In this document: piece after piece, positions 1 through 64,000 of the stretch
How positions within the stretch are numbered: the stretch's first letter is position 1
How the letters are laid out: every line of letters begins with the position of its first letter
Assembly: GCA_016748015.1 (NCBI GenBank)
Contig: JAAOMT010000771.1
Span: 4,443 to 68,442, forward strand
Source of the DNA: Geosiphon pyriformis uo1
Taxonomy: Eukaryota; Fungi; Glomeromycota
Length of the DNA: 64,000 bases
Reading direction: 5' to 3'
Made by a program: the position numbers and the translations under genes
The notes under the pieces: generated by a model
What the model was told of the DNA's origin: nothing
The model's database searches: none
What the model saw: only the letters and a program-made list of their open reading frames with translations

Positions 1-774
1 AATTATATTTTTATACTAATTAATTTTAAAGTTAATATTTTAATAATTATTTTAAGTTTAGATTTATTGCATAAAAAAATAAATTAAACAGATTAACTTT
101 TAATATTATATTAACAAAAAACAATATATACTTAATTAATTTAAATTTTAATTATATTTTTTGCAATTAAATATTTTTTTAATTAACAAACTTAGAGATA
201 TTTTTTAATGTTTTAAATTATTTTTAATAAAGTATTGCTTATTAAAAATTATCTATTTGACAAAATTTATCTCAATTTTAAATTAAAGTATATAAATATA
301 AAATTTATAAAAAACAAGACTATAATATTCGAATTTATTTATAATAAAATGTTTTTTAATTATAAAATATTATAAATTACTTAAAATATAATATAAAATT
401 AAATATATAATCTAATTTTAATTTTATATAAAAAAAAGTTATTTTTTATTTTAATTAAACTAATATAATATTATATTATTACTAATGATTTTTTTTACTT
501 CTTTTGTTGTTGTTGTTTTATTAATATATTAATAATATAACTTTTAATAAGTTAATGAATTTTTTTTAAAGTATTCTTTATACTTTAAAAACTATTTATG
601 TTGTTGAACTTATGATATAATAATTAATTTTGTACTAATTATTTTTTGTAATTACTTTGTATTAAAAGTTAATTTTTTTGTAAAAATTTTTTTATTACAG
701 GCTTTTTTAATAGATTATGTAATATAGTTAAAAAACCATATTATAAAAAAAATACTCTTTGTCTTCTTAATTTT

Positions 775-3700
775 ATGACCATAACCAAAGCAAAGAGTAA
801 AAAAGCTGTACTTAATATTTTTCCTAAGATATCTAATAAAATTTCAACCAAAAAAGTTTTTTCTGTTGTAGAAGCAACCAAACAAACTATTTTAGAAGTC
901 TTTCCTATACCTAATAATCATGAAAAGCTGCCTTTAGTAGTTACTGTTACAGATGATTATTTGAGGTGTTAATATAAATAACAAATCTATAATTTGGTGC
1001 TCAATAGCTAATATGATTGGTAATATTTAAAGATTTTAATATCTGAAGATTTTTTGTTGAATCTTTTGTATAATAAACAGAGATTTAATAGTAGTTTTAT
1101 CTGTAGCTTCTTGAAATCACAATTTTATTAATTTTTTTCTCAGCATAATAGCTGGTATTCCTTCTAATAAGCTATTTTCAATCCTTAAGTGTTCTACCCT
1201 TATTCCTAGGTCTTTTATCAGTCACTTTATCTTGATGTCAATAACTCAACACTTAATCTTTAATTAATTAGTAAACAACAAAACAAAAATAAATAAAATA
1301 AAATAAGAAAAAAAACTAAGCCAAGGCAATTTTTAAAGAATTAGTATTTTGTTAATAGCCATAATCAAGAGCTATTGATCCAGTGTAGTTAAGTATTGGC
1401 AGCTTTTAATATGAAGTATTAATAGTAGAGAAATTGATTACAATTTTTTTTAATTAATTTGATAATAGCATAGATTGGATAGTAATAAAAATTTTTTATT
1501 AATATTTGATAATTGCACTTTAGTTGATAATAATTATCTTTGAAGTAATTACTTTTAGAGATAAGAAGAAATTTTTAACTAAAAAATCTTGGTCTTGATT
1601 CTGTCTTTTTTGGTTTTAATACTATTGCTATATATATATAAATCTCATTATATGAGATTCTTTGAATTCTGAAATTTTGGAATTCTGCAATTTCTTATAA
1701 GAAAATTCTGTAATTCTGGAACTCTGCAATTTTTTGAAAAGAATTTTGGATTTTTTTTTACTATGTCTATCTTTGATTGGCTAATTTATATACTAATACA
1801 TATTCTTAGATTCTATAAGTAATACCACTAAAACAATTTCTTCATCTTTGGCTGGTCTTTTATCAATCAAAGTTTTTTTAAAAAAACATATTTGAGTTAG
1901 TTCTAGTGTTGTCTCCACTTCAACTAAGAGCCCAAAAGTTTTTAATAATAGAACAGTAAATAAGCTGATCTTTTTTTTTATAGCTTTAATATCTGGTGCT
2001 ACTAATACCACCTCTTCAAAAAAGATGATTAAAAAGACTAAAAGTTCTGAAAAGTAGAAGCAGTCATTTGTCTCTGCTATTGTTACACCAAATTTTTTTG
2101 TGGTTTTTAATAAGATTTCTGTTGTATTATTTGACATGTCATCTAAAATAGGCCAGATTAACCACTGGCTGTATTGTCAAATATGATATCTTCTGACAGA
2201 TTTTTATTGATTTTAGAAACAAAACAACCATTTCTTGTGAAGTTATCTGTTCTTGAAAACTGGGGTAACCAGATAGAAACTGAATCATTTTCTCCTCTGG
2301 TTTCTGGTGCTGCTTTTGGTGATACTTGAAAAATTATTACTAGTTAGCAAAAGTTTGCTGAATGAGTGGTTTTTACTCTGGTGCTTAGTGCTACTTTTAA
2401 GATTAAATTGGTTTATATTAAGGCTGTTTTTCAGTCTGTGCATGGTTTTTTGAGTGCCAAATCAGTTTTAAAGAACAATATAAAGCTTTTTTGTGTGGAG
2501 TTTGCTTCCCAAAATTCTTTAGATGCTGTATTTTTAGTTGAGCTTACAGGCTCTGTTTGTTTGACTACTCTCAAAATTACTAAATTTTTGGTAGTTTTTA
2601 AGTCTAGTTCCCTTTTTGCTGCTGTTGTGCTACATGATATGTTTTTGAATATGTTTGCTATTGATATTAAGATTATTACTTATGTTGTACTAAAGTCAGC
2701 TGGTATTTGGCAATATGTAATGGTTCATTTGAAAAGTTGGACTTTGTTGTATTTGTATTGAATTATTGGTCAGTTTTAATGGACAAAGATAGTGTTAAAA
2801 TTCTCCTTTTGGTGAATTAAAATAAAACTATTCTGTTTCATGATAAGTTTAAAACCAAACTGGTCAATCTTCTCTTTGGCTGTATAGCCTTTAAAATCAG
2901 TAATATAATTTTTTAAATTAGTGATTATACATGTTTCATTCTTTATTCTTTTAATTCTGGTCATTGTTCTTAATTTGTTCTGATTATATTTGAATTGCAA
3001 GAAAATTTAAATGTTACTGTGGTCAAAACTGATACACTAAAAAAGTGCTATATTTAGTAAGAAACTTCTGGTTTTTGGTGCTGTTTTAGGTGTCAAAAAG
3101 TGGGCCATTTAGTGATAGATTACAAGGTGTTTCCATTTTTTTCTCCTAAAACTCCTAAGGTGTTTATTTCATACTTTGTAAGTTCTAAGTTTTATGCTAA
3201 AGTTTTTGCTCTTTTGAGCTCCTTTGAATTTTTATTTTTGGCATTTTTTGCTTTTTTTTTCATGGTTGTTGGTAATTCTTTGGTCTTCTCTTGGCTAGTA
3301 TCTCTAAAATCCGATTTGAATAAGTTGTCAGCTTTGATCAAATCAATTGTCAAGTCTGTTAGTATATTGGTTACTGTGTTTAAGCAGTTTATTAAGAAGA
3401 ATTTGGCTTTAAGCAGTGTTTTTAGTCTTAAAGTGAATAAGTTTATGGTTTATCTAAGTTTTTTTAGCAAAGTTGTAAATAAGTTGGAAAGAGAGGTGGT
3501 TTTATTGAAAAAAAAGTGCTGCATAGAAAATGTCAATATGTCTGATAATTTAAATCTTTTAATTAGCATTAGTGATGATATATTTTCTAATTTAATGTCT
3601 CTTTAGACACATAAGCCTAATAGTGTTAAAACTAATCTCTTAAAAACAGCTAAATGATTGGTTGAATTGGTTTCTAATAGTGTTTAATTATTTGATATAA

Positions 3701-3883
3701 TTCAGAAAATATTGGCTTTGGGTAAGTTTACTTCCATAGTAATAATATAGTATATCCTTGATTGATCTAAATGGCTGGTTATATGTAAAAAGTACATGAT
3801 TAGCATTTAGTTTAGATTACTTAGTTTGATATATTATATTAGGTAGCTTTTGAGCTTTGTTTATTAAATATAATAAAAAAAAA
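775..3883 (+). mobile_element. Degenerate non-LTR (LINE) ORF1-only element (HAL1-like), interrupted by a solo LTR
   Basis: ORF fragments 775-944, 1825-2340, 2366-2761 (RRM-like FCVEFASQ) and 3100-3606 (coiled-coil-like). Decayed CX2CX4HX4C knuckle at about 3082-3123 (C-F-R-C-Q-K-V-G-H-L-V-I-D-Y). Ends in a 3' UTR (ttaggtag...) and an A-tract at about 3875-3883, with no APE/RT following. Confidence 0.65.
945..1824 (-). repeat. Solo LTR of the element B/C Gypsy family
   Basis: Reverse complement matches the LTR at 19006-19920 (start tattacttatagaa, gaattccagaatt repeats, end atcatctgtaaca). Flanks ttac/ccac are a mutated 4-bp TSD; removing the LTR restores the reading KLPLV(A)TKTISSSLAG. Confidence 0.9.
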
Positions 3884-4169
3884 CTATGTAATTATTTTGC
3901 TATAAAAGTCAATTTTTCTACAGTATTTTTTAATTATAAAGTCTTAATAATTTATAATAAATTAAAAAAAAATAAAAAACATAATTTTGATAATAATTAA
4001 AGATAATTTGTTGCATAAATTCTGTTTAAACTTAAGTAAAAAAACTAATAAATTATTGAAATTAATAGCTAGCTAACTTAAAATATTAATTTTGAATATT
4101 ATAAAAATTCAAAAGAATATTTAAAAATTTTTGGGTTTTTTAAAAAAATATTTTTATTTTTTTTGTTTA

Positions 4170-4925
4170 NNNNNNNNNNNNNNNNNNNNNNNNNNNNNNN
4201 NNNNNNNNNNNNNNNNNNNNNNNNNNNNNNNNNNNNNNNNNNNNNNNNNNNNNNNNNNNNNNNNNNNNNNNNNNNNNNNNNNNNNNNNNNNNNNNNNNNN
4301 NNNNNNNNNNNNNNNNNNNNNNNNNNNNNNNNNNNNNNNNNNNNNNNNNNNNNNNNNNNNNNNNNNNNNNNNNNNNNNNNNNNNNNNNNNNNNNNNNNNN
4401 NNNNNNNNNNNNNNNNNNNNNNNNNNNNNNNNNNNNNNNNNNNNNNNNNNNNNNNNNNNNNNNNNNNNNNNNNNNNNNNNNNNNNNNNNNNNNNNNNNNN
4501 NNNNNNNNNNNNNNNNNNNNNNNNNNNNNNNNNNNNNNNNNNNNNNNNNNNNNNNNNNNNNNNNNNNNNNNNNNNNNNNNNNNNNNNNNNNNNNNNNNNN
4601 NNNNNNNNNNNNNNNNNNNNNNNNNNNNNNNNNNNNNNNNNNNNNNNNNNNNNNNNNNNNNNNNNNNNNNNNNNNNNNNNNNNNNNNNNNNNNNNNNNNN
4701 NNNNNNNNNNNNNNNNNNNNNNNNNNNNNNNNNNNNNNNNNNNNNNNNNNNNNNNNNNNNNNNNNNNNNNNNNNNNNNNNNNNNNNNNNNNNNNNNNNNN
4801 NNNNNNNNNNNNNNNNNNNNNNNNNNNNNNNNNNNNNNNNNNNNNNNNNNNNNNNNNNNNNNNNNNNNNNNNNNNNNNNNNNNNNNNNNNNNNNNNNNNN
4901 NNNNNNNNNNNNNNNNNNNNNNNNN
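4170..4925. other. Assembly gap (756 N)
   Basis: Run of N. Confidence 1.
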
Positions 4926-5431
4926 AAAAATTTAAATTATATGTTTTAAAAATAATATTAATAAATATTAACACAATATACTAAAATAAATAGAACTTAA
5001 TATTTTAACATCTTAATTTTATAAATATACTTGTAACAATAAAATATTATTTATCTTTTTCTAAACAAATTTTTAATTACATATAATATTAATGTAAATT
5101 TGTTTAAATAAATATTCACTAATTTTTATTATAAAACAATATGCATAATTTATATATAAACAAAAAAAAACTTCTATTCTTGTTAAGCAAAAAGTCTAAA
5201 ACTGGCATATTTTTTTAAACATTTCATACTTCATCAAATCTGAATTTAGCCAGTCTTTTTACTTTGTCAAAAAAATTCTCAATAATGTAATAAGACTACT
5301 TACTAATCAAGAATAAAGAAAAGTTTCATTTGCTCACATTTTATTTTTATTAATAATATTGTAGCGTCCTAAAACTACATATACATACATTAACAAATAA
5401 AGATCAAGTCACCAAATACGTTACTTATAGC

Positions 5432-7494
5432 TCAAATTGAAACAATCCATGGGTGTTGTAGCGCTGCATCTGCTCCCAGCATCTTTTTTTTTAATTTACT
5501 TATAAAGTCCTTTCCATCATCAGAAGACACCGTATTAAGCCGTTCTAATAACTTGCCTAATTGATACATGTCCGAAAGAGTTGTGTAGGTATTATTCTCA
5601 TCACACGTGCCATCATCCCAGTCTGTCAATAAGCTGTCAAATTTTTCGTTTATTTTACCTCCATGCTCGAAATCAATAAGAACATATTCGTAGCCTTGAG
5701 AATTATTCGAATCGTAAATAATATTCGATGAACGAATGTCGCGATGGACGAAATCTTTTTCATGAAGTGTCTTCAATCCAGTTAGCAAACTGCGCGTCAT
5801 CACTCGTGTTGTTTCCTCGTTTTTCGGTGAGCGTTCAAGGCCACGTGTCTTCAGTTTGACTGTATATCTCCCTGGACCTTTCCGATTGGCTTTAAAGGAT
5901 GGTGCTTTGAAGATCTGAACGAGTCCGTGATGACCTTTGGCAAGCTCGTACATGTCCTTTAATGTATCAACACGTTTGCAGTCCTTCTCTAAGCCATAGA
6001 GTTCACTCTCCGGAACAACTTTCTCGACATGGTCTTCAAAGAAAGTAATTGTAGAATGTCCGAGGTCCAGTGACTTACCGAGAGGGATTACTTTAGCAGG
6101 GAAGGCATTCTTTGTGATCATGGTTTTAAGGATACGAACAATATTGATGCATATCTTGATAGATGTGTATCGAGCTTTGAGATCATACAGGTAAAGTTCT
6201 GTGGACAGTGGAACCAACGTCTTGCTGGGACCATCAATTGCATAAAAGCACATAATGTCCTTTGCTACAGCAAAACAAATTAAAAATTGAATATTCCCGA
6301 AATATAATGGATCGAGCTTGCTAAACTTGGATATGAGCTCTTCTTTGGCAGTTTCAAGATCGATTCGTGCAGCCTTCTCTTCATTTTTTATCACTACTAC
6401 ATCTTTAACATATCCAAGAAGATCAGGTCTAGTCTTTTTTATTGTCGCTGGATTGCTTTTTTGATTTCGTTGTATATCTCCTTAGAAAACAAAGTGTAAA
6501 ATTAATGTTAGACATAGAAACAAAAACTAATAAACACCAAGAACAGAATACAAAATGAAAACATACTTCTCAGTCGCGTTACGGGAAAATTCGATTTGAA
6601 AATTAGAGTTACTGCAAAGTATCCCAGGGGACGTGTGATTAAAATATCCACACACGTAACCAGCTCTATTTCGGTTTTAATTTGGGTAAACATCGTCTCA
6701 GAGAGGGCAGCCTTGATCACAATTGCTAATTCACTCGCCCTATCTATTTCATCATAATAGATACAGTCATCAAGTTCTCGCAACTGGCATTTGTCAAAAT
6801 AAGATAATAATGTCAATTATGAATAGATTAAGAACAGCTAATATGAAAGTCAACGTCATACTTTTCCTAAGTCCGAGTATAAACACACGGGAAGCTTTGC
6901 AAGAAGAGGCGTATTAATGAGGTCCACCAACTGGTCAGCATGAGTTGGCATAATATCAAATGGCTGAATGAGGTTTTCACATAGAAACTTAGTCTTGTCG
7001 CGCTCTATTGTTCAAATTGTTAAAAACTGGGGAGGCTATCAACATTAACGTATAAATCTGTGTTAAAATGTACAATACCGCTGCGTGGTCTTTTTGGAGG
7101 ACGCTCGAGTTCTGCAAGTGAAACAACATTCAAGAACGTTGAAGTTGCGAGTGCAACACTCATGAGTCAGTCATTACCCAAAGTCATAAACTCTGTCCCC
7201 AACGTTCAAGTCACAAGTCACGAAGTCGTTACCTATCTTAGTTATTTCCATCAAAGCATTTTGTAATTTTTGCATCTGCACCTCCCATCTATCTTTACTC
7301 GTTTTTAGCTCCTTCACTTCTTCTTCTAGCTCTTCCTTTTCTTCTATCCATGCCTCCTTTTCATCACTGTCCGTCCACTTTTTACCTCTCAACTTCTTCT
7401 TTAATTCACTTAACCTATCTAGCTTCTCCACGCATCTCTCATAATGGGTCGTAGCCACCTCTAATTGACGTTTAATATCTTCAACGCTCGCCAT
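5432..7494 (-). CDS. Crinkler-like protein: N-terminal coiled-coil header, PD-(D/E)xK restriction-endonuclease-like domain and protein kinase. 5 exons (7494-7233, 7111-7079, 7004-6862, 6783-6567, 6480-5432), about 567 aa
   Basis: GT-AG introns with consistent phases give one open frame. Nuclease motif RPDLLGYVKDVVVIKNEEK; kinase motifs VHRDIRSSNI, LIDFEHG, SDMYQLG and ALQHPWI. CpG-rich, no stops. Confidence 0.85.
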
Positions 7495-9756
7495 GGTGTT
7501 TTGCGTGTTTGTTATGGTTTGGGAAGATATGGCCTAATATATGTTTGGTTCGTGTCAATGACGTTTCAGATCTTTGATTTATCAGTATAATTTACTATTT
7601 AGGTAACAAACCCGCCTTTGTTAAATTACAACAATAATCAGAGTTTTTACTCTATAATACAATTGTTTTTTAATAATTATTGTATTGTGCGATATTCATT
7701 AAATTATTTTTGTTTTGTTAAAATAACATTCTTATTGTTTTATATATTTAATATTGAATAAAATTCGTTTCATAATTTTAAAATAAAAATAATTGTAAGT
7801 TTTAAAATTGGAAAATTAAATATATTTTTAATATTATTTTGCATATATATATGTAATTTTATATTAATTTTAAACTTATAAAATAAAAGTTTATATATTT
7901 AATTTATAAATAAAACAAATTTAATAATGTTATTTTTTATGTATTAATTAATTATAATTTAATTAAAACTTAAAATATATAACAAAAATATTATTTACAC
8001 ATTTTTTATATATAACCAATAATTTAAACTTATATTAAGCTATATAAATTAAAAAAACTATTTGTTTTTATTTTATTTATGTTTTTAGCAACTTTTATTT
8101 AAATACTAATTTAATTTTTATTTAAACATTATATATTTAAGTTTTAATACTTTATTATTACTTTTATATTAATACTTTATATTTTTACAAAAATTATTAA
8201 TTAATTATTTTATTTTTATTAAATAAATTTATTATTTTTTATTATTTAAAAAACATATATTATAGTTTTTATAAATTTTTAAACAATAAAACAATAATAT
8301 TAATAAAATTTTTAATTTAAAAAATTTTTTAATATTTAATTTTAAATAAAACTATTTTTAAAAAAGTAAAAAAACAGTTTTTAAAAAAAAATTCTGTTTT
8401 GTTATATTTCTATTACTATTTAACAAGATAATAATTTTTTTGACTTAAATTTAATAGCTATTATTAATAATACTATAATTAAAAAAAGGCAATAAATAGA
8501 ACTATTTATGGTTTTATAAATAATATTTTTACATAAATTTAAAGTTTTGGTTAAAAATATTAAAAACTTAGATAATAAAATAAATTTAATTTTAAAAATA
8601 ATTTTAGATAATATTTGTATTAAATAATTTAAAAACTGATTTTTCAAAAAGATAAATTTTTTTTTAAATCTTAATATTAATTAAAAACCAAATAATAAAA
8701 ATAAAACTTTTTTATACTTTTAATCAAATATTTTAAACCTAAAAAAATAAATACAAATAAAATTAATAGTTTTTTTATTTTATATTTTATTGCTTTAAAT
8801 TTTAAATATTAATTTGTTAATAATTATTAAAAAATTATTAGATTTATATTATCTTTAAAAAAAAATTGCAAAAAATTATAACATTAATTAAAAATAAAAA
8901 AATCTAAATAAACAATAATCTTGAAAAACAAAAAATATATTTAAATTAAGTTATAATTTTCAAAAAAAAATTCATAAATATTTTTAAAAAAATAATTATT
9001 TTAGTTTTATTTAAATTTAATAAAATTATATTAATCTAATAATAATTGATTAAACTATAATAAAAAGCTATAATAAAATTTGTTAAATTTAATTAGATTA
9101 ATTTATTGGCTTTAAAATATTTTTTTTAATTAATAAAAATTTTATATATATAATTAAGACTAATAATTAGACAATATAAAAACAAAAAAATAAATTTAAA
9201 ATTGTATTGTTTTTTTGTTTATGTATATTATTGTTTATAATAATCTTTTAAATAAATCTAAAAAAATTTACATTATAAATTATATATATTATTATAAAAT
9301 ATAATATATAATTATTTATTTTAAGAATAAAAAAATTTGAATTAAATTTATTATATTATTTGTGTTTTTAGTAAAAATTATAAATATTTTAAATATTTTA
9401 AATTAAAATATAATTTACTTAAAAAATTTTTAATAAATTCTAAAAATATATGTTTTTTAAATTAATTAGTCTTATTTTGTTAATTTTTATGTTAAAAAAA
9501 ATGTTTTATTTTTTATATAATCATTTATAATAGTAAATTATAAATTTAAATAGTTGTTTTTGGCCAAATTTTTGGTTAAAATATATTTTATTTAATGTTT
9601 TTTTTTAATTTATTTTTTAATTTAATTTAAAAAATATTTATATGTAATATTAAAAGTATAAAAAATATTGTTAAGTAATTAATATTAATAAATAATATAA
9701 AAATAATTAAAATTTAATTATTATTTTTATTATTATTTTTTATTAGAAGTTTTATG

Positions 9757-12700
9757 AATACAGTCCAATCACTACCTAAATATATAGATTATCATAATTT
9801 AAATTAAGCATGACTCATGTTTTTTTTACACATAACCAGCCACTAGAACCAATTAAAGCAGCACTATACACCTAAATTTTCCACCACATGGATATTGCAC
9901 AGAAAGCCAAAATTTGATCTGATTAGACATGAATGCAACCCAAAACACACATAGATACCAACCCTAAAACTGAAATTCCGGATTACTCCAGTAGATTACA
10001 AAGAAGATAAACCAGACATTAAAGGAATAAATGATCCATCATGTAGCAAGAGATTATATTTTTTATAATAGGCTTTTAATTTAGTCACTGACAGCCAAAT
10101 AGCAGACCTGTGACTCTTAGCAAAATAAAGAATAAAATTGACAACCAATGTACCCCCATCAGAGTCAGTAATGGCCCAATGTGTCAACCACCCAACTTTT
10201 CAGCACAAAACCCTTAGCCAGCACTGTGTACAAATCCATAAAAGAAACAGCCTCATTCAGTGAATTAACAACTGCATTCTCATTGGCAAAAGTGTTCAAT
10301 AACACATTCCACTCCAAAGTAGTATTAAACAATAAAGTAGCTCTAATATTGACATCATAATCACAAGAGAAAATATGATCAGAATTCTCCACTAAACCAC
10401 ACTGAATACAGGTGACACTTGGATAATTCAGATTATACATTTTTTTTCTTTTGGCCACAGATAAACAATGATAAAACACTTTTATGAAGTATAACCAAAG
10501 TGTTGCTAACACAGTACTAGTGTAACCAGATCTGATTTTGTCATTAGGATGCCAAACACAAAAGGTTCTGGCTTTATCAAAATAGTTACTGAGATCTACA
10601 CTAATGACACTACCAACACATCTGGCCTTCCAACCAACAGAATAAACAGTATTGAATAATTTTTTGACAACATGACAAGTATTCTCAAAAACAGGTCTGC
10701 CTTCAAGAACAAAAAAGTGATAATATACCTCAATAGACAAAAAAGACTTAGAAGTGACAGCTGCATTAGCAAAGAAATCAGCACATTCATTTCCAACAAC
10801 ACCAAAATGGCCTTTGATCTTATTTCATGTAACTGACAAACCTTTTTTTGCAATAACATAGTGAATATGTTTCTTTTCAATCCAGCATTTATTGCGAAAG
10901 TCAGGACCAGTTATATCACTGGCAGATTTACATAAGTCCAACAAAGCTTGGCTGTTTATATACAAGTCAACCAATTAAGAAGTGGGTACACACTTTAAAG
11001 CAAGTGCAATGGCCTGTATTTCCACTAGAGTTGACAACAGCAATCCATTCACTTTAATCCTAACACTAGCATTCACATCTGGAAAATAGGTGGCAGCACT
11101 ACCATAAGCATGTAATGAACCCAAATTTTTGATGGAACCATCTGTGTAGATAGTTATAGAGCTCATCCCAGAATTCAGCAAACACTCACTAACATAATTA
11201 AAATCACAAGGAAAGTTGACAGAAATAGAATGAGAAAACAACATCACACTATTTGACAAGCCACCTTCAATGATAAATTTGATCAAAGAAGCAAACCAGA
11301 CAGGAACTGGGCCTTTAAAGTCCAGCTTCTTCCACCTGCGAAAAGTATTCTATGTAAAACACTTGTCATAACAGTCCAGAAGCTGGTTTGCAAACACCAC
11401 ACTGTATCTTTTAAGAGACTTTGCTATGCCCAAATAAGACTCAAAACTGAGCACATTCAAGACTGCAATACTATTTCTGGTCCGAAAAACATTAGACAGA
11501 TTACTGCCCAATAATAGGTTGCACAATTTGAGAGCACATGTTGTGCCAGCCAAAAAGCAATTTACAGGATTGACCAACAACTTAATCAGAAATTTAAGAG
11601 GGTGCCAGGGCATCCAGTTAGTGGCCTGCAATTTCATGGCTTTGTGTTTGAATAATTCACCAAGGATTTTATCAGCATTAGCAAATTTAACCAGGCCAGC
11701 CAGCAGATTCTCAGCCAATATTTGCTCAAAAATTTTTAAACCATATAACTCTGGATAATACAAAGCTTCATTTGGAAAATCCTTGGGCAGATTGGCCTTG
11801 AGTTTCAAATGCTTTCTCAATATTTTGTTTCACTTCTCATATACATTCTTGGAAATATAGTTGAACTGCAATCTATATCCAATTATGGACTGCAGAACAG
11901 CAGAAACCAAATATAGAAACTGCTTCTTAGTGATGACTTTTCTTAAAACCACATTTGTAAAAAACTTAATATTAGAATAAGCTTTGGTCAAACTTGGCTT
12001 AGACAGGCCATCTATAAAAAAAAAATTCCTAAGTACCAGTAGGACTCTTTTTTTTGGCAATAGAAATTTTAGAACCACTAATAGACAATGAAACCTCTTT
12101 AGCCTCTTGATTAATAGGAATAGCAACCATTTTGTTTGTGTTAATAGCAATGTTATTGATCAAAAAAAAATTACTTGCAATGTCTAAAATGTGCTGCGTA
12201 GCCGCCAGGTAGTTTCCAACCCAAATAGTATTATCTACAAAGGCACTAGCTGCAAAAAAAAAAGTTTTGTTACTCTTAGGATCAGCTCTACCAGTCCTAG
12301 TAAAAATTTTCAAATTCAATTTATATCTACACAATTGCTCATGTTTTTTGATCTCACAAAGCAGAGGATCATAGAAAATTTTCCACAGCAATAGTGAGAA
12401 AACTTTCTCTTGATCTAACTCATCATAAACAGTATATTCGTTAGTGAGTCCAAAGTCTGTCATTACTCAGTTGGTCTGACTATTGTGTATGTTCCCAAAA
12501 AATTTAATAAAATGGGGACACATCTTAATCTTAACTAAACTATTCCACAAATGGGGCCATCTGATTGAGTCATAAGCTTTTTGCATATCTTAAAGTATTA
12601 GCCACAGCTTCCTATTTTTTTTAAGTACATCCTCAATGATAAAGCTGATGGTAAAAATTGAAGTTTGAGTAGATATACCCTTTAAAACTAAGAAATTATT

Positions 12701-15700
12701 ACCACAAAGAACATCAAATTTACTGCATGCCAAAGATATCCTGTTAGAAAGAATCTTAGACAATATTTTTCTGGCTGTCTCAACTAAAGCTATAGATTTG
12801 GTATTGGTGAGTGTTCCCTTCCAGTCATATGGCTTCAGTATCATAGAGATCTAGGCTTGCCTCTATTGTAGAGGAACTGTACCCAATTCCAAACACACAT
12901 TGAGAATATTTAACAAACCACCCAGAATCTGAGCATCTCCATGCTTTCATAGCTTATTAAGAATACCAAAAATGCCACCAGCTTTCCCATCAGGCAGTCT
13001 TTTAAACACCAGGAGAAATTCATCTGATCCAATTACATTCATGACATTTGAGAATGCACTATTATTAACATAGTCCAAGGGAGCATATTGATTAGACCAA
13101 TGACCAGACAGAGAGATGGGAGCAATCTGTTTTCTTGTCCATTCTTTTATGATATTATTAACAGCAGATTTAACTTCCATGGGTTTTAAAATTAACTTAT
13201 TATTCACTATTAGATGGTTCAGCACTACTTTTTTAAATGGTCAGTTCAAAACACTTTTGATCATATGTCTTTTATTGGAGCTAAAGATTTTCATGTGCTT
13301 GTCTATTGCCTTTTTGATTGAAATGTTTTTGAACACTCTAGACTCATAATATTTGGACTTTTGATACAATTTTTTGACTTTTAATAGGTGTAGAAAAATG
13401 TTCTCCCTACTCTCACTATTATCAAACATTGTGCATGCTTTGGATGCCCCTTTATTATCAAGAATAGACCATATCTTAAAGAAGCAAACAGCTTTTGACT
13501 CCTAATCTGAGCTTAAACACTTCACCAACTTGGCCATCAACAATTCCAGCTTAAAAAACTTTAAAGACTGCTTATTTTTCAAACAATTAGACTTACTAAA
13601 CCAATTTCTAGAAAACACACTATCAGCTAAGCTTGTAATCACTTCTTTAAAAATCCCCCACATAGCATCCAAATTTTTAGTAACTTTTGCATCATTGAAC
13701 ATATCTATATATTTCAAGAACTTGTCTGATAAATGGTCTCTAAATTGTGTTTACTTATTAGTATTCGCATTCTTGATCTTGAATTTTTACTTATTCTTAT
13801 TAGCCTGCTTATGCTTACCATTAAGCCAGGCATCCAAGAGACCACCCAAACCAACTGAGACCAAAATGGCATTATAATTAATGTCAAAGAAATCAGAAAC
13901 AAGAATAACTTTGTGACCAGTCAATGCAGACGACAAACTCTCACTTACAAAAATATAGTCAATAATCTTCACAGCATCCTGAAAATTGCCCCAAGTAAAA
14001 GCTTTGATCAAAGAGTGTCCACTAAAAGAGTTAACTAACCCCAAATCCAAACAGAACTTAAAACTAACACTCTTCTTATATCCATTCTTATTGAAATTAC
14101 TGCCCAAAACCACAAATGTGGAGGTATTAGCAGCCTTAGCAATAAGAGAGTTGATTTTGCCAGCTTGGCCAAATCTGGTTTCAGCAGAAGCACTTGCATA
14201 TATGCCCAAAAACATTACTGACAACTTGCTCTTGAAAAAAAGCCAAACAGAAACAAGACAACCAGAAATCTTTTCAATTTTAGACACATAATATACAAGA
14301 GAATGTTCATAATGATTGCCACCCCAGTGCCAAGAAATTCTTTGTCCAAACCAGAAGAGAATATTCTCCCCATCAAACCTATTCATAATCTAAGGCCTAG
14401 TATTGGACCTCAACTTTGTTTCTGTAACAATAAAAACCATATTCCCAGAATCTACATGCCAACAAACAATATCTTCCTGCTTGGCAGGGACATTAATACC
14501 ACAAACATTGTATGTTGCAATTTTCCAAACCAGATTCATCATTGAGAATGATAAGCAACAAAAACCAAACCAGTATTGTCTATTTTGGCCGAGAGGCCCA
14601 TAACCATAATTGAAAAATTGTTTAGAGTTTCTTCTATTTTAAAGATAACCGAAGGATTAAAAACTGCCACTTCCACAATAGTCTCACCACCAGTGGCCAC
14701 ACCTGAACCCTTTTTCATTACTATATCCATCCCTTGATTCTGTGATAAAAGAGTCACCAATGGCTGACATCTAGGGCTAGGCTGAGAAATTATTGGTCCA
14801 GATAAGTCCAACCTCTTAGCCAACTTGTCAATATATTCTACGAAACTGGCAAGACTATGCTCAAGAGCAGCAAACTTATCATGCAATTCCATAGACACCA
14901 CCAGAATAGATTTTATCTCTGAGAAGGAACCAGAAATAGCTAAGTTATTGTGCATAGGAAGAGAAAGAAATAAAGACCCATCAACAATACTGGCCCATAA
15001 AACACTGCCAAAAGAAACAGAATAAGAGATTGAAACAGAGCATTTAGCATAAATGGAAGCCAGTCTGCTTTTATTATCATTCAACAATAACCTGTGAGTT
15101 GAGCCACCAGAAAAAACATTCTCATTCACAGAAAAGTCCAGCAAAGTGTGACCCAAGTTCTTATGCTTATCACACTTAGCAGAACTCAGGTAAGACCAAT
15201 GCAAATTGGCATTCTTTAAGACAGGTGTAGTTCCCATAACAGCATTAATTGAAGCAGCAGAGTCAAAACAAACAACAGCACACCTGGCCCAGGCATATAT
15301 AACAGGGTATTAATCGATAACATATGTTTTCCCACCCACAGAACCAATAAAATCTCAGATATTATAAGCATTAGTGCCCATTAGTAGTGTATAGAACAAA
15401 GCCTTATGTTGATTTTTTTTATCCCATAATTTCTTGTCTATATTAGTCTTGGCCACTCTCACAGTATCTTTCCTAATTAAGATGGATCATCTAGCTGCGA
15501 CTAAATCAGCCTAATCTGATTGGGCAAATTCAACTATAGCCTTTTGCCATAGTTCTATTAATTGTATTTTGATCAATATAACAGAACCAAATTCAGAAAG
15601 TGCAGTATGCACAGCCTCAGCTAATGTTTCAACTGGAATTTTTTTTATCACCACAGTTCAATCTGAGTGATTAGTTGATTTCTTGAGACTAGTGTTTACC

Positions 15701-16480
15701 AAAATATTCGCTGCTCTTGCCTTTTCTGTTGCTTGTGCCAAACTAGATTTAGAAATGAAGAAAGCATGGATGATTTCTGAGAATTTTGAGAGGGTAAAGG
15801 CCCTCTCAAAACCATTGACTTTTAAAAACAATTTTTTAATCACCATTAGCTTTTCATGAGAGGATTTCTCAACCACTTTATTCAAGTCAATATTCAAAGC
15901 AAAAGATTTCTTAATAGAAACAATAACCAAGTTCTTCAAGAGAGAAAAAAGTTCCAAGAAGACATCCAAAAGAACATCATCATTATCATTATTACGACCT
16001 GAGAAATCTATTTTCTCTAATGGCTTGCCCAATGCTTTTTTAGTTTTGATACCTGGCTTTTTAGGTGTCTGATTATAATTTTTATTAGCAATAATTCTAC
16101 TTTTACCATAGTCAAAGCTAGTTTCCTCTATTAGACATTCTTTCTCCATATCAATTCTTTCAGACTTAATGATATCACTAGTCTCAGAGCCTTATGAACG
16201 ACCACCTGGCATCTTAGTTAGAGCTCCTTTTTCACCAACACCCTCCTCCAAAGCAACACTCTTTCTCTTCTTTCTTAACAAAACAGGCTTGAAACCCCCA
16301 CCAGAACCAGATTCTTTAGTAATCTTCTTCATGATGATAATACTAGGGCCAACAGTGGCCTTAAAATCAAAAAACAGTTTGGTTTTATTGTACTGAATGT
16401 TGAAAAAACTTCTTTCAAAAAACTTTTGACTCTTTTTGGGAATTTGAGATGAACAAGAGAAAGAAGTTTTTTTAAACTCA
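9757..16480 (-). mobile_element. Full-length degenerate LINE: ORF1 (about 16330-14539) and ORF2 with APE endonuclease, RT, RNase H and Cys/His finger
   Basis: APE start WKIATYNV.GIN, IIDYIF; RT TKSIALVETARKILSKI, D...AYDS, AFVDNTIW; RNase H IYTDGS...EIQAIALAL...KIKGH...GNECAD; finger CIQCGLVENSDHIFSC. Many stops and frameshifts. Confidence 0.92.
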
Positions 16481-16879
16481 TTTATTAAGACTAAATTAAA
16501 TTTTAAATTATAAATAAATTTAATAAAATTAAAGTTTTTGTTTTTAATTTTAATTTTAGTTATTTGAAATTTGGTATTATAATTATTGTAAACAATAATT
16601 TAATTATATATATATACAAAATTTTAAAAATAAATTAATTATTATTATTATTTAAACAGTCTTTTAAATATAAATTTTTTGTTATTGTTTTATGATTAGA
16701 TATTAATATTTTTTTAGCTTAGAGAAATATAATTAATTTATAATTAAAACTATAAATAAATTTTTTTTGTTATTTTAGATGACTATTTTAATAAAAATAA
16801 ATTTGAAAAAATATTAATTTTAAAAAATGTTTTAATTTAGATTTGATTAATTTTATAATAAATAATATTACTTATAAAA

Positions 16880-17960
16880 TAATAATAATAAAATAATATT
16901 TAATATAAATAATAAATTAAATATTAAAAATTAGCAAATAATATGATATTAAAATTTTAAAAAACCAAAAAAGATTTTAAAAATTTTAATCATATTTTAA
17001 AAATATATAAAAATTATTAAAAATTCTAAATTTTTGTATTATAAAAATTTAGATAATAATAATAATTTTAAAAACAAAAAAAACATTAAATTATTAATTT
17101 ATTTAATTTAAAAGTTAATAAATTTAGTATTTAAAACAAAATTTTTATTTAATAAAAACACAATTATTATTTAAAATTAAATAATTTATTAAAATTATAT
17201 ATATATATAAATCATGATTTATCTTATTAATAATTATTTATTTTTAATATTAAACTTATTAAAACAATCAATATTAATAGTATTTATTTAAAAAATTTAA
17301 TAATATTAAAACAATAGCTTTTAATTATAATTATTAACAAAATATTAACTTTTTATTTATTTTTTTTGTATTATTAATTAATTAATTAATTTAAAAAAAT
17401 TTTAAAATAACAATATTAAAAATTGTTTAGTAATTAAATATAAAATTAACTTATTAATAATTAAATTATTTATTAAAAAAATATAAAATATTAAAATTAA
17501 CCAATTATTATACCTAAAAAATTTAATACTAAATACTGTTAATTATTATTACTTAAATCTTTGTTTATTATACAAAATACTTAATTACCAAAATTTTAAA
17601 TTTAATAAAATTCTTAATTTTATTAATTAATTAATTAATTAATTAATTATTTATAATATTTGGTGTTTTTTGTAAAATAAAATTTATAAAAAACAAAACA
17701 TAATTAGTAATTATTTAGCAAAAAAACAAATTTAAAATTTATAAAAATCAATTACTTGAAATTTATAAGATTATTATGTAAATACTTTTAAAAAATTTAA
17801 AATTAACAATTAGTTATTTTTTAAAAAAATTTAGTTATAATTTTTGCATAAACAAAAAAATAAAATACAGTTAAAAAAAATTTAATTCAAAATTCATAAT
17901 ACAGACTTTTATAAAACTTAAACAAAATATCAATTATTATTAATTATTAATTATAAGTAA
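16880..17960 (+). repeat. Extremely decayed LTR, PBS and gag start of the B/C Gypsy family
   Basis: 17200-17658 aligns by eye to the 3' half of LTR B (aatagcttttaattataattattaacaa...). It is followed by the decayed PBS tttggtgttttttgt at 17659 and a gag-start remnant. Left boundary approximate. Confidence 0.6.
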
Positions 17961-18099
17961 TACAATATTTAAATTATTATTATAAATATTAGTACCAATT
18001 TTTTAAAAAAAAAATCTTTATAAAAAATTTCTAAGATATTTTACTATTAAAATTATTTTATTATTATCTTCTATTAAAAATTATATTATTATCTATTAT

Positions 18100-19005
18100 A
18101 AAAACAGAAAAAAATACTTAAAAAAGAAAATTCTTCTCTTATCAATTCTCTGATTATGATAAAAATAAGAATTATTAAAAAAATAGCTCTTTTTTTCCTT
18201 TGTTTTTCTTAGTTATTTCTTTTAACTTATCTCTTTTTATTATAATAAAACTAGTGAACTTTTTTGCTAGTAGTTTTAGTTCAGATTTAGCTGGTTTGAA
18301 AATATATTTAAATATTAAGAAAAATCAAATACAGAGTATATACTTTTATAGTATGTCTTATAAAAAAATGAAAAAAGCTAATATAAATGTTAATATGATT
18401 AATTTTTCTGCTAATTTTTTAAGTTTTGAAGATATTAGTGTTTTTGATAAAAAATCTGTAATGTTCTAAGATAGCAAAGTTGGTAGCAAAGCCAGTAGTA
18501 TTAACTGTTTATTAGATATAAAAAATATAAGAAACATAATTGTTAAAGAAATTAGCTATATAAATTTAAATATTTTAGTGATTAATGAGAATATAAACAA
18601 TATTATATTGCAAAAAACTTGTACTTGAACATATGTGTTGGTTTAACTACCAAAAACTCTTTCATTTGTGGATTTAAGTAATGACAAAAACATTTTAATG
18701 TTTTTATTATTTAAGTTTAATAACTCTAAACAACTCTATTTGATTAGATTATATGTTTCGAAAAAATAGAGTTTTAATTTGCCAAAATTTTTTACATTAA
18801 ATATTGAGCTTTCTGCTGTACTTGGTAAATTTTTTGGTAATAAGTTAATAGCAATAAAAAAAATTTTTTATTTTTGAGAAAGTATTAACTTTCTTAAAAT
18901 TTTTTGGTATAATTAAATCATTTTTCACATCTGAGTTTAATTTAAAAAAGACTAAGAAGTTGGCAATTAGTAAAAAATTTTTAGTTAATAATGATATTAA
19001 AATGG
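18100..19005 (+). mobile_element. LINE copy 2, 5' part (5' UTR and ORF1 start); continues at 37866
   Basis: Homologous to ORF1 of the - strand LINE (FTLNIEL...KKIF...LVNND). Interrupted by element B. Confidence 0.8.
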
Positions 19006-19920
19006 TATTATTTATAGAAATTAAGAATTATAATGAGTAAATAAAATAGCCAATCAAAAATAGACATAGTAAAAAGAAATTCTAGAATTTTTTTAAAAAA
19101 TTGCAGAATCCCAGAATTTCAAAATTCTAGGATTCCTCTTGAAAAATTGCAAGATTCCAGAATTTCAGAATTCTAGAATTCTTTTCAAAAAATTGCAGAA
19201 TTCCAAAATTTCATAATTCTAGAATTTTTTTTAAAAAAATTGAAAAATTCCAAGAAATTTTATATAATATAAATTATATATATATAGTAAAAGTATTAAA
19301 AGCAAAAAAAACATTTAATATTATTTAAGTTAGAAATAATAAATTATTTTATACCCCTTTCTTTAAAAGATAGTTTTTTATAACTTAAAGTAAAATTACA
19401 TCAATATTAATAAAATTATTCAATTATTAGCTAAATCTATATTATTGTTATTTAATTAAAAAATATTAATCACTTTTTCTACTATTAATAACTTATGCTA
19501 ATAAACTCCAATATTTAACCACATTAAATCAATAGCTCTTAATTATGGCTATTAACAAGATATTAATTTTTTATTTTTATTTTTATTTTTTTATTTTATT
19601 TTTTTGTTGTTTACTAATTAATAAAAAAATTAAGTATTGAGTATTTAACATCAAAAATAACTGGTAAAAGATTTAAAAACAAAGATAGAAATTTAAAGAT
19701 AGCTTATCAGAAGAATATAATTGCCAAAATAAATTGGCCACCATGTTAAAAAAAAAATTCACAAAAAAAATCACTAATTGAATCTCTGTTCATTATATAA
19801 AAAACTTAACCAAAATTTTTAAATTTCAAAATTTTTAGAAATTACCAATATTATTAGCTATTAAACACCAAGTTACAAGTTTGTTATTTGTTTTAACACC
19901 TTAAATAATTATCTATAATA
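19006..19920 (+). repeat. 5' LTR of element B
   Basis: Direct repeat of 37014-37865, followed by the PBS. Confidence 0.9.
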
Positions 19921-22245
19921 TTTGGTGCACTCTGTGAGATATAATTTAACAAAAAACTAGCATTAATAATAACTATTTAGAAAAGTAGCAGACCAAAAAT
20001 CATAGAAAAAAATTATTTAGAATTTGTAAAATTTTTATTTCAATATTATCAAACTTATCTTGAACTGACAAGTAACTATTAGTCAACAAAATCAGCTTTT
20101 AACTTCTATGTTAATAAAAAAATTAAATTCTAATTGGAAAATCAAGAAAATCCAAAAGCTGCTCTTAAAAATTTTTACAATAAATTATTCTAAAGCACTA
20201 TGCTTTTACAAAATTATTTGTTTGTCTCACTAATTACAAAAATAAATTAAAAAATTAAAAATTACATTCAGCAAAAATTTATTATTACCTTTATAAACAA
20301 AGAAAAATTACAAATTTTAGCAAAAACACCAAAAAAAATACAACTATTTACTTGAAAAAAACCAAAGTTATTTTATCTATTTGTCCATTATACTATCATA
20401 TACCAGAAAGTATTATCTATATATTATCTAAATCCATATTATTATCAAATACAAAAACATCTTTATCCAGAGTATTATTCTAAAATAATCAAAAAAAAGC
20501 CAAATTATTAAGAATTTATAGCAATTTCTTTGAAGAATTTAAATTGTAATCAACAATACCATTAAAACTTTAATTACAAACAATTTATCAGCCTTTACAA
20601 TATTGCAAAAATTAAGAAAACTTTAATTATTTGCAGAATTAATCATATCTAATATTATTATTATCAACAAATTAACTATAACAACAAAAAACACATAATT
20701 GTCATTACTGTAGTAGACAAAAACATCTAAAAATAAATTGTAAGACCAGATTAAATAATCAATAATTAAAAAATTAATAATTGCCAGTTTTAAACTTCAA
20801 ATTACACTCTAAATTAAGAACAATATTAGTATTAGTCTTTTTATACTTCAATAATATAGCAACCAATATACTTACTTCCAGTCTATCAAACTTTAGCATC
20901 AGTAATATATCAATTACAGTCACAAATAATTTATTAACTTTAACAAATTTAAGCACCATCTTAGAATACTGTGTCAACATTAAATAAAAACCAAAGACTA
21001 AAAATTACTTATATACAACAGAATTAAAGATTAGTGATAGTTATATACTAACTAATTTTCAACTTATTAAACCAGTTATTAGGATCACATCCAAAAAATT
21101 CAGGAAGTAAGTACACCCAAAACCTGAATTCTCAGAACTATTTAAGTTTTCTAGCCACTTCAACAAACAATTCATTCAATAATTTAGAAATCCAGAAAAT
21201 ATTTACCAATAATATTCTACTTACTATTATCACAGAAGACAAATTGCTTGCTACAATATTTTCTTTTAAATTAGAAAAACTGGTAACAACATCTCTATTC
21301 AGTAAAGTTATTCTTAACACAAAACTTATTACAGCCATGTATATAAATGTTAAAATTAATGACCAATCTATTAAACTAATTTTTAATAATGGTTTAATAA
21401 GCAGTATTATTACATATCAAATTATAGACCAATTAGATTGTTGAGTTAATTATGCTGCCAATGCCAAAATTATTATTATTAATAAAACTATTAAGATTTC
21501 TATTAGCAAAATCAACAACTTCTCTTTTAAAATCAATGGTATTATTACACTCATCAAAATTTTTGTCATAAAAGCTATATAATATTAAGCTTTTATTAGT
21601 AATAACTGGCTGTTCAAGACCAATAATATACTTAATTAAACCACATAAAAGTTCTAATTTAGTTAAAATGATTAGCATACTTAAGTACCAATTATTTGCA
21701 ATTACTTTAAGACAACCCAATTACAACTACTAATTGAATTTGAGAAAAAAATAAACAAATCTATCTAAAAAGCCTATTAAGTTTCATAGACTAATAACAA
21801 CCACAATGAATTACTATTAATACTCTTTTGAGACAATAAAAGCAAAAGCAAAGAAGAAAACAAACCACAAAATGCCACTACAGAAAAATCAGCTAACAGT
21901 TAGCATGTATTATACTTATTAAACACAAGAAAAAAACTGCCATATATTTTACTTAAATATATCAATTATAATAAAAAGCTTTTATTTATAAAAGCTTGAA
22001 TTGTGCCAAAAAAAGACTACTAAATACATATCTGTTATTATTATAAACCATGTCACAGAAAATACTTCAAGTACTCAAAATAACAAGAAAAGTGGGACAA
22101 TAAACCATGTCTTATTTATAGAAAAACTTTACTTGATAAAATGTGGAATAATATTCTTAATTAAAAAAAACATGTGACATTTTGTGTCAATATACAATCT
22201 TTATAAGTAACTAGATAAACTAAAGAATACTATTTAATGCTATGT

Positions 22246-23222
22246 TGTTACCAAATGAAATTAAAGATATTATTTAGCATAAAACTATCTTATAATTCTT
22301 ATCATTAATTAGCATATATTATTATTTTAAATTATCACTTATTACATTAGCAAAAATATCTGAAATTATTATTTAATTAATAACCCAAATTGTACACAAC
22401 ACAAATGTAACCTAATTGCAATGATTAATCATGCAATACTCTAAACTATATAACATTCAAAAGTTCGCTGAAATTTATAAAAATTTGCCGAAATAATTAA
22501 TAGTTCACCAAAATATCTAATAGTTTGCAGAAATAACTTGTAGTTCACCAAAATGTATCTTTAGTTCAGCGAAATTGTAGAAAATAGCAAAGTTCAAGTT
22601 CATAAAATAGTGTTACGACAAGTTGTATAAAAGAAGAGCTTCTCTCTTTGAGAAAATGTATCTTACTTTAGATTTATTACTTAGAACCATTCCTACACAC
22701 ACAAAAAGAAATAAATATCAAATAATTCAAAAAACCAAATTTTTTAATTATTGCACTTGGAAAATCCTCAAAACCCAACTAAAGTTTTGAAATTGATTAG
22801 CTACCAATTTCAATAAGCTGTTAGTAACTTCAGGCCTAAATTGAAAATGTTTCCCTTGACAGAATTCTATTTCTTTTACATCTTTTTATTTTCTTTTTAT
22901 TTTCTTACTATAATTATTAGGGTAGCCTACAGACAAGATTTCTGTAGAAGAGTTGACTTTCACAGCAAAGTAACTATACATTTTAGTGAGCTTTCAGATG
23001 AGCAATTCCTAAGAAAGAGTTGACGTTTACTACAACGTAACTATATAAAGTAACTGGCACAAAATTGGCCATTCCACTTATAAGCCCAGCAATTCAAATT
23101 ATAGGAGATAATTTGAAGATAAATTCAGTTATTAAAGATTCAACTACTTTTAGAAAATGTAAATTCACAACAAACAGCCATTAGCAACATTTAAAAAAAG
23201 AGACCAAAAATCTCTGGTAATA
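22246..23222 (+). repeat. 5' LTR of element A
   Basis: Direct repeat of 31148-32124, with internal gttcgccgaaat-type repeats. Confidence 0.95.
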
Positions 23223-23224
23223 TT

Positions 23225-23234
23225 TGGTGCTCTC
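23225..23234 (+). promoter_or_regulatory. Primer-binding site (tggtgctctc)
   Basis: TGG motif 2 nt after the LTR end; the same motif follows the LTRs of B (19923) and C (42648). Confidence 0.8.
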
Positions 23235-23267
23235 CTACAGAAATAATACAGCAATAACAACTTCAAA

Positions 23268-25020
23268 GTGGCAATCACACCAAACACAACTACTCTAGAG
23301 TATTACCAATCAATTTACACCTACTACAAGCAAAGATTCAACATTCCAGACGGAATTGAAGTTGTCAAGAAATCAGTATATCAATACATTGAAAACCGCA
23401 TCAACAATTATCTTTTTGGAAATTACAATATCTCAGAAGTTAGAAGCAACTTTTACAATAATTTAGCACACTATTCACAGTTGGGAACTGAAGATCTTAA
23501 CAGTAAAACACTTGCCACTTACTTTCATGAACTTAATTTTAACATTATCAAATACTGTAAAGAAACATATCCAGTGCAGTCTCAATACACTATTGATTTT
23601 GAATCGGAAACAGAAACAAACAACAAAGGCAAAAACAAATTGAAACAATACTCAAGAACCATCCCAAATACTCCAACACTACCAAAAACAACTGCCAATT
23701 ATTTACAAACATCTGAACAAGAAACCAGTTCAAAACTTCCACTTACTATTACATCTTTTTCAGCTTTACTTGCACAAACACAAATGCCTAATTCACCCTT
23801 GAATCGATTTGCAAGACCAGAAGATTTTACAGCACTCAGAAGTCCCATAAAACAACAAGAACCCCTTCAAACTAGTTCCAATCTCCTTGATTTTCTAGCT
23901 AAAAATCAAAGTGAACACTTTGAGACAGCAGCAAACAAAGAAAACAACTCTGAAATAACTGAAGAAGAATTAATAGACAGTGAAAAGGAAAAAGATGAAA
24001 TAACAACATATATTACAAAAATTCCTGAATTCAATGGAGAAGATATTGAGACCAGTCTCCAAGAATGGCTCAACCAAGTTACTAAAGCTGGAAATGCAAA
24101 TGGATAGAATGCTGCCAGAATGTTAAGAACAATTCCCTACTTTCTCAAAGGAACAGCAGGAGAATGGTTTGAAAACTTGGCCACCCTATTCAATGATTGG
24201 AATGCTTTCAAAGCAGCCTTCCTTGAACAGTTCACTGACAATAATACCTCCATCACCCTTCGCAAGCATTTTCGAAATATCAAACAAGAACCCTCCAAAT
24301 CTGTTATGACTTATATTGGGAAATTCAACAAACTTTTCAAATGAATTCGCCAACTCGAAACAAATGATTATTATTCCAATGTTCAAATCTTGGATCAATT
24401 TATCGCTGGTCTAAAAGATAAACTAATTAAAAAGGTTCGCCCACATGTGCCAGAAGATTTAAACTCTGCCATACAGCATGCGAAAAGATACGAAATGGCC
24501 ATGGAAGAGGCCAACCACACAAAACTTGTAAATTTGGCAATTGGAGAAACCAGCTCAGCAGCCGAGGAAAAAATTGACCAACTCACAAAAAAGGTTGAAA
24601 ACTATTTCACCAATCAACAACAACAGCAACCCCAAAAATATCAACCATCTCAAAGACAAAATCAAAATAACTTTGCACCACTTTCCAATAACCAGCCTCA
24701 GAATTGCCATTACTGTGGAATTTCTGGCCACTGGAAAAGAGATTGCAGAAAGCTACAACAAGACCAACAAAATAGAAGTAATCAATACTACCCTCCACTA
24801 CAGCAATTTTATTATCAACCGCCACCACCAGCTTACTATCCACCAAGACCCCAATACTAAAATAACTATTATCAGCCTGCCCCACAGCCAATTCCACAGC
24901 AATACCAATAACCGCTCACACAATATTATCAAGTACCTGCTCAAAAACTGCTTACACAAAATCAATTCACACCACAAAACTGATACCAAGTAAACAACAA
25001 TAGAATCAGTTCAAACAACC
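23268..25020 (+). pseudogene. gag: gag of element A (retrotransposon gag core and CCHC knuckle)
   Basis: IPEFNGE...EWL, FLKGTAGEWF, FIAGL, CHYCGISGHWKRDC. In-frame stops. Confidence 0.9.
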
Positions 25021-25289
25021 AATTGGTTCCCCGAAATACTACTCAACCAAGACCCAACCACTACCACACTCAACCCAGTTATTTAACAATGCCAGAAGAA
25101 CAGGATTTTTACCATACTGCACTCTCGGAAGGTAGAGCTGCAGCACAACAACAACAAAACCCTTCCTATACTCTCACCACAATTCCACCAGCCAGAATTG
25201 CTAAAAACGCTAACCTTTCAGATATATTCTCTTTTGAGTTCGAAGCAAATGAATCACCATTTCTGCTTAGCAATGCAGCCACCAATGAA

Positions 25290-25680
25290 CAAAAAGCAAT
25301 CATGGCCATGTACACTGAAGCCAAAGTCAAAAGAAAGACAATTCACTTGATCCTAAACAGTGGATCCGCCAGAAGCATTATCATCTACCAGTTAATACAA
25401 CAGTTGAAAAAAAATGTCGACCGACCAGCTCAAACAGTAATCGTCACTGCCAATGGCATGAAAAAGACCCCAGTAGGAGAAATTGACAATTTTCCATTCA
25501 CTTTTGATGGAATTACCATTCCAGTCAAAGTTCTTGTAATGAATGCACCCCAGTACCAAGCTCTCATCGGAAATGATTGGCTTCAAAAAGCCAATGCTAA
25601 TCTGAATTGGGAAACACAAGAGTTAACAATCTCCTACCAAGGACAACATGCCCAGGTACCTGCCACTTGTGGTACATTCA
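25290..25680 (+). pseudogene. Aspartic protease of element A
   Basis: LILNSGS (from D-S-G) ... ALIGNDWL. Confidence 0.9.
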
Positions 25681-26613
25681 ACAAATCCTCTGAAAAAGCC
25701 CCAGCTTTTGAATTCGAACCGGAAGAGGAAAAACCCCTTATTGAAACATTCATGGCTTTTGGATCAATGTCCAACTGGGCCGATGAAACAGAACAAGAAC
25801 ATTTTACCCCACACACTAAACCTGAAACCTCTGGATGAAATATCTCTTACTCAAAACCCAAACCAAAGAAACAACGCCCCTATATTCCCCTTAAATTTAA
25901 GGACTGCCACAAGAAACTATTGTCAATGGGAGCCTGCATTTCACCTGAAGAAGAATATGAGAATCATACTTGTTATTACTGTAAGGCTTGCCACAGAGAA
26001 TGATGGGGCCATCTAATAAAAAGGAGCAGAAAATGGGACAACACCCCTTGTTTGACTTGTGGAGATATGCTACCGAAAGAATACAATTGGATTGATGTAG
26101 TCATGAGAGGAGGAGTTTGCAATCAAACCTGCCAATATGCTTTATCAATTTCAGAAAAAGTAAAAAGAGGAACACCCTTTAATGCAGCATACAACAGTGC
26201 TTTCAACAAACTTTATCACTACTCCCATGATGCTGAGATGATTTTTGACCTAGCAATGGCATTAATTAATGGAGCTACCAAAAAAGATGTTCGCCAAATG
26301 AAGGAAGCAGAATATATTGAATACACCATAAAATTAGCTGAATTCGATTATGAAGATGAAGTAGAAGTCTACCACCAAATTGTAAGTCATATCTACCCAA
26401 CTCAAAAAGCTCAAATTCAGCAATTAGAGCAAATAAACATTAGGCTATGTGAAGAATGCATTATGCCTTGCGATGAACAGTAGTGTCTTGAATGCTATGC
26501 TCTTAGTATTCCCTTGCCCAGCAAAAATGATGAGAACAAAATTGAATTTGGAGAACCTGAAGCAATGGAAGAAAGTGAAACAACACCTATCTACCTTATT
26601 GAAAATCAGCCTG

Positions 26614-27047
26614 CCTTACAACTTAAATACTTCAACAACAACGGACAAAGAATAAAACCCAAAAAAGCACACGAAATTGATGCTGGATATGACCTAAGAT
26701 ATCCAAACAAGGATATTCTTGTTCTCAAACCCAAATCCCTCACAAAAATCAACTTAAAAATTGCACTCAAAATCTTGCCAGGAGCAATGGTTCAAATCAC
26801 CTCCCGGTCCTTTCTGGCAAGCAAAAGAATCAATGTCAGAGGAGGAATAATTGATGCTGGATATACTGGAGACATTACAGTGATGCTTCAAAACAAAACT
26901 AACAAACCATTCAAGATCAAACATGCTGAAAAAATTGCCCAAGCTATTTACCTACCCTTAATCAACATTTCGGGTTTGCAACTAATCGATCAAAGAAAAC
27001 AATTAGGAAAAAGCGATAGAAGAACCCAAGGTTTTGGTTCAACTGGA
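26614..27047 (+). pseudogene. dut: dUTPase domain within pol of element A
   Basis: All five trimeric dUTPase motifs: AGYDL, SRS, GIIDAGYTG, KIAQ, RRTQGFGSTG. Confidence 0.95.
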
Positions 27048-27599
27048 CGATTCACAGTTCCAGTTAATATAGCTTTTAACACACAGAACAAATCTCACCA
27101 GATTCTCAGACTTCTACAACCAATTACCATCTCACCCTTTGGAGAACATCTGAAAATCTACACCTGCCCAAAGCCAACAACCACACAACAAATTTTTGAG
27201 TCCAATGAACAAATCTACTTAGAACATAATATTTCAATCTCAAACATTTATATTCCAGAAGGAACAAAGAAAGTCCGAGTTACTTTTTACAATCCCAATA
27301 ATTACCTCATAATTTTATTAAATAATTTAGAAATTGGAGTTATTCACAGTAATATATTTTAACAAGAATTACCCCAAACAGTTCCTGATTTCTCTGAAAT
27401 TATTGGACATTCAATACCAAAAATTAACCCAAACCCCAGCTCTGAAAACTATCATGTTGTCATAGAAAAACTATCTTGAATCAACATGGGACAACTTGAA
27501 CCACAACAACAGACCCAGCTCAAAGAGCTAATTGTAGAATTTGCCAATATCTTTGCTGAAAACAACAATGACTTAGAAAGAACCAATTTGGTCCAACAC

Positions 27600-28889
27600 C
27601 AAATTTATAAAGGAGATGCCAAACCAAGAAGACAACAAGCATATTGAGTTGCTCCAGAAAGCCACCAATTCATCCGAGAAGAAGTACAACAAATGCTTAA
27701 CAATGGGCTCATCCAACCCTTCATGAGTCTTTGGGCTTTACTTGTAGTGCTAGTTAAAAAAAAAAAGAGAAAGATCCGATTTTGTGTTGACTATCAACAA
27801 CTCAACAGTGTTACAATTGGAGATGCCTACTCCCTTCCCCGGATTGATGACATGTTAGATGCCCTTGGAAAATCCAAATACTTTTCAACACTAGATTTAG
27901 AAAGCGGTTACTAACAAGTTGCTATGGATCCCAAAGATCGCCCCAAAACAGCATTCACTATCCAAGGCAAAAATTACGAGTTCAATGTAATGCCTTTTGG
28001 ATTATGCAATGCACCAGCAACATTTCAGAGATTAATGGATGTTGTGTACTAAAGACTTCTTTGGAAGTCAGTAGTTGTTTATCTTGACAATACTGATGTT
28101 TATTTTCTATCATTCGAATTACACTTAAAACATCTACGAGAAGTTTTTCAATGATTATGAAAAGCAGGACTAAAACTCAATATCAAAAAATACTACTTTG
28201 GAAAAACAAGCCTGACCTTCCTTGGTCATATTGTTAGTAAAGATAGAATTAAACCAGACCCTGGAAAAATCAGCGTTGTTAAAAATTTCAAAACTCTTCG
28301 AAACACTACAGAATTAAGAGGATTTATAGGATTAGCATCCTACTATCGGAAGTTTATCAAAGGATTCTCTGAAATTGCAAAACTCCTCAACCAGCTTACC
28401 ACCAAAAATGTTGAATATAAATGGACTACCGAACACCAAAAAGCTTTTGAAATTCTCAAGAAAAAACTGACAACAGCTCCAATTCTTGCCTACCCGGATT
28501 TCAGCAACCAATTTTGACTAGCTATAGATGCTTTATATACTGTCTTTGGTGCCATCTTATCACAACTAGATGACAACGGAAATGAGCGAGTAATTGCTTA
28601 TGCTAACAAAACATTAAAACCAGCTGAGAAAAACTACCCTGCCACAAAACTAGAAACAGCAGCTGTAATTTGGGCTCTACACCACTTCAATCTTTATCTC
28701 AGGCCTAAAGAATTCAATATTATTACTGATAATATTGGACTTAAATGGCTTCAGAACAAAAATACTCAGCTGAATGCAAAACAAACCCGATGGACAGGAT
28801 TTCTAGCAAACTATCGATACATAGTACATCACAAACCAGAAAAACTCCACACCAATGTTAACTGTCTCTCCAAAATGAGACAAGATTAA
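27600..28889 (+). pseudogene. pol: Reverse transcriptase and RNase H of element A
   Basis: RFCVDY, LPRIDD, LDLESGY, MPFGLCNAPATF, YLDN (from YLDD); RNase H ends NCLSKMRQD-TAA. Confidence 0.95.
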
Positions 28890-28952
28890 AAAAAAAAAAA
28901 AAAAACACAAAAACCAACACTCAACTTAACCAACCAAAAGAGCCAACAAACA

Positions 28953-30338
28953 ATGAATTCAGAAAACTACAATGATCTCAAACAATATTTGAAAACATTA
29001 ACAATCCCAACAGATTGGTCTCCAAATGAAAAACATCGACTACAACAACAAGCCAAACAATATTTTCTACACAACAACATTATTTATCATCGAAATTTCA
29101 AAAACCCAGACAAATCACTTAGATTAATACAAGAACAGGAAAAAAAGACTATATTATACAACATGTACTTAGATCCTTTATCAGCCCACTTCGGAAAAAA
29201 CAGCACCACCCAAAAAACACTAGAATACTACTTTTGGTTTCAAATGAAAAAAGACATTTACGAATATGTCGAATCTTGTAATAGTTGTCAAAAAAGAGAA
29301 GGAACTTGCTTTACAGAACCTTTAAACCCAATCAAAGTTGAACAGTCTTTTGACAGAGTTGGTATCAATTAAGTTGGACCACTACTTATTACAAACCAAG
29401 AAAACTGCTATATTGCAGTAACTGTAGACTATCTCACCAAATGGCCTGAAGCCAGAGCCATTCAACGGGCAGATGCAAAATCAGTAGCAAACTTCATTTA
29501 CGAAGACATCATTTGTAGACATGGATGCCCAATAGAACTTTTATCTAATCAAGGAACACATTTTGTGAACAATTTAATTCAGAAAATTTGTGGACAATTT
29601 AATATCAAAAGACCATTATCTTCACCCTACCATCTACAAACAAATGGACTGGTAGAACAGTTCAACAGAATATTGTGTGAATCATTAGCCAAAGTTTCAA
29701 CCGATTTTGAGCAAGAATGGGATCTCTTTATTTCATCAGTGTTACTAGTGTATAGGACACTAAAACAAGATACCACAAAACACACACCATTTGATTTAAC
29801 TTACAGAAGGACGGCAATGTTACTAATTAGTTTCACAGTGGAAACATACCCAGCACAACCAATCAATGAAAACAATTTTCAGGAAACGCTTCAACAAAGA
29901 GCCTACACTCTGCTTAGCACATTGGAAGGAAAACAACAAATAGCAGCCACCCATATTGAACACTCCCAAGCTCAACAAAAAGAACAGCATGATGAAAAAT
30001 TGTCTCCAGTCACCAATAAATTTAAAATTGGAAACAAAGTTCTCTTACACAGAACTAAAGCTGAAAAACAATAGTGTGGAAAATTTGAAAATAAATGGGA
30101 TGGACTATTTTTTATCCATGAAGTTTTAGGCAACGGATTATACAAGCTAAGACTTGATGACAAAATTCTAACAAAAGTTGCATATGGAGATCGTTTGAAA
30201 CACTATAATTCCAGAAACAATCCTGAACCATTAATTCCACAAATTGGTACACATTCCTCTTTAATTAATCCCAAAGACATTCTCCGAAATTTAGAACCAA
30301 TAGTTGTCATTGAACAGCCTCCCAACTTGAACACTTAA
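28953..30338 (+). pseudogene. Integrase of element A (own ATG; HHCC, DDE and C-terminal SH3-like part; no chromodomain)
   Basis: AHFG...CNSC, GIN*VGP, LSNQGTHF, NGLVEQFN, FKIGNKVLL. Confidence 0.93.
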
Positions 30339-30459
30339 TTTAAATTTATTATTATAGTTATCTTCTTATAATTTAGAAACAATCTCACAAAAACAAAACA
30401 AAAATAACATAAAAACCCCTGCACCAAAAATAATTTTCTTTTATTTCAAATTGCTTATA

Positions 30460-31179
30460 ATGACTATTTCTCAAAACATTCAACAATTATCTCAAAAACT
30501 AATGTTAGCTTTAAAAACAATACCTGAATTATCCATTACTGTTACTGGAAACCACATTAATTATACTCAAACAGAAGTAGTTACAAATTTAGCCCCAAAT
30601 TCATGAAAATATTACCCATATAAAAAGAACACAAGAAATTATACTGGAATTCACCTGCCAGAACTTTTAAAGCTTGCTTTAAGAGAAAATCTAATGCTCA
30701 TTCCGATTAGTATTCCACCAAATGCTACAATTCAACAAAGACTTCAACTGTGTCTCAATAAGGAAAACACTGAATATTCTCCAATCTATAGATATTTTCA
30801 CATTAGAAAAACACTCTACGAACGGAAACTGGAACTTACAACAGCAAACCTCACAAAAGAAGCTATTCAAAAACAACTCTACAACAAATTCAAGACAACA
30901 GCTGGATCAACAAACAGTCACTACAGGCTCAGAGCTGCTCTTAGACTTTATGACCTATTCCACACCTGTGAAAACATACTACAAAACCCAATTTTTCAAC
31001 CTTTGAAGATTCAATACATTGGAAAGCTCACAGAACTGAAATTTCAACAATTTTCAAACCAAATTTCTTCAATAATTTTGGATTATTATCTGGAAATAAC
31101 AAACAGTACTTGGACTTTGACAGAGCTCAGTCTTAAGGAGGAGGTTATGTTACCAGACGAAATTAGAGATATCATTTAG
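30460..31179 (+). pseudogene. Additional 3' ORF (ORF3) of element A, about 240 aa, unknown function
   Basis: ATG at 30460 is in frame with ORF 30694-31179; the only interruption is a single TGA at 30604. Reads through the PPT into the 3' LTR. Confidence 0.75.
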
Positions 31180-32124
31180 CATGAAACTATCTTATAATTC
31201 TTATCATTAATTAGCATATATTATTGTTTCAAATTATTACTTATTATATTAGCAAAAATGTCTGAAATTATTATTTAATTAATAACCCAAATTGTACACA
31301 ACACAAATGTAATCTAATTGCGATAATCAATCATGCAATACTCCGAACTATATAACATTCAAAAGTTCGCCGAAATTTATAGAAATTCGCCGAAATAATT
31401 GATAGTTCACCAAAATATCTAATAATTTGCAAAAATAACTTGTAGTTCGCCAAAATATATCTTTAATTCAGTGAAATTGTAAAAAATAGCAAAGTTCAAG
31501 TTTATAAAATAGTGTTATGACAAGTTGTATAAAAGAAGAGCTTCTCTCTTCGAGAAAATATATCTTACTTTAAATTTATCACTTAGAACCATTCCTATAC
31601 ACACAAAAAAAAATAAATATCAAATAATTCAAAAAACCAAATTCTTTAATTATTGCACTTGGAAAATTCTTAAAACTCAACTAAAGTTTTGAAATTGATT
31701 AGCTACCAATTTCAATAAGCTGTTAGTGACTCTAAGTTTGGATTGAAAACGTTTTTCTTGACAGAATTCTATTTCTTTTACATCTTTTTATTTTTTTTTT
31801 ATTTTCTTACTATAATCATTAGGGTAGCCTACAGACAAGATTTTTGTAGAAGAGTTGACTTTCACAGCAAAGTAACTATACATTTTAGTGAGCTTCCAGA
31901 TGAGCAATTCCTAAGAAAGAGTTGACATTTACTACAATGTAACTACATAAAGTAACTGGCATGGAATTGGCCATTCCACTTATAAGTCTAGCAATTCAAA
32001 TTATAGAAGATAATTTAAAAATAAATTCAGTTATTGGAGGTTCAACCACATCCAGAAAACGTGAATTCACAGCAAACAAGCATCGACAACATTTAAGAAA
32101 AGAGACCAAAAACCTTCAGTAATA
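31148..32124 (+). repeat. 3' LTR of element A
   Basis: Direct repeat of 22246-23222, preceded by the PPT. Confidence 0.95.
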
Positions 32125-35100
32125 ATGTAAAACTGAACACTTTTATGCTCAAATGATTATTCACATAATAAAAATGAGATTTAAGAATAACAAATATCAA
32201 AATCAAAAGCACTTTATCCAGTAAAATACTTATAATTAAAAATAACTCACCAGAATCTGTCAAAATTATTTTCATTCCAACTTAAATGTATTTATTAACA
32301 TTTTGAATAATCTAGAACAATTTTATAAATATTACTAAGATTTAGCACTTACTTAAGAAGAGCAAGAACAGTGTTTAGAACAATTAAATACTAAACTATA
32401 TAAACATTGTCTAATTTTCAGTGACTTCAAATATTATAACAATTGTGACTTTATTTTTAATTTACTACTGTGCATGATTTATTTAATTTCCAAAGAGAAA
32501 GAATCAATTAGCAAGTGCATTTTAGAATTGGAATTGATATTTAATCATAATTCAGACTCTAATAATAATAACAACAACAATTCTAACTTTATTCACAATA
32601 GCAATAACAACAATAATGATTTAAACCCCAATTACAACCCTGAACAATATATAGTACTCCCAGATTTTTTAAAGAAACAGAAACTTAAATGGTTCAGCAA
32701 TAATAATGAAAGTATTATGTCAAAATATACACATAATACTGATAGAGAATTTGATTTAAGATATTTGAAAAAAACTGCTATCAGATTAGAACCATATTCA
32801 CATATTAGTATAGATCTAAAAATAATATTGGAAATTTTAACAACAATAATAATAAACCAATCAATCTTTAAATTTAGTTTAGCAAAAAAAGGGATTAATA
32901 TCAAAAAAGAAATAATTAACACAGAATATGTAGAAAATATCATTGCAATACTATAAAACAAATTAAAAAAAACATATACTATTAAACTAAATAAAAAAAT
33001 AATACTGGTAATATTTAATACTTTTAGTAAAAATAGCTCAGTTAGTGTTAGTAAAAACAAAAAAAAAGTTAAGAATAATAGCAAAAAAGAAAAAAAAATT
33101 TGGATTAACAAGTAAAATAGAAGTACCAGTTAATATAACAAAAAAAAATTATTAATAAAGAAAAAATTATTTCTACTATTCAATCAATTTCTATTCTATT
33201 ATATAATTAATATATATTAATTATAGAAAAAAAATAAAGAATCAATCTCAAATTTTTGAAATGAAACCAACTATTTATAAGTCAGGAAAGATTAGTATTA
33301 CCAATCTTTATATACTAACCAAGAATTATAAACATATTAAAATTCTAATACACAATATAATTAGAGACCCAATAAAAATACCAAGTAGAATTACTATTGA
33401 ATACATAAACACTGAAGTTAAAAATCAATTACCAATCACCATTTCAAACTTTCTGTAATTTTGTAGATATATAAATATTACATTACAAAAAATATACAGA
33501 CAAGAAGAATATTATTTGCTACAACCAAAACAATTAGAGCAAATAAATTTGGAAAACTTAGATTCATTTCAATATATGCAACTCAAATTACTATTCAACA
33601 ATTTTACTAATATTTTTGTCAGTAAAAATAAATTTAAAAAAACTAATATTATCTAGCATCAAATTAAAACAAAGAATACAATACTAATTAAGCAATAAGC
33701 ATACTGAGTACTACCAGCCAATCATAAAATTATTTGACATAAAATCAACAGAATATTAGACAATAGATTAATTTAATTATCAATAAATCTATAATTATTG
33801 CCAGTAATACTTGTTTAGAAAAAATAAAAAGATTCATTTTTGTGTAGATTACAAAAAACTTAACAGTATAACTTGTAAAGATAGTTATTCAACTTTATAA
33901 ATTTAAAAGTTATTTAATGCTTTTAGAGAAAAGAAATAGTTTTTAACATTGGACTTAGATAGTAGTTATTAACAAATAGCTATAAATTTGTCTGACAAAG
34001 AAAAAACTATATTTACAACTAGATAAAAAAATTTTGAATTTGATATTATGCTTTTTGGCTTAACCAATGCTTCAGTCACTTTCTAACAGCTAATAAAAAT
34101 TGTCTATATTAGACTGCTATAGAAATTAGTAATAGTTTACTTAAATGACATCAATATGTTCTCAAAAACATTTAATAATTATCTCCATTATTTTCAATAA
34201 GTGTTTAAAAGATTAAAAAAAGCAGGACTAAAATTAAATACTACCAAGTATTTTTTTGAGAAAGCTAAGCTCAAGTTTTTGAGACATATTATAAGCAAAA
34301 ATAACATCAAAACAGATCCAGACAAAATTGAAATAGTTAAAAACTTTCTAGTACTAACAAATTTAACAGAGCTAAAAACATTCTTAAGATTTGCTAAATA
34401 CTACTGCTGTTTTATCCAAAACTTTTCTAAACTGTCTTAATTACTTTACTAGCTCCAAGTAAAGAATATTAAATATAAATAAATTAAAATACAACAAAAA
34501 ACCTTTGACATTTTAAGACAAAAGCTTATTTAAGCTCTAGTATTAATTTATTTAAATTATAACAAACTATTTATTATTACTACTAATGTATTTGGTTAAA
34601 CATTAAAAACCATATTGTTGGAAAAAAAAGCTAATAGATGAGAACATTCAGTAGCATATATTAACCAAAATTTGAGTTTAGCTAAAAAGAATTATGAAAC
34701 TTCAGTATTAAAATATTTAACTATCTATTATACTGTTAATAAATAGAAAAAATACTTAAGTCAAAAGTTTAATATGTATACTAATTACAAAAAATTGATA
34801 TTAATTTAAAAATAAAAATTTGGAAACAATTATTATATAAGATGAAAAATAGAACTATTATTATTTAATTATATTATATATTATAATAAAAAAAAAATTG
34901 GAAATACTAATGACTTGTTATAAATAAGATAAATCTAAAAACATTTTAACCCAAAAATATAACAAAAAATAAACACACAAAAATACTAACAACTTCAATA
35001 TTATATTAGTACTTAACAGTTTAAAGAGAAATTATTTCAAAAAAAACAAAACCACATAAAACAACAATTAAAATATTTTATTACTCATTACAATATATTA

Positions 35101-37013
35101 TATTAGAAAAACAAAAAATATTTTGATCAATTACTCAAAATAATTACAGAACCAAAAAAAAACAGTTTTGTTTAACATGTACTTAGATTTAACTACAAGA
35201 TATTTTTATAAAGAAACAATTATAAAAAAGACCAAAAAAAGATATTATTGGCTATTAATATATTCAAATATTATTTAATATGTTCAAAATTGTAATATTT
35301 ATTAAAGAAAAGGAAAAACAAGACTCAGCAAACCATTAAGACCAGTCAAAGTAAGACAACTATTTAATTGAATTGGAATTGACTTAGTTGGACTATTAAC
35401 AATAGCCAGCAAAAACAATTGTTATATAGCAGTAACTATGGATTATCTTATAAAATAGTCAAAAATAAAAGCAATTTAAAAAGCAAATACAGTATTTATA
35501 GCTAAATTCATATACCAAAATTTAATTTGTTAACATAAATGTTCAAAAAAATTGTTATCAGACCAGAAAACTCACTTTGTGAACAAAATATTAACAAAAT
35601 TAAGTCAGAAATTTGGAATTAAGAGACTATTATTATTACTATATTATCTATAAACAAATAATTTAGTTAAAAAACTCAACAGAACATTGTGTAAAGCAAT
35701 AGCCAAAATCAGCCAAAAAAACCAGGATAAATAGATTTGTTTATACTATCAATATTATTTGCTTATCAAATAATAAAGCAAGATATTATATAAGCAATAT
35801 CATTTAAACTAAGCTATAATAAAACAGCAACATTATCAATTGAGATAAATATTAATACATATCTAACTGAACCAATAACAGAAGCCAACTTTCAAAAAAC
35901 ATATGACTTAATAAAAACTTTAGAAAACAAAAGACAAAAGACAGCTGATAATATACAAAAATCACAAACAAAACAAAAAGAATAATATAATAACCAGTTA
36001 CTAAATAAATCAGTTGAATTTAAGATTAAAGACAAAATACTTTTATATTGTACCAAAGCAGAAAAACAATAAAGTAGAAAATTTGATTTTAAATGGGATA
36101 AACTATTTTAAATTGAAAAAATTCTAGAAAATAAAACATATAAGTTAAGATAAAACAACAAAATTTTAGTCAAAACAGCACATAATAATTAATTAAAACT
36201 ATATTACAATATAATATTATTATCTATCAGTAATATTCCACAATTGAGAATACAATAAATACTAATTAAATTAGATTAAATTCTATAAAATTTGGAATTA
36301 ATTATAATCATTAAAACAAACATATTAAATTAATTAATCAGAACAATATATAAAAAACCAATACATACAATAAAAGTAATAATAAAAATAAAAATTATTA
36401 ACAATATTCACTTATTTATACAACAGTTCTTACAACTTATCTAACATTAAAAATCAAGTTTAGAAGTTATTATTAACAAACAAACAATTTAATATAAAGA
36501 CAAAAAAATAATTCAAAAATCCCAAAGAAAAAAACAATATTCCAAATATTATATTTTCAAAAATTCGGTAGACAAAATAATAAAAAAAGTGAAAAAACAT
36601 TGAAAATTCTATAAAAAGTAATATTTAATAAAAAAGTAATATTAGAAAATTAAAACCAATATACACAACAAATTTTTAAAAACTTTTATTACTATTAGTT
36701 AGAACAAAAACTAAATATGTTTAATACAATAATACTACAACAAATTAAACAAGTTGTAAAAAAACCAATTTACCCACATGTGCAAAAACTATCTACAAAC
36801 CACAAATAGAATTCTAAGACCAATCAGAAATATTACTACATTTAGTAATAAGTACAGTAATAATTAATCAACTGAAAAAATTAACCAATATTCAATTTGA
36901 TAAATTATAGACAAGAATTACAAATGCAATTTTTAAGAAAAAAATTATAAAACTAATCCAAGAAAGAGATTTAAAAGATCTTAATAAAACTCAATATTAA
37001 AAAAAAGAAATAA

Positions 37014-37865
37014 TATTACTCATAAAAATTAGGAATTATAATAAATAAATAAAATAGCCAATTAGAAATAGGCCTAATAAAAAAAAATTTCAGAATTCCT
37101 TTAAAAAATTACAGGATTCCAGAATTTCAGAATTTTTTTTGAGAAATTGCAGAATTCCAAAATCCCAGAATTCCAGAATTTTTTTTAAAAGAATTGAAAA
37201 ATTTTAAATAATTTTATAAAATATAAATTATGTATATTTAATAAGAATATTAAAAGCAGAAAAAACATTTGATAATATTCAAGTCAAAAATAATAAATTA
37301 TTCTATATCCCTCTTTTGAAAAGATAATTTTCTATGACTTAAAGTAGAATTACATTAATATTAATAAAATTATCCAATTATTATCCAAATCTATGTTATT
37401 ATTATTTGATTAAAAAATATCAATTATTTTCTTATTATTAATAACTTATGTTGATAAACTCTAATACTTAATTATATTAGATCAATAACTCTTGATCATG
37501 ACTATTAACAAGATACTAATTTTTTTTATTTTTTTTTATTTTATTTTTTTGTTGCTTACTAATTGATAAAAAAATTAAGTGCTAAGTATTTGACATTAAA
37601 AATAGCCTAATAAAAACTCTGGAAATAAGAATAGAAATTTAAGAATAGCTTACTAAAAGAGCATAACTGTAAGAATAAACTGGCTATCATGCTAAAAAAA
37701 AATTTACAGAAAAAACTATCAATTGAATCTCTGTTTATTATACAAAAGACTTAACCAAAACTTTTAGACTTCAAAATTTTCAGAAATTACCAATATTTTC
37801 AATTATTAAGCACCAAGTTATAGGTTTGTTATTTGTTTTAATATCTCAAATAATTACATGTAATA
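37014..37865 (+). repeat. 3' LTR of element B
   Basis: Direct repeat of 19006-19920; LINE ORF1 resumes immediately after. Confidence 0.9.
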
Positions 37866-40800
37866 ATAACAAACAAATATACAGATTGAGAAATAATAAT
37901 CAAGAAAATTTCTGTCAATCTTTTAAAATCAACTATAGAATCAGTTTTTTTTAAATTTGACATAATTGTGTTTATTAAAATGCAGCTAATTGGTTTTTGA
38001 CAAAAAGTTCTAGTGAAATTTGAGTTGACTAAAATTACTAATTTGGTTACAGCCAAGTAGTTTGTTTTTATGAGAAAAAATTTTGTTTATATTACAAAAA
38101 CTGTTGATAATAAAAAAACATGGATATTTAGAAATTAATATTGAATTTTACTGTATACTTTGCCAATTGACATTATTGCTTATAATTTCTTTAATTTATT
38201 GGTTTTATATAATAAAAAAACTTGTTTTATTGGTTGTAATCAGATTTATATGTATGTAACAGATATGTTGTAATTTGTTTTACTGATAAAACATTCAAAA
38301 AAACTGTTATTAGTTCTATTCCAGTTTTCAAGAATGTAAATTTGCATTGGGCTAGTCTTTTTTTGGCTTGTTGTGTTCAATATAAACAATTCAGTTATGT
38401 TTTTAATACATGTTTAGTGAATAGAAATTTAAATAGTCACAATAAAAGGGTGGTTAATTTTTAAGATCAAATTTATCTGGTAAATATATATATAAAAAAG
38501 CAGATGCCAATTGTTTACTCAGTTTTTTTTAATAAAAAAACTTGGGCTTTAATTGCTAATGATTTTTTTTTATGTGGTTTTTCTGGTCTTTTTTGGTGTT
38601 AGTTTGTCTTTAAATGTTAAACTTTTTTTATTAATGTCTATAAAAGTAAATAATAAGTTTGCCATTCTTGAGTACAATTTTATTAGTCTTACAGAGCAAG
38701 TTAAAAAGCTGGCTAAAAAATTAGATATATTTAGACTAATGATTTTTCAGTTTAGCCCTAAATGTCAACTGTTAGTAACTTTTTTATTACAAATTAAGAA
38801 GTGAATATAATAATAAATAAGAGTTTAAATGTAGTCATTAGTAGTAAAACTGTTATGGAAGCAGTATTTTTAAATTTGTCAATAATTTTTAAGTTAGAAA
38901 ACAGTTTGCAAAGTCTTTTAAATACAGTTTTAGATTTTATGGCAAAAGTAAACAATATTGGTTTTAGTTTAAGTATTTTTTCTTCTTAATAACTGATTTT
39001 GTGTAAAAAATTGCTATGTGTAATATTAAAGGTATTAATGTTTCTGCTAAACAGACAAATATTTAGTAACATATTAATTTAGATAATATGATTTTTATTA
39101 TTACAAAAACTAAATTAATATCTAATATTAGATCTTAAATAATGAATAAGTTTAAAAAAGTACAGATTTTTATATTTGGTTTGAATAAAAGTTTTTTTGG
39201 CACTAAGGTAACTATAATTATAAACAATTTTTTAACTTGGTATGTTTTAAAAGTTAACACAATTTTAGACAGAATTGTTTTAATTTATTTTGGAGTTGTA
39301 TACTAGTGCTTTTTTTAAGATTAGATTTAAACAAACATTGAGGATTAATTTTTTTATTGTTATAGCAATTAATTCTAGCATTTTTGTGGTTTTAAGTAGA
39401 GATTTTAATAAAAATAAATCAAAAAAGAATACAAGTTTCAAGTTTTGTTTAAATCTGAGTTTGGTTAATGTATTCAATAGATATTTATTAGCCAAAGCTT
39501 TTATTTAAAGCAATTTTAAAGGTGTTAAAAAGATGTTAGATTTTGTGTTTGTAAATAAAAACCTAATATCTACTGTCATAAGCCATAAAGTTAATATTGT
39601 GTCAAAATTTTTTAATATAAATTACAAGACAGTCTTAGTTTTAATTGGTTTGAATAGTTTCTGAATATTTATTTTAAGAGTATTTATGAGCAAATTAATA
39701 AGAATTAATAGAAATTTAAGATAAAAAATGCAAGTAAAGCCAAATAAATATAATTTAAGAAGTATTTTTCTAATAAATTGTTGGTAGTTTTAGATGTATT
39801 CAAGAAAGCAGAGTTTTGTGGTAATTTAGATACAATATAAGAAATATTAAGAGAAACTATAGTACAATCTGCCAATGTAATGTTTTTTAAACATTGATAT
39901 AATAAATATGATTGTTCAAAAAACAAACAATTGTCAAAATTTTTCAAATTAGAGCTGTTTATTACTAAAATTATAAAAAAATAGAATTTTAAAGATCTGC
40001 TAGAATTTGATTGTTTTGTCAAAGTTTGACAATTATTAATAGTATTAAAGCATCTAAGATTGCCAATATAATTTTAAATAATATAAGATCAACAGATATT
40101 ATTAAACATTTGTCAATGATTAGAAAAAAGTATCAACAATTCAAGTATTATAAATTAAAAACATCTAAAAACACAGCTATTTAAAAAGCAATTAAATAAC
40201 ATATAGAAAATTTTTGTTCTGACAAAAAGCAAATGATAAAAAATATTTTAGAACAGTTTTTTTACAAAGTTGTTTTGAATCATCTAGTAGTTAAAAATGT
40301 ATTGATTATAAAGCTTGATAAAATGAAACTTAAAATTGATGAAATTATAAAAAAATGGATAAAAAAATAGTCAGTATCTTTAAAAATACCTGAACTTTGG
40401 TTTTATCAATATATATTTTTAAATTATATTAATTATAATGTTTTCTCTAATACAATAAAAGAGATTGATATAAAAGAACTAGTTTTGGTAATTGATAATT
40501 TACAAGATGACAAGACTATTGAATTGTTAGAATTTTTAAATAAACTGTAAAAACATTGTAGTAATAAAGTGTTAAAATGTCTTTTGAAGTTGTTAAACTT
40601 GTGTTTAACTTTAAGTATAATTCCAGTTTCTTGAAAAAAAAGCATAAGTTTTAATGATCCTCAAATTTTATAAATAAAATAGCATTTTAACAAATATTTA
40701 ATCTATTATATTAATCAAAACTGCTAAAAAAATTCTGTTAAAGATTTTTTCTAATTGGATATTTTCAATATGTAGCAAATTTAATGTTCTTTATGGCAAT

Positions 40801-41726
40801 AACTTTTTAGTATTAAAGAATATTTCAATTCAGTCTCTTATTTTTGCTATTGAATTAGTTGTCAAAGATACACTAAAAAAGAATAGAAAACTTTGATTGG
40901 TTTTATAAGATATGTATAAAGCTTATAATTTAGTAAATTGACATTATTTAAGAGCTAGCTTGTAGTACATCAAGATATGTAGTTAGTTTATTGAGTTTTT
41001 TGTCAACATATATGAGGATTAGATTAATAAAATAATAACTAATTTTAGATTTTCAAATAGTTACAAGGTACATAATAAGTTGGATTAAAGTGAAGTTTTT
41101 TCTTCTCTTCTTTGAAGAATTTTTTATGATCCACTTTTATGTAAAGTCAAGAAATTTAAGCATTTATATAGATACTGAATTGACATAAAGTTTGTAACTA
41201 GAACTGGCAGAATTAAGATTATTAAAAGAAAAACATCATTTTTTGCTGCTAGTGCTTTTGTTGATAATACAATTTAGGTTGAGAGTAGTTAAGCTTCTAT
41301 TTAATATATTTTGAATATTACTAGTGAATTTTTTGACATCAATAACATCTTAATTAATAATAAAAAGACAATGGCTATTCCTATCAATCAAAGTATTAAG
41401 ATTATTTTATTAATGATCAATAGTTTGTCAATTTTAATTGCTAAAAAAGTGAATTACATAAGTATTTAAAAATTTTTTTAACTAAGAGTTTTTTTAAGCT
41501 TAGTTTGACTTAAATTTATGCCAATATTATGTTTTTTTTCTAATATAGTATTGAGAAAGACAATTACAGATAAACAATTTTCTTATTTAGTTTTAGCTGT
41601 TTTGCAACCTATAGTTAATTACCAATTACAGTTTAGTTTTGTTTTATCAAGTATGTATTGTAAGTAGAATATAATAATTAAAAGAAGTCTTAAAGCCAAA
41701 GCCAGTTTGCCACATAATTTTTTCAG
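37866..41726 (+). mobile_element. LINE copy 2, continuation (ORF1 end, APE, RT); truncated by element C
   Basis: Colinear with the - strand LINE (KIAMCNIKGIN, FYDPLLCKVKK, AFVDNTI, KASLPHNF). Confidence 0.88.
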
Positions 41727-44700
41727 TATTATTCATAAAAAAAGAATACAAAAAAAATAGTAAAAAAAATGAATAAGAAAAATAGACCAATAAAAGAATA
41801 ATAGTTAGCACATAAATACATTATCAGTAAATTAAGACATATTGCTTAGCAATATAAAACATTATCAGAGAATCATGGCATATTGCTTGAGAAATTATAA
41901 TACATTGCTTATGAATGTGCAAGATTTTATAGAACATCAATTATGTATATATAATGAGAATATTAGAAACAGAAAAGATAAAATTCAGTTCAAAACCAAT
42001 ATCTATAATTAATTAATTATCTTATATCACTCTTTTCAAAAAATAGTTTTTTACAATTTAAAGTAGAATCAAATCATATATTAATAAAATATTAATTATT
42101 ACTTGAATCTATATTATCATTGTTTAATTAAAAAATATTAATTATTTCCACTTTATTAATACTTTATGTTAATAAAGTTCAATACTTAATCATATTAAAA
42201 CAATAGCTCTTGATTATGGCTATTAACAGAATATTAATTTTTTATTTTTTTTTTATTTTATATTATTTTGTTTTTTTTTTTGTTTTTTCTGTTGTGTTGT
42301 TGACTAATTGATTAGAAAAATTAAAACACTGAGTTATTAATATTAAGAATAGTCTGATAAAAAATCTAGAAATAAGATTATAGAACTCAAAAATTAAGAA
42401 TAGCTTACCAAAAGGACACAACTGCCAAAATAAACTGGCCGCCATAATAAAAAAAAAAATTCAATAGAATAACAATTTTGGGAGACTACTGAAACAATCA
42501 TTGAATCTTTGTTTATTATACAAAAAACTCAACTAAAACCTTTAAATCATGAAAATTTTCAAATATTACCAATACTATTTAGCTATAGATTATTAAGTTA
42601 TGGACTTGTTATTTGTACTAATATTCTAAATAATTACTTGTAACATTTGGTGCTCTCTGTAAGTTATAATCCAACAGAAAATCAGCACCAATAACAATTA
42701 TTAAGAACAGTGACAGAATCAGAAAAAATAGGAACAAATCACTTAAAATTTATAAGAGCTTTATTTCAATATTATCAAACTTACTTAGGAATAACAAGTA
42801 ACTATTAGCCAGCAAAATCAACTTTCAATTTCTATGTTAATAAAAAGATTAAATCTTACTTAGGAGACCAAAAAAATTTGGAAGCAGCACTTATTAATTT
42901 CTATAGTGAATTACTTTAAAGCATTATGCTGCCATAAAATTATTTGTTTATTTCAATAATTACAGAAATCAACAGAAAAATTAAGAAGCATACTAGACAA
43001 AAATTTCTTATTATTTTTGCAAACAATGAAAAAAAAAATTACAAACATCAGCAGAAATACCAAGAAGAATATAACTATTTATATAGAAAAAATCAAGAAT
43101 AGTTTTACTTATTTACCTGTTATATCATTATACACCAGGAAGTATCATTAATATAACATCAGCAAGCACATTCACATTAATTATGAAACTACCATCAGCA
43201 AAAATAACATTTCAAAACAAACAAAAAAAAGCCAATTTATTGGGAACTTATACTAATTTCTTTAAAAAATTTAAATTGTAATTATCAATACCATTAGAAT
43301 TTTGATTACTGCTACTTTAATCTAATTTTAGAGCCACTAGTTTTTGAGAAAAAACCAACTCCAAAGAAAAAAAAAACAAAAATCAAGAATTTAATTACCA
43401 AAATCTGATTTTAGAAAACCCAAAAATACAAACTCTGATTATTTAGGCTTAGCAAAACCAGAACAATCCAAACTCTGTTTTTATTGTTCTTCAAAACTTA
43501 CCTTCAATAATCATGATCAATCTATTACCAATTACACCAATTGCCAAATTGCAACAACAGTTACAATCACCACTTCAACAACAATTTTAACAAAAACAAT
43601 TACAACTACCACAGCTATTTGCACTAATAGTATATATACAATTGTAAAACTTAAGAAATTCACTAACAAAAAAGATAATGTACAAGTCTGACTTAATAAT
43701 ATAGAAAAAGCCATTACAGTCAATAGATAAAATAACACATAAGTATTATAGACAAACCCATACTTTTTTTAAGATACTGTCAACTTATAATATCAAAGCT
43801 TAATCCAGAAATCCTAAAATTTCAATATGTTTAAACTGGAATTTTTAAGATATTTTAGTAATAATAACAGCATTATTTGTCTAGCAAATATCTTCACAAT
43901 TATCAAACAAGAAAATACTAAAGTTATCACTACTTATTTAAAATGTTTTTACCAAAATTTGTAACAAATACAAGTCATTAACACAAATTACTTCACTGTG
44001 CCACAAATTTTGAACCAATTTATTTATAGTCTGTACAGTAGTATTTTACAATATGTATGCTTATTACATCCTCAAACACTTTAAGATACAGTTACACATG
44101 CCAAAAATTTTAAATTGGCTAAACTCAAAGCTAATTATATTCAAGTTATAAATTTTTTAATAAACAGATTATCTAACTTGAACTCCAAATTAAAACAGTT
44201 TAGTGATTTTATTAATTAAAAACTTGAAAGATACTTAGCTAACAATTAAGCAATTTATCAGCCTCTACAATATTGTAATAATTCAGAAAACACAAATTAT
44301 TTTCAAAATCAGCTGTCTTTTATTATTATTTAATCAATAATGGCAACAAAAAACACATAGTTGCTACTATTATAATAAACAAAAACATCTGCAAATTAAC
44401 TGTTATACATGGTTAAATAATTAACAATTGGGAAATCAATATCAAAATCCCAATTGCCAGTTTCAAACTTTGAATTATTAACCATATTAAAACCAATATC
44501 AGTCTCATTATTCACTAATAATGCAGCAAATATACTTACTTTTAGTATATTAAACTCCAGTACCCATAATATATCAGCCACAGTCCCAAATTATTTATTA
44601 ACTACAACAACTTTAAACACTACCACAAAACTCAGTTTAGATAATATCTAATAATTAAAGACCAAAAATCACCCAACAAAATTGAAAATTGACAATAGTA

Positions 44701-47700
44701 GTACACCAACCAATTTCCAGTTCATTAAACTAGCTATTAGAATTATGTTAGCAGAGTTTGGATAATAGATACACCCAAAATCCGAATTTCAGAACTATTT
44801 AAGTCTTTTGGTTACTCCAAAAAACACCCAATCAAATTCAACTACTTATTAACAACATTCTATTAGCAATTATTAATGAAAATAAATCACTCAAAGTCAT
44901 ATTTTTATTTAAAATAGAAGAATCAACAATGACACTTCTATTTAGTAAAGCTGTTTTTGACACCAAACTTATTACAGCAATGTACACAGATGCCAAAATT
45001 GATGGCCATTATATCAAGCTAATCCTTGATAGTAGTTTAGTAGACAGCATTATTACATAACAATTCATAGACTAATTAAATTAGATTAATCATACTGTTA
45101 ATACCAGAATTATCATCATTAATGGAGTAATAAAAATGTTCATTGATAAGATTGACAACTTTCTGTTTGAAGTCAATAATATTATGGCACTTATTAAAGT
45201 TTTCATTATGAAAGCTATTCAATACCAAGCTCTTATTAGAAATAACTGGCTATTCAAACCCAATGTAGTGTTTGATTAGAATACCCAGAAATTACAACTA
45301 AGCCAAAATGGCCAGAACATTCGAGTATCAGCCATTTGTAATTATTTTAAGACTACTATTAACAAGCAATAACTAATTGAGTTTGAAAAAGAAAAGAAAA
45401 AACCTACTTGAGAAACATATTAAATATTATAGGCCAAAAATAACTACAACAAACTGTCATTCATCTTAGACTAGGAAAAAAAGGCAAAAAAAAGGCAAAA
45501 AAAAAACCTGAAGCAGCTATTTCCACTTATATTCTATATACTACTTCTTATGCAAACTTCTATTATCATTAACTAAAGCTAGTTTACATTAATTGTGGTA
45601 AAAAATTATTATTAATAAGCATATACTGTAGTGATAACAAGAAATAACTCATAGCAACTAAATATTACTGTTGTTTATATGTTTTTGAATGTTTTAAATA
45701 ACCCAAAAGACAAGGAAAATAGAACAATAAACAATGTTTTACTTGTGAAAAAACTCTTCTAGATAAAGAAATATGAAATAACATTCTTGGTTGTGAAAAA
45801 ACATATAATGAATTGTGTTAGTACACAATTCTAATTAATAATTAAGTAAAAAAAGGAATGCCAATAAATGCTACCTATAAAATATTTAAACAGTTATTTA
45901 CACAATAATAATAAAATCTGGCAAATGGCAATTGCCAAAATTAAAAGTGCATTTTTAGAAGAAATAAAAACAATTAAAAACAACTTATTAGAATCTAAAA
46001 AAACTATTTAAATTCCAAACCCTAATATTATTCTCAACATTATAGATCCAAATCAATTCTACAAACACTACCAAAAATTGACATTCACTAAAAAAAAATA
46101 AGAGCAATACTTAAAACAGCTTAATATCTAACTATATAATCATTATTTAATTCTGTGTGATTTCTAATATTGTAATAATTGTAATATTATTTACTATCTA
46201 TTATCATGCATAATCTATTCAATTTTTGAAGAAAAAAACCAATCAGTAAGTACACATCGGAATCAGAATTGAATTCAATTATAATTTAGACTTTAACAAT
46301 AACAATAACAACAGTTTTAACTCTGTTTACTATGACAATAACAATATTTATTCAAACTCTAATTACAACTCCAAACAATATATTACATCTCTAAATTTAT
46401 CAATAAAGCAGAAACTAAAATGGTTCAGCAATAATAATAAAAGTATTATTCCAGAATGCATGCATAATACTAATACAGAGTTTGATCTTAGATATTTAAG
46501 AAAAATTGCCATCAGATTAGAACTACATTTACACATTAGTATAGATTTAAAAATAGCACTGGAAATTCTGACAATAACAATGATTTAATTAGCATCTAGA
46601 TCTAGTTTAGTAAAAAAAGAATTAATATTAAAAGAAAAATAATTAATGCAAAATATGTAAAAAATATTATTACAATACTACAAAATGATTCAGAAAAAGA
46701 ATATACTATTCAATCAAATAAAAAAATAACACAGACAATATTTCTGCCTCTGATTAAAATAGCTCAATTAGTTTTAATGAGAACAAAAAAAATTAGAAAT
46801 TACAGCCAGAAAAAAAAAATTACAGCTAGAAAAAAAAATAGATTTGAATTAATAAATAAAATAAACATACCAGTTAATATGGCAGAAAAGAAATTAATTG
46901 ACAAGAAAAAAATTATCTTCACCAATCAATCAGTTTTTATTCCACTATATGATTAGTATATATTAGTAATAGAAAGAAAAGTAAAAGACCAACATCAGAT
47001 TTTTAAAGTAAAATCAACTATTTGTAAGTCAAAAAGGATTGAAATTACCAATTTCTATATACTGGCCAAGAATCATAAACACATTAAAATTTTTATCTAC
47101 AACATAATTAGAGATATCATCGAAATACCAAGTGGAAACACTATTAGATACTTAAGCACTAAAGTTGAAAACCAACTACCAAACACTATTCCAGATTTTT
47201 TACAACTGTGTGAATATGTGAATATCATATTACAAACAATATATGAACAAAAAAAATGTTATTTGCTCCAATCAGAACAATTAAAACAAATAAATTTGAG
47301 AAATTTAGACCTATTATAACAAATGCAACTAAAAATGCTACTTAATAATTTTACTAATATTTTTGCCAGTGAAAATAAATTTGGCAGAATTAATATTATC
47401 TAGTATTAAATTAAGACAGAAAATACTATGTTAATCAAACAATAAGCATATTGAGTACTACTAGCAAGCCATAAAATAATTTAATAGAAAATAAATAGAA
47501 TGCTGAATAATGAATTAATTCAACCATCAATAAGTCTATATTTATTACCAGTAGTACTAATCTGTAAAAAAATAGAAAGATTTGCTTTTGTGTAGATTAC
47601 AAAAAGCTCAACAGTATTACTTATGAAGACAGCTATCTAATTCCACAGATTCAGAAACTATTTAATATATTTGAAAGAAAAAAATGATTTTTAACAGTAA

Positions 47701-50700
47701 ATTTAGACAGTGGTTATTGACAAGTAATTATAAAACCAGAAAATAAGGAGAAGACTGTATTTACAACCAGAAAAATTTTGAGTTTAATATTATGCCTTTT
47801 AAACTGACCAATGTACCAACTACTTTTTAATAGCTTATAAAAATTGTTTACATTAGACTACTATGGAAATCAGTAATTATATATTTAGATAACACTAATG
47901 TATTTTTAAAAACATTCAATAATCATCTGTATTATTTTCAGCAAATGTTTGAGAGATTAAAAAAAGCTGAATTGAAATTGAATACAACCAAATGCTTTTT
48001 TGGTAAAACAAAACTGAAATTTTTGGAACATATTGTAAGCAAAAATAACATCATGACAAATTCAGACAAGATTGAAATAGTCAAGAATTTTTCAATACCA
48101 ACCAACTTGATAAAACTGAAAGCATTTTTGGAATTTGCTAAATACTACTGTCATTTTATTCAGAACTTTTCTAAATTAATTCAATCACTTTATTAGTTTT
48201 AAGTCAAAAATGTTAAATATAAATGGACAAAAATCTAACAAAAAGCTTTTAATATCTTAAAAAAAATACTTATTTAAATTCTAGTATTAATTTATTTAGA
48301 TCATAGCAAATTATTTATCATTACTTTCAATATATTTGGTTAAGCATTGAGAGCTGTACTATTTCAGAAAAGACTGGATAGACAAAAACTTTCAGTAGCA
48401 TATGTCACTTAAAGCTTAAGTCCAGCAGAAAAAAACTATAGAATACCAACACTAAAATATTTAGCTATTTACTAAACAGTTATTAAATAAAAAGAATACT
48501 TGAGCCAAAAGTTTAGCATGTATGCAGATCACAAAAAATTAATGTCAATTCAGAAACAAAAATTTGAAAATAATTACTATATAAGATAGAAAATGAAACT
48601 TTCACCATTTAAGTATATAGTACATTATAAAAAGAAAAAAAAAAATAAAAATGCCAATAGTTTGTTATGAATAAAACAAATTTAAAAACATTTTAACCCA
48701 AAAAGATAAATACACAAAAATATTAACAACTCTAATACTATATAAATACTCAGTAGTTCAAAAATAAATTATCTCAAAAAGAATAACACAACATAAAACA
48801 ACAATCAAAATATTTTATTACTTCCCAAAATATATTATATTAAAAAAACAGAAAAGATCCAAATTAACTACTCAAAATAATCATAGAATCAGAAAGAGAA
48901 ACAAAACTGTTCAACATGTATTCAGACCAAATAGCAGGATATTTTTATAAAGAAACAATTATAAAAAAACCAAAAAAAAATACTACTAGTTATCAATGTA
49001 TCCAAATATTATATAATATGTTCAAAATTGTAATACTTGTCAAAGAAAAAGAAAAACAAGACTCAACAAACCATTAAGACCAATAAAAATAAGACAATTA
49101 TTTAATCAACTCAGAATTGACTTAGTTAAACTATTAACTATAATTAGCAAAGGCAACAGATATATTACAGTAGTCAAAAATTTTCTTATTAAATGGCCAG
49201 AAGTAAAAGCAATTCAAAAAGCAGATACAGAATCTATATCCAAATTTATTCATTAAGATTTGATTTGTTAACACAAATGTTTAAAAGAATTGTTATCAGA
49301 TTAAAGAACTTATTTTGTGAACAAAACATTAACAAAATTAAGTAAAATATTTGGAATTAAAAGACTATTAACATCATTATATTATCTGTAAACCAATAAC
49401 TTAGTCAAAAGATTCAATAAAACATTGTGTGAAACAATAGCTAAGATTAGCCAAAAAAACCAAGATGAATAGAATTTGTTTATACTATCAATATTATTTG
49501 CTTATTAAACAATAAAGCAAGATATTACACAAACAACATCATTTAAACTAGTATATAATAGAACAGCAATATTACTAGTTGAAATAGAAGTCAATACATA
49601 TCCAACTAAACTAATAACAGAAGCCAGTTTCCAAGAAACATTACTGAAAAGAACATATAATTTAATAAAAACTCTAAAAAATAAATGGTGAAAAGCAGCT
49701 GACAACATCCAAAAATCACAAGAAAAACAAAAAAAATAATATAATAACTAGTTACTAAATAAACCAGTTGAATTTAAAATTGAAAATAAAGTATTTTTAT
49801 ATTGTACTAAAGCAAAAAAACAATGGAGTAGAAAATTTGATCTCAAATAAGATAAACTATTTTACATTGAAAAAATTCTAGGAAATAAAACTTATAAATT
49901 GAGATAGGACAACAAAATATTAAATAAAGCAGCACATAAAAATTAATTGAAGTCATACTATAATTTAGTATTATCATTTACTAGTAATATTTCACAACTA
50001 AAAGTACAACAAATACTAATCCAATCTGATAAAATTTTACGAAATTTAAAACTAATTATAATCATTAAAACAAACACATTAAATTGATTAACCAAAATAA
50101 TATATAAAAATACAATATACATAACAAAAAATGATATAAAATAAAAAAATGAAAATTTTAGATCATATTTACATATTGGTCCAGCAATTATTTTAAGCCA
50201 TAAACCAACAACAATTAAATATAGAAATCATTATTAATTATTAAAAAATATGCTATTAAAACACTAAAAGAGAAAAAAAAACAAAAAATACACTATATTA
50301 ATGACTACCAAACTCAATAAAACATTAGTTAGATAAAATAATAAAAAAATAAAAAATACTTTTGGAAAAATATTCATAATTGTTTTAACAGAAAAGCTAA
50401 TAAAAAAAAATTGAAAACAATGAACAGAACAACTTTTAATATCATATTGTTACTATTAATTAGGACAAAAGCTGAATATTTAAGAATTATATATCAACAA
50501 GTTCAACAGAATATTTAATTAAAAAATAATACAACAAATTGAAAACTTTATCAGAAAAAAAACAAATTTAATACTACACATTAAAACAATCTATTAACTA
50601 TATGCCATATTTCAAAATTATCTAAAAATACTACTACACCCAAAAATGAAAACAATACTATTAACCAGTAAGGAAAAATAAACAACTCACAAATAAAAAA

Positions 50701-51762
50701 CATAAAAACCAGAGTTGAACAAACAGTGTTAAAAAGAAAAATAATAGAATTAATTGAAGATTTTGATAAAGCTTAATATTAAAAAAAAAAATATTATTAT
50801 TTATAGAAAAAAAAATACAAGAAAAATAGTAAGAAAATGGATAGAAAAAATAGACTAATAAAAGAATAATATTTAGCATATAAGCACATTATCAGTAAAT
50901 TAGGACATATTGCTTAGCAATGCAAAACATTGTCAGAAAATTATAGCACATTGCTCAACAATGAACATATTGTTAAAAATTACAGACATATTGCTTAGTA
51001 ATGTAAGCATTATTCAAAAAATTATAGTATATTGTTCATGAATACACAAAATCTCATAAACATCAATTATGTATATATAGTAAGAATTTTAGAAACAAAA
51101 AAAACAGAATCCAATTCAAAATTAATATTTATAATCAATTAATTATCTCATATCCCTTCTTTCAAAAGGTAGTTTTTTACAACTTGAAGCAAAATCAAAT
51201 TACATTTTAATAAAATATCTATTACTACTTGAATTTATATTATCATTGCTTAATTAAAGAATATTAATTATTTTTACTCTATTAACATTTATGTTAATAA
51301 AATTTAACACTTAACCATACTGAAACAAAAGTTCTTAATTATAACTATTGATGAAATACTAATTCTTATTTTTTTTTTGTATTTTTTTTATTTTTTTTTA
51401 TTTTCTTTGTTTTTTGTTGTTTACTAATTGATTAAAAAAGATTAAGCATTGAGTAGTTGACATTAAGAATAGTCTAATAAAAGATCCAAAAATAAGAATA
51501 TAGAATTCAGAAATTTAAGAATAGCTTGCCAAAAGAACACAACTACTAAAATAAACTGGCTATCATGCTAAAAAAAAATTTGATAGAATAATCATTTTGA
51601 GAAACTACTGAACAATTATTGAATTTTTGTTCATTATACAAAAAACTCAACCAAAACTTTCAGACCAAAAAAACCTTCAGATATTACCAACACAATTAGC
51701 TATTGAACACTAAGTTATAGATTTGTTATTTGTATTAACAACCCAAATAATTATCTATAATA
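41727..51762 (+). mobile_element. Ty3/Gypsy element C (degenerate, same architecture as B)
   Basis: LTRs 41727-42645 and 50795-51762; PBS tttggtgctctctgt. Remnants of gag, protease (LILDSS at about 45020), dUTPase (about 46410-46870), RT (about 47500-48200) and integrase (about 48706-50085). Confidence 0.9.
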
Positions 51763-52045
51763 CCACTTATCAATATTTTGCAACTCAATATTTGAATAAC
51801 TATTAATCATTAAAAATGTGCAAATTCAATATTTAAATATAATTACTACTTATCAATAATTCAATTCAATATTTGATAACCACCACTCACCAAAAATACG
51901 TGAATTTAATATTTAAATAATTATTATTCACTAATAATTCACAACTCAACATTTAAATAACTATTATCTACCAATAATTTGTATCTCAACATTCGAATTA
52001 CTACACTCACCAATAATTTGCAATTCAACATTCAAATAGCTAATA
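51763..52045. repeat. Degenerate tandem repeat, unit about 40 bp, about 7 units
   Basis: Recurring ccactcaccaataatttgcaactcaacattcgaataacta-like unit. Confidence 0.75.
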
Positions 52046-52135
52046 AATATGAAATATAAATTTATCATCCAATAACTGAATTAAATTTTAGAATTAAGTA
52101 GTAAAAAATTGATAATTTTTAGCTTGTTATTTATG

Positions 52136-52255
52136 TTTTGCAAGAATAAAGAGTAGAAAAAGAGTAGTTTAAGATTTTTTACAAGAGTGAAAAACAGAAA
52201 AGAATAGTTTTAGTTTAAGATTTCTTACAAAAGTAAAGAATGGAAAAAAATAGCC
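52136..52255. repeat. Second degenerate tandem repeat (about 3 units of 40-45 bp)
   Basis: Recurring tttacaagagtaaagagtagaaaagagtagtttaagat-like unit. Confidence 0.55.
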
Positions 52256-53718
52256 ACATTTGTCAATTATTTTTTCTATATTTATTTAGTTTATATAGAA
52301 AAATTGTTTACTTATTGCCAATTTTGATAAACTTTTGTTATTTACTGTTTTTTATTTAAGCCTATTGAAATTTAATTGAGAAATTTGAAATAATCAATAT
52401 AAAATATTTAAGAAACCTAATATATAATAAACTATTCTAATTAATATAAGTATTTTTAAATAATAATAGTTCAGTAATAACTTTAAAAATTGCTAATATT
52501 GGCTTAAGTCCAAACAATAATAACATTATTTTTAAACCACTGGTTAAATATTTTTGAGACTTTTTTTACACAAGTTCGGATTTAAATATTAAAATTTAAG
52601 CTATATTAAGCATACTTAATATACTTTTTTTACCATATAAAACAAAAATTCTTTGCCCTTGCTATTAAAATATATTAATTTGATTAACTATAAATGAAAA
52701 ATTTAGCATTTTTGAAAAAAAACAATGAGTAAAACTATTTGCCAAAAATTATGTTCCATCTGGTCATTCAATATATTCTTATTATAAATATGTGAAAATT
52801 TTGATTTATTACTTAGGAGTTATTAATGCTCAAGTAACTTTGATATATTTTAGAATATTATTGTCAAAACCAATCACATGTAATAATTTTTGAGTTAAAT
52901 AGAAAAGAGTTTTATTGTTATATAAAATCTAATATCTAAATCTTTTAAATTAAGTTTTGTTTCAATTAATTATAGATTTTTATTTATTTATACAAAGTAA
53001 TTTTTTAATGCTCAAATTATTTTTGATACTTTTTAAATTTAATAAAAGAAATATATTCAAAATTTTGAAAGGTGTAATAATTCTGAAATTAATATTATAA
53101 ACTCATATTATAGTAATTTTTCACATAAAAGTTTTATATTTAAAACAGGTTTGAAAACAAATAATTTATATTTATCATTTAATATTTAGTATTTGAAAAT
53201 TTAATAATTAGTTCATTTTAGTTTAATGTATTTATTTTATTTATTTTTTAGTAGAAATTAATAAAAACAAACTTAATATATATATTTTATTTATCTTTTT
53301 TATTTCTATAATATGCTTTTTAGTAAATGGTTAAAAGCAACTGCTAGGCTTTTGTACTATTATTTAAATAGTAAATTTTATTATATTCAAAAAACAATTA
53401 TTATTTTAAAAGTAATTTGTGGTTTTCATTCTTTAATTACTTTTGGTTGCAAAAGATAGTTTCATTCAAAATTGTTTAAAGTAGCTTGTAAATTCATTTC
53501 AATAATAGAGAAATAAAAAAATATTAAAATGAAAGCTTTATAAGTTTTTCGAATAAGCTTTGTATTAGAAAACAGGCAAAATTTATGTTTCAAATATCTT
53601 ATGCAGCCTTGGCACTAAGTTTTGCATCAAAATTATTCAATATTCAGTCTTGAATTATTTTTTAAAAATGGTAATTTATAGATTAAATATTAATTTACAA
53701 ATGATTTTGAGTTTTTTA

Positions 53719-55020
53719 TTACATTAACATATTACAAACAGTCATGAAATAACCAAAATAAGAATCCAAATAAAACATTATAGCTGTGTTCATATCTTTA
53801 TGAACATCTGTATTACAATTTTTCAAAGTAAAATTTTTTTTAATACACAATTTAACTTCTTGAACAAAAATAATTTTCAAATTTTACTGGTAATTCTAGC
53901 CTATATCTTTCTGTCATCAAAGATTCTGAACATTCATATACATTTGGTCATGTTTTACTTCAATAACTTAAACAATTACATGACATTTTATCACCTGAAC
54001 ATAATATAAAAACTCATTGCCAAAATGCAATTTTAGATATTTTGGAACAAAATCATTGTAGTTTGTCATACAAAATATTTTTCCTGAGAGTTTTGTGTTA
54101 ACATAGTAAGAAAACATCAAATTTTCAATTCATGATTGCTTGTATATATAAATCTCAATATCTAGCCTCCATTGTTTGACCCATCTAAATCGAAATTGAA
54201 AATATAATTCAGCAAAAATTGCATATATATTATAAAAATTCTAATGAATTTTTTTAGAAAACTCAAATGTTTTATTATGTAAAATATTAATGTCAATTTT
54301 ATTATTCTTACTAAAACTCTATGCCTAGTAAATACAAGCCTCTTATATTTTCAATGTTTAAAAATCTCATCAATCTTTTTTTCCAATTTCGAATGTTCAG
54401 CAAAAAACTTTTAATAAAATTCTTCATCAATTATTGAACCTTTAATCTTTGTTATATAAAATTTGTAATCTTTTATTTTAAGCAAACTCAATTGTTAAAA
54501 ATTTTCCTTTATAAGAAACTTGAAATTCTTTGTCTAGTCTAAATTTTTTGATTTTCACTGATATTTAAAAATTGTTTCAGTTTTAAAGAAAATTTTTCTC
54601 AATTTAAGTTTGATTAGGATGCTTTAAAAACTTACCATATATGTTTAGAGGTTAATTTGTAATTTTTTTCTAAGCAAGAAGCTCTTTGTAAAACATAAAC
54701 ATATAATTCAAATTTTGTATTACAAACATCAGTTTTAGATAACCATATTTTGTTATTAAGAGATCATAAACGACAATATTTGTTGGTAATTATGAGGAAT
54801 ATCATTGAAAATCATTGCTTATTGTCTTAAATTTAAAATTTTCTAAAAAAAAATAAACTTTAAAAGCTTTAATTAACATTCAGACTCATTTTGAAATAAG
54901 AAAATTTTCTTTTTATTTGTTGATTTTTCCATGACAATTTATTCTGTGCTCTATTTTACAATTATTAGCGATAACAAATGGTGAAATTTGTATTTTACTT
55001 TTTATTTTAAAATTTACATC
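53719..55020 (-). pseudogene. Class 3 lipase-like pseudogene (multi-exon)
   Basis: Manual translation gives RLVFTRHRV (GHG-like elbow), IYAIFA, IEIYIYKQS*IEN (from TYGQPRIGN), IFCMTNYNDFVP, HFGNEF and YLDSYFGYFMTVC, which is the Lipase_3 motif order. 5' end approximate. Confidence 0.75.
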
Positions 55021-56531
55021 ATATTTCAAAATAGTTTAAATCTTAACTTGCTTTAAAACATATATTTTCAACTAAACAAATGAAAATTTGATCTTATCAA
55101 AATTTACAAGATTGAGATAAATAGTTAAAAAACCATAAATTTATTTTAACTCTGTATTACACTCCAAAAAGTAACTTCTAATTCGAAATTAAATACAAAA
55201 ATTCAGTATTTTTCAGATTTACTTTATTTTTAACTAAATAAAGTCTCATATATGAATATCTAATTGCAATACAAATTAAATAATCTAAGATTAAAAAAAG
55301 AGCAAAGTCTTAAGAAATACAAATAAAACATAATAACAAAATATTATTATAATATTTTAAACTTACGGCTTAATTCTAAAAGAAATTAGATCTTCAAAAT
55401 ATATATATTCTAATTTTTTTTAGTAAAATTATAATATAATATCTAAAAAATGCTTTGTTTTACACAACAACAGTTACACTTTTTGTTTTCTTGGCAATAA
55501 TATTCATAGTTTTTTACCCATTTTTTCGATTCCAATTCTATAGTAAATAGAAAATTCACAAAAATAAACTTGTGCTATTTGCTTCCTAAATTTTAGACCA
55601 TATAAAAATATTAAAATTTCTAAACTTTTAAATAGTTTCAATTAATAGCATTAAAAAAAGTGAGATTAATAATATTCTTTAAAATATGAATTGTTCTTAA
55701 ACAGATAATAATTTTGTCTTTAAAAATTTTTTACTTTTACTTTAATCTTAATTTCAATCTTCAACTTAAAACAATAGAAATTCTATTATAAGTTATCTTT
55801 AAATTCTAGCAGCATTACATATATAAATGATTATTATTCAATTTTAAGCTAAAAAAATGTTATTTAAAATCTTTTAAATAAAACTTATATATATATATTT
55901 TTTATTACAATCAAAAATATTTTTTATATTAGATTTTCTAATAATTTTTGTAATTTAGTGTAATATTAACTCATTTTTATATATTGCTGAATCTTTGACA
56001 ATTAACAACATAATTATCAGAACCATAAATTTTTTTAATATCTAACAAGTATATAAATATAAATATTTATATATTAATATATTTTTATCCATTGTTTAAC
56101 TTAAAAATAAATAAATTTAAATTTTTACATAAAACATAATTTTTTTAATTTATAAAAAAATAGTCAAAATTGGTGTAACTCTTTAAAATATGGTTTTAAT
56201 ACAAAAATAATAAATATATTTTTCTAAAGTAAAGAAAAACAGTATGATATATATAAATATATATATAAAAATAATTTATAAATAGAAAATTTTTGTAAAA
56301 AAGTTGAAAGTTATTATATTTTATAATATTAAAATTGTGCTTAATACAATACAATACAATATTATGTACAACATAAAAAGCAAAATATTTAAGCTTTAAA
56401 ATATAGTAAAATTGCTTAATTAAAAAAAATCTGCTATACTTTTGATATCTTGATATAAACTTAAAATTAAGTACAAATTATAAAAATAATTATAAAACTT
56501 TATATAATATATTACTATTGTAAATAAGATA

Positions 56532-57783
56532 CAATCTGGTAAAAAATAAATTGAAAAAATATGAATTTACTAAGATTGCATTTGGTTTAATCATTTTTAA
56601 TATGTTTTGTAATAGTAAAAATAGAAACAGAATATTAGGTAAGTGGCTGAGCTCTAAAAAAATTTTCTTGCATATTAACTAATAGTTTTTTTTAAAACTT
56701 GTCTTTGAAATACTGATTTCAAAGCAAAAAACACAATGGCAAGTTTTATTACATTTTTAAAAGCAAGGAATACAAAAGACAAAAAAAATACAGAATAAAA
56801 CGAATATATTTCTTTCTACAATCTATAATATTCTTGAAAAACTCAAAAAAAAAAACAATAAAACATGCAAGTAATAATAGTTAGCCAAAAAAAATTATGA
56901 GAAATTCTTCAAAAGTATTAGAGCAGAATATTTATAGAAATTCCGTAGTTTTATCTAGATATTTAGCAATAAAGTTGTCTAAAAAAGGAATAAATTTTTC
57001 TCATGTTACTATTCAAAACCATTTATTCAACCTTAATTATAAAAAAAGTCTTTCTAAAGCAACTTCAATGTTGATTGAAGAGCATAAGCAAAAACGTATA
57101 AAATGGGCCAAAAAATATCTAAATAATGATTGAAAAAGAACAGTTTTTATTGATAAAACATATTTTCAATTTTTTCAAAACATGGTAAAACATTGGCATA
57201 AAAGTACTCGACTAATTAATTCTATGTCTAAAGATTGAACAAAAATTTTTGTGTAGGGGGTTTTTATGAAAATGAAAAACTGGTTTATTCTGTTTTGTTT
57301 AAATAATGAATGCTTAATTTATATAGATATTTTTTGTAACCACTTACCTGAAATTAGAGCAATGCTGAGGGATAATTGACAATTCTAACAAAATAATAAT
57401 TCCAAGAATATTAACAAGCTTGTCAAAAAGTTTATTGCTGAGAATACAACTGATTTATTGGGATGGCCATCTAATAGTCCCGACTTAAACCCAATAGAAA
57501 ATCTTTGAGATATTGTTAAAAAAATGTAGAAAAAAGAATGTCTTAAAATCGTAGTGAATTAGAAAAATTTATAGAGGAAGAGTGGCAAGATATTCTTGAA
57601 TCTATCTTAATTGGTTTAGTAGAATCAATGAAGTGATGTTTTGAAATAATAATTAAGACAAATCATGAAAGAATTTTCTATTAATTTTTTTTAATAAAAT
57701 TATATGGTATTTGACATTTTAATAAAAATTGTTTGGTATATTAGTTAAGACATAATAATTATTATTTTTTTTTTACCAAACTG
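56532..57783 (+). mobile_element. Tc1-family DNA transposon with degenerate DD34E-type transposase
   Basis: TIRs caatctggtaaaaaa / ttttttaccaaactg with TA on the left; motifs KRIKWAKKY, VFIDK (from D-E), QNNNSKN (from QDNDPKH), WPSNSPDLNPIENL. Confidence 0.9.
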
Positions 57784-58754
57784 GATATATGATACAACTT
57801 ATAATATACATTAAATATAACATAATATAATTATTTAATATATTATGCTAATAATAAAAATATGTATAATATTATAAATTTTTTTAAAATTATAATGTTT
57901 AATTATTAATACATATTTTCAAGATTTGTAATTTTCAAATTTGAAAATATGTAAATTAATGTTAATATATTAAATAACAAAAATATGTGTAATTTTAACC
58001 AAGTAATTTGTTTTAAAAAATTAGAATAAAAAATTATTCAAATTTTTAAATGTTTTAACAAAATATTTAAATTAAGTTGAGTATTTTTAATAATATATTA
58101 AAAGTAATATATAAATTCTTATAGCCAAGCTTAAAATATACTATAAACAAAAAAGTTTGATTTTTAAAGATATATTTTATATATGTTAATTCAATAAAAC
58201 ATATTAACAAAATTGGCTTGAAAATTTAAATAAATATAGTTTTGTTTAAAAAAATTAGCATATAAGGTGTCTTAAATATTAAAATTGGTTAATTAAAAAT
58301 TTGGATTTTAGTTTTATAGTAATGTTGTTTTATTTGGCTCAAATGATTAGTTACATTTAAAAAAAGCATAATTTGCATTATTTTAAAATATTTATATGTT
58401 ATAAAGAAATAAATAAATAATACTCAATAAAGCATTTTCAAAAAAAACCAATAATAAAAAAATTAACTTAAATATAGTAAAATTTAAAAATATTTTATGA
58501 AATAATGTTTGTTTAAAATTAAAAATAATATATAATAAATATTGCACAATACAATAATTATTAAAAATAACAATTATATTGCAGAGATTAAATTTTTAGC
58601 ACCAGTTATTATTGATATAATTTAAAAATAATGGCTTTGTTATTTAAATCATAAATTTATATTGATAGATAAAGATCTGAAACGTTATTGACACAAACTA
58701 AACAGATATTAATGCAATATTTTTCTCAAACCATAACAAAATGCACAAAACAAC

Positions 58755-60200
58755 ATGGCCAGTATTAAAGCTATTAAATATTAATTAGAGCTAACTATAG
58801 TCTAGTATTAGAAATATATAAAGAAGCTAAAGAGATTTAGGGAGAGTAAGTAGACAAAAAGATTAAGTAAATTGCAAAATAAACTAATTAATAGAATATG
58901 GAGAGACAATTATGAAAGAACAATATGAATAGAAGAAAAGCAAAAACTGAAAAAGCGAGAAAAAAAGCTAAAGATGAGCAAAAATATATGGAGATTTTAG
59001 ATAGTTTGTTTGTATATATATTATTATTATTGATTTTAAGTATTCTTTAACTTTAAATATAATTTAATATACAAAAGGTGTTCAAAAGTTTCCAAACAAA
59101 CTTTGGAGTAATATTCTACATGTTTAAATAATTAAAAAAGCATGAGTTTATTACTAAATTAAGTTAGTTAATTATTTAATTATGTGTTTTTTATTTTTTA
59201 AACATGTATATATAATGTTTTTTTATAACATTTATAATTAATTTTATTTATATTTGTTTTTTTATAAAATAAAATATAATACATATATAAGATTTTTTCA
59301 TTATTTTTATTAAAACAAAATAGAAACAAAAAAAGAATTAATGATTACTTAATGTAATACTATATGCTTATTATAACAGCATAGCAAGAAATATTGTGAT
59401 ATTGTCAACATAGTTAATTACAGCTTGACAGCAGTTTCAAATACAATAAAACGATTTAAAGAAACTGGTTTAATTAATTCAAGATCTTATTTAGAATATC
59501 TATATTTATTTACTCACCAAAAATATTACCAATTTAAATATTTAGTAATATTTAATGAAAAAATTTAGAAAATTACTATAAAATTATAAATATGTTGTTT
59601 ATTTTGTTTTATTTTATAAAAAAAAAATATTATTGTTAAATAAAATCTTGTTTAGAAACTTTTAAACACTTTCTGTAAGACTCAATATATCAATTTCTGG
59701 TATTATTTGTGTTCTTTTTATCATGTCTAATCATCTTATATATATCTTTATCTTGAATAAAACTGTATATGATAACAGTAAATATCAACATATCAAATAA
59801 GATTCCAAGATACCTACTATCTATGAATTGCAGAAATACAAGTGAAAAATCAGCAAAAAGAGATTCTGATTAAATTTATCCAAGAATATTCTGAAGCTGC
59901 ACATAAAAAATGCTTTGAATTTAGTTCAACTTCCAAATTATTGTCAATGAATCAACTTGAAAAAGAATAGAAAATTATCATTATGAAGTATTTGAAAGAA
60001 TATAAAATACTGATTTATTTCGATTCAAAAACAGTTCAATTAACAAAAAGTGCAGTTGAAGATGTTATGTAGAAATTCCGGGAATTTAGTTTTGTGGATG
60101 AAGATTTTTGGAGCATAAATATTATAGTTTACATCAAATTTATCGACTTTAATTGAGCAAAAAAGACAGAAAAAGCAAGATATCCTGCATTTTAAACCCA
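58755..60200 (+). pseudogene. Pseudogene paralogous to the Crinkler-like gene: same coiled-coil header exon, followed by a different kinase type
   Basis: 58755-59000 reads MASIKAIKY*LEL...IEEKQKLKKREKKLKMSKNIW, matching exon 1 at 7494. 59840-60195 reads ILIKF..YSEAAH...IMKYL...FVDEDFWSINI...IDFN*AKK..ARYP. Confidence 0.8.
59072..59675 (+). mobile_element. Non-autonomous Tc1/mariner derivative (MITE-like, 604 bp)
   Basis: TIRs of about 28 bp (caaaaggtgttcaaaagtttccaaacaa / ttgtttagaaacttttaaacactttctg) with TA on both sides; internal HTH remnant SLTAVSNTIKRFKETG. Confidence 0.88.
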
Positions 60201-62299
60201 AAAATTGACTAACATGAAAATTTTTGAAATAACATGTTCATAAAAAAAGAACATAATATTCATTTAGTTAGTAATATTTACTGCAATAAAAAATTTAAGC
60301 TTTTAATAAGATATCATTTTTTTAAATGGCTAGATTAATTACAAATAAATATTTTTTATATTAGATTCACTTTTGAATATGTAAAATAGCTTAGTCTATC
60401 AGTCATAAAATTAGTCTTAATTTTTAATAATTAATTTATTATTAACAGATATGTTATTTATTATTATTATTATTTAAATAAAAAAAGATATTGTTTATAA
60501 TTAAATTTAAATTAAGCATTATAATTGATATAATTGCAACAAAATTAATGTTAACATCAAAAAAACCAATAAAACTAATATTATATTTCTTATAAAAAAA
60601 TAATCAGACTTTAAAGTAAAAATAGTACTCTAAAAAACACAACAAATTTTTTTTCTGGTTTTTATGGCCATTTAAACAATATATAAAAAGAGTTGCAAAA
60701 AATAGTTTGGTTATTATTTTGTTGTTTCAGTTATAATTACATTTAACTAATTCTAATTATTCATTTAAAAAAACTTTAATTAAGAAAAACCTCTTATTTA
60801 AAGCCAAAAAAATTTGAAAAATATTAAATATTAAGAATAACTTTATAATATTATCATAATTTAAAACACAAAATGAATTATATTATTAATTTATTTTAGT
60901 TAATTTGAAAGTTTTTTCTTATTAATGACAAATTAATAAAAAATTTCAAAATTTCTTAAATTAATAATTGTTATAATAAAATAAAAAATATTTTATTGAT
61001 AAAATTATTATTTAATTAAAGTTTTTGTTATAAATGCAGTTCTATAATAAAATATTATTTAATATAATTTTAAATGAAAAAACTCAAAGCACTAAAACAA
61101 CACATATGATATTAGTTATTTTTAAATATCTAATAAAGCTTTATCATTGAATTTAAAAAACAAAAATTAAATATAAAAATATATGTAATTTTTATTTATA
61201 AGCAGATTAAGCAAAAAATTAAATTTTCAGTAATTTAAGTTATAACAATTTTAAACAAAATAAATAATTATTAAATATAATTTACAAGTACTTATAAAAA
61301 TTGCTAATTATGATGGTTAAATAAACATAATTATTTTACAAAATTATAAGTTATCATTATTTATGCAAAATTCAATAAAAAGTAAAACCTTTTTAAAACT
61401 AAAAAATATTTTTTCAGTAGAATTATATTTCAAAAAAAATAACCAAATTAATTGCAAATTGAATATTTAAATAAAATAAGTTCGATATAAGTTAACCAAG
61501 CATTAATATTATTCAAAGCAAATATCTAATTACAGCATTTTTCGAGCTTTTTTTGAATTAAAATAAACAGTTGCATATTTAATTCTTATATGAATAATAA
61601 TTTTTTTTTTAAAAACAATTATTTTTTAACTAACTTTATGAATAAAATAATAAATAAAACTTAATATTTGTTTTTTTTTCGTTAAAAAGTCTTGTTTATA
61701 TTAATTTTCATAATATATATAGTTTTTTTTAATTAAAACAAACTATTTAAAAGCCACCAAATTAGTTTTGCTTAATTTAATAAACTCAAAAACAATTTTT
61801 TGCCAAAAACATTAAACTACAGTTTGATTAACACAACTTAACTAAATTTAAAAAACCAATTATATAGCCATTTTTAAAGTGTTAACTGAAATTTTTCAAC
61901 AATCATTTTTTAATTTTTGTAAGAATTTACATATTTCAGATTAGTATTTGTAATTACATTATTTTTTCAGCCAATTTTTTTGTCTTAGCTAAGTCAAATT
62001 CTAATATAAATAATATTTTTATTATTAACAAATTAATATTCAGAGTAAAGAATTTTTTAACAGTAATTTCAATCTTTTTTTGGTAAAAAACATTAGCAAC
62101 TTTAAGTAAAATTAATAAGAATCTATATTTCAATTACAATTTTTAAAGTTTAATTTGCCTAAATTTCTAATTTTTATGTGTTTAGTTTAAATTTATTTAT
62201 GAATATTAATTTTTGAACCATGTAAATTTTATTATTATTTAAATTAAAACTGGTTTTTTTAATATAATGTTTTTTAATGTTTTAATATTAGTTTTAGTT

Positions 62300-63930
62300 T
62301 TTTATTTATATTCTTTACTTTTTAAAACCAAAATCTTTTCCAAGAGAAATTAATAAAGTCATTAGAACTCTTAACATTTTTATCATCTTTCTTGTTTTTT
62401 TGCATCAAAATATCTCTTTTTAAGCTTGTATTAATTCTTTTTTAATTTTGCTATTAGATATATTCTTATTTAAGCTGTTTACAGCTGTCAATTTTTAAAT
62501 AAAAAAGTTGTTAAACACTAAAATTTTTTTTTGGTTTCTTGACTCTTTTTTGTGGTTTAAATATCAAATTTTATTAAGAAATTTTTTTATTAATTAAAAT
62601 GCAATATAATAAATTTCAAAAAATAATTTTTTTCTTTATTAATTTTATAATTCCTCTGTAAAAAATTAAATATTAGATTATTGTAATAATATGCTTTTAA
62701 GCAAATTTTCAATAATAAATTTTAAGAATTTTTTTTTAGCTAAAACACAACCAATCACTAAAACTAATATATTAAGAATTTTAAACTGATGTAAATCTAA
62801 TAATACACTATTCAACAATCAGAATATTTAATGTAACCAATTAATATACTCTTTAGAAAAAAATTCATCTCATCTCTTTAACAATATTCAAGATTATTTT
62901 GCAATCATTACAATATAATCTCAGCAAATAATTAATGCTCATCCAAAAAATTATTAGACCCATTTTGTATTTATGCTTCTTTTTCTAAAACTTCTCTCTA
63001 AAAATATTATAATATTTGCTCCAAAGCTACTGTAAAGCCTCTTTTGCTATTGGTCTATCAAGTTTATTTCTTGCCAACAACTTTCTTGCATAAATTTTTA
63101 ATTTATCAAATTCTTGAAGTTGTACAGAAGCCATTAGAATCAGGTATCCAATGAATTATATGTCAATACTCTTGTTATAACTTCTTAAAAAATCTTGGGT
63201 ACATGGTTTTCTTCAGCAAAGTGTGCACCAGAAGCAGCTAAAATAGTATAATATATATCATCAAAGTTGATTATGAATTACTTATCTCGATAGATGAATT
63301 TTAACACATTTTCTCAACAGATATTACAATACATGATTTTTATTTTATAAAAAGCCTAGGAATAAATGTTTTAATCATAAAATACCTATATTTCTCAGAT
63401 AAATCAAATGAAAGCAAAGGATACCTTAAGGGTAGTTAAAATATAGTATAATACTTTGATTAGTTGTTTCTTTAATTCTGGTTTTTATACTATATCCTTT
63501 AGTGAAAAAATTACAAATGGTGCTTCAGTTTTATTCTTGTTGATGTGCTTTAACTGATCAATAAAAAAAACTTTGTGGTTGAACATGTTTTTGTAAATAG
63601 CTTGGATATATACAATAGACTGTGTCAAGTGGTAACATTTTATAACAACATTTTGCATTAATTCAACTACCTTGCTATTTGATTGGAAAAAGATGACAAA
63701 TTCTTGCTAAAAATATTGTAAAACAGTTTGGCAAAGTAGAAGTAATAATTGATCAATGTTAATTCCGATAATAAAAGTTTTTATGCATCTTTCTAGCTCA
63801 TTCAGTTCACAAGTAAACAAATCCTTTTGCAAAATCTGTTTTTCTTCCAAATACAAATAGGAATATGTTACTATGGTAGTGCATACATAATATTCAAAAA
63901 TGTAAGAATATTGTTCATACGTCTATATTA
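62300..63930 (-). pseudogene. Probable decayed intron-containing gene of unknown family
   Basis: Higher GC than flanks. A long, mostly open minus-strand frame at about 63920-63430 ends at a GT donor, with further coding-like blocks downstream. No motif recognised. Confidence 0.35.
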
Positions 63931-64000
63931 ACTTTTCAATTAGTTTTTTTATTAGTATAAAAATTCTTTTTTTTTCCTTTCACAAAACAAGCATCTGATA

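Follow-up and report, generated by a model that had tools for sequence, protein, structure and literature searches.

Directional C→T decay of transposons within and outside CpG sites in the fungus Geosiphon pyriformis, and its probable link to cytosine methylation

Strand-coordinated runs of changes are a feature of the Neurospora type of RIP. In Zymoseptoria tritici, Dim2 raises mitotic mutation tenfold, with more than 95% of the changes being C→T and located at CpA in repeats (PMC8016269). A RIP-like signal outside Dikarya was obtained from dinucleotide indices in Zoophthora radicans (Zoopagomycota; PMC11105155). Arbuscular mycorrhizal (AM) fungi have been stated to possess DNMT1, DNMT5, DIM-2 and RID (PMC8298701, citing another paper), which is at odds with a 2026 review whose available part lists RID for Ascomycota only (PMC13297926). 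The transposable elements (TEs) of Rhizophagus irregularis are CG-methylated (bioRxiv 2021.03.30.436303), and those of Phycomyces carry both CG and CHH 5mC at low levels (3.4% for CG and 0.9% for CHH; PMC11258239). The accessible text of the bioRxiv study states that no RIP signatures were detected in Gigaspora margarita or in Mucoromycotina. All seven Glomeromycetes (7/7) were scored 'no_rip' in a survey of 1,239 genomes (PMC12543289), and the 12 supplements covered, out of 19, yielded no entry for Geosiphon. The main text of PMC11952901 contains no mention of RIP, CpG or deamination, and the available parts of PMC7862722 and PMC12344493 add nothing further on Geosiphon. In the literature covered, with subscription papers mostly outside its scope, the pattern described below was found unreported for Geosiphon or AM fungi.

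The window, i.e. the whole stretch of DNA analysed, comprises 64,000 nucleotides of contig JAAOMT010000771.1 of Geosiphon pyriformis, a glomeromycete. It carries an element, here called A, nested within an older element B1. The LTRs of element A (5′ at 22246–23222 and 3′ at 31148–32124, plus strand) are 977 bp each, align without gaps and have the target-site duplication ATGT on both flanks (22242–22245 and 32125–32128, plus strand); the duplication could derive from a decayed ACGT. The gag-pol (23247–30338, plus strand) occupies one frame over 2363 codons, which is broken by 19 internal stops but by no frameshift. Its zinc knuckle, protease, dUTPase, RNase H and integrase were recognised by Pfam, and the reverse transcriptase region was assigned by homology, not by Pfam. 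With the LTRs, the duplication and the gag-PR-RT-RH-IN order all present, element A is a Ty3/gypsy LTR retrotransposon, and its closest integrase relatives are Geosiphon pyriformis proteins. The dUTPase (26484–27362; PF00692, E 6e-21) lies between protease and reverse transcriptase; linking it to uracil or deamination pressure would be a guess. Both LTRs terminate in TA (23221, 32123), while most family contigs have a penultimate C (among the matches listed), so the terminal CA has been lost at both LTR ends.

The internal stops were all predicted to arise from CAA, CGA and TGG codons, and in element A this has exceptions. The stop at 28887 (region 28887–28960), located after RNase H, is separated by a few codons at most from a stop that the intact relatives L002 and L004 carry; it is therefore probably natural, the integrase being a separate ORF. 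The stop at 29370 aligns with L/I of homologues and requires a transversion, and several of the 19 in-frame stops have no assignable source codon.

The two LTRs of element A differ at 85 of 977 sites, namely by 44 C/T, 39 G/A, one A/T and one C/G difference, with no indels. For the first 380 bp, the counts of the original prediction are exact (29 differences, all transitions; nine in CpG, eight in TCA, five in TCT, four in ACA and three in other contexts). The term 'transition-only' suits this part of the LTR; over the full length, transitions account for 83 of the 85 differences (97.6%), the remaining two being transversions. Two or fewer transversions among 85 differences would be expected with P=1e-12 at a Ts:Tv of 2 and with P=3e-5 at a Ts:Tv of 5. 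For the 62 non-CpG transitions and two transversions, P=8e-4 at a Ts:Tv of 5. Thus, the ordinary transition bias is far exceeded, even when CpG sites are removed. As it is the two LTRs of one element that differ, the changes arose after insertion.

Polarity was assigned by the majority letter among LTR-family contigs of a public sequencing run, possibly the window's own source, and the summed contig depths yield rough majorities only; two further runs contributed next to nothing. The family majority was C or G at 32 of 34 polarised transition sites (among the matches listed), 17 of these coming from the first contig comparison (again among the matches listed) and 15 from the second. Since the other family copies carry C/G at these sites, the direction of change is C→T, and the ancestral C/G that had been assumed is borne out. 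The two exceptions are a CpG with 55% T and site 23184. In the second comparison, whose stretch includes four sites without a resolved majority letter, the 26 positions at which the family majority departs from the 3′ LTR show transitions only, with T>C or A>G in 23 cases. An assembly error behind the LTR differences is unlikely, as they are directional and free of indels, and C>T/G>A variants also occur across the family contigs (174 places against 40 transversion places per 1101 bases, among the matches listed).

Spatial clustering along the LTR is not significant (P=0.12). The last 170 bp are enriched in differences, which are densest in the last 100 bp (23130–23222 and 32030–32124), where both transversions and the one site of reverse polarity (23184) are also found. 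Some differences in this part may be of mixed ancestry, and another subfamily may have contributed sequence there by gene conversion. The results hold over LTR positions 1–600 and 1–800, with a weaker contrast of CpG and non-CpG (P=0.17 and 0.03, respectively).

Both LTRs and both strands are equally affected: of the 82 scored sites, 44 have their T/A letter in the 5′ LTR and 38 in the 3′ LTR, and 44 C/T differences stand against 39 G/A. Per site and lineage, the changes amount to 20/76 in CG (0.26), 18/100 in CC (0.18), 27/216 in CA (0.125) and 17/204 in CT (0.08). CpG is thereby hit about twofold more often than other contexts (0.26 against 0.12, non-CpG 62/520; P=0.002). The changes had been described as lying mostly outside CpG, which is true of the raw numbers (62 of the 82 scored, 76%); per site, CpG ranks first. 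Enrichment after normalisation is nevertheless not confined to CpG, since non-CpG sites are strongly hit (C→T 62/520 per site and lineage versus 2 transversions per 1954). Hidden CpG as the origin of the non-CpG events was considered and rejected, because 35 of the 82 events fall in CC or CT and because 53 stops of the soil family described below are located at TGG.

The older repeats of the window have decayed further. They include B1 (LTRs at 19000–19920 and 37008–37865), into which element A was inserted, and its sister element B2, also older than A (41727–42645 and 50795–51762), all four LTRs lying on the plus strand. The LTR pair of B1 shows 121 transitions and 13 transversions, and that of B2 120 and 21. 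The non-CpG C→T rate relative to transversions is 141-fold in A, 68-fold in B1 and 33-fold in B2; both clock-like decay and an early burst fit this series, as the value of A is based on two transversions. The five-copy alignment of B-family LTRs was saturated and gave no polarisation. A dead repeat at 10165–16400 (minus strand), LINE-like by reading of its ORFs, has a CpG o/e of 0.09, and its four tested ORFs gave no Pfam hit. A more decayed copy of it at 38635–41711 (plus strand) has 21% GC and has lost all CpG. Overall, the old repeats of the window have 20–23% GC, a CpG o/e of 0.00–0.09 and a GpC o/e of 1.3–1.6 (0.98 for GpC in the kinase gene). In the annotated Geosiphon protein P0166, a kinase paralogue is fused to a stretch with 45% identity to the product of the LINE-like repeat's first ORF (15490–16392); here the annotation probably continues into a repeat. 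The 11 kb at 52000–63000 contain no ORFs of 100 aa and have 18% GC, a GpC o/e of 1.9 and a CpG o/e of 0.26; these are possibly very old decayed repeats. An assembly gap of 756 N lies at 4170–4925.

A second fungus is represented by a family from soil metagenomes. The metagenome scan yielded 80 loci, of which 46 belong to one Ty3 family with ~42–63% identity to the integrase of element A. One near-duplicate and three high-transversion copies were dropped, leaving 42 rows, and the rates were the same with the three copies kept. One dead Ty3 copy adjoins an intron-containing Plavaka-type gene (L041:2208–5168; PF18759 relatives), whose product is 89% identical to a Rhizophagus irregularis protein. 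From this flanking gene, the host is likely a Glomeraceae (Rhizophagus-like) fungus; the flank is a single one, and more than one strain or species may be involved. In the 42 copies, C>T amounts to 0.159 per site, T>C to 0.015 and each transversion class to less than 0.007. As much as 86% of C>T falls outside CpG (CG 0.30, CC 0.18, CA 0.15, CT 0.13), and the strands are balanced (split P=0.60). Of 152 stops, which mark copies as dead, 148 derive from CAA, CAG, CGA or TGG; 53 of these fall at TGG codons, in which no CpG can occur. Synonymous C>T exceeds the rest (0.29 versus 0.11), so a part of it was inherited from active lineages. The C>T load varies among copies (0.11–0.21, P=0.002), which could reflect different ages or episodic action. 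A 5′ G is least affected here as well, and a 5′ T or pyrimidine is not favoured (P=0.95). Relaxed-context decay is thus common to both fungi, the TC lean being present only in Geosiphon. Other pairs from the metagenomes had a lower Ts:Tv (2.3 for L074/L079 and 5.5 for L002/L004, among the matches listed).

The C→T changes are post-insertional, directional, strand-balanced and unclustered, and occur in all contexts. The explanation that appears moderately probable is methylation of repeats at cytosines of every context, followed by deamination. After insertion of a transposon, the host would methylate its cytosines on both strands, CpG and non-CpG alike, by the predicted DNMT1/DNMT5 and a DIM-2-type enzyme. 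The 5mC would then deaminate to T and escape repair, likely during vegetative growth. The changes fill reading frames with stops, and the copies die and decay to ~20% GC, a RIP-like outcome. The methylation mark, the enzymes involved, the life-cycle stage at which they act and the spontaneous or enzyme-assisted nature of the deamination are inferred. The near-total loss of CpG in older copies (0.00–0.09, against 0.98 in the kinase exon) fits a twofold CpG excess combined with general loss of C. Several points weigh against methylation-linked decay. Passive deamination would need non-CG methylation of TEs at about half the CG level, and non-CG levels in Phycomyces are low. The 5′-pyrimidine bias of Geosiphon is unexplained by it and is missing in the second fungus. 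Moreover, the kinase control discussed below is indirect, and the spread of load among the soil copies also fits episodic action.

A repeat-directed, relaxed-context C→T mutator of Glomeromycotina, catalysed by RID or DIM-2 and possibly triggered by pairing during cryptic sex or a parasexual phase, would leave no CpA footprint and be missed by index and k-mer surveys. It is regarded as a tentative and rather unlikely possibility. If true, it would imply that a RIP-type defence predates the Dikarya–Mucoromycota split.

True RIP with a relaxed context, in which pairing reveals duplicated DNA and a RID-type enzyme mutates it in bursts at a premeiotic or parasexual stage, is unlikely. It would account for the near-pure, indel-free C:G→T:A change tied to repeats, for the similar C→T decay of a dead kinase-family fragment and for the overdispersed loads of the soil copies, and RID has been reported for the AM fungal clade (PMC8298701). 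However, CpA is not preferred over CpC and CpT (27/216 versus 35/304, P=0.78), TpA/ApT is 0.73 in the gag-pol of element A, and the composite RIP index is negative in this element. Strand runs are absent from the LTRs of element A (runs tests P=0.68 and 0.16) and from the 42 soil copies (pooled z=-1.3), although several rounds could blur them. Neighbouring events within 10 bp in the element A LTRs lie on the same strand in 27 of 51 cases, i.e. there are no strand-coordinated clusters either, and the suggested check for strand clustering was thus negative. In addition, two paralogues of the host kinase share 98% identity with the exon in the window, yet have open reading frames and differences that are partly of the transversion type; the dead fragment and a partial paralogue with mostly transition-compatible differences blur this contrast. 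Because the CpA and strand-run tests fail, the decay in Geosiphon is not filed as RIP.

A genome-wide C→T mutation bias, due for example to weak repair of uracil or T:G, with genes kept by selection only, is quite improbable. Intergenic DNA near the kinase gene falls below 10% GC in places, and the dead gene fragment decays like the repeats, both as such a bias would predict. Extremely AT-rich tracts of 8–14% GC (1–900, 7700–10000 and 16400–18000) flank the kinase gene and the LINE-like relic. The intact protein-kinase gene (5432–7494, minus strand), used as the control, weighs against this bias. Its last exon, identical over 348 residues to a deposited Geosiphon pyriformis protein, has 39% GC and a CpG o/e of 0.98; the fourfold sites of the gene have 36% GC, and its introns (delimited by eye) have 24–43% GC and retain some CpG. 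Only 113 of 209 amino-acid differences between the kinase and seven paralogue segments (54%) are compatible with transitions, versus 93 of 107 among Geosiphon integrase copies (P=2e-9); in some integrase proteins from other sources this fraction also reaches 0.9. The control is indirect, as coding sites are under selection and the nearby intergenic DNA is very AT-rich. In one partial kinase paralogue, 29 of 35 differences are transition-compatible. The dead kinase-family fragment (upstream DNA and first exon; 58377–58991, plus strand) contains stops and has strongly lost C/G; with the intact gene as reference, C>T/G>A outnumber T>C/A>G by 61 to 15. Given this fragment, the partial paralogue and the AT-rich intergenic DNA, the process seems to track silenced or dead repeated DNA rather than TEs as such, with selection confounding the kinase comparison.

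An AID/APOBEC-like deaminase with TC preference, editing single-stranded DNA or cDNA of the elements, is a very unlikely explanation. Outside CpG, changes follow T in 34/178, C in 12/82, A in 12/166 and G in 4/94 cases, with T as the top context, G as protective and pyrimidine favoured over purine (46/260 versus 16/260, P=7e-5). Four of five additional, older repeat pairs in the window share this preference (P between 7e-14 and 0.02; 0.08 in the fifth), with the caveat of saturation. The presence of a dUTPase in element A may also be counted in favour of such an enzyme. Editing of cDNA, however, predicts changes of one strand and identical LTRs, whereas the changes observed affect both strands and set the two LTRs apart. 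TCC (10/15) is hit above TCA (14/37) and TCT (12/42), ACA reaches 7/35 and CCG 6/7. CpG comes first, strand-coordinated clusters are missing, and the TC bias is lacking in the second fungus. What stands of the predicted RIP-like or TCW-deaminase defence is therefore a repeat-associated, directional C→T process beyond CpG decay in a non-Dikarya fungus; the CpA preference and strand runs of Neurospora-type RIP and the TCW specificity and strand inequality of a deaminase were not found.

Geosiphon grows at the soil surface, and UV damage at dipyrimidines acting on methylated repeats would agree with the 5′-pyrimidine preference and with six CC→TT pairs within one LTR, but it is highly improbable, as the tandem excess over opposite-LTR pairs (six versus three) does not reach significance (P=0.25), a purine precedes 16 of the 62 non-CpG events and the soil family decays with no 5′-pyrimidine bias.

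The decay also affects dating. The LTRs of element A have a K2P distance of 0.095, while three times their transversion distance is 0.006. As anticipated, the LTR age is inflated, by about 15-fold with a range of roughly 4 to more than 100 (Poisson limits on two transversions). If the decay is general, dating of TEs by Kimura landscapes or by LTR divergence (as in PMC11952901) would yield overestimated ages, and AM fungi would have an overlooked mutagenic defence against TEs, which may explain their AT-rich repeat fraction. A C→T process with no CpA preference is poorly detected by RIP surveys, yet lethal to the elements. The pattern also offers a test of the DIM-2 and RID genes that have been reported from AM fungi and, should it prove burst-like, of cryptic sex.

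The decay in Geosiphon resembles the Dim2 mutator of Zymoseptoria in its C→T nature (more than 95% there, 97.6% transitions here), its location in repeats, its mostly non-CpG sites and the inactivation of TEs. The Zymoseptoria mutator needs no sexual cycle, which is counted as a further likeness. Unlike in Zymoseptoria, where CpA takes more than 98% of the changes and CpG escapes them (PMC8016269), CpG is hit first in Geosiphon and CC, CA and CT are all affected. Dependence on Dim2 was shown there by experiment (PMC8016269), whereas the Geosiphon pattern is known from sequence alone. With the RIP of Neurospora crassa and other Pezizomycotina (RID, DIM-2), it shares C:G→T:A changes on both strands of repeats, stops at Q, R and W codons and AT-rich relics; it differs in the missing CpA preference and strand runs, the negative index, the apparent survival of near-identical paralogues and its occurrence outside Ascomycota. 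Methylation-linked CpG decay of the DNMT1/DNMT5 type, as for the TEs of R. irregularis and Phycomyces, is similar in that CpG decays fastest, is nearly gone in old copies and is kept in the gene. It differs in that 76% (LTR pair) and 86% (soil family) of the events here are non-CpG, at about half the CpG rate. Compared with Zoophthora radicans, the claim for Geosiphon is based on polarised substitutions, and the index signal is absent from the young element. The signal is real, strong and polarised. It would represent a novel form of repeat mutagenesis tied to methylation, in fungi that surveys recorded as free of RIP.
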